NCBI GenBank assembly: GCA_028279595.1
Contig: JANQNK010000001.1
Span: 96,001 to 160,000, forward strand
From: Thermoplasmatota archaeon
GTDB taxonomy: Archaea > Thermoplasmatota > JAKEGO01
Length of the DNA stretch: 64,000 bases
Direction: 5' to 3'
Shown here: in pieces, positions 1 to 64,000 of the stretch
Layout: every line of letters starts with the position of its first letter
Numbering within the stretch: position 1 is the stretch's first letter
The notes under the pieces: generated by a model
The model's database searches: none
What the model was told of the DNA's origin: nothing
The model's input: the letters and a program-made list of their open reading frames with translations, nothing else
Translations under genes and position numbers: made by a program

Positions 1-71
1 ATAATCGTCTATTATCCTTGCTAGGTCATCCGTTTCCATTACGGGCCTATGAAGGGTCTCCTTTAAGATAT

Positions 72-1967
72 TTACGCTCGACCGATCTTGGCCAATCCCT
101 TCGTGGCCTTGACGTCGTTCGGGTCCTTGGTCAGTGCCTCGCGGTAGCACTTCTCGGCCTTGTCATGGTCGTTGAGCTGGCGGTAGGCGAACCCGAGGCT
201 GGTCCAGAGCCTGACATTGTCCTCGTCAGATTTCAGCAGGACCTCGTACAGGCCGATGGCATCGAGGTAGTTGCCAGCGAGGAGCTTTCTGTCGGCGGCC
301 TTCCTGTCGAAGATCCTCATGGTCTCCTCTGGGACGCTGTCCGCCGCTGTGGGCTTCGCGTCTGTTGGGATGACCTTCTTGGGTCTTGGTGGTGCCTTCG
401 TTGGCCTCGGCTTCGGAGCCACTGCCGGGACACCCATCTTCGCCTTCACGCGCTTCCTCCTCTCCTTCGGAGCCCTTACTTCCACGTCCAGCTCATCTTG
501 CGCTGGCGACTCCAACGCCCTGACCTCGGCCAGGCATGCGTCGCGGCCCGCACGGAATTTCGGCTCGTCCCGGTCGAGGATCATCGCCCTCTCGTATGCG
601 ATCACCGCCTCCTCGTAACGGTTCAGCGCACGCAGTGCGATGGCCTTGTTGTTCCAGAAATGCGGATTGTCGGGATCGATCGTAAGCGCCCTCTCGAAGA
701 GGACCAGGGCCTCATCGTACCTGTCCTGTCTGAACAGCTCGTTCCCCGACTCCTTGAGCTTGTCGGCCTCCTCGTTGAGGTACTGCATGAACTGCTTCTT
801 GTCTATCTTCTCGAGCCTCGCCTGGACCGCCTTCTCCGTGGATAGTCCACGGGCCATGTCGGGGATGTACGGCGACTGTTCCACCAGTCCCTCGGAGATC
901 GATCTGGCGTATATGTAAAGGGCAGCGTATCCGACCAGGGAAATGGACGAGATAAGGAAGATGAGGACCCCGATCGGACGTAGGTAGAACACGGTGGAAC
1001 GGAGGCTCACCTCGGCGGGCTCATCCTCCAGGCTGACGATTATTATGGTATAGCGTCCGGGATAGAGGCCCTTGTCCAGCTCGATGTTCGATCCGGTCCC
1101 GAACACCACCGGGTCCTCCCCCGCCCACCTGTAAACGACAACCTCCGTGTGGGCGACGATCTCGTCCCCGAAGAGCAGTACCCGGTAGGAACCCTGGGCC
1201 AGTGATACGAATCCTGTCACGTCCCCGGTGTCATCCCAGTAGACAGTGCAGTTGTCCCTGAAGTCGGGATCGTTCCAGAGCGCTCCAAGCCCGAGTTCGT
1301 TGACGAAATGCAGGTAGGTCGTCTCGTCGACGACGCACATGTCCACAGCCCCCTCGCTCGTGAGCCCGAACCTCCAGGTCTCCGTCGTGTTCCTGACGAC
1401 CATGTTCACGACATTCATCGGGTCGTTGGACGGGAACCCTTCGAAAACGTTCTCGATCCCCGATGGGATCTCGATGATCTCATCCTCCTCGTAGGGAATG
1501 ACGTACAGGTCGAACTTCTGGTCCGACTCGAGCTCTATCGCCACTTCCTGTCTGAAGGTCGGTATCCCGAGGACCCAGAAGCTCATCTCGCCGTAGACCG
1601 GTGGATTGATGGTCTCCTTGTGCTCCGACGGGGTAGTCATCTGGGTCATGATGAGGAGGGGCGAGACGATGAGCATCATCACGACGATGACGAGGACCAC
1701 GGAACGGGAGCGTCCCAGGAACTGGCGCGTCCTTATCCTTGCCAGGAGCGGCACCTCCTTCATCATGAGGTTGAGCTCCTCTCGAAGGAATATGAAGCCC
1801 TCGAAGACGGCGATCACTAGGAAGATCGTCACTGCCCCGAACTTGGCCGCCTGGTCCATGGGCTTCATGATCATCTCGAGGATGAAGAAGAGGAGGAGCG
1901 TCTGTAGGATTAGGAGGAGAATGAATCCCTTCCTGAAGCTCCGGACCCCTCTCGGCATCTCCGTCAC
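72..1967 (-). CDS. Multi-pass membrane protein with extracytoplasmic beta-rich region and C-terminal TPR repeats
   Basis: Three N-terminal hydrophobic helices, one more TM near aa 335-355, then TPR-like repeats (GNELFRQDRYDEALVLFERALTIDPDN; WTSLGFAYRQLNDHDKAEKCYREALTKDP). SD-like GGTGG precedes the GTG. Confidence 0.75.
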   Translation of the reverse strand: MTEMPRGVRSFRKGFILLLILQTLLLFFILEMIMKPMDQAAKFGAVTIFLVIAVFEGFIFLREELNLMMKEVPLLARIRTRQFLGRSRSVVLVIVVMMLIVSPLLIMTQMTTPSEHKETINPPVYGEMSFWVLGIPTFRQEVAIELESDQKFDLYVIPYEEDEIIEIPSGIENVFEGFPSNDPMNVVNMVVRNTTETWRFGLTSEGAVDMCVVDETTYLHFVNELGLGALWNDPDFRDNCTVYWDDTGDVTGFVSLAQGSYRVLLFGDEIVAHTEVVVYRWAGEDPVVFGTGSNIELDKGLYPGRYTIIIVSLEDEPAEVSLRSTVFYLRPIGVLIFLISSISLVGYAALYIYARSISEGLVEQSPYIPDMARGLSTEKAVQARLEKIDKKQFMQYLNEEADKLKESGNELFRQDRYDEALVLFERALTIDPDNPHFWNNKAIALRALNRYEEAVIAYERAMILDRDEPKFRAGRDACLAEVRALESPAQDELDVEVRAPKERRKRVKAKMGVPAVAPKPRPTKAPPRPKKVIPTDAKPTAADSVPEETMRIFDRKAADRKLLAGNYLDAIGLYEVLLKSDEDNVRLWTSLGFAYRQLNDHDKAEKCYREALTKDPNDVKATKGLAKIGRA

Positions 1968-2072
1968 GATCCCACCTTATGCGGATAATCGTGACTCAGC
2001 ATATTAAACCTACTGAGAACCCGGAGACCCCAGAATGCACAAGCATTTATTATCCTGCTACGATTCCGCGTC

Positions 2073-3557
2073 GTGAGCGGATTCGTCGTCCTCATGGTCC
2101 TCGACGGCTGGGGCGTCGCCCCCGAAGGGAGCGGCAACGCGATATCGAGGGCGTCCACACCGTCCTATGACGATCTTCTATCAAGGTGGCCGAACTCGAC
2201 ACTGAAGGCGAGCGGGAACGCCGTCGGTCTCCCTGAGGGACAGATGGGCAACTCTGAGGTCGGGCACATGACCATCGGGGCCGGCCGCATCCTCCTTCAG
2301 CCGTTGAGCAGGATGAACGAGGCCGTCAGGACTGGCCAGTTCGCTGATAACGAAGTCATTTCGAGGGCAATGGACGTTCCAGAGGGGAACAGGCTCCACC
2401 TCATCGCCATGCTCAGCGACGGAGGCGTCCACAGCCACCAGGAGCACTTGTTCCACATGTTGAAGCTCGCACGTGAGAGAGGACTCGAGCCATGGATCCA
2501 TGTCGTGCTGGACGGACGCGACACCCCCCCGAGGTCCGCCCGACCGTACTTCGAGGCGCTTGAGGGGGCGATCGCGGAGCACGGAGGAAGGGTCGCCACC
2601 ATCGCGGGACGATACTTCGCCATGGACCGGGACAACAGGTGGGACAGGACGAGGCTCGAGTACGATGCCATCGTGAGCGCGGAGGGCCCGACGCGTTCGA
2701 ACTGGGAGATTACCCTCGACGATTCCTACAACGACGGGAAGGGTGACGAGTTCGTCGTTCCTGTGGCCATCGACGGATACGGCGGTCTCAATGACGGCGA
2801 CAGCGTGATCATGGTCAACTTCAGGCCAGATCGTATCCGCCAGATATCGGAGGCGCTGACCTCACCATCCTTCGATGGGTTCGACCGCGCATCCCCTCCG
2901 GACATTTCATACACCACGATGATGACCGTCTCGGACGGCACCGTGGGGGAGATCGTCCTGCCGCCGATAACCGTGACTGAGACCCTCGGCGAGATCGTCT
3001 CCCTGAATGGAACGCAGCTGAGGCTCGCGGAGACGGAGAAGTACGCTCATGTGACCTTCTTCCTGAACGATGGCCGGCGCGAACCCTACCCCGGAGAGGA
3101 GAGGGTGCTTGTCCCTTCCCCGAAGGTCGCCACATACGACATGAAGCCAGAGATGAGCGCCAGCGAGGTCGCCGACAACCTCATCGAACGGCTGGACGCC
3201 GGGCACATTCTGATCGTTGTCAACTTCGCTAACCCGGACATGGTCGGGCACACAGGAGACATGGAAGCCACGATCGCCGCCGTGGAAGCGGTCGATTCAT
3301 GCCTGGGCCGTATCAGCTCGGCGGTCGAGGAACGCGGCGGGAACATCGTCCTGATCGCTGACCACGGGAACGCTGAGCAGATGTTCGACGACGATGATGT
3401 AAGGACGGCTCACTCTCTCAACCGCGTCCCATGCATCGTCACTGGCGTCGAGGGAGAGCTCGAAGACGGGGAGCTCCAGGACGTCGCCCCGACGGTGCTC
3501 ACGCTGCTCGGATTGGATGTCCCCGATGGGATGACGGGCCGCAACCTACTTCACTGA
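2073..3557 (+). CDS. gpmI: 2,3-bisphosphoglycerate-independent phosphoglycerate mutase (bacterial-type iPGM)
   Basis: LDGWG, GLPEGQMGNSEVGH, LSDGGVHSH, AETEKYAHVTFF, NFANPDMVGHTG and ADHGNAE motifs. Confidence 0.97.
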   Translation: MSGFVVLMVLDGWGVAPEGSGNAISRASTPSYDDLLSRWPNSTLKASGNAVGLPEGQMGNSEVGHMTIGAGRILLQPLSRMNEAVRTGQFADNEVISRAMDVPEGNRLHLIAMLSDGGVHSHQEHLFHMLKLARERGLEPWIHVVLDGRDTPPRSARPYFEALEGAIAEHGGRVATIAGRYFAMDRDNRWDRTRLEYDAIVSAEGPTRSNWEITLDDSYNDGKGDEFVVPVAIDGYGGLNDGDSVIMVNFRPDRIRQISEALTSPSFDGFDRASPPDISYTTMMTVSDGTVGEIVLPPITVTETLGEIVSLNGTQLRLAETEKYAHVTFFLNDGRREPYPGEERVLVPSPKVATYDMKPEMSASEVADNLIERLDAGHILIVVNFANPDMVGHTGDMEATIAAVEAVDSCLGRISSAVEERGGNIVLIADHGNAEQMFDDDDVRTAHSLNRVPCIVTGVEGELEDGELQDVAPTVLTLLGLDVPDGMTGRNLLH

Positions 3558-4120
3558 TCGGCCTTCGCTTCCGGCCCTGTCTTCAATTCCGCGACCTTTC
3601 TCTTGACGCTCTTGTCGCATATCTTGCAGTAGAAGCCCCTGTCCTTGCGCTCCATCACCTGTCCGCAGAAGGCGCATGTCGATTTTATCACGCCGAGGTC
3701 CGGCGCGTTCAGCTTGATCCTGACCGCAGGTTCGTCCTCTATAACGATCGCCTTGACGATGTCGCCGGGCGCGACCGCGTTCGAGAAGTCCTTGTGGTAC
3801 TCTCCCGAGATCTTCGAGATGTGAAGGGTGGCGTAATCCTCGGTTATGATCGTCCTCGGATTGTTGATGCAGTGCATGATCTCGACCATCGCCATGGAGC
3901 TCCTCGTCATGGCGACCATGCCCACGACGAGGTCCCCTTTCCTCGGAGGTCCGGGCTCGGGTTCGCCCGTCTCCACGCGGACGGTCCTCTCGCTGTCGTC
4001 GATGATCGCTGTCCCCGCCCTGCCGGCGAAAATGGTACCGTCCTCCTCGTAGGTACCCGCCTGTCCGATGTACTCTTCAGATAATCCCAGCTTCTCGCCG
4101 GGAACGACTGGCTTCTTCAT
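3551..4120 (-). CDS. csl4: Exosome complex RNA-binding protein Csl4
   Basis: VVPGEKLG...EEY N-terminus, S1 domain (GDIVKAIV), LGVIKSTCAFCG..C..C zinc ribbon. Start moved to ATG 4120 after SD-like AAGTGA. Confidence 0.93.
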   Translation of the reverse strand: MKKPVVPGEKLGLSEEYIGQAGTYEEDGTIFAGRAGTAIIDDSERTVRVETGEPEPGPPRKGDLVVGMVAMTRSSMAMVEIMHCINNPRTIITEDYATLHISKISGEYHKDFSNAVAPGDIVKAIVIEDEPAVRIKLNAPDLGVIKSTCAFCGQVMERKDRGFYCKICDKSVKRKVAELKTGPEAKADQ

Positions 4121-4124
4121 TGTA

Positions 4125-4478
4125 TCACTTGATCCTCTGGAACCCGCCCTTGCGGTCCCGATCCCCGCTGTCGGTGGTCGCACCGCCCTTGTCGGAGCTT
4201 TCGATGTAATCGACCTCGATGTCGCCCTTGCCGACCATCTGGTTGAACTCCGCGACGATCTCCTCGCTCTCCTTGAGATAGAACTCGACCTTGCCGCACT
4301 TCATGCATGCCCACATCCATATGGGCACCGACATCTTCAGCCACGAGCTCCAGGGCTTCTGCCATGACATGAAGTTCCCCTGGTGGGAGAAGCTCTTCGA
4401 ACGTACTAGTGGCCCGCCGCACTTCTCGCACTTCATGACGCGAAGCGAGGTCTTCTCCGTAACTCCCGTGGTTGCCAT
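4125..4478 (-). CDS. Zn-ribbon protein, probably co-transcribed with csl4
   Basis: CEKCG ... CMKCGKVEFY; ends 4 nt upstream of the csl4 start. Confidence 0.7.
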   Translation of the reverse strand: MATTGVTEKTSLRVMKCEKCGGPLVRSKSFSHQGNFMSWQKPWSSWLKMSVPIWMWACMKCGKVEFYLKESEEIVAEFNQMVGKGDIEVDYIESSDKGGATTDSGDRDRKGGFQRIK

Positions 4479-4576
4479 CAATCCTAGCATAACCGAGTCC
4501 AATATTAATCTTTCCGTGACCAGAACGAAGCGTTCGAGCGAATTCGTTTTAAATATATCGTGTGGGATTGCGGACC

Positions 4577-5320
4577 ATGGCCTTCAACGCAAAGGCCGCG
4601 GCCGGTGCCGCCGTCGCGATCATCGTGGTCCTCGGACTCTACCTGACGATGCCCCTCTCTCCAGAGGAGGATTCGAAGGACACCACCACCGTTGACGCCA
4701 CGATCCAGGCGAACCGCACCGACCTCAGGGTCGGAGCCGAGCTCGTCCTCGACGGCACCCACTCTACAGGGGACATCGTCGAGTACAGATGGAACCTCGG
4801 AGAGGGCTCGAACAGGAACGGAGACACGGTCACACATTCCTACAACGAGGTCGGCAGATATCACGTTTCTCTCACCGTAACGGACGGGGACGGGAAGACC
4901 GACAAGGATTACATCTACGTCAGGGTCTTCTCCGTCGTCTGGTACAACGGGACTGTCAACGCCGACGACCAGGAGGAGACCCACACCTTCGAGGTGATCT
5001 GGGAGGAGCGATCGGAGGCCCCGGTCCAGAAGGCCCAGGGCGCTGACATCCTCGTGACTTACGACGCAACACCGAACGTCGGCGACGAGAACCAACTCAA
5101 CGTCACAGCAAGGAGCCCGGCGGGCGACGTTGAACGCGACAGCCCCGACGAGGAGTGGGAGGAGTCGGGGACCAAGTACGCTAGAATAATCTTCGTCGAG
5201 CAGGAGATGCTCTACCGGGGCGGTGACTGGGAAGTGACGATCAGGTACGACCGCGGTGGTCTGCCCCCTGCCGGCAACTCGGACATCGACTACCACGTCA
5301 GGATCTTCGTGTTCTACTAA
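4577..5320 (+). CDS. Membrane-anchored PKD-domain protein
   Basis: N-terminal hydrophobic anchor; PKD motif LDGTHSTGDIVEYRWNLGEG...HSYNEVGRYHVSLTVTDGDG. Confidence 0.8.
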   Translation: MAFNAKAAAGAAVAIIVVLGLYLTMPLSPEEDSKDTTTVDATIQANRTDLRVGAELVLDGTHSTGDIVEYRWNLGEGSNRNGDTVTHSYNEVGRYHVSLTVTDGDGKTDKDYIYVRVFSVVWYNGTVNADDQEETHTFEVIWEERSEAPVQKAQGADILVTYDATPNVGDENQLNVTARSPAGDVERDSPDEEWEESGTKYARIIFVEQEMLYRGGDWEVTIRYDRGGLPPAGNSDIDYHVRIFVFY

Positions 5321-5422
5321 GTTCAAGAGAATTCATCTTTACCAAACCATATTTATCTCACAATCGTATCCAGATGAGTGAAACCATATCGATTGAGCGG
5401 CCGGGCGAGATCGGGGATTGGT

Positions 5423-6358
5423 ATGGATCTTACATATGGGATACTTCTCCTAGCAGTAACCATCCTACTTGCTTTCGATCCGAGGTTGTTCGTGGATCTC
5501 CAATTATCATTGGTATGGTTATTCATTGCTGGATTCACCGCAATGATATTCTATCATTTCTCGGGCTCGGTGCGAATGAAGACCCTTGAGGTCGATGACC
5601 TCGGAGTTCGACTATTTATCGGCTCTAAGAAGGAATGGGATATACCGTGGAGCGCAATTGACTCAGTTGGATCCTCATCGGTTCCAGGCCGATACCCACG
5701 AGTCGGATTCAGTATCGTTAGTGCCGGAAAGGGCCATTCTGTTAATGACAGGGATCAGATGGGTAACAGAAATGAACTTGAACAAGCCTTTGAGATAATC
5801 GTCAGAAAAGCTACCACCTACAATATCGACATTAATGACACTCTCGGATGGGCTACGGATGTATTACCGACCGATTACATTGAATATAAACAGAGGTTAT
5901 TCGCACATGGCAAAGAAAAATGGCATGACACGGGACAACGAGGAGCATTTGACAATGTATTCCTGTATTTCATACTCTCATTCTTAGTGGTTGGTGTGGG
6001 GATTCTGATTCTCCTTCCGGGATCAGAATTTCAAATTTGGGGATATATGCTGTTGGTACAACCTATGATATTCCTCCCCATTATCCTCTTGATCTATCTA
6101 TCGAGCATTGCTAGCATATGGTTTGATGATACGGGTATCGTGTTACGGTTTCCAAGGGGGAATGATAAGGTCATCAGATGGGGCGATATCAAGAACATCG
6201 GGGCAAACCCGAGAACGGGGTATATCGGAATATCTACATTCAGCGGAAAGGGTTGGGCCGGATTCAAGTTCCAGGAAGATGTTTGCGAAGCCATACAAGT
6301 TCATTTTTCCGCTTTCGAAAAACGGAGGAAATCCGCTCCCGGAAGGGGAAAGTGGTGA
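5423..6358 (+). CDS. Low-GC membrane protein with two (TM-TM + PH-like) units
   Basis: Two helical hairpins, each followed by LEVDDLGV..IPWSAI / IWFDDTGI..IRWGDI type PH-like segments. Codon usage is AT-rich relative to the flanks. Confidence 0.6.
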   Translation: MDLTYGILLLAVTILLAFDPRLFVDLQLSLVWLFIAGFTAMIFYHFSGSVRMKTLEVDDLGVRLFIGSKKEWDIPWSAIDSVGSSSVPGRYPRVGFSIVSAGKGHSVNDRDQMGNRNELEQAFEIIVRKATTYNIDINDTLGWATDVLPTDYIEYKQRLFAHGKEKWHDTGQRGAFDNVFLYFILSFLVVGVGILILLPGSEFQIWGYMLLVQPMIFLPIILLIYLSSIASIWFDDTGIVLRFPRGNDKVIRWGDIKNIGANPRTGYIGISTFSGKGWAGFKFQEDVCEAIQVHFSAFEKRRKSAPGRGKW

Positions 6359-6641
6359 AGGGGGGTTCGTGGGGACCAAATTCGGGTGCAGATGCATAGA
6401 ATATGTCGAATTCCCCCGACACCGGGGCGCAGTAATCCCATGTCGTTTATAAGCTCTTCGGTACATCGCGTAAAAATATCAACCGGGCAATGAATTTTCG
6501 CATCAAAGTGATGCATTATTCTCGGGTCAACCGTTACAGGAATTGGAAATCCCGGTGCCGGAATTAATAATGTCCGGAGCATCCGAGTCGTGTGATTACA
6601 TTTCTTATACCCATTCCGTCATACTCGTCCGAGGTGATCGA

Positions 6642-7124
6642 TTGGAGATAGAACTGATCGACGTCGACAAGCCGGAGGACATGAACTTCATTCTCGGACA
6701 GAGCCATTTCATCAAGACGGCCGAGGACGTCTTCGAGGCGCTGGTCAACGCGGTGCCTGGCATCGAGTTCGGCGTCGCCTTCTGCGAGGCCTCGATGAAA
6801 CGACTGGTCAGGGCGGAGGGGACCTCGGACGAGCTCAGGGACCTTGCCGCGAAGAACGCCGAGAACATCGGCTGCGGACACTCCTTCATCATAATGCTCG
6901 GGAACGTCTTCCCGCTGAACGTGCTCCATGCGGTCAAGGGAGTTCCCGAGGTCGTCGGGATCTTCTGTGCGACAGCGAATCCGACCAAGGTCGTCGTGGC
7001 CGTGGAGGGCGACCAGCGCGGTATCCTCGGTGTCCTTGACGGGTTCAAGCCCCTCGGCATCGAGACGGAGGCTGACGTCGAGGACAGGCGCAAGTTCCTG
7101 CGGGCCATTGGCTACAAGAAGTGA
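6642..7124 (+). CDS. Adenosine-specific kinase / DUF355 family protein
   Basis: NFILGQSHFIKTAED, FGVAFCEAS, IFCATANP, GILGVLDG, RKFLRAIGYK. TTG start 4 nt after GAGGTGA. Confidence 0.9.
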   Translation: MEIELIDVDKPEDMNFILGQSHFIKTAEDVFEALVNAVPGIEFGVAFCEASMKRLVRAEGTSDELRDLAAKNAENIGCGHSFIIMLGNVFPLNVLHAVKGVPEVVGIFCATANPTKVVVAVEGDQRGILGVLDGFKPLGIETEADVEDRRKFLRAIGYKK

Positions 7125-7152
7125 ATTCACTGCCGTCCCGAACGGAGCGTTC

Positions 7153-8241
7153 TCAGTATCTCAACAGAGCGCCGACGCCGCCGAGCTCGTCCAGTGAGGG
7201 CTGTTCCTTGACGAACTCGAGGGCGGTCCTCATCTCGACCGCCTTCTCGGCCAGCTCCTCGACGAGGTCGACGTTCAGGCACTCGGAGCCGCAGTTCGGA
7301 CATTCGGCGCTATCGAACGAGACTATCCTGTCCTTCTCGCACTTCCATCCGGGGACCCTGAGTCCCATCGCGACCACGATGAGGTCCGACCTTCCGGCCT
7401 CCGTCGCCCTGTACGTCTCCTTGATCCCGTAGACCGCAGCGTCTCCCTTCAGGATCGCCGAGACCAGGGCCTCCACGGCCTCCCTCTCCTCGATCGCCTC
7501 CGTCTCGAAGAACATCTCTGTCGCCCTCTCGAGGACCTCCGAATCGGAGGCGTCCCCGGAGACGGGAAAGGTCCCGATGACCCTCCTGCTCAGGTCCTGG
7601 GGAAGACTTCCCACGAAGACCTCGCGGGCTATCCCGGGCCCCGTAACGATGATCCGCCTCACTTCGGTCTTGCCGACCATCTCGTCGAGCGCGTCCTCGA
7701 CATCCTTGAAGAAATGTTTGAGTTCTATGTCCCGGTTCCTCTGGTAGCGCATCTGCGACCATCCGCCCTTCTTGTGGTGGTGGAAGATCGATTCGCTCAG
7801 CTCCCTCCGGCCGGCGATCATCTCGCCCTCGACTATGCTGAGGCGGGCGTGGTTCTCGTCGATGTAGACAACGATGTAGGTCTCGTACTCCTCGTTGTAG
7901 GTCAGAAGGGGAAGTATGTAAGGGGATGAATCGACGACCATCGAGGTGCCCGCGCTCGCTCCGAGCTCGAACACCCTCTCGAACCCGTTCTCAACGGAGA
8001 CGAAGACCGCCGTGGGAGTGGACCTTCCCTTGAGCAGGTCCATCGCCCGCTCCAGGTTCTTCTCGAAGGGGTCCCGGAGGTCCCTCCTCTCGCGCAGGGC
8101 CTTCGATATGTCCGATGCCCTCCTGTAGAGGGCGGACTCGTTCGTCCTCACCGTCGGGTCCGAGTAGACCGACAGATATCGTGGGGATTCGTCGTAGGTT
8201 TCCGCTAGCTCAAGTAGTTCGTCGCGTTCGAGCAAGTTCAT
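7153..8241 (-). CDS. aeRF1-related release-factor paralogue (baeRF/VLRF1-like, GGWSQ)
   Basis: HHKKGGWSQMRYQR in place of GGQ; eRF1 domain-3-like AVYGIKETYRA, Zn ribbon CEKD..CPNCG, LGGVGALLRY C-terminus. Confidence 0.85.
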   Translation of the reverse strand: MNLLERDELLELAETYDESPRYLSVYSDPTVRTNESALYRRASDISKALRERRDLRDPFEKNLERAMDLLKGRSTPTAVFVSVENGFERVFELGASAGTSMVVDSSPYILPLLTYNEEYETYIVVYIDENHARLSIVEGEMIAGRRELSESIFHHHKKGGWSQMRYQRNRDIELKHFFKDVEDALDEMVGKTEVRRIIVTGPGIAREVFVGSLPQDLSRRVIGTFPVSGDASDSEVLERATEMFFETEAIEEREAVEALVSAILKGDAAVYGIKETYRATEAGRSDLIVVAMGLRVPGWKCEKDRIVSFDSAECPNCGSECLNVDLVEELAEKAVEMRTALEFVKEQPSLDELGGVGALLRY

Positions 8242-8246
8242 CCCTC

Positions 8247-8549
8247 CTAGGATTTGATTATCGCGATCAGGAACACTCCGGCAGCCAGTATGGCCCCGAG
8301 GATGACGCCGATCACGACCATGGCCGCGTGGAAGATGTCCACATCCTCGAAGAAGAACCCTTCGACGTCCGCTATCAGGACGTAAGAGTAAAGGGCTATG
8401 ATCGCGAGGCCGATCACAAGGAACACACCACCGATCTTGCGGGTCTTCCCCGCGCCGAAATAGAGGGTGAAAGCGCCAGCGAAGAGCATCAATATCGAGA
8501 ACGATAACAGGAAGACTGCTCCTATTACTTCAATGGGTCCAGCGCACAT
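8247..8549 (-). CDS. Small three-TM membrane protein
   Basis: Three hydrophobic helices, GAFTLYFGAGKTRKIG motif, SD GGAGG. Confidence 0.7.
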   Translation of the reverse strand: MCAGPIEVIGAVFLLSFSILMLFAGAFTLYFGAGKTRKIGGVFLVIGLAIIALYSYVLIADVEGFFFEDVDIFHAAMVVIGVILGAILAAGVFLIAIIKS

Positions 8550-8640
8550 TTTCTATCCCTCCCGACCAAATCGCCGTTTGGTTATTAAACCTTTTTGGGA
8601 CAGGGATATAATGGGTGTAGGGGATGGTGAGCCGATCGAA

Positions 8641-9384
8641 ATGGAGATACCCGAGGACCACCCGAGATACCTGTCGCTGACGTCGCGGGAGAGGATAGCC
8701 GACGGCGTGGAAGCAGGGCTCGTCGACCGGACGGGGCTCATCGCCCACGGCAGGGGAGAGGCCTTCGACTACCTCCTCGGGGAGACGACCATCCCTCCCG
8801 CAGAGATGGCCACCAAGGCGGCTGCTGCAGCACTTGTGCAGGCGGACTCGTCCGTCATCTCCGTGAACGGAAACACAGCTGTCCTTTCCGGGGAGGAGAT
8901 CGCCTCGATGTCCAGGATCCACGACATCCCCGTCGAGATCAACATCTTCCACCGCACCGAGGGGAGGGTCGCACGACTGGTGGACCACATGAAAGGCTTC
9001 GGGCTCGACGACGTTCTCGGTATAGATCCCGATGCAACGATACCCAACCTCGCTCAACCGAGGGCGGCCTGCTGCGAGGTCGGGATATACAATGCCGACG
9101 TCGTCCTCGTTCCGCTCGAGGACGGCGACAGGGCCCAAGCCCTGAAGGGGATGGGAAAGACCGTCATCACTATCGATCTCAATCCTCTTTCCAGGACCGC
9201 CAGGACGGCCGACATCACCATCGTCGACAACGTCGTCAGGGCCATCCCGAACATCGACGAGGCCATGTCCGAGATGTCAAGGGAGGAAGCGCAAGGGATA
9301 CTCTCAGCCTTCGATAATGGTGACAATCTGAAGGAAACGATGGAGTTCATCGCCCGCAGGATGTCCGCGGGCGACGATCGCTGA
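8641..9384 (+). CDS. 4-phosphopantoate--beta-alanine ligase (archaeal phosphopantothenate synthetase)
   Basis: IPEDHPRYLSL, GLIAHGRGEAFDYLLGE, SVNGN, VPLEDGDR, IDLNPLSRT. Confidence 0.95.
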   Translation: MEIPEDHPRYLSLTSRERIADGVEAGLVDRTGLIAHGRGEAFDYLLGETTIPPAEMATKAAAAALVQADSSVISVNGNTAVLSGEEIASMSRIHDIPVEINIFHRTEGRVARLVDHMKGFGLDDVLGIDPDATIPNLAQPRAACCEVGIYNADVVLVPLEDGDRAQALKGMGKTVITIDLNPLSRTARTADITIVDNVVRAIPNIDEAMSEMSREEAQGILSAFDNGDNLKETMEFIARRMSAGDDR

Positions 9385-9440
9385 GAAAACTCGAGGATCC
9401 GTATCAGAGTACGGTATTTATCACGATAATGACCACGAAG

Positions 9441-9482
9441 GGAGAGCGGACCGCCTGTCCCCCGACCCGCCGGCCGCTCTCC
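9441..9482. terminator. GC-rich inverted repeat between convergent genes
   Basis: GGAGAGCGG (9441-9449) / CCGCTCTCC (9474-9482). Confidence 0.45.
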
Positions 9483-9495
9483 GTTGTGATCCTTC

Positions 9496-9591
9496 TCACT
9501 CGATGTTGATCAGTTCGCCCTTGACGAGCACGTAGTGTTTCGGCTTGATCAGATCGAACCGGACCATCGCGAACTTCTTTTCTTTCACCAT
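9496..9591 (-). CDS. 31-aa microprotein MVKEKKFAMVRFDLIKPKHYVLVKGELINIE (not in ORF track)
   Basis: Hand-translated. Strong SD GAGGAGG upstream, TATA-like TATTAAAG at 9670-9663, host-like codon usage, downstream hairpin. Confidence 0.55.
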   Translation of the reverse strand: MVKEKKFAMVRFDLIKPKHYVLVKGELINIE

Positions 9592-9715
9592 TTTTTGTCC
9601 CCTCCTCTTAGAACTACTACACACCCCTCCTTTAAGTCGAGATTAGTGCGGTCTTTTTACATCTTTAATAGACATTGGTCCGATGTTTTGACATCAGCGG
9701 GGAAGAACACACTTT

Positions 9716-11107
9716 CTACTGGAATCCTGCCGCCACCCGCGGCCCCAACACCTGCCATATAACGAGGAAGAAAACTAGTAGACTGATGAACAGCAGGCTC
9801 CTTCCCACTGCCCTCTCCGTCCTTTCCTTCTTCCAGCCAAGCTTCGTGAAGAACGCGGTCGCTCCGTCGTGGAATATGTAGGAGCCGTCGAACGGCACTG
9901 CTGGCAGGGCGTTGCTGATGCCGACCATCAGGTTGAGCCAGAAGAGCCAGTAGAAGACATTTGCCAGGAGCCAGAACATCGGCTCTGACGTCTCCGCTAT
10001 AGGTCCAGACGGTTCGTAGACGTCGGTGATCGGCTCGTGGAACGGAACGAGACCCGAGAACGGCGGGACGATGGCGTAGTTGATCATGTTGTTCCTGAGC
10101 TCCCCGAAGTCGTCGGCGGACGCGATCGGATGGTGGAGCACCTCCTTCAGCTCCACCGTGCTGACGCCCATGAGGTAGATGCCGATGTATCCGTTGTCCC
10201 TGTCCTCATCGAGCTTCGTGTAATCGTACCTGTCGGCCAGAGTGGCGTTGATCCACTGTTTCTCGCCCTCGTACCACACGTACAGGCTGACGTTGTCCCC
10301 AGGTTCGGTGAACTCCATGAAATCGTGGAAGTCGTCGTAGTTCCTGACCCTGAAGTCGCCCAGGGGTATGCCCAGACGGTCGCCGGATATGTTCAGGAGG
10401 ATCATTCCCGCCTTCAGCCCGGCGTCGTCAGCGGGCGAGTCCTCGACGATGCCGGTGATCAGGATGCCCTCCTCGACGGGCGTCACGGCCGCCATGAAGA
10501 CGTGGGAGAATATTGCAGCACAGAGTATCGCGAATAGTATGTTCGTTGCCGGACCGACCGCAGCCATCCTGTCCCTGACCCGGGGCTTCGCCTCCTTCAA
10601 CGCCTCCTCGTCCGGCTCGACGAATGCGCCTACGGGGACGATGAAGAACAGCAGTCCGAGGGACTTGATCTTGAGCTTTCCGACCAGTGAGAGTATTCCG
10701 TGCGCCCCCTCGTGTATTACGATGGCCACTGCGAGGGCCATTATTCCGTACCAGAGAGGTATGACGGGATTGATGCCCGGAAGTCCGATGATGTGCTTCG
10801 GTTCGGGGGACCTGTCCGCGGGCAGTGACATGACGTAGACGGCGCTCCAGAGGAGAAGCACCATCATGGCGACCATGGCGAAGACCGTTATCGCTATCGA
10901 TACGTCGCCATACCACTTCCAGAACCTGTCCTTCTCCGCCATCCTTTCCAGGAGGGCCTTGCCCTTCTCGGTCTTCCACATGATGAAGGGTCCGTAGAGC
11001 GCGAGGTGGTACCTCTCGAGGATGCCCTTGTTCCTGGCATACAGCGCCAGGAGTAGGTACGCGCCTATCAGGGCCTCGGTGAAGATGTACCACTCGTAAA
11101 CGTTCAT
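9716..11107 (-). CDS. Site-2 protease (M50) with PDZ domain
   Basis: HEGAH, GAFVEPDE, AVGPATN, PDZ (DSPADDAGLKAG), NALPAVPFDG. Confidence 0.95.
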   Translation of the reverse strand: MNVYEWYIFTEALIGAYLLLALYARNKGILERYHLALYGPFIMWKTEKGKALLERMAEKDRFWKWYGDVSIAITVFAMVAMMVLLLWSAVYVMSLPADRSPEPKHIIGLPGINPVIPLWYGIMALAVAIVIHEGAHGILSLVGKLKIKSLGLLFFIVPVGAFVEPDEEALKEAKPRVRDRMAAVGPATNILFAILCAAIFSHVFMAAVTPVEEGILITGIVEDSPADDAGLKAGMILLNISGDRLGIPLGDFRVRNYDDFHDFMEFTEPGDNVSLYVWYEGEKQWINATLADRYDYTKLDEDRDNGYIGIYLMGVSTVELKEVLHHPIASADDFGELRNNMINYAIVPPFSGLVPFHEPITDVYEPSGPIAETSEPMFWLLANVFYWLFWLNLMVGISNALPAVPFDGSYIFHDGATAFFTKLGWKKERTERAVGRSLLFISLLVFFLVIWQVLGPRVAAGFQ

Positions 11108-11330
11108 GTCAACGTCGAGGCATTGCAACGTCCTTATTTAAGCGAATAGGTATTAATCGGGAATTCCCGGGACCTCGGCCCCCTCTCAATTGATATAAAG
11201 GAAGCCCTTCCGGGGGGTAGAATTCCACGGGCACCGGCGGTCGGCGGGCGGACTCCCTGGCACATGCCTGGAATCGCCGTTATGGGAACATTTATTAATC
11301 CCCCGTACCATCACAACCGGGGGTTATCCC

Positions 11331-13730
<2,400 letters not shown>

Positions 13731-13731
<1 letters not shown>

Positions 13732-15362
13732 TGGCTGTCGTAGGTTTCGAGGGCACCGCCCACACGGCGGGCGTCGGTGTCGTCTCCGACGATGGAGAGT
13801 TCCTTTCGAACATCATCGACATGTACAGGCCGGAGTCCGGCGGGATCCATCCCCGGGAGGCTGCCGACCATCACTCCGCGGTCTTCAGTGAACTGTTGCG
13901 CAATGCGATGGAGGAGGCAGGCATCGGCCGGAACGACATCGACGCCGTCGCATTCTCCATGGGGCCGGGCCTCGGTCCCTGTCTCAGGGTCACGGCGACG
14001 GCGGCGAGGACCGCCGCTATGTCGCTTGGAGTGCCGCTTGCGGGTGTCAACCACTGTGTCGCACACCTCGAGATCGGGCGCGCCTTCGGCGCGTCGGACC
14101 CCGTTCTGCTCTACGTTTCTGGAGGGAACACACAGGTCATCGCCTACGTCGAGGGAAGGTACCGCGTGATCGGAGAGACCCTAGACATCGGCATCGGGAA
14201 CATGCTCGACAAGCTCGGGCTCTCGATGGGCCTGACGTTCCCGGCCGCGCCGAAGCTGGAGAAGATGGCACTCGAAGGGTCCGTCATCCATGAACTCCCG
14301 TATTCGGTGAAGGGCATGGACGTGGCCTTCTCAGGGATACTGACCGCCGCGCAACGGATGGAGGCCGCCGAGAACGACCTCGCCCTCTCGGTCCAGGAGA
14401 CCGCATTCTCGATGCTCATCGAGGTGACGGAGAGGGCAATGGCCCATACAGGCAAGGAGGAGCTCCTTCTCGGAGGGGGAGTGGCCCAGAACTCCCGCCT
14501 CGTCGAGATGGCCCGCATCATGTGTGAGGAGAGGGGCGCCACCATGATAGTCCCGCCGAGGGACCTGCTCAGGGACAACGGCGCGATGATTGCGTACACT
14601 GGCCTGCTCATGCACAGGGCCGGCGCACACACACCCATCGATTCAAGCACCGTCTTGCAGAGGTTCCGGACGGACGAGGTCGACGCATTCTGGACGGGCC
14701 TCGACACCACGGATAATCCCGGGATGTCCTTCACACCAGGCGGTGAGGTCCACAGGATCGGGGCCGAGGCGACGGTGACATCCACGGATTGGCACGGGAT
14801 CCCTTCGGTCTCCAAGGAGAGGCGGCCAAAGGGCTATCGCTCCAGCGACCTCGACAGGTCCCTCCGGGACAGCAGGACGAGGCACGAGGCCAGGATGCTG
14901 TCCGAGGCGAGGCGGATCGGGGTCATGACCCCGAGGGTCCTGGATGTCGACCGGTCCACGTCCACCATCGTTATGGAGAGGATCGACGGCCCGACCCTCA
15001 GGGACGTCCTGTCGGACGATCCCGAGGGTGAGGCCCTTGCAAGGTTCGGAACGGTCCTGGCGACCCTTCACAACGGGGGATTCACCCACGGGGACCCGAC
15101 GACCTCCAACGCCCTCGTCACGGACGACGGATTGGTCCTGATAGACCTGAGCCTCGGCGGCGCCCAGGCGGACCCTGAAGGGATGGCCGTGGACCTGAAG
15201 CTCGCGAGGGAAGCGCTCGAGAGCACCCACCCGAACGCCGACTTCGGAAAGGTCCTCGGCGCGTACAGCGAGGTCTCGAACGAGCCCGGGGTCCTCGGAC
15301 GTCTCGAAGACCTCGATTCCAGGGGCCGTTACAGAAGGCGGGAAGCCGTCCAGGACCATTGA
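13731..15362 (+). CDS. kae1: Bifunctional Kae1 (t6A synthase)/Bud32 kinase
   Basis: GFEGTAHT, GGIHPREAA, VNHCVAH, VSGGNTQ, DNGAMIA, followed by kinase GAEA...HGDPTTSN...LIDL. Confidence 0.96.
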
Positions 15363-15451
15363 AAACGCCGTTTTCCTGCGTATTTCACCTCGAATCCGTT
15401 GTCAAATATCGATTAAAAAGTTTATATGCGATGAGACCGGATTTGTTCCTG

Positions 15452-16438
15452 ATGAGAAGTCTCTTCATCGTTCCGGCGCTGATACTGCTCCTCGCTCTGG
15501 GCTCTGCAGCCGGAGCGCCGAACCCCGACCCCCCGGGGGACGAGATCACCGTCGTCATCGAGTTCGCTGCCAATTCCCAGATCACAGCAACACCGGGATC
15601 CTCTTTCGACCTTTACGGCAACGTCAGTTACGAGAATCCCTACTCGTCAGAGCTGACGGTAGAGCTGTCCGCCGACGCCGGGACCTGGAACTCGCACGTT
15701 ATACCAAACAACTTCACGGTCGAGGACGACGTTGGCATCGTCGCATACACGGTCAGGGTGACCGTCCCGGACGGAGCGAGTTCGACCGAAAGCGTGTGGG
15801 CCACCGGCGAGTGGTCCTCCGGCGACATGGAGGGCGACGCCGTCCCCGACAGGGTCCAAGCCGGGGCCATACCGGGCGACGAGAGCCATGATTCCAGCCC
15901 AAATGACATGATGATGCTGGCCGCTGTCACCACTGGAGCGGCTGCAGCAGCCATCGGGATCGGCTACGCCTCATGGGCAGCCATGAAGAAGCTCCCACCG
16001 GTCGTTCCCCCGTACTATACACGTTTGAAGAAGGCCGATATCGTCGGACACAAGGCCAGGCATGACATCCTGAACAAGCTCGAGGAGGAGCCGGGCATGT
16101 CACTCGGGTCGATCGTCGACGAGCTCGGAGACTCGCGAAGTACGGTCATGTACCACCTCAGGGTCCTCGAGAAGGAGGGCCTGGTCCGGTCCCAGAGGGA
16201 AGGCCGCTCCCGGCTATTCTATCCGCAGGGTGCCCCGGCACATCCACACGTGGAGCTGGAGGACTCCATCCTCCAGACAGTGATGCTGAACCCCGGCTCC
16301 GACATCTCGGAGATCGCCCGCGAACTCGGGACCAGCAAACAGCTGATATCCTACCACGTCAACAAGCTCGCCACCTCAGACAGGTTGTGGGTAGAGATGG
16401 ACGGCCGGAGGAAGCGCTGCTATCCCCGGGATACCTGA
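15452..16438 (+). CDS. Membrane-anchored transcription regulator: signal peptide + extracellular beta domain + TM + two wHTH
   Basis: Hydrophobic N-terminus; TM (MMLAAVTTGAAAAAIGIGYASWA); EEEPGMSLGSIVDELGDSRSTVMYHLRVLE and NPGSDISEIARELGTSKQLISYHV. Confidence 0.8.
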   Translation: MRSLFIVPALILLLALGSAAGAPNPDPPGDEITVVIEFAANSQITATPGSSFDLYGNVSYENPYSSELTVELSADAGTWNSHVIPNNFTVEDDVGIVAYTVRVTVPDGASSTESVWATGEWSSGDMEGDAVPDRVQAGAIPGDESHDSSPNDMMMLAAVTTGAAAAAIGIGYASWAAMKKLPPVVPPYYTRLKKADIVGHKARHDILNKLEEEPGMSLGSIVDELGDSRSTVMYHLRVLEKEGLVRSQREGRSRLFYPQGAPAHPHVELEDSILQTVMLNPGSDISEIARELGTSKQLISYHVNKLATSDRLWVEMDGRRKRCYPRDT

Positions 16439-16486
16439 GCCAGTCCCGCGACAGATTTTAATATTTCCAGCCCTTTACATCCACCA

Positions 16487-17497
16487 ATGGGTGTAGACTG
16501 GGGGCGCGACGATAACGAGTACGAGTACGACGAATACGATCGCCCACAGGACCGTAGGAAGAAACGGCGGGGAGCCGACTGGGACGACCGCGACTGGGCT
16601 CCCAGTGACGAACCGATGGGTCCCGACGCCGACTGGGACAGGGACTTCCAGCCACAGCGGTCCCCCGAGGAGGAGGAGCGATACCGCCGGGAGTACGAGG
16701 ACAGGGCGCGATCGCACCATTATTACCACGGCGGCATGACCGAAGTGGAACGTGAGAAGGTCCAGTTCGAGGAGGCTCGATGGGAGGCCAGCAGGGAGCC
16801 GAGACGGGCCCCGCCCCCGCAGAGCCGCGGATACAAGGGTTCCGGAGGCAAATGGGAGGACGACGTCTATCAGAGCCACCGGCCTCCCGACAGGAACATG
16901 GCGGCGGACGAGTTCTACCGCATGCAGCAGAGGGAATGGGAGGACAAGCAGTACGAGGACCCGTACCGCCCGAAGAAGAAGCCGAAAGCCAGTGCACCCA
17001 AGTGGTACAAGACCGATGCCGAGAAGTCCAGGATGGCCAAGAGGCAGGCGCACACCCCATATGTGGAGAAGGAGAAGATCATCTTAGAGGCCTACAATCT
17101 CCCTGTCGGAATGGTCATATTAACCGTACTGATGATGATTGGTGGTGCGATCGGATTAATGTTTACATTCCTCGCGATTTTCGCATCTTCATCCTTATCA
17201 GGATTTGGTGTAGATCCTGCTAGTGTTGCGGGAATAGCTATCTTTATCGGATTAGTAGTCGGAGGTCCTTCCTTATTAGCGATCTACGCTGGGATTGCTA
17301 TATTCGAACGGAAGCATTGGGGATGGGCGTATATGCGTTTCGCTATATGGTTAGTGTTCATTCCCGCCATTTACCTAATGTTCTTCACTGCAGCTTTCCT
17401 TAGTATATGCCTATTCACATGTATTGCGCCAATTGTCGGGATAGGTGGTGCAATCCTGGTTTACACCTCACGTCATGAATCCATCTTTAAAGGCTAA
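16487..17497 (+). CDS. Hypothetical protein: charged disordered N-terminal half + four-TM C-terminal domain
   Basis: D/E/R/Y/W-rich aa 1-195, then four hydrophobic helices; TATA TTTAATA upstream. Confidence 0.65.
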   Translation: MGVDWGRDDNEYEYDEYDRPQDRRKKRRGADWDDRDWAPSDEPMGPDADWDRDFQPQRSPEEEERYRREYEDRARSHHYYHGGMTEVEREKVQFEEARWEASREPRRAPPPQSRGYKGSGGKWEDDVYQSHRPPDRNMAADEFYRMQQREWEDKQYEDPYRPKKKPKASAPKWYKTDAEKSRMAKRQAHTPYVEKEKIILEAYNLPVGMVILTVLMMIGGAIGLMFTFLAIFASSSLSGFGVDPASVAGIAIFIGLVVGGPSLLAIYAGIAIFERKHWGWAYMRFAIWLVFIPAIYLMFFTAAFLSICLFTCIAPIVGIGGAILVYTSRHESIFKG

Positions 17498-17500
17498 TCC

Positions 17501-18235
17501 TCATTTCAACATCTTGAAATCCCTGTCAAGACGGTTGGCCAGCTTCTTGACCTTTTTTCCGTGCTCCTTGTTGTAAGGACCGACCAAAACGAATGACCGG
17601 ATCTCCTTCAGACCTCTTCCCTTCGAGACCCGGACCTCGGTCCCGTCGTCGATGATGAACCTCTTCATCCTTCCGTACTGATGGGCCATCTTCCGACCGA
17701 TGTGGTGGTTGCGCCCGGACGCCCTGATCACCCTCTCGACGACCTCCTCGGTCTCGGACCGCGGCATCTTCGTTGTCGTGGCCAGCGCGGGGAACTTCCG
17801 CATGTTGTTGTACTGGTAGAGGGCAACGGCCAGGCTCACCAGCAGGGTCGTCAGGTTCAGGAGCATCATGGTGATATCGCCGTCACGCCATGGGATCGAT
17901 ATCATTATCACGACGACCATCACCACTAGAGCAAATCCCAACATGGGGTACGATCGTTGGGTATGGTACGTCGTGGACCACCACCCCTTCGTCATCGGCC
18001 TCATGGATTCCCATCCGGCCTTCACGAGACCGATCACCAGTACAACGAACAGGACGGCACCCAGTAGCAGGAACATGAAGCAGATTTCCGCCGATTCGGA
18101 AGGGCCGAACCTCGCGAACGGCCCCCATATCAACACTACGAAGATGAATGCGATGGTAACGATGAAGATCGTCCCGACCTCCATCATCTTCCTGCTGGTC
18201 AATTTGAACATTGCATCGACACGTCTCAGAGCCAT
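17501..18235 (-). CDS. Hypothetical four-TM membrane protein with basic C-terminal domain
   Basis: Four hydrophobic segments; SD-like GAGGG before the ATG. Confidence 0.6.
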   Translation of the reverse strand: MALRRVDAMFKLTSRKMMEVGTIFIVTIAFIFVVLIWGPFARFGPSESAEICFMFLLLGAVLFVVLVIGLVKAGWESMRPMTKGWWSTTYHTQRSYPMLGFALVVMVVVIMISIPWRDGDITMMLLNLTTLLVSLAVALYQYNNMRKFPALATTTKMPRSETEEVVERVIRASGRNHHIGRKMAHQYGRMKRFIIDDGTEVRVSKGRGLKEIRSFVLVGPYNKEHGKKVKKLANRLDRDFKMLK

Positions 18236-18298
18236 GGTCCCTCACCTGGGCATGGCTCATTCGGATAAAGTAGATTTTGGTCTGTGGAATGGTCCCGG

Positions 18299-19990
18299 TC
18301 ACTTGTGAGCGAAGTTGCAGACCACCCTGTCGCCTACCTCGACGACGTTCACGAACCCGAAACGTTCCAGCTGGACCACGGTCATCGGCTCGATCTTCTG
18401 CACGCCGTTCTCAATGAAGCCCTTGAGGACCGCGCCGTCCGGCATCCGGACCTCGCAGGGTACCGCGATCGTCTCCGGAACAGCCTGGACCATCGGCGCA
18501 CCCTTCTTCAGAACCGAGATATCGTTGCCGATGTAAACCCCTTTCCTGACCGTCGTGTCACCTGGCTCCAGTTCCACGTTGCAGAGGTCCTTGAGCCTGA
18601 GCACACCGCTCTCAGGCACCTCGCCACCCGGCAGGTATGCACTTATGGTCCCGTCCCTTGGTTCGATCCCGTACTCGCGGAACCCCCGGTCCGGATGGTT
18701 CGGCTGGACCGGCGCTTTCAATGTCAATGCCTCATCGGTGGCTATATCGAGTCTCACTGGGTCCGCGGAGAAGAACAACCTCATGGCGTCGTCGTCCACG
18801 GCCTTCTTGTTCTGGGCGAAGAGGTTCTTCCAGGAGAATACGATATCGACCTCGTTGGTCCCGACCTCCTTCCAGGTCTCCCGGATGGCCTCGGGCTGTA
18901 TGCCCCTCGCCTTCATGGTCTTCAGTGTCCCGAGCCGGACGTCGTCCCAGCCGGAATAGGCGTCGGCGGCTATGGCCTCCTTGATCGTGGACGTCTTCAG
19001 TACGGCGCCGTCGATCTTGACCCAGCCGTAGTGCTTGAATACCGGTTCGGGCCATCCGAAGTGCCTGTAGACGTACTGCTGTCTGATCGTGTTGTTGAGG
19101 TGGTCCTTGCCCCGGAGGATGTGCGTCATGCCCATCAGGTGATCGTCCACCGCCACTGCGAAGTTGTACGTTGGATAGACCCGGTATTTATCCCCCGATC
19201 GCGGATGGGGGTCCTCCACTATCCTCATCGCGACGAAGTCCCTTACTGCAGGGTTCTTGTGTTCGAGGTCCGTCTTGACCACGAGGGAGGCCTCACCCGG
19301 CGAGAAGGTCCCGTCGAGCATCCTCTTCCAGTCGCCGGTGCCGTCCGTGTCCCGGTGCTCGCACGCGACCGATGCAGCCTTCTTCTCACGCCATTCCTCC
19401 ACCGGACAGGTGCAGACGTAGGCGGCGCCCATCTCGAGGAGCAATTTGGCGTGTCCGTAGTAGGTCTCCATCCGGTCGCTCTGTGCGACGACCTCGGTGA
19501 CCTCTACGCCGAGCCACTCGGCGTCCTCCTCGATCATCACGTAGGCTTCTGGTAGGATGTTGGTAGGATTCGTGTCCTCGATCCTGAGGACCATCCTGCC
19601 TCCGTAGCGTTTGACGTATTCGTCATTGAGGATCAGTGCCCTGGTGTGTCCGAGGTGGAGCGGACCGGACGGGCCGGGAGCGAAGCGCATGACCACCTCT
19701 CCTTCCCATTCCTTTCCGGAGCCATCGAGCAGTGGAGGGAGTCCCTTCTGCACCTGCCTCTCGGGCGCTTCGTAGCCGAGGTCCTCGAGAGCGGCGAGCT
19801 GCTGGTCCGTGGTCATGGCGTTGACACCCTCGGCCAGCCGGGTTGCCAGTTCCATCACGGTCTCCACGTCCGAACGCAGTTCCGGGTGGTCTCCCAGGAT
19901 AGCACCCAGGACGGCCTTCGGCTGTGCCTTGCCGTCATGCTTCGTCGCGTTGACGAGCAGCAGCAGCTTGATCTCGTCCGCAAGGGCCAT
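18299..19990 (-). CDS. gltX: Glutamate--tRNA ligase (archaeal type)
   Basis: MRFAPGPSGPLHLGH, RIEDTNP, THILRGKDH, VVQLERFGF. Confidence 0.97.
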   Translation of the reverse strand: MALADEIKLLLLVNATKHDGKAQPKAVLGAILGDHPELRSDVETVMELATRLAEGVNAMTTDQQLAALEDLGYEAPERQVQKGLPPLLDGSGKEWEGEVVMRFAPGPSGPLHLGHTRALILNDEYVKRYGGRMVLRIEDTNPTNILPEAYVMIEEDAEWLGVEVTEVVAQSDRMETYYGHAKLLLEMGAAYVCTCPVEEWREKKAASVACEHRDTDGTGDWKRMLDGTFSPGEASLVVKTDLEHKNPAVRDFVAMRIVEDPHPRSGDKYRVYPTYNFAVAVDDHLMGMTHILRGKDHLNNTIRQQYVYRHFGWPEPVFKHYGWVKIDGAVLKTSTIKEAIAADAYSGWDDVRLGTLKTMKARGIQPEAIRETWKEVGTNEVDIVFSWKNLFAQNKKAVDDDAMRLFFSADPVRLDIATDEALTLKAPVQPNHPDRGFREYGIEPRDGTISAYLPGGEVPESGVLRLKDLCNVELEPGDTTVRKGVYIGNDISVLKKGAPMVQAVPETIAVPCEVRMPDGAVLKGFIENGVQKIEPMTVVQLERFGFVNVVEVGDRVVCNFAHK

Positions 19991-20800
19991 TCATTCCCTC
20001 CAGTCGTATCCGGGCGTCCTCGGCCCGAGCTTCAGGACCAGGGGCATCCTCCTCTTGTGGGCGGACCCCCGGACCATATCCCGGACCCTCTTCACCTCGT
20101 CCACAGGGATGTCCTCGCGGGATGATATCGTCTCGTCATCAAGGCGCATCTCCAGTCCGCGGAGGATCCGGTCGAGGGTCCCGTAGTCGATACCGAGGTC
20201 GTCCTCGTCGCACTGGCCCGGAAGCAATCCTGCCGTCGGCGCCTTTTCGATGAAGGAGGCGGGCACGCCGATCTCTTCGGCAAGCACACGCACCTGCGAT
20301 TTGTATAGGTCCCCGATGGGGAGGTAGTCCGACCCTCCGTCCCCCCATTTCGTGAAGTAACCGACGAGGAGCTCCGTCTTGTTCGAGGTTCCGAGGACGA
20401 GGCGGTCCTCCTCGTTCGCCAGCGCGTAGAGCAGGCTCATCCTGATCCTCGCCTTGAGGTTGGCCATCGTCACGGGTCCAGAGGACGCCATCGGTCCTGC
20501 AGCGACCTCGACGATTCCCCCTATCGGGACGACGGTGTAAGCGACCCCGAGCTCCTCGCACAGGGTCCTGGCGTCCGCCATATGAACTCCCTCCTCCGAG
20601 CTGTCGTCGAGGGTCTCGGGCATCAGCAATGCCTTGGTCCTGTCGGCACCGAGCGAGTCGGCGGCCAGTTTCAGCACGACGGCTGAGTCCAGTCCGCCGC
20701 TCACTGCGACGGCGACCCCTTTGCTCCCCGACGTCTCCAGGTTGTCCCTCAGGAACCTGTCGATCGTGGCAACGGCATCCTCGGGCGGTCTCATGCTCAT
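19991..20800 (-). CDS. nadE: NH3-dependent NAD+ synthetase
   Basis: SGGLDS, NLKARIRM, GTSNKTE, GYFTKWGDG, PTAGL. Confidence 0.97.
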   Translation of the reverse strand: MSMRPPEDAVATIDRFLRDNLETSGSKGVAVAVSGGLDSAVVLKLAADSLGADRTKALLMPETLDDSSEEGVHMADARTLCEELGVAYTVVPIGGIVEVAAGPMASSGPVTMANLKARIRMSLLYALANEEDRLVLGTSNKTELLVGYFTKWGDGGSDYLPIGDLYKSQVRVLAEEIGVPASFIEKAPTAGLLPGQCDEDDLGIDYGTLDRILRGLEMRLDDETISSREDIPVDEVKRVRDMVRGSAHKRRMPLVLKLGPRTPGYDWRE

Positions 20801-20806
20801 CCTTCT

Positions 20807-21760
20807 TCACCTCGCTCCGTTGAAATGGTCTCTCACTCTAGCTAGGACGGCCTCCACGGCCTCCTCGATCATGTTATCGGGGGCGTTCAATCCAGCGGCT
20901 CCGGCGTGGCCTCCCCCCCAGCCGCCGACGTCCTTTCCGACCTCCTCCAGGATCATCCCCAGATGGAGGTCGCCGTCGACGACCTCGGGCCTCGCCCTGG
21001 CGCTTATCCTGCCGCCGCCGTTCTTCTTGTTCGAGGAAACGATCGCGACGTCGGCTCCGGCGTGGATCAGTATCCTGGCGGCGCCGCCCTCGTAGGCGGA
21101 TATCCGGGACATCGCGATGACCCTGTCACCCTCCCTCTCGACCCTGGTCCTCTGGAGTGTCCGAAGGAGCGCTATCCTCCTCGACACATCGAAGTAGTGG
21201 TCGGTCTCCACCAGTGCGAGCGCACCGGTGATGTCGCCTCCCGCGTCCATGAGGTCGGCCGCGGTCCTGAGCGATCCCGCGTCCGCGAACCGGAACCGCG
21301 CCGTGTCGGCGAGGATCCCGGCCAGTGCTATCCTAGAGTCCTCTGGCGAGAGCGTGACATCCATCTCGTCAAGTATCCTGAGGACGACCTCGACGCATGA
21401 CGGTCTGTCCTCGTCCTGGATGTGGACGGCGTCCTTCCACCCGTCCTGAGGGCGGTGGTGGTCTATCACGAGGTCGGGGGTGATGGTCCTGTCCGGCGTC
21501 AGCATCTCGGGAGTGCTCGCATCGACCACGACGATGACCTCGTAGCCATCCGGGTCCGGGTCGATGGTGTAATCGATACCCAGGTTCGCGGCCATCTCCT
21601 TTGCCGTGTTCCCGAGGTCGCCGAACGAACCGATGGTGCTATCCTCGAATATCCGTGAGATGAGCCACGCGCTCGCCAGCGCATCTGGGTCTGCCTGGGT
21701 GTGCATGAGCACTAGCGCAGGACCCTTCCCGGTCAGTTCGCGGACCCTCTCCACGTCCAT
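20807..21760 (-). CDS. DHH/DHHA1 phosphoesterase
   Basis: HTQADPDA, VVVDAS, IDHH, GGGHAGAAG. Confidence 0.9.
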   Translation of the reverse strand: MDVERVRELTGKGPALVLMHTQADPDALASAWLISRIFEDSTIGSFGDLGNTAKEMAANLGIDYTIDPDPDGYEVIVVVDASTPEMLTPDRTITPDLVIDHHRPQDGWKDAVHIQDEDRPSCVEVVLRILDEMDVTLSPEDSRIALAGILADTARFRFADAGSLRTAADLMDAGGDITGALALVETDHYFDVSRRIALLRTLQRTRVEREGDRVIAMSRISAYEGGAARILIHAGADVAIVSSNKKNGGGRISARARPEVVDGDLHLGMILEEVGKDVGGWGGGHAGAAGLNAPDNMIEEAVEAVLARVRDHFNGAR

Positions 21761-21908
21761 CGCCCCGATATTCAGGAGGACTCTACTTAAACGTAATTGC
21801 AGGAAGCCCTCATCAAGCAAGGAATTCGCCCCTGGATCCCCGGTCTGGGACCCCTGCCTCTCCCCCAATCTTAAAATATGGTACCGTGATACGGGATGGA
21901 GGGATAGA

Positions 21909-24023
21909 TTGGGACAGGTCCGTAGATCTAGCTACCGCCAGCCGCCAACCCCCGAGGGACTCAAGAAGATCGAGGACGGGACGCTCGAGCACTTCGACAT
22001 CGAGATGTTCTCGAACATGAACACCGAGGTCCTCGAGGAGTACCTCGACGAGAAGAACAGGACCTCGGGCTTCGAGAGGAGCAAGTGGAACTGGCCAAAG
22101 ATAGGTCTCGGTCTGGTGATCGGCATGGCCTTCGCCATGATCAACCAGTACGTCGGTCTGAAGATCGGTCTCATCACCGGCGGCGCATGGTACATGGCAT
22201 ACCTCATGGGAATGGCCCTCAAGTGGAGCCCCACCGAGGTCAACATGACCGCGGGGACGGCCACTGGCGCTGACAGGACATGTACAGGCTTCGTCTTCAC
22301 CTACCCGGCGATCTTCCTCTTGGCATACGCCGCTGCGGACAATCCAGTTACCGCGGGCTATCTGAAGCCAGGCGGCGTCGGGACGTTCATATCGGAGGGA
22401 GATATCCCGCCCCTCGCCATCGCCTACATGGCCGCAGTGCTCGGCGCCCTGCTCGGCATCATGTACTTCATCATCTTCAGGCGTATTTGGCTCGTGGAGG
22501 ATCCCCTCCCCATGCCCGGTTTCCAGGCCGCCGTGAAGCTGATGGACATCACCAACGATCTCTCCGCCGGTTCATCGGACGAGGCAAGACGATCGCTCAG
22601 GATAGTAACCATGGTCGGCGGAGGAATGGCTTTCTTCACGTTCCTTCGGGACTTCCCGTTCCATTCGAACGACAATTCCGTACTTTCGGAAGCCTTCCAC
22701 GGGAATCCCCACTATCACAACGGTGAGATCAAGGTGGCGGACGACGCCGACATCTCGAGATACACCCATCTGGGCTATGAACTGACCGGTATCCAGCTCG
22801 CGATCGGCTGGTTCATGAAGTTCAGGACCGCATTCCTGGTCAGCCTCGGGACACTCTTCACATGGTATGTCATCGTGCCCCTGGCTGTCGGGATGGACGT
22901 ACCAGCATACGTGCCCATCGTCCCCGGCTCGAACCCGGCGTCCGAAGGGTTCATAGCACCTGCCTATTTCCCCGATAAACTGGGAACCGTCAACGCAACT
23001 GCCGCTTACTTCGCCTACGGACGCGTCGCAAGGGTCATGGCGATAGGCGCGATCCTCGGAGGCGGTTTCACCGGCCTGCTGAAGATGGCCCCGACCTTCA
23101 AGACCGCGACCGCGGACATCCAGGGCCTCGTCAAGGGCGGCGACGGCGTCGCCAGGAAGGACTTCTCCCCCGGCAAGGGCTGGTACGAGTGGCCCGTCAC
23201 CCACATCCCGATCTATGCGGGCTTCGTGCTGGTTGCGATGACCTTCGTGTTCGTCGCTGGTGGTTTCCCGGTCATGCAATCGGCGGCCTTCAGCATAGTC
23301 CTGGTCATCGTGACGTTCATCCTTGGCGCTATCGCCATCAAGGTTGCCGGAGAGGTCGGGATCACACCGGTCTCTGGAACCAGTTTCATCACCCTGTTGC
23401 TACTGGTCGGTGTATTCACTGCACTCGGCACCGACTCGAAGACCACCGCCATCATGGCGCTGTTCGGCACCACGATATTCGGCACTTCGATCTCACTCTC
23501 CAGCGACATCACCTACGACTTCAAGGTCGGGCTGTACTGCGGTACCAGACCCGCTCACCTGATGCGCGGCGAGATGACCGGGATCGCATTCGGAACGATC
23601 ATCGCGGCCACGTTCGCGACGATATTCTCCAAGGGTCTCGTGGACGGCGACATCGAGCTGGCCGCACCCCAGGCCCACGCCTTCGCGACCTTCACCCAGA
23701 TCGTCATGGGCGGCAAGGTCCAGTGGTCGATATTCGGGCTAGGCATCTGTATCGGCATTTTCATGGAACTGCTGACAGGCATGGGGACCGCGTTCGGACT
23801 CGGAATGTACCTTCCGATCCAGGTCACCCTGCCGTTCCTTGTCGGCGGCGGCGCGAGGGACCTGTGGGAGAAGCACTACCTCGAACCCACTGCAAAGGCC
23901 GAGGGATGGGACGAGAGGAAGAAGACGATGAAGCTCCTGGAGACCTACATGATAGCCACAGGTCTCCTTGTTGGTGAAGCAGTCATGGGAGCCATAATCG
24001 CCGTCTACATGATCGGCCAGTGA
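21909..24023 (+). CDS. OPT/YSL family oligopeptide transporter
   Basis: NQYVGLKIG, PLPMPG, DFKVGLYCG, APQAHAF, FGLGMYLP; many TMs. TTG start after GGAGG. Confidence 0.92.
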   Translation: MGQVRRSSYRQPPTPEGLKKIEDGTLEHFDIEMFSNMNTEVLEEYLDEKNRTSGFERSKWNWPKIGLGLVIGMAFAMINQYVGLKIGLITGGAWYMAYLMGMALKWSPTEVNMTAGTATGADRTCTGFVFTYPAIFLLAYAAADNPVTAGYLKPGGVGTFISEGDIPPLAIAYMAAVLGALLGIMYFIIFRRIWLVEDPLPMPGFQAAVKLMDITNDLSAGSSDEARRSLRIVTMVGGGMAFFTFLRDFPFHSNDNSVLSEAFHGNPHYHNGEIKVADDADISRYTHLGYELTGIQLAIGWFMKFRTAFLVSLGTLFTWYVIVPLAVGMDVPAYVPIVPGSNPASEGFIAPAYFPDKLGTVNATAAYFAYGRVARVMAIGAILGGGFTGLLKMAPTFKTATADIQGLVKGGDGVARKDFSPGKGWYEWPVTHIPIYAGFVLVAMTFVFVAGGFPVMQSAAFSIVLVIVTFILGAIAIKVAGEVGITPVSGTSFITLLLLVGVFTALGTDSKTTAIMALFGTTIFGTSISLSSDITYDFKVGLYCGTRPAHLMRGEMTGIAFGTIIAATFATIFSKGLVDGDIELAAPQAHAFATFTQIVMGGKVQWSIFGLGICIGIFMELLTGMGTAFGLGMYLPIQVTLPFLVGGGARDLWEKHYLEPTAKAEGWDERKKTMKLLETYMIATGLLVGEAVMGAIIAVYMIGQ

Positions 24024-24142
24024 CAGCCCTATCCCGGTCATAGCGTGACCGGTCGATATTCGATAACATGCAGCCTTGCGGCCGTCCCCTGCAGGCGGAA
24101 ACATGATAAAAGACCGGACCTTTCACTTTCCTTGGTGACCCC

Positions 24143-25363
24143 ATGAACGACTCCATTCGGGCAGATTTCCCGTTCCTGCAGAGGGACCCTACTCCGATCT
24201 ATTTCGACAACGCATGCATGACCCTGAAGCCGAGGCAGGTCATCGACGCGCTGATGGAGTACTACAACGACTATCCTGTATGCGGTGGAAGGAGCGTCCA
24301 CGAAGCCGGCATGGAGGTGACCGTCAAGGTCCAGGAGTCGAGGGACACCTTCGCCAGCACCTTCGGTCGCGAACCCCACGAGGTCATCTTCACGAAGAAC
24401 ACCACCGAGGCCATCAACCTCGTCGCCAAGGGGTATCCGTTCGAGAAGGGCGATAGGGTGCTTACGACCGGCTACGAGCACAATTCCAACATCATCCCGT
24501 GGCTCCAGATGTCCCGGTTGAAGGGGATCGAGGTGGTCCCGGTACCTCCTGCGGAGGACCTCACCTTCGACATCGAGCCCTTCGCAGAGGAGATATCGAA
24601 GGGCGCGGCTATGGTCTCGGTCACTCACACATCGAACCTGAACGGTTACACGATCCCCCTGGACGACGTGGTCAAGCTGGCACACGAGAACGATGTCCCG
24701 GTACTGGTGGATGGTGCACAGGGAGCACCCCACAGGCGGGTGGACCTGGGCAAGTGCGACGTCGACCTCTACGCACTGTCCGTCCACAAGATGCTCGGCC
24801 CGACCGGGGTCGGCGTACTCCTCGGAAAGGAGGAATACCTGACACAGCTGGAAGCGCTTTGCCCCGGCGGCGGTACGGTCACCAGCGCCTCCTATTCCGG
24901 CTACGAGCCCGCGGACCTGCCGGACAGGTTAGAGGGCGGACTCCAGGACTACGCTGGCATAATCGCCTCGAAGGCGGCGGTGGACTACCTGATGAAGGTC
25001 GGCCCCGAGACGATAGAGGAGCACGAACGTCTCCTCAACACCAGGGCGACCGAGGGCCTCCTCGATATCGAGGGGATCTCCATCGTCCCGCCGGCGGACC
25101 CTGCTCTCCGCGCCGGGATAATCTCGTTCAACGTCGAGGGCATGAACCCCCACGACATCGCGATACTCCTAGATGACATCGGGAACATCATGATCCGGTC
25201 GGGCCAGCACTGCGTCAACACGTGGTTCGACTCCGTTTCCGACAAGGGGATAACGGGCACTGCCAGGGCCTCGTTCTACGTCTACAATACCGTCGAAGAG
25301 GTCGATATCTTCCTCGAGAACATGCGCGGGATGACGAACTTCATGGGCGGGGAGATCGCCTGA
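24143..25363 (+). CDS. Cysteine desulfurase (SufS-like, class V aminotransferase)
   Basis: IYFDNAC, FTKNTTEAIN, EHNSN, VDGAQ, SVHKMLGPTG, RSGQHC, RASFYVYN. Confidence 0.92.
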   Translation: MNDSIRADFPFLQRDPTPIYFDNACMTLKPRQVIDALMEYYNDYPVCGGRSVHEAGMEVTVKVQESRDTFASTFGREPHEVIFTKNTTEAINLVAKGYPFEKGDRVLTTGYEHNSNIIPWLQMSRLKGIEVVPVPPAEDLTFDIEPFAEEISKGAAMVSVTHTSNLNGYTIPLDDVVKLAHENDVPVLVDGAQGAPHRRVDLGKCDVDLYALSVHKMLGPTGVGVLLGKEEYLTQLEALCPGGGTVTSASYSGYEPADLPDRLEGGLQDYAGIIASKAAVDYLMKVGPETIEEHERLLNTRATEGLLDIEGISIVPPADPALRAGIISFNVEGMNPHDIAILLDDIGNIMIRSGQHCVNTWFDSVSDKGITGTARASFYVYNTVEEVDIFLENMRGMTNFMGGEIA

Positions 25364-25945
25364 TCACTTCTGGTTGAGACGTCCGTTCACTATCGCCGCG
25401 ATCCCGACAGCACCGATGAAGACCATCGCGATTATGAACACGAACAGCAGGCTCAGTTCGTCCTCGGGATCGAACATGAGCTCGACGTCGTGCTCCGACA
25501 TGTCGAGGGTGAACCTCACCGTTCCATTGCTGTACTTGTAATCCGACCAGACCTCTCCGTCGAGATAGGCGCTGAAGACCTCCGGGACACCGACGATGGC
25601 GTATCTGTTGGTGCCGTTCCCCACGAACTCGATCTTCAGACTCCCGATGGCGTCGAGGTATCTGGCCACACCCTGGGCCATTATCTCGGTCAGGTCGGCG
25701 AAGACACCTCCCAGGTAGATGGTGATGTTCGCGACGTTCACTTCCTTGACATAGAGCGTGTTGTTCAGTATGTCGTAGGCTATGACCAAACGGCCCGGCA
25801 TCGACGCGTTCTCCAGGTCCGCAGTGTAGAACATGCTGTCGCCGTCGCTGACCGTGAAGCTCATCCTCACGTCCGCTCCGGAGGCGGCCGGGGCCATTAC
25901 TGGCACGGCAAGGAGCATGACGGCGATCAGCAGGCACGAACGCAT
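25364..25945 (-). CDS. Secreted protein with C-terminal TM anchor
   Basis: Signal peptide MRSCLLIAVMLLAVPVMAPAASG, beta-rich body, C-terminal hydrophobic helix. Confidence 0.65.
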   Translation of the reverse strand: MRSCLLIAVMLLAVPVMAPAASGADVRMSFTVSDGDSMFYTADLENASMPGRLVIAYDILNNTLYVKEVNVANITIYLGGVFADLTEIMAQGVARYLDAIGSLKIEFVGNGTNRYAIVGVPEVFSAYLDGEVWSDYKYSNGTVRFTLDMSEHDVELMFDPEDELSLLFVFIIAMVFIGAVGIAAIVNGRLNQK

Positions 25946-26030
25946 GACCCGATTTCCCCTGAAACGGATATAAGGATTGCGGTCGGAAGTGTTATAAGCG
26001 CGTCCCACATGGGTGCGAACGGTGACAACC

Positions 26031-26660
26031 ATGAGGATCGTGCTTCTGGGCGCCCCTGGCGCCGGCAAGGGAACCGCTGCGAAGATGCTGTCGGACACTC
26101 TGAACGTACCGCACCTGTCAGCGGGCGACCTCCTCCGGGAGAACGTGGCTGGAGGGACCGATCTGGGCATCCAGGCCAAGACCTTCATGGATGCTGGAGG
26201 ACTCGTTCCCGACGACCTCGTCATCGGGATGATGCGCGAGCGTCTTGCCCGTGACGACTGCCAGACCGGATTCATCCTCGACGGTTTCCCGAGGACCCTC
26301 GATCAGGCCGAGGCACTCTCGACGGTCACCGGCATCGATGTGGTCCTCAACATCGTCGTTCCCGAGGACGTGATAGTCAAGCGCCTCTCGGGCCGGCGCG
26401 TGTGCCCGTCCTGCGGCGCGGTGTTCAACGTCGACAACAACCCGCCTCAGACCAACGGGGTCTGCGACAGCTGCGGAGGTGACCTGATCCAGCGCGACGA
26501 CGACCAGCCGGAGACCATAGCCCAGAGGTTCGCGACCTACAGGGAGAAGACCGAACCTCTCATCGCGTTCTACACCAGGGACGACCTCGTCCGCGAGATC
26601 GACAGCAGCGGATCGGTCGAACAAACGAGGGAGAACACGAGGGCCGCCCTTGGTTTGTGA
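26031..26660 (+). CDS. adk: Adenylate kinase (long type, Zn-LID)
   Basis: GAPGAGKGT, GFILDGFPRT, CPSCG...CDSCG, QRDDD. Confidence 0.97.
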   Translation: MRIVLLGAPGAGKGTAAKMLSDTLNVPHLSAGDLLRENVAGGTDLGIQAKTFMDAGGLVPDDLVIGMMRERLARDDCQTGFILDGFPRTLDQAEALSTVTGIDVVLNIVVPEDVIVKRLSGRRVCPSCGAVFNVDNNPPQTNGVCDSCGGDLIQRDDDQPETIAQRFATYREKTEPLIAFYTRDDLVREIDSSGSVEQTRENTRAALGL

Positions 26661-26875
26661 TACAGCCCAGTGGCGAACGCGCTCGCTGACACGTCAATTG
26701 GTCAGCAACGCGTATCGGGAGTGCAGGACGGTCGAACCTCTGTTGGTGCTCCCCACATGTTGTCCGTCAGGACCTTGCCTCACCTGTAACGGTGGGAGTA
26801 CCGACGGTCAGCGATCTGGCTATATAAGCGACGGCAGACCGCAATTATAAATAGATTTCAATCCCTCACTGGGGC

Positions 26876-27601
26876 ATGGGCATCGTGCAGGGCGGGTGGC
26901 GCTTCGCATCGCTGCCGCTGACGTTCGCGGTCCTGACGGGGATATTCGCGAACATCGAGCGGCTCGAGTTCGTTCCGGGTATCGACATGCTCGAGACGTA
27001 CACAGGCTACCTTCCTATCCTCATCTACTGGATCCTCTCCATCGCATTGTTCCTACTCGCTGGATTCATTCTCTTCTCCTTCCGGGACCCCAAGAGGCTC
27101 ATCGGAAAGGGGATAGTCTCCCCGGCCGACGGCAAGGTGAAGTTCGTCCGGACCGAGGGCGGAAAACTCCACATCAGCATCTATCTGGGCGTCACGAATG
27201 TCCATGTCGTTCGTGCACCGATCTACGGTTCCGTGAAGAACCTGCTTCACAGGAAGGGGAAGCATCACCTGGCCTACAAGCCGGAGAGCATGAACAACGA
27301 GCGGTGGGTCCTGACCATGAACACACCGAGCGGCGAGATCGGGGTAGCCATGATCACAGGCGGGTTCGCCCGGCGGGTTATACCCTTCATGCGGATGGGC
27401 GACAAGATCAAGAAGGGCGAGAAGATCGGCTTCATCAGGTTCGGATCGAGGGTCGACCTGCTCCTACCCCAGACGTTCGAGCCGAACGTGGCCCCAGGAT
27501 CGAGGGTCAGGGCGGCCATCGACACCATCGCCGTGGAATCGAAGGACCCCGGCAAGGAGAGCAACTTCGGCGACGCCTGGGTCATGTCGAGGAAGAGGTG
27601 A
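26876..27601 (+). CDS. psd: Archaetidylserine/phosphatidylserine decarboxylase proenzyme
   Basis: FRDP, SPADGKV, HVVRAP, GFIRFGSRVD autocleavage motif. Confidence 0.92.
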   Translation: MGIVQGGWRFASLPLTFAVLTGIFANIERLEFVPGIDMLETYTGYLPILIYWILSIALFLLAGFILFSFRDPKRLIGKGIVSPADGKVKFVRTEGGKLHISIYLGVTNVHVVRAPIYGSVKNLLHRKGKHHLAYKPESMNNERWVLTMNTPSGEIGVAMITGGFARRVIPFMRMGDKIKKGEKIGFIRFGSRVDLLLPQTFEPNVAPGSRVRAAIDTIAVESKDPGKESNFGDAWVMSRKR

Positions 27602-27605
27602 TCCC

Positions 27606-28355
27606 ACGATCGGAAGAAGGGACCTACCTGACATTCTCTCCATCACCAACGGGACCATGGGGGTCTTCGCGATCATGTACGCGATAGACGGGGCCTTCGA
27701 GATCGCCGCGGCCCTCATCCTCGTCGCCATCCTCTTGGACGGACTCGACGGTGCCGTCGCCCGTTGGCTCAACGCAGAGACAACGGTCGGGAAGGAGATC
27801 GATTCTATAGCGGACATGGTCTCCTTCACCATGGCCCCTGCCGTCCTCATCTATGCCTGGCATTACGATCCGTCGGCAGGGTCCAGCCTGCAGCTGGTCC
27901 AGGGATACACATACGGCCGTGCGATCAACCTCCTGACGGTCATCGCCTCAGGGGCCGGGATGCTCCTCGGGATGTACCGCCTGATGCGATTCCGGTCCAC
28001 CGACTACGACCTTCCGTTCTTCAGGGGTGTCCCGACGCCCGCATACGCGTTCTTCGTCGTGACTTCGATCTATCTCATATCACCCATGGCCTTCCTTCCG
28101 GTGGCCACGATGGTCGGACTGCTGATGGTCTCCCACGTCAGGTATTCCAAGGTGCAGGGTCTCCTGGCCGTACCGGCCCTTGCCGGGCTCGCCCTGGCGT
28201 TGGCGGGCATTGCGATGGAAGGGGCCCGGTCGGCACTGATATCCGTCGCTTTCGTGCTGATACTGGTCTACATCGCCTCCCCTCTTGTCGTCACACCGCA
28301 GGACAGGGTGCCCCCTGCAAGGTTCCGGAAATTCTCGGATATGAGCAAAAAGTAG
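27606..28355 (+). CDS. pssA: Archaetidylserine synthase (CDP-alcohol phosphatidyltransferase); probable non-canonical ACG start
   Basis: DGLDGAVAR...GKEIDSIADMVSF, FRGVPTP. Conserved LPDILSITNG lies upstream of the first ATG (27657). Confidence 0.88.
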   Translation, partial: TIGRRDLPDILSITNGTMGVFAIMYAIDGAFEIAAALILVAILLDGLDGAVARWLNAETTVGKEIDSIADMVSFTMAPAVLIYAWHYDPSAGSSLQLVQGYTYGRAINLLTVIASGAGMLLGMYRLMRFRSTDYDLPFFRGVPTPAYAFFVVTSIYLISPMAFLPVATMVGLLMVSHVRYSKVQGLLAVPALAGLALALAGIAMEGARSALISVAFVLILVYIASPLVVTPQDRVPPARFRKFSDMSKK

Positions 28356-28428
28356 TCATCGGTCCACAAAAATCTCCGTGTAATGGCCTATATAGAGTAT
28401 AAATAAAAGAAAAGCCAATTAACGTAGC

Positions 28429-31400
28429 ATGCGCCGCCCGGCACTGGTGCCACTTATCATCTTGCTCGCTCTCATATGCATCGCGTCAGCCGGGGCGACG
28501 GAGATCGAGGGCACGCAGACCGACGCTCTCTTCGGATTCTCCCAGGCGGTCGGCGATTTCAACGGTGACGGAATGGACGACCTTGTCGTCGGAGCTCCCA
28601 ACAACGACAACTCGGGCACCGACCGCGGAGCTGCGTTCATCTTCCTCGGTCCGTTCTCCGGCGACCTGGACACTGGCGATGCCAACGGCTCCTACATCGG
28701 CGAGGAGGAGTACGACAGGGCCGGGTTCGCCCTGGCAGCCGGCGACGTCAACGGGGATGGATACGACGACATCATCGTCGGAAGCCCGGGAAACGACGAC
28801 AACCTTCCGAACTCTGGCCAGGTCTACGTGATCTTCGGCCGAAGGAACTTCACGACCCAGAACTCCCTGTCCGAGGCGAACGGTTCGTTCATCGGCAAGG
28901 ACAACAGCGACCGGATCGGCATGGCACTGGCCTGCGGGGACGTGAACGGCGACCGCTACGACGACGTGATCATCGGGACCCCCCGCGAGGACGGGGACGA
29001 CGGCGCCAACAGCGGTGCGGTCTACATAATCCATGGCAAGTCCGGCAGCTGGAACATGGAGAAGAGCCTCTACAATGCCGACGCATCCTACGTCGGTACC
29101 GCTCTGGGCCAGCGGGTCGGGCTGAACGTCACGTGTGGCGATGTCAACGGCGACGGGATGTCCGATATCCTCATCGGCGCACCCTACCATACCAGGAGCG
29201 AGTTCGAGGAGGGCATGGTCTACATCGCGTTCGGACGGACCTCCAGCTGGAAGCTGAACATCAGGGTAAACACGCTCAACGCATCCTTCCTCGGTGGCAC
29301 TGCCGGGGCCCATCTCGGCTGGTCGCTCTCTGCCGGCTTCGACGCCGACGGCGACGAGCTCGGGGACATACTCATTGGCGCCCCCGGTCTGGACGGCGCG
29401 TACATGTTCCGCGGCCGCCAGGGCTGGGGGCGAAGGATAGAGCCCCATCGCGCAGACATCGAGGTGGAGGGGGACCCGGGGACACGCACCGGATGGAGCG
29501 TAGCAATGGACATCTACGACAGGGACCTCGTCAGGGGCCTGATCGTCGGATCCCCGGGCAACGACACGATCGATCCATCGTTCGCATTCCTTCCCAACGG
29601 GACGGAGGGCGACCTCCCCAACTCGACGATCGTCAACGGGACCTCCGAGTCACTCTACGGCTGGTCGATAGTCAGTGGCGACATGGACCTGGACGGACTG
29701 AAGGACGCCGTGGTCTCGGCGCCCAACGCAACGGGACCTTCGAGCAGGACCGGGGTGGTCGAGATCGTCGAATACGCCATGAACATCCAGCCGTTCATAT
29801 CCGACCTCACGCTTCACAAGAACATCTCGCGACCGAAGGCCTTCTTCCTGAGGATGGACCAGCCTGTGATGATCAACGCCACCGGAGGTTCGGGGGGTCC
29901 GAACCGTGACGTCGTCTGGGCGCGGGTGACCACCACCCTGGACTCGACAGGTATAATGGTCCCCCTCCTGGAGACGGGAGGTTCCACAGGTCATTTCCTC
30001 GGGAACGTGACCCCGGTATACGGCTCCGACGAGGACGCCGCTCGCATCGCGGCCCGGTGGGGGAACTGGCTCTACGTATCCTTCGGAGGACCCGTCAGGG
30101 CGAGGGGCATGCTGAACGTTCCGCCGGCGATAGAGGGCAACGACACCCTGTGGGTCGACGAGGATTCGCCATACGAGTCACGATATACCTACGACGACGG
30201 GAACGCCGACGAGGTCTCGTGGACGATCGACACCAACGCCACCTGGATGATCTGGTCCGAATGGAACCAGACCCTCTGGGGCACGCCTGACAACAGGCAT
30301 GTCGGTTGGTTCAACGTCAACATCAGCATCGATGACGGGAACTTCGGCAACGATACGCGCTCCTTCATCCTGACGGTCAACAACACCCCTCCGGTCATAG
30401 GCAATGCCGATGAGACCACCGCGTACGAGGACATCGCCTACAACGTCACTTATTACGTATCGCCCCCCGAGATCGGGGCCTTCTGGACCTTCACGACCAA
30501 CGCGTCATGGCTCGACTTCGAACAGAACGGCACATATCTCTTCGGCACGCCCAACAACACCGACGTCGGGGTCTACTCGGTCAACATCTCCGTCTACGAC
30601 GGGAACGGAGGGTCAGACCATCGGGAGTTCGATCTGGACGTCCTGAACACCCCGCTGATGATACTGACGACCGACGTCCTGTCGGTCGATCAGGACGAGT
30701 ACTACTACAACGATTACGACAGCACCGACGACCCCGGTCCGGAATGGACCCTATGGACGGATGCGGACTTCCTCGACATCAACACGACCAGCGGCGAGAT
30801 TTTCGGAGTCCCGGACAACTGGGACGTGGGCAACTGGACTGTGAACATCTCCGTCGAGGATATCCACGGCGCCATTGATTTCAGCAACTTCACACTCCAG
30901 GTCTTCAACCTCGCACCCGTGATTAGTCTGCACGACCCGATCATCGCTTTCGAGGACGATGACTTCTCGTACACCCTGAACTTCACGGACAAGGGACCCG
31001 GGACGACCGTGACCATGGTCACGGACGCCGTATGGCTCAGTGACCTTGACCTCACGATCAGCGGCCGCGCTGACGACGACGACGTAGGCGACTACTACTT
31101 CGACCTCACGGTCAACGACACCTGGGGCGCGGCGAGCAGGGTGAACGTCACCCTCAGGGTGCTTAACACCGATCCCGTGGTCCTCGGCACTCCGCCGAAC
31201 AGCACCTACGAGGACTCCCACTACATGTTCAACCTGTCGTCCTCCGATCCGGTGGACTTCTGGACCTACTCAGGTCCATCCTGGCTGAACCTCGACGCCA
31301 ACGGGACCCTGTACGGGATCCCGATCAACGATGACGTCGGGAATCATACCATTACGGTAACGGTATTCGATCGTCATGGCGGTTCCGGCACGCTCCAGTA

Positions 31401-34038
31401 CGATCTGTGGGTCATCAACAGACCTCCGGAGATCGCCGCCGAGCACGTTTCAACGGTCGCGGAGGGAGAACAGTTCAACGCCTGGTTCAACTCGTCAGAT
31501 CCAGGTGGATGGTGGCGGCTCGACACATCCAAGGAATGGCTGAACCTTACCGACAGCGGCGTACTGAGCGGGATACCGAAGAACCGTGACGTCGGCAAAT
31601 GGACCATCAACATCACCGCGGGGGACCGGAAGGGCGCAAGGGTGACATACGTGTTCAACCTGACCGTCACCAATACGCCTCCAGTCATCCACAATACCCC
31701 GCCTGCGCTGGTCCTCGAGGACGACGTCTATTCGTTCGATATGAACTCGTCCGACGACCCATGGGTCGAATGGGAGCTGATATCCCTCACCGACTGGCTC
31801 GAGGTCAACGGGACCGGCAGCCTCTACGGCGTCCCCGGCAACGAGTACGTCGCACTTTGGCAGTTCACACTGATCGTCGACGACGGAAATGGAGGAAAGG
31901 ATTGGCTGAACTTCACGGTCGACGTCAGGAACACCGACCCCGAGATACTCTCCACCCCGCCGGGCTTCGCATGGGAGAAGGACCTCTACTACTTCCAGAT
32001 GGTCTCCTCCGACGGCGGACCCATCGGCTGGGAGCTCGTAGGGCCTCCATGGCTGTACATCGATCCCGCGACCGGACTCATGTCCGGTACCCCCACGAAC
32101 GACGACGTCAACGACACCAACGTGACCATAACCCTCAAGGACGGAAAGGGAGGCAGGGCCACCCACGAGTTCATCCTTCAGGTATTCAACACGGACCCAG
32201 TGATCCTGACGGAACCGATCAACACGACGATCGAAGGCCTTCCGTTCGGTCTTGCGCTTAGGTCGACCGACGACGGCGAGAACACCGTCTGGAGGGTCTG
32301 GACCGACGCCTACTGGCTGACCTACAACACCACGGTGAACTCAGTCTACGGGACCCCGGGCGAGCTCGTGATAGGCACCTACTACATCAACATGTCAGTG
32401 AAGGACGGCTTCGGGGCGTCCGACTACCTCAACTTCACACTCGAGGTGATCAATGCACCCCCGGTCCTCTCGATCCCATACATCCCGCCGCTTCCGGAGG
32501 ATGAGCCCTTCGAGGCGATGATCCGGTCCTCGGACCCGGTATCGTTGTGGGAGTTCTCGTCCGACTCGGACTGGCTCGGTTTCAATACTACCAGCGGGAG
32601 GCTACACGGCACTCCGGATAACAGCGACGTCGGGACCTGGACCGCCAACGTGACGGCCACCGACGGATACGGTATGTCCGCGTCGGTCGAGCTCACCATC
32701 ATCGTCGAGAACACCCCTCCGGACATCACGCCATATCCCCCTCTCGAGTTGGTCGAGGAACAGCTCTACAGGGTCGACTTCAACACGACGGACACCCCGG
32801 AGAGCTGGACCTTCGAGGGCCCCTCGTGGCTCACCATCGACGAAGACTCGGGCATCCTCTGGGGCGTTCCGGGGGACGCTGACTTCGGAGCGTTCGAGGT
32901 GACGGTCAACGTGTCCGACGGGAACGGCGGATACGCCGAACTGCCCTTCGTGATCGACGTGGAGAACATCAACGACGCCCCCGTCATCGCAGGGACGGAT
33001 GTCCCGGTGACCAATGCCACGGAACCGTACCTGGTGGAATACATCGGAACTGACCCCGACGGCGATACTACAACGTGGGGTCTGGTCACGAACGCCACCT
33101 TCCTCTCCATATCGACCAATGGAACCCTCACGGGCCTCCCGACGAACGACAACGAGGGCGCCTATCCGGTCTCGATCTTCCTCAGGGACCCCTCAGGCAA
33201 CACCACCTGGAGGAACTTCACCCTGATCGTCCTCTACAAGGACCTCGCTCCGACGCTGAACGGCGGCACCGTCACCCCGAACAGCGGTGACACTGACACC
33301 AGGTTCCATTTCACGGTCTGGTACTTCGATCCAGAGGGCGCTCCGCCGGCGAGCATTATGGTGGTGATCGACGGGAAGGAACTGCCGATGAAGTTGAGCG
33401 AGGAGGAGGCATCCAATGGCCTCTACAGGTTCACGACCGATCTGAGCAGGGGTGTACATACCTACTACTTCCGGGCGAACGACGGAACCAGCCAGGCCGA
33501 GGCAACCGGTGGGACCCCGACAGAGACGAACGCCGCGACAGTGGGCGTCAAGAAGGGCGAGGACCTCTCCAACGTGATATTCTACGACATCGTACTCATC
33601 GCCGTCCTCGTTGCGATCCTGGTGATCGCCCTTGGTTATCTGGTTGCACCCGACAGGATGTCGGGGATCCTCGGAAGGGTGATCCCCTCGGGTGGGACCA
33701 AGAGGAAACGTCCGCCAGCGACACCGCCAAGCGAGGACGAGGATGACCCGGACCCCTTCCACAGGCCCAGGCGGGATGTCCCGCCGCCGAGGAGGCGCAC
33801 CGGCGCCGTCAGGCCGATGGTGCGAAGTGATGGACCACCTCCGGATGGTGAGGAAGAGGTCCGAGAGGGATCAGGGGTCCCCGAGGACCCAGGACCGGAG
33901 ATCGGTCCCGAGAGGACGAGGTCCCCTTCGGGGAGTGGACGGGTGGCGGAGCCGATCGAGGAGGACGAGACCGATCCGCTCGACATGGAGGGCGCCGTGG
34001 CCATGAGATACTCCGATCTGCCTAAGAAGCGTCGCTGA
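28429..34038 (+). CDS. Giant surface protein: FG-GAP (integrin-alpha-like) propeller + 12 cadherin-like/He_PIG repeats + TM + disordered tail
   Basis: Signal peptide; GDFNGDGMDD/GDVNGDGYDD-type repeats with FG..GAP; 12 N.PP.I...ED...WL...GTP.N.DVG...DG.GG repeats; TM near aa 1715-1740. Confidence 0.9.
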   Translation: MRRPALVPLIILLALICIASAGATEIEGTQTDALFGFSQAVGDFNGDGMDDLVVGAPNNDNSGTDRGAAFIFLGPFSGDLDTGDANGSYIGEEEYDRAGFALAAGDVNGDGYDDIIVGSPGNDDNLPNSGQVYVIFGRRNFTTQNSLSEANGSFIGKDNSDRIGMALACGDVNGDRYDDVIIGTPREDGDDGANSGAVYIIHGKSGSWNMEKSLYNADASYVGTALGQRVGLNVTCGDVNGDGMSDILIGAPYHTRSEFEEGMVYIAFGRTSSWKLNIRVNTLNASFLGGTAGAHLGWSLSAGFDADGDELGDILIGAPGLDGAYMFRGRQGWGRRIEPHRADIEVEGDPGTRTGWSVAMDIYDRDLVRGLIVGSPGNDTIDPSFAFLPNGTEGDLPNSTIVNGTSESLYGWSIVSGDMDLDGLKDAVVSAPNATGPSSRTGVVEIVEYAMNIQPFISDLTLHKNISRPKAFFLRMDQPVMINATGGSGGPNRDVVWARVTTTLDSTGIMVPLLETGGSTGHFLGNVTPVYGSDEDAARIAARWGNWLYVSFGGPVRARGMLNVPPAIEGNDTLWVDEDSPYESRYTYDDGNADEVSWTIDTNATWMIWSEWNQTLWGTPDNRHVGWFNVNISIDDGNFGNDTRSFILTVNNTPPVIGNADETTAYEDIAYNVTYYVSPPEIGAFWTFTTNASWLDFEQNGTYLFGTPNNTDVGVYSVNISVYDGNGGSDHREFDLDVLNTPLMILTTDVLSVDQDEYYYNDYDSTDDPGPEWTLWTDADFLDINTTSGEIFGVPDNWDVGNWTVNISVEDIHGAIDFSNFTLQVFNLAPVISLHDPIIAFEDDDFSYTLNFTDKGPGTTVTMVTDAVWLSDLDLTISGRADDDDVGDYYFDLTVNDTWGAASRVNVTLRVLNTDPVVLGTPPNSTYEDSHYMFNLSSSDPVDFWTYSGPSWLNLDANGTLYGIPINDDVGNHTITVTVFDRHGGSGTLQYDLWVINRPPEIAAEHVSTVAEGEQFNAWFNSSDPGGWWRLDTSKEWLNLTDSGVLSGIPKNRDVGKWTINITAGDRKGARVTYVFNLTVTNTPPVIHNTPPALVLEDDVYSFDMNSSDDPWVEWELISLTDWLEVNGTGSLYGVPGNEYVALWQFTLIVDDGNGGKDWLNFTVDVRNTDPEILSTPPGFAWEKDLYYFQMVSSDGGPIGWELVGPPWLYIDPATGLMSGTPTNDDVNDTNVTITLKDGKGGRATHEFILQVFNTDPVILTEPINTTIEGLPFGLALRSTDDGENTVWRVWTDAYWLTYNTTVNSVYGTPGELVIGTYYINMSVKDGFGASDYLNFTLEVINAPPVLSIPYIPPLPEDEPFEAMIRSSDPVSLWEFSSDSDWLGFNTTSGRLHGTPDNSDVGTWTANVTATDGYGMSASVELTIIVENTPPDITPYPPLELVEEQLYRVDFNTTDTPESWTFEGPSWLTIDEDSGILWGVPGDADFGAFEVTVNVSDGNGGYAELPFVIDVENINDAPVIAGTDVPVTNATEPYLVEYIGTDPDGDTTTWGLVTNATFLSISTNGTLTGLPTNDNEGAYPVSIFLRDPSGNTTWRNFTLIVLYKDLAPTLNGGTVTPNSGDTDTRFHFTVWYFDPEGAPPASIMVVIDGKELPMKLSEEEASNGLYRFTTDLSRGVHTYYFRANDGTSQAEATGGTPTETNAATVGVKKGEDLSNVIFYDIVLIAVLVAILVIALGYLVAPDRMSGILGRVIPSGGTKRKRPPATPPSEDEDDPDPFHRPRRDVPPPRRRTGAVRPMVRSDGPPPDGEEEVREGSGVPEDPGPEIGPERTRSPSGSGRVAEPIEEDETDPLDMEGAVAMRYSDLPKKRR
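30115..33240 (+). repeat. Twelve diverged ~87-aa cadherin-like/Ig repeats in the 1869-aa protein
   Basis: Repeat starts NVPP, NTPP, NTPL, NLAP, NTDP, NRPP, NTPP, NTDP, NTDP, NAPP, NTPP, NDAP. Confidence 0.85.
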
Positions 34039-34082
34039 GTTAACCAACAACCTTTGACATCGTTCTGCCTGTCATCCATGGC

Positions 34083-34241
34083 TCAACCCGGAGGCGCACC
34101 TATGACCATGACCGGCTGATGTTTGGATCCGCATCTGAGGCATTGTACCCAGTCGATGCTGCCGTGCAGGTCCGTACGGTGAACCATGTGCGTCGTCTCG
34201 CTCTGACAGGACGGACAGTGGTTCGGTGCCTGTTCGAGCAA
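34083..34241 (-). CDS. 52-aa zinc-finger microprotein (CPSC...CLRCG), not in ORF track
   Basis: Hand translation MLEQAPNHCPSCQSETTHMVHRTDLHGSIDWVQCLRCGSKHQPVMVIGAPPG. TTG start after GAGGGGG; TTAATTAA upstream. Confidence 0.7.
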   Translation of the reverse strand: MLEQAPNHCPSCQSETTHMVHRTDLHGSIDWVQCLRCGSKHQPVMVIGAPPG

Positions 34242-34476
34242 CTAATGTCCCCCTCGCGGGAGACGGTAGGTCGTTCTGATTAATTAAGATTTCTCGGACC
34301 GTCCGGTCCAGGGTGTTACAAATGTCACGACCGGACCCGATTATGATGAAAGTCGACAGCCAGTCCCCCAATGGAACACGTTCGAAGTCGTCTGACAGCG
34401 GTCCATGAGCCTTTGAAACGGTTTCCATAAAACTCTTATATATATCAGAACTGACATTGACGACGGAGTGGTAACG

Positions 34477-37400
34477 ATGACGAAACCTACCATCCAGCAA
34501 CTGTGTCTGGCAGTGGGAGCGATAATCATTTTCCTGATGGTCCTCGGCGGCACCGCAGAGGCCGATTTCTTCAACCCGGTGGTGGAAGTGGACGAGATCA
34601 GGTGCATCAACGAGACCGGAAGGATGGAGTACGGTTTCCTAGACGACAACTACACGATCAAGGCCAAGGTGGACGTGGAGGATACAACACCCGGTACATC
34701 GGTCTTCAACATGGAGGTCACGTTCTACGACGATGGGACCCTGATCGAGACCGTCGATGTCGGCACTGTCGGATCGGGAGAGACAGTCATCGTTACAACG
34801 GAGTGGTACGGGCGCGAACCGACCGGATGGGACAACGAGCACAACATCCAGGTTGAGGTCGAAACCTCCAGCAACGATAACAATGACAACAACACCGACT
34901 TCGTCATTCATGAGCTGGGGGTAAGACTTGAGCTCGCCGACGGCGAGGAGGACGAGCGGACGGTCAACGAGGGAGGGACGGCTTCGTACTGGATGGAGAT
35001 CGAGAACACCGGAACCCTCAATGACACGTACAACCTCAACAATTCAGGTTACAACCCCAACGCCTGGGATGTCTGGTTCGAGAACGACATGGGTGTCGAG
35101 ATCGAATATATATATCTCGAGGAAGGCGAGATGGCCGATATATTCCTCAAGGTGAAGGAGGAGAACGCTGAAGGCAAGGACGTGAAGGCGGAGGTCATAT
35201 CCAATGCCTCATCTCAGATCAACGGAAGCATCTACGACACCGAGGAGACCACTACCAGTGTTGCGGCACAGATACTGATCGTCGACGCCGCCGACACTAA
35301 CAAGGACTCGGTCACCAGCTATTACGAGGATGCACTGGACGAGGAGGGCTACAGCTACAATGTCCACAACAATCGCGAGGACCCGATAACCGCGGGCGAC
35401 ATGTCATTCTACTCCGTCGTGATCTGGGTGGAACCAGACAGCGGCCTCTCTCAGGACGAGACCGACAACGTCACAGACTACCTGGACGAAGGCGACGAGG
35501 ACGACAAGAGGTCGCTATTCATCAGCGGCAAGGACATCGCCGAGCACGCCGATCAGACCACCTGGGGGAGGAAGTTCCTCAGGAAGTACATGGAGGTCGA
35601 GTTCTCGGAGTCTTCCACGAGCGCGACGACCCTGCAAGGTCGGAACCATCCAGTAGGTGGTAACATCGACCTGGACATCTCCCTGGGTGGACAGGGCGAC
35701 GGCGCCAGGAACCAGGACCATCCCGACAATCTCACCGTCGGAGGGGAAGCCGAGGCCGATGCGATCTTCGAGTATTACGGAAGTGACATCGGCGGAACCA
35801 GCTACGAGGGTGATACCTACAACAGCGTATTCTTCTCGTTCGGTTTCGAGGGCATCAACAGCGAATCCGATAGGTTCGAGGTGATGGCCAGGATCATGCG
35901 CTACTTCCAGGGCGGATGCGACGGCTTCGCCAAGGACAGCGACGACGAGTACATCGAAGGCGCCACCGTCGAGCTCGTCGGGACCCAGTACACTACCGAG
36001 ACCGACCCGAAGGGCTACTACTTCTTCACAGGGGTCGCTCCGGGAGAGTACACGGTCCGTTGCCGAGCGGAGGGATACGAGGACCCCGAGGACAAGGAGG
36101 TGACCATTTCACGGGGAACCCTGAAGCGCGTGTCCACCTTCATATTGCAGATCAAGCCGGCCGAGATCCAGGGAGTCGTGACGAACCGGACGGACCAGCC
36201 GGTCGAGAATGCCAAGATCACGTTCAAGGGCAAGGGCACCGTCTCCCACCGGACCTACATCGTATGGACCGACTTCGACGGCGAATACGACCTCGAGGTC
36301 GCCGAGGGGACGTACGATGTGAACATATCCAAGCAGGGCCACTGGCCTGAGGCATACACTGACATCGAGGCCGAGGAGGGCGCAGCTGCGACCTGGGCCA
36401 ACTTCACAGTGTACGAGATGCAGAATCCCGGCAACTTCACCGGATACATAGATTACGACGGCACCCCGCTCGAGGGCCTGTACTTCAAGATATTCGAACT
36501 CGATAACATCACGGTGTATACCAACGAGGATGGGATCGTTCCCGAGACGATGGTCCCTGGTGGGAACTACACCGGAGAGATCCGCATCATGCCGGATACG
36601 TTCGCTTTCAACAAGAGCCTCAAGAAGCAGGAGTTCGAGATGGAGGTCACCGAGGGAGAGACCATATGGGTGAACCGGACGCTCGAGGCCGGCGCCGAGG
36701 GCACCGTAATGGGCCGGGTCACTGACAATACGGCCGAACAGAAACCCCTGAGAGACGCCGACATCGAGTTCGAGGACTCCGAGGACGGCACGATCCTTGG
36801 CGTTAGAGGTGACACCGACTCCAACGGGGATTACAGTGTCGAGATCCCCATCGGCTACTACAACGTCACGGCATCCAAACCGGGCTATGCCACCAAGACG
36901 AAGGTCGTTCGTGTCAGGGAGGGCGAGGAGGTCGAGATCGACTTCAAGCTGCCTCCTGGTGAGACCAAGGAGGGCCACATCCAGGTGAACACCACCTCGA
37001 ACTACGGAGACAAGCTCGCGGACGTCGCGGTAACCCTGCAGGAGACCGAATACGTCAACGAGGAATCCGGGAGGACGCAGCGCGCCTCCGACGGATCGGC
37101 GGCGTCGGTCAAGTTCCAGAACCTCCCGCTCGACTCGTACACCATCGTTCTCGATGGCTATCAGAAGGACTTCGTCATTGAACAGACCGTTTCCGACATC
37201 GTCATCGAGGAGGACGGCCAGTGGGTGTTCGTCGACGTCGAGATGGACGTCATCCTGCCGATCGTATCAGGTACGATATCTGACCAAACCGGATCGGTCG
37301 CGATCGAGGGAGCCACCGTCAGGATCGAAGGGATGGGCCTTACAGACACGACGGATTCGAACGGAGAATACTCGATCAACCTCGGAGTTCCGGACTACAA

Positions 37401-38091
37401 CAATTACGACTTCAAGTACGAGGACTTCCTGTTCGACATCAACGTCACCACCGACCTGAACTACAAGGCGCAAAATCAGTACAATCATACAGCCGGACTT
37501 GGGGACGAGACCATCGCCAACTTCTTCCTGATCCCGGGTCCCGAGCCCAACAGGCCGCCAACCGCCGACGCGGGCGGGGACCAGGAGGTCTATCTAGGCG
37601 ATGACGTCATTCTCGATGGGACCGACTCCGAGGACGAGGATGGATACATCGAGACATACACCTGGAACATCGACGGAGCGAACATCAACGGCGAGACCCT
37701 TACCTACACACTCTTCGACGAGATCGGGGACTACGAGGTGACCCTGACCGTTGTTGACAACGAGGGCGCCGAGGATACGGACACGATCACAATATCCATC
37801 GTGAACCCGCCATCACAGCCGAGCGATAAGGGCGACGACGACCTCCCGATGACCACGATCGCAATGGCCGGTATCGGCATCGTCGTCGTCATCGTCCTCG
37901 TCGTAGTGATGTCGAAGAAGAAGCCTCCAGAGCAAGCCCAGACCGCACAGCCGGCTCAGCAGGCTCCACCCCCGCCGGGAATGCAGCCACCGACGCTTCA
38001 GCAGCCGCAGACGCCCCCTCCCGGGGCTCCGCAGCCACCGCCATTACAACCGGTACAACAGTATCCACCCAATCAATATCCACCGCAGTAG
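34477..38091 (+). CDS. Large acidic surface protein: CARDB-like, carboxypeptidase-regulatory-like repeats, PKD, TM, Pro/Gln tail
   Basis: Signal peptide; repeated IEGATV...TDxxGxY.....PGxYxV; NRPPTADAGGDQ PKD; TM; PPPPGMQPP tail. Confidence 0.85.
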   Translation: MTKPTIQQLCLAVGAIIIFLMVLGGTAEADFFNPVVEVDEIRCINETGRMEYGFLDDNYTIKAKVDVEDTTPGTSVFNMEVTFYDDGTLIETVDVGTVGSGETVIVTTEWYGREPTGWDNEHNIQVEVETSSNDNNDNNTDFVIHELGVRLELADGEEDERTVNEGGTASYWMEIENTGTLNDTYNLNNSGYNPNAWDVWFENDMGVEIEYIYLEEGEMADIFLKVKEENAEGKDVKAEVISNASSQINGSIYDTEETTTSVAAQILIVDAADTNKDSVTSYYEDALDEEGYSYNVHNNREDPITAGDMSFYSVVIWVEPDSGLSQDETDNVTDYLDEGDEDDKRSLFISGKDIAEHADQTTWGRKFLRKYMEVEFSESSTSATTLQGRNHPVGGNIDLDISLGGQGDGARNQDHPDNLTVGGEAEADAIFEYYGSDIGGTSYEGDTYNSVFFSFGFEGINSESDRFEVMARIMRYFQGGCDGFAKDSDDEYIEGATVELVGTQYTTETDPKGYYFFTGVAPGEYTVRCRAEGYEDPEDKEVTISRGTLKRVSTFILQIKPAEIQGVVTNRTDQPVENAKITFKGKGTVSHRTYIVWTDFDGEYDLEVAEGTYDVNISKQGHWPEAYTDIEAEEGAAATWANFTVYEMQNPGNFTGYIDYDGTPLEGLYFKIFELDNITVYTNEDGIVPETMVPGGNYTGEIRIMPDTFAFNKSLKKQEFEMEVTEGETIWVNRTLEAGAEGTVMGRVTDNTAEQKPLRDADIEFEDSEDGTILGVRGDTDSNGDYSVEIPIGYYNVTASKPGYATKTKVVRVREGEEVEIDFKLPPGETKEGHIQVNTTSNYGDKLADVAVTLQETEYVNEESGRTQRASDGSAASVKFQNLPLDSYTIVLDGYQKDFVIEQTVSDIVIEEDGQWVFVDVEMDVILPIVSGTISDQTGSVAIEGATVRIEGMGLTDTTDSNGEYSINLGVPDYNNYDFKYEDFLFDINVTTDLNYKAQNQYNHTAGLGDETIANFFLIPGPEPNRPPTADAGGDQEVYLGDDVILDGTDSEDEDGYIETYTWNIDGANINGETLTYTLFDEIGDYEVTLTVVDNEGAEDTDTITISIVNPPSQPSDKGDDDLPMTTIAMAGIGIVVVIVLVVVMSKKKPPEQAQTAQPAQQAPPPPGMQPPTLQQPQTPPPGAPQPPPLQPVQQYPPNQYPPQ

Positions 38092-38097
38092 TTACGC

Positions 38098-39291
38098 TCA
38101 CCAGCCGAAGTCCTCTCCGATGAGGTCGTAGAGACGCTTGTTGTGAGGTTCGTAGAATTCATTCAGCCTGGACCTCAGCGCATCGTCTATCTCTGGATAG
38201 TGCGAGACGTTGTACCGTCTGAACTCCCCGAAGTCGTGACCGGGCAGTCCGAGGAACCTCAGGACACGCTTCATCCCCTTGCCGGGGTCGGCGCTGAAGT
38301 CCTCGTTCTTCAGGACCAGTATGTTCTTCCGCGGGAACAGGTCGAACCAGACCTTGAGCTGGTCGGCGTAGATCCCTCTCGTGACGTATGAATAGTGCTT
38401 GTGGTCGATGCTGATGTAGGAGCTGTCGTCTGCTATCCTGCCAGCCTCTCCCTTGATCCGGGCCTCCTCCCTGTCGAAAGCCTCGTCCATTGGCAGGAGC
38501 TCCCAGCCCTTCCTCACCTGATGGTAATAGTTGGAGATCGCCCGGTCCACGGGGTCTCTGAGGATGGCCATCAGCTTCACATCCGGCAGCAGTGCCTTCA
38601 CCCTCTTGGCGGCCAGGGGATGGTACATGTAGTACGGACTTGACTCGCCTGTCACGTATCCCTTGAGCCTCTTGATCGATCTTGGCGGGAAGTGGGCCCT
38701 GTACCAGCCCTCGCCGTTCGAGTGGTTCTCATCGAAGAAGTGGACCTCCTTCCTGAACGCTGGAGCCACCCTCGGGTGTCGGATGACATAGTTGTAGAGC
38801 GAGGTGGTCCCAGCTCTCTGGGCGCCGATTATCAGGAAGTCAGGCAGTGCCCTGAGCGAGGATGTCATCGTCCTGTGCCGGCTGATGACCGGCCGCTGCA
38901 TTATCCTGAGGAAGGGAGCCCTCTCTGTGGGGAAGTCCAGCCCCTCCCGGGGTATCCCCTGGCCCAATCCATGCTGGACCGCCTTCCCCCAGCTGGAGTC
39001 CCTCCTCCTGGGCAGGTCGAAGGTCCTGTCGTTGAACACGACCTTGATCACGTCCTCGTTCCAGAAATGGATGTACCATCCATCCCTGACGTGGGGCCTG
39101 AGCTTCTCGACCCCCTCGTCGTCACAGTTGATGAAGTAGATGTGTGCGCGACCCAGCTTTCCGTCTATCGGCATGAATGGCTTTGTGACGAACACCCTCT
39201 CGATGTCGTACTTGTTAACCGCCTCCGGCTCCGCCAGTCCCTCGGCGATCACCGCTCCGCGGTATTCCGCTTTCGCTACGTCGTCGGACAC
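38098..39291 (-). CDS. PAPS-dependent sulfotransferase with extra N-terminal domain
   Basis: LPDFLIIGAQRAGTTSL (5'-PSB), KEVHFF, GESSPYY, ILRDPVDRAISNY (3'-PB), FYEPHNKRL. Confidence 0.9.
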   Translation of the reverse strand: MSDDVAKAEYRGAVIAEGLAEPEAVNKYDIERVFVTKPFMPIDGKLGRAHIYFINCDDEGVEKLRPHVRDGWYIHFWNEDVIKVVFNDRTFDLPRRRDSSWGKAVQHGLGQGIPREGLDFPTERAPFLRIMQRPVISRHRTMTSSLRALPDFLIIGAQRAGTTSLYNYVIRHPRVAPAFRKEVHFFDENHSNGEGWYRAHFPPRSIKRLKGYVTGESSPYYMYHPLAAKRVKALLPDVKLMAILRDPVDRAISNYYHQVRKGWELLPMDEAFDREEARIKGEAGRIADDSSYISIDHKHYSYVTRGIYADQLKVWFDLFPRKNILVLKNEDFSADPGKGMKRVLRFLGLPGHDFGEFRRYNVSHYPEIDDALRSRLNEFYEPHNKRLYDLIGEDFGW

Positions 39292-39336
39292 GTCAAAAGC
39301 AAGGATGCTGGCCTATATGAAGATTGTGAACGACGG

Positions 39337-41028
39337 TCAACCCAGTCCAGGCATCACAGTCTCCATCATCATCGCGACGATGACAGACACGATGGCCCCT
39401 GTCCAGACCATGGCGACGAAGTGGACCAGCGACCCTACCTTGTGCCCGCCGCTCAGGATGCTCAGAAGGATGGCGGAGATGAGGGCGTGGACCACCACCA
39501 GGATCAGGATGATTATCGCCATGGCGTTGACGTTGAAGAAGTTGTACTCCAGTACAGTTACCGACTCGAAACCCACCGGCGTGGAGAGGTCCGCCCAGAT
39601 GTCCTGGACCCGCTCCAGTATCTCGACGGTGATGTACATCGCGAAGGCCACCGCGATCATGAGGCCGTAGAGCATGCCTGTGAGGTCCCCCGCGGACTGG
39701 TACCTCTTCTTCCTCAGACCGAGGATCCTGACGAAGTTCTTGCTGATCAGGTTCGTCATGCCCTTGGACCGCCCGCCGGCACGGAACCCTTCGACATACA
39801 TGTCGCTGAACTTCGAGATGAGGTCGCTTCCGGTCTCCGCGCCGAAGTGCCGCCACGAGGTCCGGGCGTCGATGCCCGTGGACAGCCGTTTCGACAGCGC
39901 CTTGATGTTCGCCGTCAGCGGCCCGAAGTTGTGCATCGAAAGCTTCCTCAGCGCCTGCGTGGCGGCGATGGACCTCGCCTCGGCGGTGGAGCCCAACGTC
40001 CTCATGAAGGCAGGATAGTTGTCGTCCCTTCGCCTGATCTTGTCCTCCTCCACCTGCGTGATGTATCCGGGATACGCCAGCGGGGTGAGGCCGATGGCCG
40101 CGATGATCGGCCAGGAACGGTAGGACCACATCCCCATGCCCCGACCCATGTCGCTCAGGCCGAACGCGATGAGGGCGAGGCTCAGTGCCACCGTGGCGAC
40201 GACCGCTGCCACGAGCGCAGTCTGGATCCTCCGCTCGGCGTCGTTCTTGATCCCGGTCTTGTGCCAGACCGATTCCATGGGCAGGGACGCGCTGGCGACG
40301 TACACGAACCCGATCTCAATGACGGTGAACAGGAAGAGGGCAAGCGCCATCAACGAAGTGACGCTCCTGCCCGTGAGGATGGGGAGGAATGCGACGATCG
40401 CGATCACGAACATGGCCGCGATGATCATCGCGACGTAGATCTCCTTCATCAGGTCCATGTCCCGGAGGACGCCCTCGTACCTGATCGCATACTGGTCCAG
40501 CACGACGTCCTGCTCGTTGGAGAAGAACTCCGATTCCGACTGGCCCCCCTCGATGGAGAAGGCGAACCTCTCGAGGAAGTCCGCGAGCAGTTTTGACGGT
40601 GTCTGTTCCGAGACCTGGCGCGCAGCCTCCGAGAGCGTAAGCCTCCAGGTCTTGACAAGGTGGAATATCTTGGCGATCTCGTTCCCCATGACCTCGTACT
40701 CCTCCATCCCGTGGAGGAGTTCGACGAACGTCATTCGCGGGATCTCCTGGCTCGTGATAACTCCCATCCGCGTGATGAAGAGGTGCATCTCCTCGTCTAT
40801 CTCCCGCCCCTTCCTCTGGTAGACGATCACCGGGTACAGGGCGACGAAGACCACTGATATCGCTATGACACCCGTCAGAAGTACGAAGATGAGCAGTGTG
40901 ATCCAGGGAACGTAAAGAGCGATGAGGACGATGGCGGCCAGGGCCCCGAGGACCGCCGGCAGTGCGAACCTGAGAAGGTAAGCGCCCGGCGTCGTCCCGA
41001 AGGTCGTGTATGCCGTCCTGAACTGCAT
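39337..41028 (-). CDS. flaJ: Archaellum membrane platform ArlJ
   Basis: Polytopic; MHLFITRMG, DFLERFA, IRRRDDNYPAFMRTLG; follows flaI. Confidence 0.95.
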   Translation of the reverse strand: MQFRTAYTTFGTTPGAYLLRFALPAVLGALAAIVLIALYVPWITLLIFVLLTGVIAISVVFVALYPVIVYQRKGREIDEEMHLFITRMGVITSQEIPRMTFVELLHGMEEYEVMGNEIAKIFHLVKTWRLTLSEAARQVSEQTPSKLLADFLERFAFSIEGGQSESEFFSNEQDVVLDQYAIRYEGVLRDMDLMKEIYVAMIIAAMFVIAIVAFLPILTGRSVTSLMALALFLFTVIEIGFVYVASASLPMESVWHKTGIKNDAERRIQTALVAAVVATVALSLALIAFGLSDMGRGMGMWSYRSWPIIAAIGLTPLAYPGYITQVEEDKIRRRDDNYPAFMRTLGSTAEARSIAATQALRKLSMHNFGPLTANIKALSKRLSTGIDARTSWRHFGAETGSDLISKFSDMYVEGFRAGGRSKGMTNLISKNFVRILGLRKKRYQSAGDLTGMLYGLMIAVAFAMYITVEILERVQDIWADLSTPVGFESVTVLEYNFFNVNAMAIIILILVVVHALISAILLSILSGGHKVGSLVHFVAMVWTGAIVSVIVAMMMETVMPGLG

Positions 41029-41032
41029 CGGG

Positions 41033-42613
41033 TCACCTCAGGTAGTCTGGAAGTCCTTCCAGACCCTTCTGGTAGTACCTCCGGAAGATGGCGTTCACCT
41101 GCCTGTACCCGAACATCCGCCTCTCGACCATCCGCGAGATGATCTCCGCCCTCCTGTCGAGGACGGTGTAGATCTCCCTGATGTCGGCTAGACCCATCTT
41201 GGGCGCGATAAGGTTCTCGAGGATGTGGCTGTTGAACCTTCCCCTGAACCTGTGGACGTCCTCCACGGGATCCCACTGGAAGACCGTCCTCGTGAGCACT
41301 CCGCCCTTCGCCGGCGAGAACCTGAGGATCTCCTCGAGGGTGCTCACCCTCCTCGTGATGCGGCCGCGCTCGTAGATCAGGAGCTGGAACAGCGCGATGT
41401 TCAGGTTGTCGATGAACCTGATGGGGACGTTGATCGGGTCGCCGGTGAACCTCTGTATCAGCTTGCTGATGGAGGACGCATGGAACGTCGATATGACCGG
41501 ATGGCCGGTCTGCATGGCCTGGAACGCGACGTTTCCTTCGCGGCCCCTGATCTCACCCACAACGATGTAATCGGGACGTGACCTCAGGGCCGCCTTGATG
41601 AGGTCGAAGAGCTCGACACGGGCTTCCTCGGGGCCCGCCTCCCTGGTGATCAGCCTCTGCCAGACGTTGTGCGGAACGACCACCTCCGGTGTGTCCTCCG
41701 CCGTGTAGATCTTGAAATTGTGATTGATGAACGACAGCATCGAGTTCAGGCTCGTCGTCTTGCCGGACGCGGTCTCCCCGGAGATTATCACGTTCATCGA
41801 GTATTCCAGCGCCATCCACATGTACGCTGCCATTTCGGGGCTCAACGTCCCCCAGTCGACGAGCTGGGTGACGGTCAGGGGCTCCTCCGCGAACTTCCTG
41901 ATGGTGAAGGACGCCCCCTCCTTGCTGACGTCGTCGCTGTAGATGATGTTGATACGCGACCCGTCGGGCAGGGCGGCGTCGATGATCGGGTTGGTGTCGG
42001 AGACAGGCTTGCCAATCCTCTCGCTGAGGAGCCTCAGGTAGGCGTCCAGCTCCCCCGCGTCCCTGAACATGACGTTCGTCTCGAGCATCCCGAAGATCTT
42101 GTGGACGATGTGGATCGAGCGGGTCCCGACGCTGTGTATGTCCTCGAGGTTGGGGTCGTGTAGGAGCGGTTCGATCTTGCCGTTCTGGATGAAGTCGCGC
42201 TTCATCCTGTACTCTATCTTCTTCTGCTGCTCCCCCGACACCCTCGGACCCATCCTGATCGCCTTCTTGAGGAGGTCGCTCATCGCCTCCTGGAACGCCT
42301 CGGTGTCCTCCGGGGTCACTTCCATCTCGGTGGCCATGTTCAGGATGAGCTTGAGGAGACGTTGATAGACCTCCTCGTCCTTCTCATCGAGCTGTGGCTC
42401 GACTATCGCGTAGTGCCACTTCCTGTCCTTGTCGACGTAGACGTGGGCGTATGTCTCCTCTTCCAGCGGATAGATGAGGTTCGGGTTCGGCAGCCGCCGC
42501 ATGTTGGGGACCAGTTTGTTGTGGAAGTGCGGCCTGGACAGGCCTGACTCACGCTGGAAGTCCGTGATGTACTCCTGCAGATGCGCTGTTCTCCACAGTT
42601 CTTCCTTTGCCAT
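41033..42613 (-). CDS. flaI: Archaellum ATPase ArlI
   Basis: GETASGKT, EDTPE, LRSRPDYIVVGEIRG, FQAMQTGH, STFHA. Confidence 0.96.
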   Translation of the reverse strand: MAKEELWRTAHLQEYITDFQRESGLSRPHFHNKLVPNMRRLPNPNLIYPLEEETYAHVYVDKDRKWHYAIVEPQLDEKDEEVYQRLLKLILNMATEMEVTPEDTEAFQEAMSDLLKKAIRMGPRVSGEQQKKIEYRMKRDFIQNGKIEPLLHDPNLEDIHSVGTRSIHIVHKIFGMLETNVMFRDAGELDAYLRLLSERIGKPVSDTNPIIDAALPDGSRINIIYSDDVSKEGASFTIRKFAEEPLTVTQLVDWGTLSPEMAAYMWMALEYSMNVIISGETASGKTTSLNSMLSFINHNFKIYTAEDTPEVVVPHNVWQRLITREAGPEEARVELFDLIKAALRSRPDYIVVGEIRGREGNVAFQAMQTGHPVISTFHASSISKLIQRFTGDPINVPIRFIDNLNIALFQLLIYERGRITRRVSTLEEILRFSPAKGGVLTRTVFQWDPVEDVHRFRGRFNSHILENLIAPKMGLADIREIYTVLDRRAEIISRMVERRMFGYRQVNAIFRRYYQKGLEGLPDYLR

Positions 42614-42620
42614 CTTCCGG

Positions 42621-43307
42621 TCACACCACCTTGGTGATGTCTAGTATTAGCCCCACGCCAGGCTCGATCCTGAACCCGGTTATCTGCCCCACACGGTTCT
42701 TCGCCATGAGGAACCTCCTGATGTACATCAGGTTCTCGATGCCCCCCTCGCTCATGTCGACGACCATCTCCGTGTAGATGTCCGAGGAGGACCTGAGGAC
42801 CTGCAGCATGGAGCCGTCGATGTCCGCCGGGTCCGCAGTCAGTATTACGAGCTTGTTCCTCGATGCCACGTCCTTGAGGTACCTGATCGCGGTGAACAGG
42901 CTCTCCTCGTTCTCGGTCCTGAGCATGGTCGACATCGAATCGATTATCGTGACGTCCTTCTCGAATATCCTGGGCTCCCTGAGGAGCCTCCCCAGGTAAT
43001 GGCCGGGAAGGTGGCCTCTTATCATCGGGAACACCGGGATGTAGACGAGGTTCTTGTCCAGGAGGTACTCGTCGATGCTGTAATCGAGGGACTTCATCTG
43101 GTCGGAGAAGCCCTTTGTCGCCATCTCCGTGGAGACGTACGTAACTCCCGACCCGTGGAGGAGGAAAGAATAGCAGAGGCGCTGGCAGAGGGCGCTCTTT
43201 CCGCCGCCGTTCTCCCCTGCGATGAGCATCATCGATCCCCTCGGTATGCCTCCTCCGAGGAACCGTCCGAGGCCGTCACGCTCAACGTCGATGGATATCA
43301 GGTCCAA
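42621..43307 (-). CDS. flaH: Archaellum KaiC-like protein ArlH
   Basis: LGGGIPRGS, GENGGGKS, YVSTE, FRIEPGVG. Confidence 0.93.
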   Translation of the reverse strand: MDLISIDVERDGLGRFLGGGIPRGSMMLIAGENGGGKSALCQRLCYSFLLHGSGVTYVSTEMATKGFSDQMKSLDYSIDEYLLDKNLVYIPVFPMIRGHLPGHYLGRLLREPRIFEKDVTIIDSMSTMLRTENEESLFTAIRYLKDVASRNKLVILTADPADIDGSMLQVLRSSSDIYTEMVVDMSEGGIENLMYIRRFLMAKNRVGQITGFRIEPGVGLILDITKVV

Positions 43308-43311
43308 TTCA

Positions 43312-43755
43312 TCACCCCGTCCTGAACCACATGGAATCCGAGCTGTCGTGCTCCGCGGTCACCTTCAGGCTGTGGTCGCCATCGGCGATGGTCACTGTGA
43401 CGGTCACGTCGAGTGTCGTCGCGGGTATCCATTCCCCTCCCCCGACGACGGTCGTGTTGTCAGGAACGACGGGGAATCCGTCGACGAAGACCAGGATCGA
43501 CGAGGTATCGATGCCGCGCGTTCCCACGTTCTTGACGTAGACGTGCAGCTCGTCGGTGACGTTGTCATAGGGCATCGCCACCGGGTCGTTCAGAATGACT
43601 ATCCGGGTCCGGATGCTGTCCGAGTTCGCCTGACCCTTCTCCTCGAGGGCGTCGACGAAGTCCTGGCTCACCACGTAGAGGCCTCCGACGACCATCGTCG
43701 CCACCACTATTGAGGCCACGAAGAATATCATGTGTGAGATGGATGTGCCGGGCAT
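43312..43755 (-). CDS. flaG: Archaellum stator ArlG
   Basis: SISHMIFFVASIVVA, ILNDP, YVKNVG. Confidence 0.92.
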   Translation of the reverse strand: MPGTSISHMIFFVASIVVATMVVGGLYVVSQDFVDALEEKGQANSDSIRTRIVILNDPVAMPYDNVTDELHVYVKNVGTRGIDTSSILVFVDGFPVVPDNTTVVGGGEWIPATTLDVTVTVTIADGDHSLKVTAEHDSSDSMWFRTG

Positions 43756-44192
43756 CAGACCACCACCGATGTATCACTGACCCCGTTGGCCGTCACTATC
43801 TTGATCCTGGCGGGCGCGGAGACGCCGTCAATTGCGAAATGGGCGGTCTCCGATGGCCCCCAGAGGTCCGATCCCGGATGTCCGGCGACACCTGTCCTGT
43901 TCCACCTTATCGAACCGCTCATCAGCGTCCCGTTCACGAGTACGTCGCAGTCACGGACGCTCAGCAAGGAGGACCCATCGTTCGTCACGTTCATCCACAG
44001 GGCTCCCCCGGTGACGTTCGTGTCGGTTATGGCTATCGAGGACCCGGCCCGATCGTATGCGAGCTCGTCACGCTGATCGATCGCGTCCCTGGTCTCCCTT
44101 GACACATTGTCGTAGGTGTTGATGAAATCGGCTGAGATGATCACGATGGCTGAGAAGATGATCACTGTGGCGGCAGAGAGGCCAAGGCCCAT
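43755..44192 (-). CDS. flaF: Archaellum stator ArlF
   Basis: MGLGLSAATVIIF, VTNDGS, LVNG, WGPSET, KIVTANG. Confidence 0.88.
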   Translation of the reverse strand: MGLGLSAATVIIFSAIVIISADFINTYDNVSRETRDAIDQRDELAYDRAGSSIAITDTNVTGGALWMNVTNDGSSLLSVRDCDVLVNGTLMSGSIRWNRTGVAGHPGSDLWGPSETAHFAIDGVSAPARIKIVTANGVSDTSVVV

Positions 44193-44198
44193 CTAGGG

Positions 44199-45296
44199 TC
44201 ACCCCCTCTCGTCCGATGAGAGGTGGTCCAGCTTCTCCTTCAACTTGTCGAGCTCCTCCTCGTCGATGACGGGCACGTCGATGAACGCATCCTGCTTGAA
44301 GGTGTCCTCGACGTTCTCCGGAGGCGAGACGGACTCGCTGAACGGCGTGTCGCCGAAATCGGCCTCCTCGGCGGGCTGGTCCTCGGCCACCATGAACTCC
44401 TGGGGAGCCTGATCGACGAACAGCTTCTCGACGGCCTCTGGACCGGAGCTCATCTCCAGCAGACGCTTGACCTCGGCCGCGATGTCCTCCATGACGGCCG
44501 GGTCGACCCTGACGCCCTTGACGCGCTGGATGAACAGGTACGAACTGATGGTATCCTCGGTGGAGAGCTTCCATCCGTCCGTCTCCTCTCGGTCCAGCGC
44601 TATGATCTCGCCGGTCGGGGTGACGGCCTTGTCCATTGGGCCCTTGTCGAAATGAAGGGACTTGATGTACGTCATCGCCTTGGATTCGATGAGGTCGTCG
44701 ATCCATCCGATCTCCTTGTAGTACTCGAGCAGGTTCGGGATCTCGAAGTTCGACATCCTGTCCTGGAGGAATTCGAGCCACTTGAGGATCCAGATCTCCG
44801 ACACGAAGGGCTCGTCCTTCTGGGGTCGCCCGGGCATCGAGTAGTCAACGAAGGGATTGATGTCCAGTGAGAGCACGTCGAAGAGCGTGGCGACCTCCTG
44901 CATCCGCGTTTCAAGCGTGTAGAGCGAGCGGCGGACGTCGTCCATCGAGCTTATCGTCGTTGTCATCCGGGCCATCTTGTCCTTGATCGACCGGATGTCG
45001 GACTCTGCGTTCGACCTGAACCTCTCCAACTCGTGTATCGCCTCGAGTATCTCCGTCAGGTTCCCGGTGGAAGTCATCGGAGCATGTGACGTCTGGTCGT
45101 CCTGCTGCCTGTCCAATGGGATCCCTCCAGGTCCGACGGGCACGGGTGTCGACGGCGTTTCCGCCTCGGGCTCTGCCGAGACCTCTAGGACGGCCTCGGC
45201 CCTGGGAGTGACCTTCTTCAGAGTCGGCATGCCGAGTATGACATCGTACGCATGGGCAACTGCGGCCCCGCTCTCCACCGGCTTCTTGCGAGCCAT
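44199..45296 (-). CDS. flaD: Archaellum accessory ArlC/D/E fusion-type protein
   Basis: Coiled coil ending LFDVLSLDINPFV (FlaC-like); KWLEFL..LLEYYKEIGWI and LSTEDTISSYLFI (FlaD/E domain). Confidence 0.82.
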   Translation of the reverse strand: MARKKPVESGAAVAHAYDVILGMPTLKKVTPRAEAVLEVSAEPEAETPSTPVPVGPGGIPLDRQQDDQTSHAPMTSTGNLTEILEAIHELERFRSNAESDIRSIKDKMARMTTTISSMDDVRRSLYTLETRMQEVATLFDVLSLDINPFVDYSMPGRPQKDEPFVSEIWILKWLEFLQDRMSNFEIPNLLEYYKEIGWIDDLIESKAMTYIKSLHFDKGPMDKAVTPTGEIIALDREETDGWKLSTEDTISSYLFIQRVKGVRVDPAVMEDIAAEVKRLLEMSSGPEAVEKLFVDQAPQEFMVAEDQPAEEADFGDTPFSESVSPPENVEDTFKQDAFIDVPVIDEEELDKLKEKLDHLSSDERG

Positions 45297-45311
45297 GAGA
45301 TCACAATGCGA

Positions 45312-45872
45312 TCAGATCAGGATGAGGAATCGGTCGCTCAGGTCGTTGGGAGCAATGTAGGATTCCAAGGTCCCTGGCACCCTGTTGGGCGGGATGATCT
45401 TGATGGTGAACTCCTCACCCGGACCTACCGACAGGCCTGAAACGGTGAGGTTCATGGTCTCCCCGCGTGCGAGGATCCCGTTGTCACCGTCCGTGTCGAT
45501 CAACGTCGCTCGTGTGAACGTCGCGTTCTCGTCGTAGTTCGACGGGTCCTGGTACTGGATGAGCACACCCGAGACATCGATCCCAGTGCTGCCGGCGTTG
45601 AGTCCGACAGTGAGGTAGATCTCGTTTATCTCGCGCCCTCCGGAGCCATCGGGTCCGATCCTGCCAACGGTGTTGGTGATCGAAATGCCCCCGGTCGCCG
45701 AGTCGGCGGCGTCCTGGCCCGTACGCTCGGCCTGGTTCTGGAGCTCATCCGCTGTTTGGATGATCACTGCGGCGGCGATGGAAGCGACGAGGATCAATGC
45801 GATGAACACGATCAACGTCCCTATCCCGATAGCCGCTTTAAAGTCCCTCCTAAATCCCTTCAGACACTTCAT
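45312..45872 (-). CDS. flaB: Archaellin
   Basis: Class III signal MKCLKGFRRDFKA|AIGIGTLIVFIALILVASIAAAVII; SD GGAGG; N-glycosylation sequons NAT and NLT. Confidence 0.95.
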   Translation of the reverse strand: MKCLKGFRRDFKAAIGIGTLIVFIALILVASIAAAVIIQTADELQNQAERTGQDAADSATGGISITNTVGRIGPDGSGGREINEIYLTVGLNAGSTGIDVSGVLIQYQDPSNYDENATFTRATLIDTDGDNGILARGETMNLTVSGLSVGPGEEFTIKIIPPNRVPGTLESYIAPNDLSDRFLILI

Positions 45873-45913
45873 AATAGCCCTCCACGCTACGTCCAGATTC
45901 AATGCGGTTAAGA

Positions 45914-45926
45914 ATATAAAAACTAT
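45914..45926 (-). promoter_or_regulatory. TATA box of the archaellum operon
   Basis: Minus strand reads ATAGTTTTTATAT about 45 nt upstream of flaB. Confidence 0.6.
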
Positions 45927-46077
45927 TTGGTGGCCATTGCCGGAGGTCGATATCCAATGGAAATCGCGGTCCGCCGGATATCCTTCCCTAAGCGCCGAAA
46001 ATTTGCCGTCCAGAGATGTCCTGGCTCGGTGTGGTAACCCCATCAAAGATAAATACCACCACCACGATACCGCCTAG

Positions 46078-47619
46078 ATGACCGCCCTCACCTTCTTTGG
46101 GGGTGTCTCCGAGGTCGGAGGCAACACGATCCTCCTCGAAACTGACGGTCTCCGGGTCCTCATGGACTTCGGTGTCAGTTTCGAAAGGAAGGGGCGTTTC
46201 TTCGAGGAGTTCGTTCAGGTCAGGAACAGGACCCACCTCAGGGACTCCATCGTTCTCGGCCTCGTTCCCCCGCTCGACGGGCTGTACAGGAGCGACCTGG
46301 AGTCTCCACACGGCCTCGAGTCGCTTCAGGTCTACAGGGAGCATCCCGAGCTCTGGCAGACCAGTGTCGTTCCCTGGGAGGAGTCCGAGGACCGTGTCGA
46401 CGCCATGCTACTCACCCACGCCCACCTGGACCACTCTGCCCACATCCCGCTCATGGACCCCCGGATCCCGATCTACTGTTCCGGCGATACCCGCATCCTG
46501 CTGGAGACCATGGACGATATGGACTCCGGAGTGGAATCCGAGTTCGTGAGGACGACGACGTGGGGATTGAAGTCGACGAAGGGCGGGAAGTTCCCCGGAT
46601 CGCCGAAGATCGGTGAGGTGGAGACGACGGACCGGCTCTACCACACCTTCAGACCTCCCGCCAAGTTCAAGATCGAGGACATCGAGGTATCCGCCTTCCC
46701 GGTCGACCACTCCGTCCCCGGGGCCGTCGCGTTCGTCCTTTACACGAGCGACCTGACGATAGCCTACACAGGGGACTTCAGGCTCCACGGGGACCACTCA
46801 CACTGGACCTCCGAGTTCTTCAGCCAGATCGCCGGCGAGGTGGACGTCTTCATCACCGAGGGGACCAGGATACACGAGGAGAGCACCGACAGCGAGCAGG
46901 CCGTCAGGGACGAGGCCACCGCACTGATAGAGAACTCCAACGGCCTGGTGATGGTCGGCTACTCGTGGAAGGACCTGATGCGCACGAAGTCGATGCTCGA
47001 GGTCTCCAGGCGGACTGGACGCGAGCTCGTCATCTCGCCCAGGACGGCGTACTTCCTTTACAAGATGGGCTCCCACGTCGAGGCGATCGTCGGCCTCAAC
47101 GTGTATACCCCGAGGAAAGGCTCGATGATCTACGCACCGAACGATTATTCCGCCGAGAAGTACCTCGCCGGATACGCCCTCGACTGGTCGGGGGACAAAC
47201 CTGATATGACCCACCTCAACGACGGCGTGCGGGCATACGATATCGCCAGGAACCCGAACAGGTACCTCCTCCACCTAGATCTCTTCTCGTTCAACGAGCT
47301 GCTCGACCTCGGAAGGCTCGAGGGGAGCATCTATCTCAAGGCCCAGAGCGAGCCCTTCAGCGAGGAGATGTCCATAGGCGAGGACAGGATCTTGAACTGG
47401 TTCTCCTTCTGGAACATCAATCCGCCCGACCACATGCCGATCGACATCCGCGCCTCCGGCCACGCCGCCGGACCGGACATCCATGCTGCGATAGAGATGG
47501 TCCAGCCCAGGCTCCTCGTACCGGTGCACACCGACCACCCCGAGATGTTCCCCGACAACATCAACATGCTGAACCCCGAGGTCGGCGTCAGGTACGACCT
47601 GTCGTCGTTGGTGCAATAG
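46078..47619 (+). CDS. MBL-fold beta-CASP (RNase J-like) hydrolase
   Basis: GGVSEVGGN, THAHLDH, VDHS, YTGDFR, ITEGT, ASGHA, PVHT. Confidence 0.85.
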   Translation: MTALTFFGGVSEVGGNTILLETDGLRVLMDFGVSFERKGRFFEEFVQVRNRTHLRDSIVLGLVPPLDGLYRSDLESPHGLESLQVYREHPELWQTSVVPWEESEDRVDAMLLTHAHLDHSAHIPLMDPRIPIYCSGDTRILLETMDDMDSGVESEFVRTTTWGLKSTKGGKFPGSPKIGEVETTDRLYHTFRPPAKFKIEDIEVSAFPVDHSVPGAVAFVLYTSDLTIAYTGDFRLHGDHSHWTSEFFSQIAGEVDVFITEGTRIHEESTDSEQAVRDEATALIENSNGLVMVGYSWKDLMRTKSMLEVSRRTGRELVISPRTAYFLYKMGSHVEAIVGLNVYTPRKGSMIYAPNDYSAEKYLAGYALDWSGDKPDMTHLNDGVRAYDIARNPNRYLLHLDLFSFNELLDLGRLEGSIYLKAQSEPFSEEMSIGEDRILNWFSFWNINPPDHMPIDIRASGHAAGPDIHAAIEMVQPRLLVPVHTDHPEMFPDNINMLNPEVGVRYDLSSLVQ

Positions 47620-47704
47620 AAGTGGAATTCCCTGTCGTTATCTTATTATACACCTTCTCTATAATACCCCCACTCGTGGCTCAGGTCACGTCGTCCAGCA
47701 AAAT

Positions 47705-47807
47705 GCCCCGGTAGTGTCACGGGTGAAGTCCAAGGCCTTCACCCTGCTCGGGCGATCTGATCGCCCTCGAGCGACCTATCATCAGGCCTCGATGATAACC
47801 GGGTCCA
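47705..47807 (+). ncRNA. Candidate tRNA-Asp-derived structured RNA / mini-element
   Basis: Shares GCCCCGGTAGTGT and AGCG.CCTATCATC with tRNA-Asp; three hairpins; closing stem GCCCCGGT/ACCGGGTC with one mismatch. Confidence 0.5.
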
Positions 47808-47817
47808 TTAGCAATAT

Positions 47818-47890
47818 GCCCCGGTAGTGTAGCGGCCTATCATCTCGGCCTGTCGAGCCGAGGACACGGATTCAAATTCCGTCCGGGGCG
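47818..47890 (+). tRNA. tRNA-Asp(GTC)
   Basis: GCCCCGG acceptor, TCGGC-CTGTCGA-GCCGA anticodon arm, ACGGA-TTCAAAT-TCCGT T arm; CCA not encoded. Confidence 0.97.
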
Positions 47891-48010
47891 CTCTTCCTTC
47901 ATTTTACCTGTAGTCGCGCCCCGGACTCTCGTGAAGTTAATCCAACAGATTTCTGCCATTGATATTACAATGTGTACGGTCATAACCTTCACGATCCGTC
48001 CGGGGCGTTC

Positions 48011-48715
48011 TTAGAGCTCGTCCTTCAACTTCGTCAGGACGTACTCGCATCCCATGTGGGACCGGTCGAACCCCGTGACGACGTAACCGTCCGACATGAG
48101 TTCCGTGAACTTCTTCCTCGTCCTCTCGCGCCAGACCTTCGCAGCCTTCGGGTCCTCCGCCTTGATACCGGAAATGTCCTCCGGGATCTGCACCCTCTCG
48201 GGCGCCCCCTCGGATTCGGGTCTGACCGTCAGGTACCAGGATACGTAGAACCTGTCGGTGGCGAGGTCCCCATACAGTGTGGAATCGATCTTCCCGTAGT
48301 AATCAACGAGATATCTCTCGGCGATCCCGCCGATCTTCCTAATGTAGAGGTTGGCGTTGGCAGCCTCGAGCGGATCGTATGTCCAGAAGATGCGTTCGAT
48401 CCCCATCTCCCTGTAGGTCCAGGCCATCTCGGACATGAGCTCGTGGGCGATCCCCTTCGACGCGTGCGATGGGACCACTGCGACCTGATGCATCAAGGCG
48501 GAGCGCCAGTCAGGTCCCGGCAGTCCGAGAAGATAGCCAACGGGCCTGTCCCCGTCGTAGTAACCTAGGACGAGCCCCACAGGGTCCAGCTCGTCCGCAA
48601 TGGCCCTCAGAAGATGTACGGGAACGGTCTCGAGGTCGTTCTTTCCCCATGCGCCCTGCTGGACGTCGAGCATTCCACGGAGTTCGTCCACCTCGCGGAG
48701 ACGGACGACGCCGAT
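48011..48715 (-). CDS. GNAT-family acetyltransferase (COG3375-like); probable ATC start
   Basis: QQGAWG, GLVLGYY, HQVAV..KGIA, WTYDPLEAANANLYIRKIG, YYG, TDRF. Confidence 0.85.
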   Translation of the reverse strand: MGVVRLREVDELRGMLDVQQGAWGKNDLETVPVHLLRAIADELDPVGLVLGYYDGDRPVGYLLGLPGPDWRSALMHQVAVVPSHASKGIAHELMSEMAWTYREMGIERIFWTYDPLEAANANLYIRKIGGIAERYLVDYYGKIDSTLYGDLATDRFYVSWYLTVRPESEGAPERVQIPEDISGIKAEDPKAAKVWRERTRKKFTELMSDGYVVTGFDRSHMGCEYVLTKLKDEL

Positions 48716-48719
48716 GACA

Positions 48720-50216
48720 TCACTTCCCGGGACTTACCCTCGGCGCGTTCCTCAGCCATTCGATGTCGCTCATGTAGAGGTCTCGGATGTCCTTCAGACC
48801 GTGTTCGAGCATCGCAAGACGTTCGAGCCCAAGCCCCCACGCAAGGACGGGATGCCTGGCGCCCACGGGTTCGGTCACCTCGGGCCTGAAGATCCCTGCC
48901 CCGCCCAGCTCCATCCATTGGCCGTTGTAGAACACCTCGACCTCGAGGGACGGCTCGGTGTACGGGAAGTATCCGGGCCTTATCCTGACGTTGTCGAAGC
49001 CCATCCTGCTGTAGAACTCCTTCAGAAGGCCGACGAGCATTCCGAGGCTCGCCCCCTCCTCCATGACGATCCCCTCGATCTGGTAGAACTCCGGCAGGTG
49101 CGTCGAGTCTATCGCTTCCCTCCGGAAGACCGTCTCGATCGAGAAGACGCGGACCGGCGGCTCAGGGTCCTCCCTCAGCCGCCTGATGGTGTTGACAGTG
49201 GTGTGTGTCCTAAGGAGCATCCTGCGGCCGACGTCCTCCGACCAATCGTAACCCCATCCCCGGGACCCCGTGTCCCCACCGTCGCTGTGGACCGCTGCTA
49301 TGCGCTCCATGAGATCGCTATCGAGTTCGGGGCACTCGACCCCGTCTATGTACAATGTATCCTGAAGTTCCCTGGCCGGGTGGTCCTGGGGAATGAAGAG
49401 AACGTCCATGTTCCAGAAGGCCGACTCGACGAACTGACCCTCTATCTCCGTGAATCCCATCTCGAGGAATATCCGTCTGACGCGCTCGATCGTCCTCGTC
49501 ATCGGGTGCTCTCCACCTCCGGAGAGCGCCGGGGACATCGCGTCTATGTCGTACCTCCTGACGGAGACGTCCTTCCAACCCCCGCTTTGAATGAGCTCCG
49601 GTGTGAGCTGGGAGACCTCGTCCCTCTCGGACAGGTCATCCTCGCCAAGGCCTGAAACGGCATCGGTCGGGACGATCATTCGCGATACGACCTCGTCACG
49701 CACCACGGCGCCTCCTCGTTTCCTGAGAAGTTCGAGCGCATCGACCTGGGTTTCCGTGAACTCTCCCTTGGTGGTCATTCCCCCCTCCTTCAGGGCATAC
49801 AGGACCTCAAGCTCCGGAGACCCGGAGTCAAGGGCGTTCCTGCCCTCATCCGTGATCGTGACGGAACCCGAATCAATAGCGATGAACGCCTTCCTCTTGA
49901 GCCATCCCAGCCCTATGGAGAAGTCCTTGGGGTCCATGCCGCAGCCGTCCTTCAGCTCGCCCATGGACATGCCGTCATGGACGGACGCCAGGAGAACCAT
50001 CTCAGGCAGCCCCTCCTCGAGGAACTTCAGGCCCTCATCGCCGATGGAATAGACGACGTCGACCTCGTCCTCGATGGAGACGAGCCCCTTCTCCTTCAAC
50101 CAGGACGCGGCGTTCATGGCCTCGGGAGATGTCAGCCCTTCGATACCGTCGGGCGATACGGGACCGACGTCCCTCAGGGTCCTCAACACCCTCCGTTCAG
50201 CATTACTCAGGTCCAT
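48720..50216 (-). CDS. pheS: Phenylalanine--tRNA ligase alpha subunit
   Basis: FWNMDVLFIPQDHPARE, LLRTHTT, FRREAIDSTHLPEF, YFPYTEPS, AWGLGLER. Confidence 0.98.
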   Translation of the reverse strand: MDLSNAERRVLRTLRDVGPVSPDGIEGLTSPEAMNAASWLKEKGLVSIEDEVDVVYSIGDEGLKFLEEGLPEMVLLASVHDGMSMGELKDGCGMDPKDFSIGLGWLKRKAFIAIDSGSVTITDEGRNALDSGSPELEVLYALKEGGMTTKGEFTETQVDALELLRKRGGAVVRDEVVSRMIVPTDAVSGLGEDDLSERDEVSQLTPELIQSGGWKDVSVRRYDIDAMSPALSGGGEHPMTRTIERVRRIFLEMGFTEIEGQFVESAFWNMDVLFIPQDHPARELQDTLYIDGVECPELDSDLMERIAAVHSDGGDTGSRGWGYDWSEDVGRRMLLRTHTTVNTIRRLREDPEPPVRVFSIETVFRREAIDSTHLPEFYQIEGIVMEEGASLGMLVGLLKEFYSRMGFDNVRIRPGYFPYTEPSLEVEVFYNGQWMELGGAGIFRPEVTEPVGARHPVLAWGLGLERLAMLEHGLKDIRDLYMSDIEWLRNAPRVSPGK

Positions 50217-50267
50217 CCGTCCCTCGGAACGGTGTAGCGGTAATTAAAACTATCCGGTTTTCCGGGC

Positions 50268-50732
50268 TCAGATGAAGGGGCGGACGCTGGGCGATATCCG
50301 GACCTGGTACTTCTGCCCGCCGACCGAGACCGAGAAGATGACCTCCTTCCCCCGGGCCTTCCTCTTCGTCTTGGTCACCTCGTCGATGGGAAGGACCACG
50401 GTCTCCCTGAAACCCTTCTTGGCCCACCCTTTGGCCTGACCCATGAACTTCCGCCTGTCGTCGATCCAGCCGTGGCTCTCCGTCGCATAGGCGGTCATCG
50501 GGGGGATCCTGAGGAAGATGATGCGCCTGTCCGTCCTGTAGAGCTCTCCGGAACCAACGTCAGGGAAGACCATAGTTCCGAACAATCCGCCCCCCTTCGA
50601 GACCTCGCAACCTGCGTCCGTGTCCTGGACGACCACGACCTCGCCCTTCTCGAGGATGGGCACTCCCTTATCGTCGTGGATGCTCCCCAGCGGCTCCTTC
50701 ACGTTGCCGAAGTTGTAGTAGGCGATCTCCAT
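50268..50732 (-). CDS. Hypothetical soluble protein, possible PH/GRAM-like fold
   Basis: LEKGEVVV, GELYRTDRRIIF, LPIDEV; starts 6 nt downstream of the giant surface gene. Confidence 0.55.
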   Translation of the reverse strand: MEIAYYNFGNVKEPLGSIHDDKGVPILEKGEVVVVQDTDAGCEVSKGGGLFGTMVFPDVGSGELYRTDRRIIFLRIPPMTAYATESHGWIDDRRKFMGQAKGWAKKGFRETVVLPIDEVTKTKRKARGKEVIFSVSVGGQKYQVRISPSVRPFI

Positions 50733-50738
50733 GGGGGT

Positions 50739-53700
50739 CTACTCCCAGTCCACGTCCTCGTCGTCTTCGTCCTCATCCTCGTCGGCGTCTTCGTCCTCGT
50801 CGTCGAAGGACCAGTCGACATCCTCGTCTTCGTCCTTCTCCTTCTCTTCCTTGTCCTTCGCCGCTGCGCCCTTGACGGGCTTCTTCGTCCTGGTGAGGAG
50901 TCCGAGGATCAATCCGAGTGCTATCGGGATGACGATGGCGAGCACGATGATGAGCATGAAGAAGTCGCTACCAGTTTCACCATCGTCCCCGTTGGGGGGC
51001 TCCACACCCCTAATGCGGATCTCCTGGCCGGTGTTGTTGGTGACGGTTATCTGGTTCTTCCCGCTCGTCGCGGTGAAGGCGATCTCGTAGGTGCCGGAAT
51101 ATCTCATCTCCATCTTGATCTGGTAGGTGACACCGTCGATGTATTCCTGGGTCGTCGGTGTGTATCCAGATGTCCCGGTGTTCGGATTGATGGCATCCAG
51201 GTCGGTGACATTGTCGTTGTAACGGACCTTGATCTGTGTGGGCGCGTCCCCGTCCGGGTCCGAATAGACCACCGAGAACGTGAAGACGGTCGATGGAGTA
51301 CCACCCAATGGCGAGAACGTCATCTGATCCAGCAATGGAGCATTGTCGGCCTCCTCCACGGTGAACGGCCGCCATACGCTCGCTGTCTCCAACAGGCCGT
51401 CGGATGCGACGATCTGGTATCTGTAGGAATCGGCCCCGTAGTCGCCGTTGTCCGGTACGAAGGACCGCGAGTACTGGTAGTCCTTGCCGTCCCAGACGGA
51501 TTTGTCGGTCCTGTCCTTCTCGTCCATGTCGAAGGGTCCGTAGATCGTGCCGTCGCTCGTCCTCTCGAAGTACAGTTGGATGCTGTCAGGCCAGTTCTCG
51601 TCCCGGTCTGAGTAGTTGCACTTGAACCTTACCTGGGTGTTCTCGTCGGGCAGCAGCGGGGCGAACTGGACCTGGATCTCAGGGAGATAATCCACGGGGA
51701 AAGCTCCGTCGAGCTCGGCGACCTCGAAACCGTCCGAGGTCTCGATCTCGTAGGACCTGAAGCCGTTGTGGAGGTTGTCGATCTTCATCCAGAACTCCTT
51801 GCCGTTGAAGGTCGAGACATCGTCCACGTCCCTCTCGTACAGCGGAAGCGTGGGACTGCCCCACGTGTAGATGCGTCCCTCGAGGGCCATGGTGAGGTAT
51901 TCCACCGGGTCGTTATCGGGATCGGTGACGGTGATCATGAGGTCGTAGGGCGTGAACTCGTTCCCCTGGGCGGGATCGTAATCGAACTCGATCGAGGGAG
52001 CCGTGTTGTAGACCGTGATGTATTGGCTCGCTGTCATGTCCGTGAAGATGCCGTCGCTGACGTGGAAGTAGAACTCGTAGATGTCGTGGGGGGCGCCGCT
52101 GGTCGTGAATGCGTAGTAGGTCCCGAAGACCGGGGAGATGGCGTCCTGACGCTCCATCGGCCACGACCTGTTGTTGAAGAAGACGTAGGGCGCACCGTCG
52201 ACCGCGCTGTTGTCCGGATACTTCCCGTCGCTTTGCTGGTATTTTACCCTGAACGTGAAAGAGGTGGACGCGGTCCCGTTGTCCGGAGAGACCCTACCCT
52301 CGCTCAGTACCGGTCTCACGTAGTTAACGGACAGGTCCTCTGCCACCGGTGTCGGGGTCCAGTATCCGAGCGAGTCATTGGCGATGAAGTAGTAGGGGAA
52401 GATCCCGTTGTCAAGGATCAGGGATATGTTGTACATCACCCCGTTGACATAGTCGGTGGTGTTGTCCGACTTGGACATCGTGTGGTTGACACCGTCGATG
52501 TTCATGTACACCGTGCCCGGGACGTCGCCCTCGACATCGGTGTAGTTGATCGTGAAGTTGATCCAGGGATACCCGTCCGGGAATCCCCGTGTCTCGACCG
52601 GGTCCACCATGACCGGCGGTGCATTGTCCACGAAGACCTCCGACTGGTTGGTGGTCGTTGTCTCGCGGGTGTCGTTGAACTCGAACCAGTAGGTGTAGGT
52701 GTTACGCATGAGTGGGAGACTGATCTCGTAATGGGCGTTCGTGAAGTCGGTGTCGATCGTGGTCATGGTGTGCTCGACGCCGTTGACCCATACGCTGCTG
52801 ACCGTGGGCTCCTGACCCTCGTCGTCCATGTAGATGCAGTGGAATGCGACCGGTATGTCCGACGTGTAGTCGTCCGCCTGCACGTATCCGTTCAGGGTCG
52901 CCGGGTCGTTCGCGGTTACCAGGACCTTCCCTTCCTTTGACGTATCGACGTCCCTTGTCCCGATCCATGTCCCCGTGTCGATCTCGATCTCGGTGAGGTT
53001 GTAATGCTTGCCCGACAGGTCAGCGTATATGTACGGAACATCGATGTCGTAGATCATTCCCAGCGAGTCGGTCCTCGCGTCCGTTCCCGAGAATCCGGTG
53101 GTGGCGTATATCGTCCCCTCCTCGCAGGTGACCTTCACGTCGGCGTTCTGTGCGGCCGTTCCGTCGACCAGGTCGACCTCGATGTCTATCTCGTTCCGCG
53201 AGGAGACCCATCCGCTCCCCTGGGCGTTGAACGTGCCGGTGCTGTTGTTCAGATATTCGACATTTCTCAGGATAAGGCGCGAGTCCTGCACCACTCCATC
53301 ATATCCGTAGAACGTGTCCCCGTAGAAGGTCACGTCGGTGATCGTGGCATTGCACCTGTCCTGGAGGTACACCGCCTCCCTCAGGTTCCCGAAGTAGATG
53401 TTGGTCGCAGTGACATCGGAGCCGTCGTAGAGGTAGAGCCCCTTCTTCTGGGTCTCCGCATCGGTCCCGTTGAGGTACATGTCGGTCAGGACGACGGATG
53501 AGCTGTCGGGGACGTAGACGCAGGTCCCCTCGGCCTCGATGCTCCCTGTCACGTCGATGAGCGAGCTGTCGTCGATCCTAAGTCCCCTGGAGGGTAAGGC
53601 CCACAGGTCCAGTGTGAAATCGATATCCGTGACGGAATCGATGTCGATCCCATACGCGGTCAGCCCGGTGCCTGTCATCTCCACGGTGATGGCGGTGCAT

Positions 53701-54356
53701 CCTCCCTGGAGCTCGATCCCGGTCGGGGCTCCCTCGATGTACAGGTCCCTTGAGCCGGACGCACCAATGGTGACGTCGGAACACGTGAAGGCCGATATCC
53801 CGAACTTCACCGAATCCCGTATCTCGAGCCCCTCGAGGGTGGAGTCGCCGACCTTGGACAGGAACACGCCCCAGCTGTTCTCGCTGAAGTCACAGTCCGT
53901 CACCAGCAGGCTGGACACCTCTTCCGCGAAGACCCCGTACTTGTTGTCGTACAGCTCGCAGGTCTCGATGGTCACGGCGTCCGCGTCGACGTACACACCC
54001 GCGTAGACCTGACCTCCGCCCCCGAGCTTGGAGTTGGAGAAGTTGAGGTTAAGCAGGGTGACCCCGTCTGCGATGACGTAGGATCCGTTGCCGGTCCCGT
54101 TCGCATCGATAATGACCTTCCCGGCGTTCCTCCTGATGGTCAGGTTCGCCACGTCCACGACGAGGTTCCCGTCGTAGGAGCCGTTGTTGACCAGGACCAG
54201 GTCCCCGTCCGCCGCGTTGTCGATGGCGTCCTGAATGTTGTCGTAGTCGAATCCGCCGCTGTCGTCAACGGTGATCGTGGCGCCTTCCGAGGTAATACCA
54301 ACCAATGAAAGGAGAGTGAACGCTACTAGCACCATCACAAGATACCTGACAGACAT
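50739..54356 (-). CDS. Large surface protein: parallel beta-helix (NosD/pectin-lyase-like) + six Ig-like repeats + TM + acidic tail
   Basis: ATITVDDSGGFDYDNIQDAIDNAADGD, beta-helix repeats, F.V.Y.D.DGD.P modules, TM, D/E tail. Confidence 0.85.
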   Translation of the reverse strand: MSVRYLVMVLVAFTLLSLVGITSEGATITVDDSGGFDYDNIQDAIDNAADGDLVLVNNGSYDGNLVVDVANLTIRRNAGKVIIDANGTGNGSYVIADGVTLLNLNFSNSKLGGGGQVYAGVYVDADAVTIETCELYDNKYGVFAEEVSSLLVTDCDFSENSWGVFLSKVGDSTLEGLEIRDSVKFGISAFTCSDVTIGASGSRDLYIEGAPTGIELQGGCTAITVEMTGTGLTAYGIDIDSVTDIDFTLDLWALPSRGLRIDDSSLIDVTGSIEAEGTCVYVPDSSSVVLTDMYLNGTDAETQKKGLYLYDGSDVTATNIYFGNLREAVYLQDRCNATITDVTFYGDTFYGYDGVVQDSRLILRNVEYLNNSTGTFNAQGSGWVSSRNEIDIEVDLVDGTAAQNADVKVTCEEGTIYATTGFSGTDARTDSLGMIYDIDVPYIYADLSGKHYNLTEIEIDTGTWIGTRDVDTSKEGKVLVTANDPATLNGYVQADDYTSDIPVAFHCIYMDDEGQEPTVSSVWVNGVEHTMTTIDTDFTNAHYEISLPLMRNTYTYWFEFNDTRETTTTNQSEVFVDNAPPVMVDPVETRGFPDGYPWINFTINYTDVEGDVPGTVYMNIDGVNHTMSKSDNTTDYVNGVMYNISLILDNGIFPYYFIANDSLGYWTPTPVAEDLSVNYVRPVLSEGRVSPDNGTASTSFTFRVKYQQSDGKYPDNSAVDGAPYVFFNNRSWPMERQDAISPVFGTYYAFTTSGAPHDIYEFYFHVSDGIFTDMTASQYITVYNTAPSIEFDYDPAQGNEFTPYDLMITVTDPDNDPVEYLTMALEGRIYTWGSPTLPLYERDVDDVSTFNGKEFWMKIDNLHNGFRSYEIETSDGFEVAELDGAFPVDYLPEIQVQFAPLLPDENTQVRFKCNYSDRDENWPDSIQLYFERTSDGTIYGPFDMDEKDRTDKSVWDGKDYQYSRSFVPDNGDYGADSYRYQIVASDGLLETASVWRPFTVEEADNAPLLDQMTFSPLGGTPSTVFTFSVVYSDPDGDAPTQIKVRYNDNVTDLDAINPNTGTSGYTPTTQEYIDGVTYQIKMEMRYSGTYEIAFTATSGKNQITVTNNTGQEIRIRGVEPPNGDDGETGSDFFMLIIVLAIVIPIALGLILGLLTRTKKPVKGAAAKDKEEKEKDEDEDVDWSFDDEDEDADEDEDEDDEDVDWE

Positions 54357-54399
54357 GGAACATCGCCAGCCCATTTAAACCACGGATTGGATATATAAT

Positions 54400-56442
54400 T
54401 TACTGTTTGATATTGTGAATCCGGCGCCAATTCCGCCTTGACCATTCTATTGCAGCACGCGCCGTCGCGGGTCCCATGTGGGGAAGCCCCTCGATATCGG
54501 CCATCTGCGCCTCCCCCAGCGCCTGCAGGTCTCGGTATCCAGCACCGTACAGTACCCGGCCCCTTCTCCGACCGATCCCGGGTACCCGCATGAGCGGGAG
54601 CAACTCCCGTTTGACCCCGCTCGCGAGCCTTCTCGAGACCTCGCGGGCCGCCTCGCCGACACCCTTGTCCTCGAGGGCCGCTATCTCGGAGTATGCACCA
54701 CCCAGCCAAGCGGCCGTCTCCCTCAGGTTGTGCAGGTCGCCTGGACCTATGCCGAACGTCTCGGTGATCTGCGCCTCCGGCATCTCCTCGATCCATGCCA
54801 TGAGGACGGCGGCGGTCCTGATCGCGTCGTCGTGGTCCTCCGCCGGAACGAGCGGCGTCAGCCAGTCGGTCTCCTCCGTGAACCTGTCGATGTCGTCGGT
54901 GTCCTTTCGCGCTGAAAGCCGGTACATGTCCGGACACGATGCTATGGCCATCAGGTGGTGGAACGCCCCCTCCGGCATGACGGCCACCGCCTGGCGGAAT
55001 AGGACCGCGCTGGCCGGATCGACGTAGACCCGGGAGGTGATCACTCCGAGGTCCGTCGGCCTTATCCCCTCCTCGATGTCGATGAACTCGCCCTCCTCGA
55101 GCATCTCGAGGGTGTGCTCGAGGGCGCTCTCCATGGTCCACAGGTCGGTGGTGTGGGCATAGTATGTATTCGAAAGGAAGTCCTCGATGTCGGCCTCCGA
55201 CCGGCATTCCCCCGTCGCTATGGCCGCTAGGATGTGAACCCTCATGGCCCTCGGGTCGAGGAGCTTCGAGGTTATGGGCTCGACCTCGCCGAGGATGTAG
55301 GCATCGACGGCCTTCCGGGCAGCCCTGTCGTTGCCTGCCACGATCACAGCCTCACCGTGGGGGTCCAGTCCCGGTCGGCCGGCACGCCCCATCATCTGGC
55401 GTATCTCCAGCACCGGGATGTCGGTCATTCCGACACCTCGCTCGAACCGCCTCGTGGTCAGGACGAGTACCCTTCTCGCGGGCAGGTTTATCCCGGCGGC
55501 CAGGGTCGGCGTGGCGAAGAGGACCTTGACGGAACCCTCGCGGAAGGCCGTCTCGACGATCCTCCTCATCTCGCTGCCGAGTCCTGCGTGGTGGAATCCT
55601 GCCCCTCCCTTCATCGCTGCTGTCAATGACTTTCCGATCTCGCCCCAGTCCTCATCGGGTTCGATCGCCGGACCGGATATTCCGAGGGTGGCGCCGAAGG
55701 ACGATGCGTTCTTCGCCGCCTCCTTCCGGCTTCTCGTGAAGACAAGGACCTGTCCGCCCTCGGCGACGGTCTCCCCGACCATGTCCTCCCACCCGGGGCC
55801 CGGTTTCCTCGTCTCACCGTCGATGAAATCGAGAACGCCCTTGGTGAAGACCCCCTCGCGCAATCTGACGGGTCGCCAGTCCGACGTGACCAGCTTCGCA
55901 TCGAGCCACAGGGCGATCCCCATTGCATTTCCGACGGTCGCCGAGAGTGCGACAATCTGGACGCCCCGCCGCTTCATCATCGCCAGGACGATCTCGAGGG
56001 TCGGTCCCCGCCGTTGGTCGGTGATCAGATGGACCTCGTCCGCGATGCATACGCCGACCTCGTCGAAGAAATCGTTGCCATGACGGAGGAGGGCGTCCGC
56101 CTTCTCGGAAGTTACTACGACCACATCGTTGTCCTTCAACGCCCTGTCGTCCGTCGACAGGTCGCCTGTGGAGATGCCCACCTTATACTCGGGAAGGACC
56201 GTCTTGAGGTCCTCGTACTTCTCCGCAGCCAGGGCTCTGAGGGGCACGATGTACAGACCCTTCCTCCCCGACCTAAGGCCGTTGAGGAGCGCCGCGTATG
56301 CGACGAGGCTCTTCCCGGCCGCCGTCGGCACGCTCACGAGGACGCTGCGACCCTCCAAGACATGAGGGATCGCCTCCTCCTGGGGCGGATAGAGGCTCTC
56401 TATGCCCATCCGCTCGAGCATGGGTCCGAGGACGTCGTCCAT
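54400..56442 (-). CDS. hel308: ATP-dependent DNA helicase Hel308 (Ski2-like)
   Basis: LYPPQ, PTAAGKS, PLRALA, DEVH, SAT, FHHAGL, TPTLAAGINLPA, QMMGRAGRP. Confidence 0.95.
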   Translation of the reverse strand: MDDVLGPMLERMGIESLYPPQEEAIPHVLEGRSVLVSVPTAAGKSLVAYAALLNGLRSGRKGLYIVPLRALAAEKYEDLKTVLPEYKVGISTGDLSTDDRALKDNDVVVVTSEKADALLRHGNDFFDEVGVCIADEVHLITDQRRGPTLEIVLAMMKRRGVQIVALSATVGNAMGIALWLDAKLVTSDWRPVRLREGVFTKGVLDFIDGETRKPGPGWEDMVGETVAEGGQVLVFTRSRKEAAKNASSFGATLGISGPAIEPDEDWGEIGKSLTAAMKGGAGFHHAGLGSEMRRIVETAFREGSVKVLFATPTLAAGINLPARRVLVLTTRRFERGVGMTDIPVLEIRQMMGRAGRPGLDPHGEAVIVAGNDRAARKAVDAYILGEVEPITSKLLDPRAMRVHILAAIATGECRSEADIEDFLSNTYYAHTTDLWTMESALEHTLEMLEEGEFIDIEEGIRPTDLGVITSRVYVDPASAVLFRQAVAVMPEGAFHHLMAIASCPDMYRLSARKDTDDIDRFTEETDWLTPLVPAEDHDDAIRTAAVLMAWIEEMPEAQITETFGIGPGDLHNLRETAAWLGGAYSEIAALEDKGVGEAAREVSRRLASGVKRELLPLMRVPGIGRRRGRVLYGAGYRDLQALGEAQMADIEGLPHMGPATARAAIEWSRRNWRRIHNIKQ

Positions 56443-56568
56443 GGGCGGCCAAGGCCCAGAGGGTTCAAAAGCATTCCCTGTAGGGGTCGGTGAAATTGCT
56501 TTCTTCCGGATGGTAGGTTCCGGACCTGTAGTATAAACGACGGGTGACATGGGAATATCGGTGAGGAT

Positions 56569-57060
56569 GTGAGGCGAACCCTCGACGAGCTGATAGACAG
56601 TGTGCTCGAGAACGAGACCAGGCGCAGGATATACATGCACCTGCTGAGGACCCCGGGAGACCACTACCGCGGGATCATGAGAGCAGTGGGGATCGGCAAC
56701 GGCAACCTGTCGTACCACATGCAGGTGATGGAGAAGGCGAGGACAGTGAAGGTCCGGAGGACCCCGGGACGGACGAGGTACTATCCCGCCGAGATCAACC
56801 CAGGACCAGTCCAGAATGACCTGAGGCGGTCACTGATGTTCACGATCGCAACGTCACCCGGGGTCACTGACCGAAATCTGTCGGTCAAGTTCGAGCGTTC
56901 TGTAAGATGGATACGGGAGAACCTTGTCATCCTTGAAGATTCAGACCTCATCGGGATAACAAGAGGCAGAGCGACCTGGAGATGTTTCCTACAGGTGCCA
57001 GAGGAGAACGTTTTCTCGATGAATCCGAGTGGGCTGTTGCATTCACCGACTGGAATATAG
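56569..57060 (+). CDS. Soluble double winged-helix transcription regulator
   Basis: LENETRRRIY..PGDHYRGI..GNLSYHM; second HTH SPGVTDRNLS. Confidence 0.75.
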   Translation: MRRTLDELIDSVLENETRRRIYMHLLRTPGDHYRGIMRAVGIGNGNLSYHMQVMEKARTVKVRRTPGRTRYYPAEINPGPVQNDLRRSLMFTIATSPGVTDRNLSVKFERSVRWIRENLVILEDSDLIGITRGRATWRCFLQVPEENVFSMNPSGLLHSPTGI

Positions 57061-57063
57061 AAG

Positions 57064-57187
57064 CGGACCCGCGGGGATTCGCGCAGCAGATGCTTCGCAT
57101 CAGCGCGGTTCGCGAACAGATTGAGAGATTATTGCCAGCCAGTTCACGAACAACCCTATTGGAGAGCGGGTTCTCAATCGCGGGACC
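57064..57187 (-). ncRNA. Candidate tRNA-Arg-derived structured RNA / att-flanked mini-element
   Basis: Ends in a 19-nt copy of the tRNA-Arg 3' end; its 5' GGTCCCGCG pairs with that end; several internal hairpins. Confidence 0.5.
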
Positions 57188-57210
57188 TCTAATTTACGTA
57201 TGAAAATAGG

Positions 57211-57284
57211 CGGACCCGCGGGGATTCGAACCCCGGACATCCAGCTTAGAAGGCTGGCGCCCTATCCAGCTAGGCCACGGGCCC
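57211..57284 (-). tRNA. tRNA-Arg(TCT)
   Basis: GGGCCCG acceptor, CCAGC-CTTCTAA-GCTGG anticodon arm, CGGGG-TTCGAAT-CCCCG T arm. Confidence 0.97.
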
Positions 57285-57379
57285 ATTACAGCAAAGTGAT
57301 ATTAAAGGCATATTATAAGTTACCTCTCCAGAACCGAACCTTTATTATAGCCGACCCTTTTGACCGCTCAGGTGAGACA

Positions 57380-57853
57380 TTGACTGAGACCATCGAAGCA
57401 CTCGTCGAGGGAGGCAAGGCTACTCCCGGTCCGCCCCTGGGTCCGGCACTCGGTCCGCTGGGAGTGAACATCGGCGAGATCATCAAGACGATCAACGAGA
57501 AGACGAAGGACTTCGACGGGATGAAGGTGCCCGTCAAGGTGAAGGTCAACCCCAAGACCAAGGCGTTCGAGATATCCATCGGAACGCCGCCCGTCAGCGC
57601 TCTCGTTCTCGCGGAGATCGGGATCGACAAGGGCTCGGGCGCCAGGCTCGACTCGGTCGCGGGAAACCTGACCATCGAACAGGCGGCGAAGATCGCGCGG
57701 ATGAAGACGGACTCCCTCCTCGGCAACGACATGAAGGCGAGGGTGAAGGAGGTCGTCGGGTCCTGCGTGTCCATGGGCGTCACCGTCGAGGGCAGGGACC
57801 CGAAGGCCGCCATCAAGGCGATCGATGCCGGCGACCTCATCGTGCCCGAGTGA
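57380..57853 (+). CDS. rpl11: 50S ribosomal protein L11
   Basis: VEGGKATPGPPLGPALGPLG, GMKVPVKV, GSCVSMGVTVEG. TTG start after AGGTGA. Confidence 0.97.
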   Translation: MTETIEALVEGGKATPGPPLGPALGPLGVNIGEIIKTINEKTKDFDGMKVPVKVKVNPKTKAFEISIGTPPVSALVLAEIGIDKGSGARLDSVAGNLTIEQAAKIARMKTDSLLGNDMKARVKEVVGSCVSMGVTVEGRDPKAAIKAIDAGDLIVPE

Positions 57854-57993
57854 GCTGTCGCGACGATCACGACGGCCCTGCGGGGTTCGACGACCGACGT
57901 GGTGCGGACCGGACATCGTCGTTTGTCGTTACACGTTATACAAAAGATACTTATAGGGCACCTTGTTAGGGAAAACCCCACACTGTGATGCCA

Positions 57994-58719
57994 ATGATCC
58001 AGGGGGTAATAGGAAACTTCGAGTGGACACCAGTCTCGATACTCTCGCTCCTAGGCCAGGTACTTGCAGTGCTGTTCGTCGTGATAGGCGCCGTTCTCCT
58101 GTTCTCCCTGGTCATCGGATACCGGGCCTACAGGAGGGGAAAGGTCCGGATGCCCGGCCCCATCCTCCTCGTGATCGATATCTTCTACACCCCGTTGAAG
58201 AAGCTCCTCAAGGTCTTCCGGAAGGACCCGAGGGTCGTCGACGACATCTCGATCGTCCTCCGCAACCACGTCAACATGGAGAACTACGCGATCACCAAGC
58301 CGGAGGAGCGCGTCGTCCTCGTACCGCAGTGCCTCCGGCACACCCGGTGCCCCGCGCCGATGAGCTCGGAGGACGGATTCACCTGCAGGGTCTGCGGTCT
58401 CTGCGACATTGCGAAGATTTATAAAGTGGGAAACGCAATCGGGACAGAGGTCTACATTGCGCCCGGGGGCAGATTCGCTAAGAGGATTCTCTCTCGGTCC
58501 AAACATGGGGGCAAAAAGGCTGTACTCGGTGTAGCCTGCCATACCGATCTATATGAGGGCCTTCTCGCGGCGAAGATAGGGGATATCCCTGCACAGGGGG
58601 TGCCCTTGAAGACCGAGGGGTGCGTGGCGACCAAAGTCGACATCGACAGGGTAATAGACATGATGCTCGTGGGACTGAACGCGGAAGAGACCGATCGGGT
58701 CAGGGAGTTGGTGGCGTGA
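57994..58719 (+). CDS. DUF116 family Cys-rich membrane protein
   Basis: PQCLRHTRCPA, CRVCGLC, GVAC, GC..T.VD. Confidence 0.85.
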   Translation: MIQGVIGNFEWTPVSILSLLGQVLAVLFVVIGAVLLFSLVIGYRAYRRGKVRMPGPILLVIDIFYTPLKKLLKVFRKDPRVVDDISIVLRNHVNMENYAITKPEERVVLVPQCLRHTRCPAPMSSEDGFTCRVCGLCDIAKIYKVGNAIGTEVYIAPGGRFAKRILSRSKHGGKKAVLGVACHTDLYEGLLAAKIGDIPAQGVPLKTEGCVATKVDIDRVIDMMLVGLNAEETDRVRELVA

Positions 58720-59450
58720 TACTGCCTGCAAGTCCCTACTTCTGGCTCTCCGTCATCACCATCGGTGCCACTGCGACGTTCTTCTCGCTGATCGGTTTCG
58801 CACTGTTCGTTGGCAAGCGAAACATCGACAGGGACAGGAAGAGCTTCCCGAAGTTCACCCTGGCGATCATCACCACGTTCTACAATCCCATCCGTCTCCT
58901 CCTGAGGAAGTTCGGAAAGGACGACCGCATCGTCCAGCGGATCGGCGTCGACCTCTACAACCACCTCGCAGAGGAACGGTACTCCAAGGTCCCGGCGGGC
59001 GAGAGGATCGTCGTGATCCCGCACTGTCTGAGGGACATCAACTGTCCGGCGAAGACCGACCCCATCGCAGGTATATTGTGCGTGAAGTGCAACAAGTGCG
59101 GCATCGGCCCGTTCATTACGAAGGCCGAGGAGCACGGGGTCAAGACCTACGTGGTCAACGGGTCCTCCTTCGTGAAGAGGGTCGTGATCCATTACCAACC
59201 AAAGGGCGTATACGGTGTTGCATGCACGAGGGACCTCTTCGAGGTCGAGCACGCCATCAACTCGAGGGGCATCCCGATGGTGGGCAACCTCCTGATGAGG
59301 GACGGCTGCGTGGGGACCGACGTCGACTGGGATTCCGCAATGAAGAAGTTCACCATCGGACTGCCTCCCATCCCGAGCGAGATGGCCGAGGCGGCTCCGG
59401 AGACTCCTGCCGTCGAGCCGGCAACGGCCGAGACCGAGGCAGAGGCCTGA
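58716..59450 (+). CDS. DUF116 family Cys-rich membrane protein (tandem paralogue)
   Basis: PHCLRDINCPA, CVKCNKC, GSSF, GVAC, DGCVGTDVD; GTGA overlap with the upstream paralogue. Confidence 0.85.
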   Translation: MILPASPYFWLSVITIGATATFFSLIGFALFVGKRNIDRDRKSFPKFTLAIITTFYNPIRLLLRKFGKDDRIVQRIGVDLYNHLAEERYSKVPAGERIVVIPHCLRDINCPAKTDPIAGILCVKCNKCGIGPFITKAEEHGVKTYVVNGSSFVKRVVIHYQPKGVYGVACTRDLFEVEHAINSRGIPMVGNLLMRDGCVGTDVDWDSAMKKFTIGLPPIPSEMAEAAPETPAVEPATAETEAEA

Positions 59451-59589
59451 TAACGATCGACCAACATATCACTGGAAGATTTTCCCCGGGCTTTTCAGCA
59501 TGTGCTATCTCGGGCCATGTCTCCGGAACGTACCATTACTTCCTGTGGAGACTGGGTCATACTGACAAATCAAGACTGGCTCATCGGGA

Positions 59590-61263
59590 CTAGAACTCGC
59601 CCCTTTCCTTCACGAGCTCCATGGTCCTGTCGTACAACGGGACAGCCTCATTCTCTATCTCCTCCGCTCGTGAGAGAAGCTCGGACGAGACCGTTTCGTC
59701 GACGATCTCCTTGACATTGATCCTCACGTTGAGTCCCGCGCATCTCACCGCGGCAAGCCCCATTATCGCTGCTGAACCGGCGTCGCTGAGCGCACCAGGG
59801 TTCCCGACGACGGCGACCTTATCGGCCAGCCTCATCATCTCGAGGGCCCTCTCCATGGTCTCGAGGGGGACCTTCGCCGCTCCGACGTACGCCTTCTGGA
59901 CCGCTTCGTCCCTTGCGGCGATCTCCTCGTTGGTCTTCTTCTTCATCCTGAAGGCGGCCATGACGTCATTGAAGGCCTCGGTGTCGATATCCACGAGGGC
60001 GATCATTCTCGCCTGAAGGGCCTGGGCCTCGTCCCCCAGTGCTGCCATCTCGACCATGTGGTCCTCCATGCCCTTCTTCCTGTGGGTGAGAGTGGCGACC
60101 ATGGATGTCAGACCGGCGCCCATAGCGCCTGCGAGGGAAGCGACGCTTCCACCACCGGGGGCGGGCGACTCGCGTGAGAGCTCGTCCACGAAGTCATGGA
60201 CCGTCATGGCGGTCAGGTTCTCCTCAGCCGTTATAAGCTCGATAATCCTCTCTTCGGGGACGAACGACGAGAACTCGTTCAACCCCATGGATGTGATCGC
60301 CATTTCGATGAGGTCGCTGTCCGGGACGCCGGTGGTCTTCCCCTGCTTCTCGAGGTAGTACCGTCCGGCCTCGATCATCGGTTCGAGGGGGACGAGTCCG
60401 ATTATCTCGCTCCCAGTGATGCGGACACCTATCTTCTCCGCCTCCTCGACGCACGTCTCGAAGACCACGTGGAGGGGGGTGACCTTGTAGTTTATGAGAT
60501 TGATGGAGACCTGTGCGCGCGAGTACTCATCGATGAACCATCCAATGGCCTTCACCGCCTTGAGGCGGCCAGGCTTCTTGATGGCGACACCGTCGTCGTC
60601 CCTGACGATCTCGCCGGCCTCGTCACGGAGCGCCCTTCCGCGCTCCCTGATCTCGAAGGCGATCTCCCTGGCGTGCTTCGTGTCGGTCGAATTGACATTC
60701 ACGTTGTAGGCGATCAGGAACTCGCGGGCTCCCATGACCGTCGCACCGCTCTTCGCAACCTTGTCGTCGAAGGTCTTGGGTCCGTAGTCGGGAACCCATT
60801 CGGCATCGCCCATCTTGGCCTCGAGCCCCTCGTACTGCCCCTTCCTCACCTCGGCGAGGTTCTTCCTGTGGGGAGCGCTTGCCGATGATTCGTAGAGATA
60901 GACGGGAATGCCCTCCGCACCGACACGCTCGCCGACGCGCTTCGATATCCCGATGCAGTCCTCCATGGTCGCGCCGGATACCGGCACGAACGGGCAGACG
61001 TCGGTCGCTCCCATCCTCGGGTGGGCTCCCTCGTGGACCGACATGTCGATGAGCTCCGAGGCCCGGACGATCATCCTGTACGCAGCTTCCTCCACTCCCT
61101 CGGGTGGACCGATGAACGTGACGACTGTCCTGTTGGTGGCGTCTCCGATCTCGATATCGAGCACCTTCACGCCCTCGACCGACGATATCGTGGCAACGAT
61201 GTCGTCAATGACGTCCTTGTTCCGTCCCTCGCTGAAGTTCGGCACGCATTCCACGAGCGCCAT
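59590..61263 (-). CDS. ftcD: Glutamate formiminotransferase / formiminotetrahydrofolate cyclodeaminase
   Basis: LVECVPNFSEGR, HPRMGATDVCPF, GAREFLIAYN, SPAPGGGSVA, NVRIN. Confidence 0.96.
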   Translation of the reverse strand: MALVECVPNFSEGRNKDVIDDIVATISSVEGVKVLDIEIGDATNRTVVTFIGPPEGVEEAAYRMIVRASELIDMSVHEGAHPRMGATDVCPFVPVSGATMEDCIGISKRVGERVGAEGIPVYLYESSASAPHRKNLAEVRKGQYEGLEAKMGDAEWVPDYGPKTFDDKVAKSGATVMGAREFLIAYNVNVNSTDTKHAREIAFEIRERGRALRDEAGEIVRDDDGVAIKKPGRLKAVKAIGWFIDEYSRAQVSINLINYKVTPLHVVFETCVEEAEKIGVRITGSEIIGLVPLEPMIEAGRYYLEKQGKTTGVPDSDLIEMAITSMGLNEFSSFVPEERIIELITAEENLTAMTVHDFVDELSRESPAPGGGSVASLAGAMGAGLTSMVATLTHRKKGMEDHMVEMAALGDEAQALQARMIALVDIDTEAFNDVMAAFRMKKKTNEEIAARDEAVQKAYVGAAKVPLETMERALEMMRLADKVAVVGNPGALSDAGSAAIMGLAAVRCAGLNVRINVKEIVDETVSSELLSRAEEIENEAVPLYDRTMELVKERGEF

Positions 61264-61409
61264 GGGGTATCACCGGCGCTCGATACATGGGTTCGCTATT
61301 TAACCGTTTCCAAACAGCCCCAAGGACGGATCGGGGGTACTGGGTCCTCCAGATGGCTCTGAAGAGCGGGAACAGTCAGGTTTTTATCCCATCAGCCGGC
61401 TTCGAGGTC

Positions 61410-61643
61410 ATGGAGACAGACTACTGGGTATACTCCGACGTCATTCGGAAGCGCTCTACGGTGCATACCGGGAGATGCCCCTACTGCAACAAGGGCCGCG
61501 GTTTCCACCACCTTGTCTCCGGCCGCACCGGCGGCGAGTGGAGCGGTCCGTTCTTCACGATCGAAGAAGCGAACGACTTCGCCTCCGGGCTTGAGAGCCC
61601 TGTTCATCTCTGCACTCACTGCATGAAAGAGATCGAGCAGTGA
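61410..61643 (+). CDS. Small Cys/His metal-binding protein
   Basis: VHTGRCPYCN..WSGPF..CTHC; GAGGT before the ATG. Confidence 0.65.
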   Translation: METDYWVYSDVIRKRSTVHTGRCPYCNKGRGFHHLVSGRTGGEWSGPFFTIEEANDFASGLESPVHLCTHCMKEIEQ

Positions 61644-61803
61644 GCGAACGAGATCTGTTCTCATTTCGTGAAAGAGGACGCGCTGGACGACGATCCAGGT
61701 CAGGTCGTCGACACATCTCACCATGGCCGGTCATTGGAAAAGGTCATTACCCGACCCACATCCTTATCTATTTGAAACCTTATCATTAGGCCCCGTTGAT
61801 ACG

Positions 61804-63411
61804 ATGAAATATATTGTGGTCACGGGCGGTGTTTTGTCTGGCCTTGGCAAGGGTATACTCGCTTCATCGATAGGTCTGCTCCTGAAGAGCTGCGGGTTGA
61901 CGGTGACCGCGGTCAAGATCGATCCATATCTCAACTGCGACGCTGGTACGATGAACCCCTACCAGCACGGCGAGGTCTACGTGATGGACGACGGCGGCGA
62001 GGTTGACCTCGACCTCGGCAACTACGAGCGGTTCCTGGACATCAGCATGGGCAGGGACAACAATATCACGACCGGAAAGGCGTACCTCAATGTCATCCAG
62101 AAGGAGAGGAAGGGCGACTACCTCGGCCACACGGTCCAGATCATCCCCCACGTCACGAACGAGATCCGCGAGATGATATTCAACGTCGGCAAGGAGTCCG
62201 GCGCGGATGCGATGATAATCGAGCTCGGCGGGACCGTGGGCGACATCGAGTCCATGCCCTTCGTCGAGGCCCTCCGCCAGATGAGGTCGGAACTGAAGCG
62301 CGAGGACATAATCTTCGTCCACACGACCCTGGTCCCTGTGATGGGCGTGGTCGGGGAACAGAAGACGAAGCCCACCCAGCACAGCGTGAAGACCCTCATG
62401 TCCCTGGGAATTCATCCGGACATGGTCGGCGCCCGGTGCACCGATCCGCTGGCCACGGAGACCAGGAGGAAGATATCCCTGTTCTGCGACGTTCCCGACG
62501 AGGCCGTGTTGAGCGTCCACGACGTCGAGAACATTCACGAGGTGCCCCTCCTCCTGGAGGACCAGGGGGTCACAGATTACGTCAAGAGGTTCCTCCACCT
62601 GGACATACCCGAACCCGACCTCGAGAAGTGGGCCGAGTACGTGGACATCCTCAAGAACGCTGAACAGACCGTAAGGATCGCTCTCATCGGGAAGTATACC
62701 CATCTGAAGGACTCCTACATCAGCCACATGAAGGCCCTGAACCACGCGGGTGTGGAGAACGGCGTCAAACTCGACTTCCACTGGGTGGAGGCGGGGGATC
62801 TGGAGAAGTCGGGTGACACCTCCGTCCTTGACGGATGCGACGGGATCCTCGTCCCAGGCGGGTTCGGCTATCGCGGCGCCGAGGGGAAGATGCTGGCGAT
62901 CCAGTATTCCCGGGAGAACAACATCCCCTACCTGGGCCTGTGCTTCGGGATGCAGCTGGCGGTCATCGAGTTCGCACGGAACGTCGTTGGATGGGAGGAT
63001 GCGACGAGCGGCGAGTTCGTCGAAGAGTTCGGGATCGAATCTGAGCACAGGGTGATAGACCTCATGCCCGAACAGAACGGGATCGACGAGATGGGAGCCA
63101 CCATGCGGCTGGGAGCCCAGAACGTCTATCTGAAGGAGGGGACCATGGTCCACGGCCTGTACGGTTCCACAGAGATATCCGAACGCCACAGGCACAGGTA
63201 CGAGGTGACGCCGGAGTACATACCCGCCATCGAGGGGGCCGGGATGTTGTTCTCGGGGAACGATGGAGGGATCAGGATGGAGTGTGTCGAGATACCCGGC
63301 CACCCCTTCTTCCTGGCGACCCAGTTCCATCCGGAGTTCAAATCCCGTCCGTGGGGCGCATCGCCGCCGTTCAAGGGATTCGTTAGAGCGGCCAAGGAGA
63401 GGACAGGATGA
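61804..63411 (+). CDS. pyrG: CTP synthase
   Basis: [45 protein letters not shown]. Confidence 0.98.
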
Positions 63412-63791
63412 CGGTAAAGAAGGTTTCCGTCGAGATCGAGGGGGACCATTTCATAGGAACGGACGAATTCGGTTCCATCCGTCTGGATTATTTCGAGAAG
63501 GGGATCACGCCGATCAAAGCTCTGATGGCGTCGGCCGCCACCTGTAGCATCATGGACATCAAACAGGTCCTAGGGAAGCGCAAGGTCGAGTACTCGGTGT
63601 TGAAGGCTGACGTGGAGGCCGTGAAGGAGGACGATCCCGCAAGGCTGACGAAGCTTCACATCATTTTCACGACCGACGCCCCGCTGACGGAGATGGAGCG
63701 GGCTGTCAAGCTCTCGATCGATAGGTACTGCACTGTTGTGAACACTATCAAGGGCGTCACCGATGTGACGACCGAGATCATCATTGTATGA
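63408..63791 (+). CDS. OsmC family protein
   Basis: [21 protein letters not shown]. Confidence 0.85.
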
Positions 63792-64000
63792 TCAGGGTAG
63801 AACGGACCCTGGCATCTTTCCGTCCTTGGTCAATACGACGACCCTCGATTCTGGCTTCTCCTTTGCAATGACGTAGCCGGTGGCGTCCTCCATCCTACGG
63901 GCGAAGTCCCTCACCTCGTCCTGCGACGGCATGTTGTCAATCGTCATCCTCATCCTCGAGTACCCGACAAAGACGTATCCCTTGGCCTCGATGAAGTCCG
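63792..64000 (-). CDS. taw1: 4-demethylwyosine synthase Taw1/TYW1, C-terminal part (runs off window)
   Basis: Hand translation DFIEAKGYVFVGYSRMRMTIDNMPSQDEVRDFA...GY...ESRVVVL. Confidence 0.85.
   Translation of the reverse strand, partial: DFIEAKGYVFVGYSRMRMTIDNMPSQDEVRDFARRMEDATGYVIAKEKPESRVVVLTKDGKMPGSVLP

What the first reader, a model, noticed from the sequence alone, without database searches (positions are those of the whole stretch)
47703..57284. Both tRNA genes carry a co-oriented, tRNA-matched, multi-hairpin companion element: a possible undescribed class of tRNA-derived RNAs or mini-elements
Seen: tRNA-Asp (47818-47890,+) is preceded by a ~103-nt element (47705-47807), and tRNA-Arg (57211-57284,-) is followed by a ~124-nt element (57064-57187). 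Each shares an exact end with its own neighbouring tRNA (15 nt at the 5' end; 19 nt at the 3' end). Each closes with an 8-9 bp acceptor-like stem carrying one pyrimidine mismatch near the top (C.U at pair 2; U.U at pair 3) and contains about three hairpins. Neither has a canonical anticodon plus T-arm set. They show no obvious sequence similarity to each other, so the recurring feature is the architecture. Spacers of only ~10 and ~23 nt suggest co-transcription. Inference: (a) tRNA-mimic ncRNAs released by RNase P/Z, for example decoys for anticodon nucleases or integrases, or (b) ~113 and ~147 bp non-autonomous tRNA-targeting elements bounded by att-like repeats.
Basis: partly seen in the sequence, partly recalled or inferred. 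Interest (0 to 1): 0.85.

Follow-up and report, generated by a model that had tools for sequence, protein, structure and literature searches.

The report
Fold-back insertion modules flanking archaeal tRNAs
The odd folded stretches beside the aspartate and arginine tRNA genes are real: they belong to a genome-wide set of tiny gene-less DNA modules in an uncultured Thermoplasmata archaeon, each built around a direct and a mirror copy of its neighbouring tRNA's own end, and how they spread or what they do is still unknown.

Summary
tRNA-Asp has a 115-nt module upstream, as reported. tRNA-Arg(TCT) has a 147-nt module downstream. Each module has an exact direct copy of the tRNA's end (15, 13 and 19 nt) at its far side, an imperfect inverted copy at its near side, and hairpins in between.

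These are not isolated cases. In this genome 14 of 42 tRNAs carry such a 3' copy and 4 of 42 a 5' copy, against under 2% for non-cognate pairings. The Arg module belongs to a four-way-junction family with 16 copies, all beside tRNA genes. That family also occurs in two related genera and shows strong covariation. No Rfam family matches.

The Asp modules are conserved at the orthologous locus of another genus, with compensating changes. The repeat geometry equals attL/attR of a genuine integrase island at tRNA-Pro in the same genome.

Against simple integrase mobilisation: the modules have no enzyme and no parent element. No integrase was found in the two (incomplete) relatives that carry modules.

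Best reading (0.45): old, non-autonomous insertion modules specific for tRNA-gene ends. Their closest known analogues are E. coli tRNA-linked repeats and att-bounded integrase-less cassettes.

The scan has already reported this phenomenon on other pieces of this genome.

The parts
47643..47665 (+). Two candidate TATA boxes (47643-47650, 47658-47665) upstream of the 5' module. They are the likely promoter of pre-tRNA-Asp.
   Evidence: A position matrix trained on the 42 tRNA upstream regions puts most TATA starts at -29 to -39. For tRNA-Asp the best sites are at -175 and -160. The only other site, at -26, is at an atypical distance. In G001 a TTTTAAATA box sits about 30 nt before the degenerate head copy.
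47703..47717 (+). Distal direct copy of the tRNA-Asp head: 2 leader bases plus tRNA positions 1-13.
   Evidence: Exact repeat of 47816-47830.
47718..47746 (+). Hairpin a of the 5' module (GGRTGA...TCAYCC type).
   Evidence: Fold. The composite motif recurs only behind the head copy of tRNA-Arg(CCT) on contig C5. It resembles hairpin H3 of the type-1 modules.
47747..47771 (+). Hairpin b of the 5' module.
   Evidence: Fold. The stem GGGCGA/TCGCCC is kept at the orthologous place in G001.
47772..47797 (+). Second piece of the head copy (about tRNA positions 14-34), folding back as hairpin c.
   Evidence: About 18 of 21 positions match the tRNA D-arm/anticodon-stem region on reading the sequences. 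Fold.
47798..47805 (+). Proximal inverted copy of the tRNA-Asp head. It closes the four-way junction with 47706-47712.
   Evidence: Fold. In G001 the equivalent closing stem is about 14 bp with different sequence.
47806..47817 (+). 12-nt linker between the 5' module and the tRNA.
   Evidence: Sequence.
47818..47890 (+). tRNA-Asp(GTC).
   Evidence: ARAGORN; Rfam RF00005, 56.8 bits.
47891..47915 (+). T-rich linker after tRNA-Asp (contains TTTT). Probable terminator region.
   Evidence: Sequence. The terminator role is an inference from archaeal oligo-T termination.
47916..47926 (+). Proximal inverted copy of the tRNA-Asp tail.
   Evidence: Pairs with 47997-48007 in the fold.
47927..47994 (+). 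Long hairpin of the Asp 3' module (base TCTCGTGAAG / CTTCACGA).
   Evidence: z -4.6 (RNA) and -5.9 (DNA). Same module type, in at least 2 tandem copies with compensating stem changes, behind tRNA-Asp of G001 and behind the displaced tRNA-Pro tail on C7.
47995..48007 (+). Distal direct copy of the tRNA-Asp tail (T-stem 3' strand plus acceptor 3' strand).
   Evidence: Exact repeat of 47878-47890.
57211..57284 (-). tRNA-Arg(TCT).
   Evidence: ARAGORN; Rfam RF00005, 66.2 bits.
57188..57210 (-). T-rich linker after tRNA-Arg (contains ATTTTCA).
   Evidence: Sequence.
57179..57187 (-). Proximal inverted copy of the tRNA-Arg tail (5' strand of closing stem P1, one T.T mismatch).
   Evidence: Fold and coordinates.
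57152..57172 (-). Hairpin H1 of the type-1 module (AACCC...GGGTT).
   Evidence: Conserved in all 24 aligned copies.
57108..57151 (-). Hairpin H2 (long, sequence-variable; 9 of 10 model pairs covary).
57080..57107 (-). Hairpin H3 with a GCGAAGC tip.
57063..57081 (-). Distal direct copy of the tRNA-Arg tail (T-loop 3' half to just past the discriminator base, 19 nt).
   Evidence: Exact repeat of 57210-57228.

Best explanation
What it is. The three non-coding stretches beside tRNA-Asp and tRNA-Arg(TCT) are tRNA-end fold-back modules. These are gene-less, hairpin-rich DNA cassettes of about 95-150 nt that sit directly against tRNA genes throughout this Thermoplasmata lineage. On the far side each has a direct copy of the neighbouring tRNA's terminal 13-22 nt. 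On the near side it has an imperfect inverted copy. In between are hairpins shared with modules at other tRNAs.

Proposed origin (inferred). DNA was inserted site-specifically into the tRNA gene, in the T-loop/3' end or, for 5' modules, in the D-loop/5' half. The incoming piece brought a replacement gene end and pushed the old end outward. This is the attL/attR geometry of tyrosine-integrase elements.

Current state. The modules have no enzyme of their own. They are now mostly inherited with the tRNA genes, are occasionally gained, lost or stacked, and their fold is kept by selection. The Asp 5' module is transcribed as the pre-tRNA-Asp leader.

Shown: anatomy, family membership, covariation, lineage distribution, and identical repeat geometry at a real island. 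Inferred: the insertion mechanism, the enzyme, and transcription.
For: 1. Genome-wide excess. 14/42 tRNAs have cognate 3' copies and 4/42 have 5' copies, against under 2% for non-cognate pairs. Inverted copies matching at >=11 of 12 positions occur at 8/42 tRNAs against 10/1622.
2. The Arg module matches covariance model R1 at 91 bits. All 16 strong hits in the genome lie beside tRNA genes.
3. The same family occurs in G001 (7 hits), G002 (1 weak hit) and one metagenome contig. In each genome the arms match that genome's own tRNA, and in several cases include CCA or trailer bases, so the copying happened at the DNA level.
4. The repeat extent equals the 18-nt attL/attR of a 14.6-kb island with an integrase gene ending 8 nt after tRNA-Pro. 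Older modules lie beyond that island's attR, as expected if insertions always enter at the true tRNA.
5. Modules form tandem stacks of mixed types, and occupancy differs between genomes.
6. [quoted passage not shown]
7. 5' modules mirror 3' modules, and the promoter stays with the displaced head copy.
Against: - No enzyme is linked to the modules. The island integrase family was not found in G001 or G002. PF00589 finds nothing in G001 (73% complete) and only one XerA-like gene in G002.
- No parent element is known. The island ends lack the module cores, and scans found no copy in viral contigs and only one more in metagenome contigs.
- There are no recent copies. The highest core identity between different tRNA loci is 0.78.
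- An integrase does not explain the inverted copy.
- Cores at different tRNAs of one genome are closer to each other than cores at the same tRNA in two genera. Strictly tRNA-specific att cassettes would not show this without gene conversion.
- Copies only 56-69% identical keep 95.8% of pairs. This points to selection on resident copies, so to some function in place, rather than to passive hitch-hiking.
- Empty and filled sites could not be aligned through their flanks.
Confidence: 0.45

Rival explanations
1. The modules act as RNA. They would be cis-acting parts of pre-tRNA transcripts, or small RNAs released from them, as E. coli tRNA-linked repeats (RrA/B/F) are. They might tune tRNA processing or termination, or serve as tRNA-end mimics. 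The inverted copy would hold the spare tRNA end in a helix so that it cannot mispair with the real tRNA.
For: - Structure is under purifying selection in resident, diverged copies: 95.8% of cells paired, 21 of 25 pairs with double changes, slid controls 31-47%. Core identities are only 0.56-0.69.
- G.U-type pairs exceed A.C-type 8 to 2 on the tRNA-sense strand. The Arg module folds better on that strand.
- The Asp 5' module lies between the only well-placed TATA boxes and the tRNA, so it should be in the primary transcript. Its four-way fold is conserved with compensating changes in another genus.
- The modules have been retained at tRNA-Asp and tRNA-Arg(TCT) since two genera split.
- E. coli TLRs downstream of rRNA operons are transcribed and processed (PMC8144298).
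Against:
- T-tracts in the linkers should terminate many tRNA transcripts before the 3' modules.
- No Rfam family matches, and there is no tRNA-like T arm for RNase P/Z or the CCA enzyme.
- H3 tips are mostly GCGNAGC / C-GNA-G (13 and 17 of 22). This motif is known for exceptional stability in single-stranded DNA rather than RNA (PMC13037366, PMC3201870).
- Direct copies include trailer bases, so they arose at the DNA level.
- An RNA role does not explain stacking or differing occupancy.
Confidence: 0.25
2. No dedicated mobile machinery exists. Spare tRNA-end copies and their mirror copies arise by replication template switching or fold-back repair at the palindromic T arm (TTCGAA) or D arm. 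The shared hairpin cargo then spreads between spare copies by homology-driven copying (ectopic gene conversion), using the conserved T-loop halves as short homology arms.
For: - The direct-inverted-direct arrangement of the same about 28 nt is the classic product of two template switches.
- In clean cases the H2-H3 cargo sits exactly inside the T-loop of the direct copy. A T-stem 5' strand plus TT comes first, then about 65 nt of insert, then the rest of the loop and the tail (Ser GCT, Lys CTT-1, Leu TAG).
- Cores are shared between different tRNAs of one genome while arms stay cognate.
- The design is symmetric at 5' and 3' ends.
- There is no co-occurrence with integrases.
Against: - The homology arms would be very short (5-9 nt).
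- The left flank of the cargo (nGGGTT) is common to nearly all tRNAs, so it is weak evidence.
- This model does not by itself explain why the hairpins are conserved by selection, nor why the phenomenon is confined to this order (0/29 loci in five other genomes).
- It was not tested directly.
Confidence: 0.15
3. The stretches are neutral scars: decayed remnants of ordinary integrated plasmids or viruses, or of tandem tRNA duplications.
For: Real islands with the same att repeat exist in the genome, one with a broken integrase gene. Partial tRNA copies left by integration are common in archaea (PMC9897764).
Against: There are 16 copies of one structured family of uniform size. Pairing is nearly perfect despite 30-45% sequence divergence. 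The modules are conserved at orthologous loci across genera and show no similarity to the island ends.
Confidence: 0.05
4. The module is a guide RNA of a transposon-type nuclease or recombinase: a TnpB omega-RNA-like scaffold with a 3' guide equal to the tRNA tail, or an IS110 bridge RNA.
For: The layout 'structured scaffold followed by 16-22 nt matching a nearby target' resembles TnpB reRNAs. CRISPR-associated transposons are known to home to tRNA genes (own knowledge).
Against: Searches of this genome (86% complete) found no TnpB zinc-ribbon domain over cut-off, no IS110 transposase, no Y1 transposase and no reverse transcriptase. The guide would be sequestered by the inverted copy.
Confidence: 0.03

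Closest known systems
tRNA-linked repeats (TLRs) of Escherichia coli (Egan and Landy 1978; Rudd 1999; as described in PMC8144298)
   Same: Short non-coding repeats lie directly downstream of tRNA (or 5S rRNA) genes, with 1-5 per locus. Each ends in 18-19 bp identical to the 3' end of the gene upstream. Their function is unknown for the tRNA-linked members. Here the copies are 13-22 nt and there are 1-3 modules per locus.
   Different: There is no sequence or structure homology: no Rfam family matches at E<=1. The archaeal modules also carry an inverted copy of the tRNA end, occur at 5' ends too, and form four-way or long-hairpin folds with strong covariation. They are in a different domain of life.
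attL/attR duplications of tyrosine-integrase elements in tRNA genes, and integrase-less att-bounded remnants (cis-mobilisable elements, CIMEs; own knowledge for CIMEs, PMC8371274 for archaeal integrases)
   Same: A direct repeat of the tRNA end leaves the tRNA intact. The repeat runs from the T-loop to the 3' end (or covers the 5' half). Accretion is tandem, with the newest insert next to the tRNA. An island with the same 18-nt repeat exists in this genome.
   Different: The modules are 95-150 nt with no genes and no similarity to any island. They have a mirror copy of the tRNA end and conserved hairpins. No integrase was found in two genomes that carry them. Excision has not been observed.
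Integron attC sites / chromosomal cassette arrays (own knowledge)
   Same: They are recombination-site-like elements that are conserved in structure but variable in sequence. They cluster by host genome, stack at one entry site, and probably act as folded single strands. The GCGNAGC tips and the strand asymmetry seen here hint at single-strand folding.
   Different: No integron integrase, no R'/R'' core sites and no cargo genes are present. The entry site here is a tRNA gene. This is a resemblance in logic only and was not tested.
Bacterial REP/BIME and other palindromic intergenic repeats, and MITEs (own knowledge)
   Same: They are small, gene-less, hairpin-forming, multi-copy and non-autonomous.
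   Different: Those are not tied to tRNA ends and do not carry target-derived arms. No parental IS or transposase was found here. The duplicated target length is variable (12-27 nt), unlike fixed target-site duplications.

Membership tests
tRNA / tRNA-like RNA (Rfam RF00005) | Cloverleaf with D, anticodon and T arms recognised by tRNA models | tested here: not met
   ARAGORN finds only the two true tRNAs in the window. cmscan at E<=1 over 46500-58500 gives only the two tRNAs.
E. coli-type tRNA-linked repeats (TLR) | The 3' end of the repeat is identical to the last ~18-19 bp of the tRNA/rRNA gene immediately upstream | tested here: met
   19 nt for Arg and 13 nt for Asp in the window; 12-22 nt at 14 of 42 tRNAs. 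Definition taken from PMC8144298.
E. coli-type tRNA-linked repeats (TLR) | One to five copies in tandem inside the tRNA operon | tested here: met
   One to three stacked modules per locus.
E. coli-type tRNA-linked repeats (TLR) | Homology in sequence or structure to the described TLR RNAs | tested here: not met
   No Rfam family other than tRNA matches at E<=1. E. coli TLR sequences were not compared directly.
E. coli-type tRNA-linked repeats (TLR) | Transcribed with the operon and processed | not testable with these tools
There is only a promoter-position argument for the Asp 5' module.
att-bounded integrative element or its integrase-less remnant (CIME-like) | Direct repeat of a tRNA-gene end that leaves an intact tRNA, with the extent typical of integrase crossover sublocations | tested here: met
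   The same extent is seen at the bona fide island at tRNA-Pro. Sublocations per PMC8371274.
att-bounded integrative element or its integrase-less remnant (CIME-like) | Internal sequence related to a parental integrase-bearing element | tested here: not met
   Island ends show no module core. R1 hits lie only at tRNA flanks. Pattern scans found no module copy in viral contigs and one more in metagenome contigs.
att-bounded integrative element or its integrase-less remnant (CIME-like) | A cognate integrase present in genomes that carry the elements | tested here: inconclusive
   Seven tyrosine recombinase genes in G000. None in G001 (73% complete) and one XerA-like gene in G002 (82% complete).
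att-bounded integrative element or its integrase-less remnant (CIME-like) | Observed excision or integration (empty site, circular junction) | not testable with these tools
   Reads were not available. Flanks of filled and unfilled loci in relatives are not alignable. The only other assembly found has the same layout and no DNA on hand.
MITE derived from an insertion sequence | Terminal inverted repeats shared with a parental IS, plus a fixed-length target-site duplication | tested here: not met
   The arms derive from the target tRNA and differ at each locus. Duplication length varies from 12 to 27 nt. No TnpB, IS110 or Y1 transposase was found.
TnpB/IscB-type guide RNA | Associated nuclease gene in the genome | tested here: not met
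   PF07282 gives only a sub-threshold hit in a 738-aa ORF.

The most novel reading that the evidence does not exclude
The modules could be a still-active, undescribed system that docks onto the loops of tRNA genes (T-loop 54/56, D-loop 13/14) and builds its own arms from whichever tRNA it lands beside. This would be a target-templated insertion mechanism with no known enzyme. Alternatively, they could be functional tRNA-end-mimicking RNAs that co-evolve with each tRNA and control its maturation. Either reading would make them the archaeal key to the 45-year-old puzzle of tRNA-linked repeats.
Probability: 0.25. Interest if true: 0.85.

Novelty: new variant of a known kind. Interest (0 to 1): 0.6.

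Why it matters
About a third or more of the tRNA genes in this archaeal lineage carry structured companions that copy the tRNA's own end in both orientations and keep their fold under selection. Full-text searches of the held paper library found no description of this in archaea.

The nearest parallel, the E. coli tRNA-linked repeats, has had no explanation since 1978. A lineage with many diverged, covarying copies at both gene ends offers a much richer data set for working out two things: how such repeats arise (integrase-type insertion, homology-driven spread or template switching), and whether they serve tRNA expression.

There are practical consequences too. These modules break assemblies at tRNA loci and create partial tRNA copies that can be mis-annotated. 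They also mark tRNA genes as layered insertion hot spots.

Tried and rejected
- Rfam at E<=1 gave nothing but the two tRNAs.
- TnpB, reverse transcriptase, IS110 and Y1 transposase searches of the genome found nothing, so the guide-RNA, retroelement and IS200/605-derivative ideas were dropped.
- I first read the Asp 3' module as a decayed island remnant, because it shares 12 nt with the end of the tRNA-Pro island. I rejected this after finding the same module type, with compensating changes, behind tRNA-Asp of another genus and behind the displaced tRNA-Pro tail.
- BHB-intron or split-tRNA reading: the ends of the H2-H3 insert cannot form the central 4-bp helix of a bulge-helix-bulge motif (by eye on the sequences). 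It was not pursued.
- C/D-box, H/ACA or K-turn guide RNA: H3 is a regular helix with a single bulged A, and no boxes are present (by eye).
- A viral-contig hit to the H3 hairpin was only the hairpin.
- The metagenome pattern scan found only one more copy.
- Empty-site comparison failed. The tRNA-Thr(CGT) and tRNA-Arg(TCT) loci of relatives are not syntenic downstream, and G002's 'empty' Arg locus turned out to hold a degenerate module. My exact-match occupancy counts are therefore underestimates.
- The look-up of encoding contigs found one other assembly with the same gene spacing but no DNA.
- The gap-tolerant alignment of tails to modules was clean for only 3 of 12 modules.

Full report
**1. 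What is in the window**

ARAGORN and Rfam agree on two tRNA genes: tRNA-Asp(GTC) at 47818-47890(+) and tRNA-Arg(TCT) at 57211-57284(-).

- The head of tRNA-Asp, with the 2 bases before it (15 nt), recurs at 47703-47717.
- The last 19 nt of the tRNA-Arg gene region recur at 57063-57081.
- A third repeat was missed: the last 13 nt of tRNA-Asp recur at 47995-48007.

So tRNA-Asp is flanked on both sides, and tRNA-Arg on its 3' side, by a short non-coding module.

The surrounding genes are ordinary chromosomal ones: a metallo-beta-lactamase-fold RNase-like protein, a GNAT acetyltransferase, PheRS alpha, a beta-helix surface protein, a Hel308-type helicase, an HTH protein and uL11. There is no recombinase between the two tRNAs.

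**2. Anatomy**

All three modules share one design.
- Next to the tRNA lies a short linker. After the 3' ends it is T-rich.
- Then comes an imperfect inverted copy of the tRNA's own end.
- Then hairpins.
- At the far side comes the exact direct copy of the tRNA end.

The inverted and direct copies pair, so each module folds on itself.
- The Arg module is a four-way junction: P1 57179-57187 with 57065-57073, H1 57152-57172, H2 57108-57151, H3 57080-57107.
- The Asp 3' module is one long hairpin on a base made of the two tail copies.
- The Asp 5' module is the mirror image of a 3' module. It has the head copy, two hairpins, a second piece of head copy that folds back, the inverted head copy, a 12-nt linker and then the tRNA.

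Folding energies are well below those of shuffles: z -4.2 to -5.9 for the Asp modules and -2.3 to -2.6 for the Arg module on the tRNA strand. The Arg module gives only -1.3 to -1.4 on the opposite strand.

**3. Not a coincidence, and not confined to the window**

I laid the whole assembly out (2.29 Mb, 21 contigs, 86% complete) and compared every tRNA with its own flanks.
- 14 of 42 tRNAs have a copy of at least 12 nt of their last 30 nt within 350 nt downstream.
- 4 of 42 have a copy of their head upstream.
- 8 of 42 have an inverted tail copy matching at 11 or more of 12 positions within 90 nt.
- Pairing tRNAs with flanks of other tRNAs gives 29, 11 and 10 of 1622.

Offsets cluster at 100-165 nt, with second copies near 280-300 nt. 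These are stacks of one to three modules. In five other high-quality genomes of the phylum, none of 29 tRNA loci shows such a copy.

**4. Families**

The modules are not unrelated.

*Type 1 (the Arg module).* It belongs to a family with conserved H1 (GAACCC...GGGTT), a long variable H2 and an H3 that usually ends in GCGAAGC.
- A covariance model built from nine copies finds 16 strong matches in the genome. Every one lies beside a tRNA gene, and the window's copy scores 91 bits.
- The family is also present in the only other genus of the family (G001, seven hits; probably the MAG 'Thermoplasmata archaeon PMV_4.75').
- It is weakly present in another family of the order (G002), and once in the JGI metagenome contigs.
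- It was not found in 58 other genomes of the phylum or in viral contigs.
- On 24 aligned copies, 95.8% of cells are paired and 21 of 25 pairs show changes on both sides. Versions slid by 1-3 columns pair at 31-47%. This alignment was fitted to the model, which favours it somewhat.
- An independent MAFFT/RNAalifold run on nine copies had already shown 13 of 23 pairs with double changes.

*The Asp 3' module.* It shares its hairpin base (TCTCG...CGA TCCG) with modules behind the tRNA-Pro tail on contig C7 and with those behind tRNA-Asp of G001. Six of the eight stem pairs show compensating changes.

*The Asp 5' module.* Its first hairpin recurs behind the head copy of tRNA-Arg(CCT). It resembles H3 of type 1, so even the two 'dissimilar' elements of the finding share a building block.

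**5. Relatives**

Contig C124 of G001 is syntenic with the window, with tRNA-Asp and tRNA-Arg(TCT) 10 kb apart.
- Its tRNA-Arg carries a type-1 module whose tail copy follows that genome's own, different, tRNA tail.
- Its tRNA-Asp carries at least two tandem 3' modules of the same type as here.
- It also carries an orthologous 5' module with a degenerate head copy, a roughly 14-bp closing stem of different sequence and the same middle hairpin.
- In several loci the direct copy, or the pairing of the inverted copy, extends into CCA or the first trailer bases. The copying therefore took place on DNA, not from mature tRNA.

Occupancy differs between the three genomes. For example, Thr(CGT) and Val(TAC) are occupied only here and Val(GAC) only in G002. 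My exact-match criterion undercounts, though: G002's 'empty' tRNA-Arg(TCT) holds a degenerate module.

Core sequences do not follow the tRNA. The G001 Arg core is closest to the G001 His cores (0.78), not to the Arg core here, whose nearest relatives are other modules of this genome (0.63-0.65).

**6. How the repeats compare with real integration**

The genome has seven tyrosine-recombinase genes, four of them right beside tRNA genes.
- At tRNA-Pro(TGG) a 330-aa integrase gene ends 8 nt after the tRNA.
- An 18-nt copy of the tRNA tail (T-loop half to the 3' end) lies 14.6 kb downstream. This is a textbook attL/attR pair.
- The module repeats have the same extent.
- Beyond that island's attR lie three hairpin modules of the Asp 3' type. 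The island therefore entered at the true tRNA and pushed an older module stack outward.
[quoted passage not shown] One family uses the 5' half, and tandem integration is known (PMC8371274).
- For tRNA-Asp the only TATA-like boxes at a sensible distance lie upstream of the head copy (47643-47665). tRNA genes in this genome typically have theirs 29-39 nt before the gene. In G001 a TATA box sits about 30 nt before the degenerate head copy.

This is what insertion into the gene's 5' part would leave: the old promoter and old head displaced upstream, and the module transcribed as a leader of about 115 nt.

**7. What does not fit a simple integrase story**

- The island integrase family was not found in G001 or G002. 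The Pfam model finds no tyrosine recombinase in G001 (73% complete) and one XerA-like gene in G002.
- There is no parent element and no similarity to the island ends.
- There is no recent copy: the maximum identity between loci is 0.78.
- An integrase gives no reason for the inverted copy.
- Copies that are only 56-69% identical keep almost all their base pairs. This means selection acts on resident copies.
- G.T-type pairs outnumber A.C-type 8 to 2 on the tRNA-sense strand, so that strand is the folded one, either as RNA or as single-stranded DNA.
- The H3 tips are GCGNAGC in 13 of 22 copies and C-GNA-G in 17 of 22. This motif is known as an exceptionally stable DNA mini-hairpin (PMC13037366, PMC3201870). 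That is a hint, not a proof, that the fold matters in single-stranded DNA.
- In three clean cases the H2-H3 pair sits exactly inside the T-loop of an otherwise complete T-arm-plus-tail copy. This would also fit spread of the hairpin cargo between spare tail copies by short-homology copying.

**8. Verdict**

The two elements of the finding, plus a third, are members of lineage-specific families of tRNA-end fold-back modules.

Ranked explanations:
- Best (0.45): old, non-autonomous insertions into tRNA-gene ends with att-like geometry, now inherited with the tRNA genes and kept folded by selection.
- RNA function (0.25). This is most plausible for the co-transcribed Asp 5' leader.
- Enzyme-free spread by template switching and gene conversion (0.15).
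- Neutral scars (0.05).
- Nuclease guide RNAs (0.03). No TnpB, RT, IS110 or Y1 transposase was found.

The closest described things are the E. coli tRNA-linked repeats (PMC8144298) and att-bounded integrase-less cassettes. Full-text searches turned up no archaeal description.

**9. Relation to earlier work of this scan**

The same phenomenon has already been reported by this scan on other pieces of this genome and in other archaea. I used those notes as leads, in particular the TLR paper, and re-tested the claims on this window.

New here:
- the mirror-image 5' module and its likely transcription;
- conservation of both Asp modules across genera;
- the ordering of modules relative to a real island;
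- the lack of co-occurrence with integrases;
- the argument from pair conservation in diverged resident copies.

Noticed in passing
Outside the window: G000 contig C7:7343-21947: A 14.6-kb integrated element at tRNA-Pro(TGG). A 330-aa tyrosine integrase gene ends 8 nt after the tRNA, and an 18-nt attR copy of the tRNA tail lies at 21930-21947. Three hairpin modules lie just beyond attR.
   Followed up: partly
Outside the window: G000 contig C14:112295-113278: A paralogue (57% identical) of the island integrase beside tRNA-Arg(TCG) has an in-frame TAA, so that island is probably decaying. No distal tail copy of at least 15 nt was found for it.
   Followed up: no
L031 and L034 (G001, downstream of the tRNA-Arg(TCT) module and of tRNA-Thr(CGT)): A further repeat of about 110 nt follows both loci in G001. 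It starts GTACTTTTTCGAA, contains GAGAAAAAGCACGT and ends in a GGGCGAATGG hairpin. It is a different tRNA-flank element that I did not analyse.
   Followed up: no
window 50753-50851: A run of imperfect 9- to 15-nt repeats (CGTCCTCGTCGTCTTCGTCC...) lies inside the 1211-aa beta-helix/NosD-like surface-protein gene on the minus strand. It probably encodes an acidic low-complexity linker.
   Followed up: no
window 57200-57853: The longest ORF for ribosomal protein uL11 (217 aa, also called so in a Logan assembly) starts inside the tRNA-Arg gene on the opposite strand. The real start is probably near 57390, so the 217-aa call looks over-extended.
   Followed up: no
G002 contig C136:16617-17608: The only tyrosine recombinase found in G002 (278-aa frame, XerA-like score) lies about 400 nt from a long-arm tRNA gene.
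   Followed up: no
window 57211-57284: tRNA-Arg(TCT) has a G3.U70 wobble pair in its acceptor stem. The inverted arm of its module has T at the matching position, giving a T.T mismatch. The arm is therefore neither a perfect complement of the tail nor a copy of the tRNA's 5' strand.
   Followed up: no
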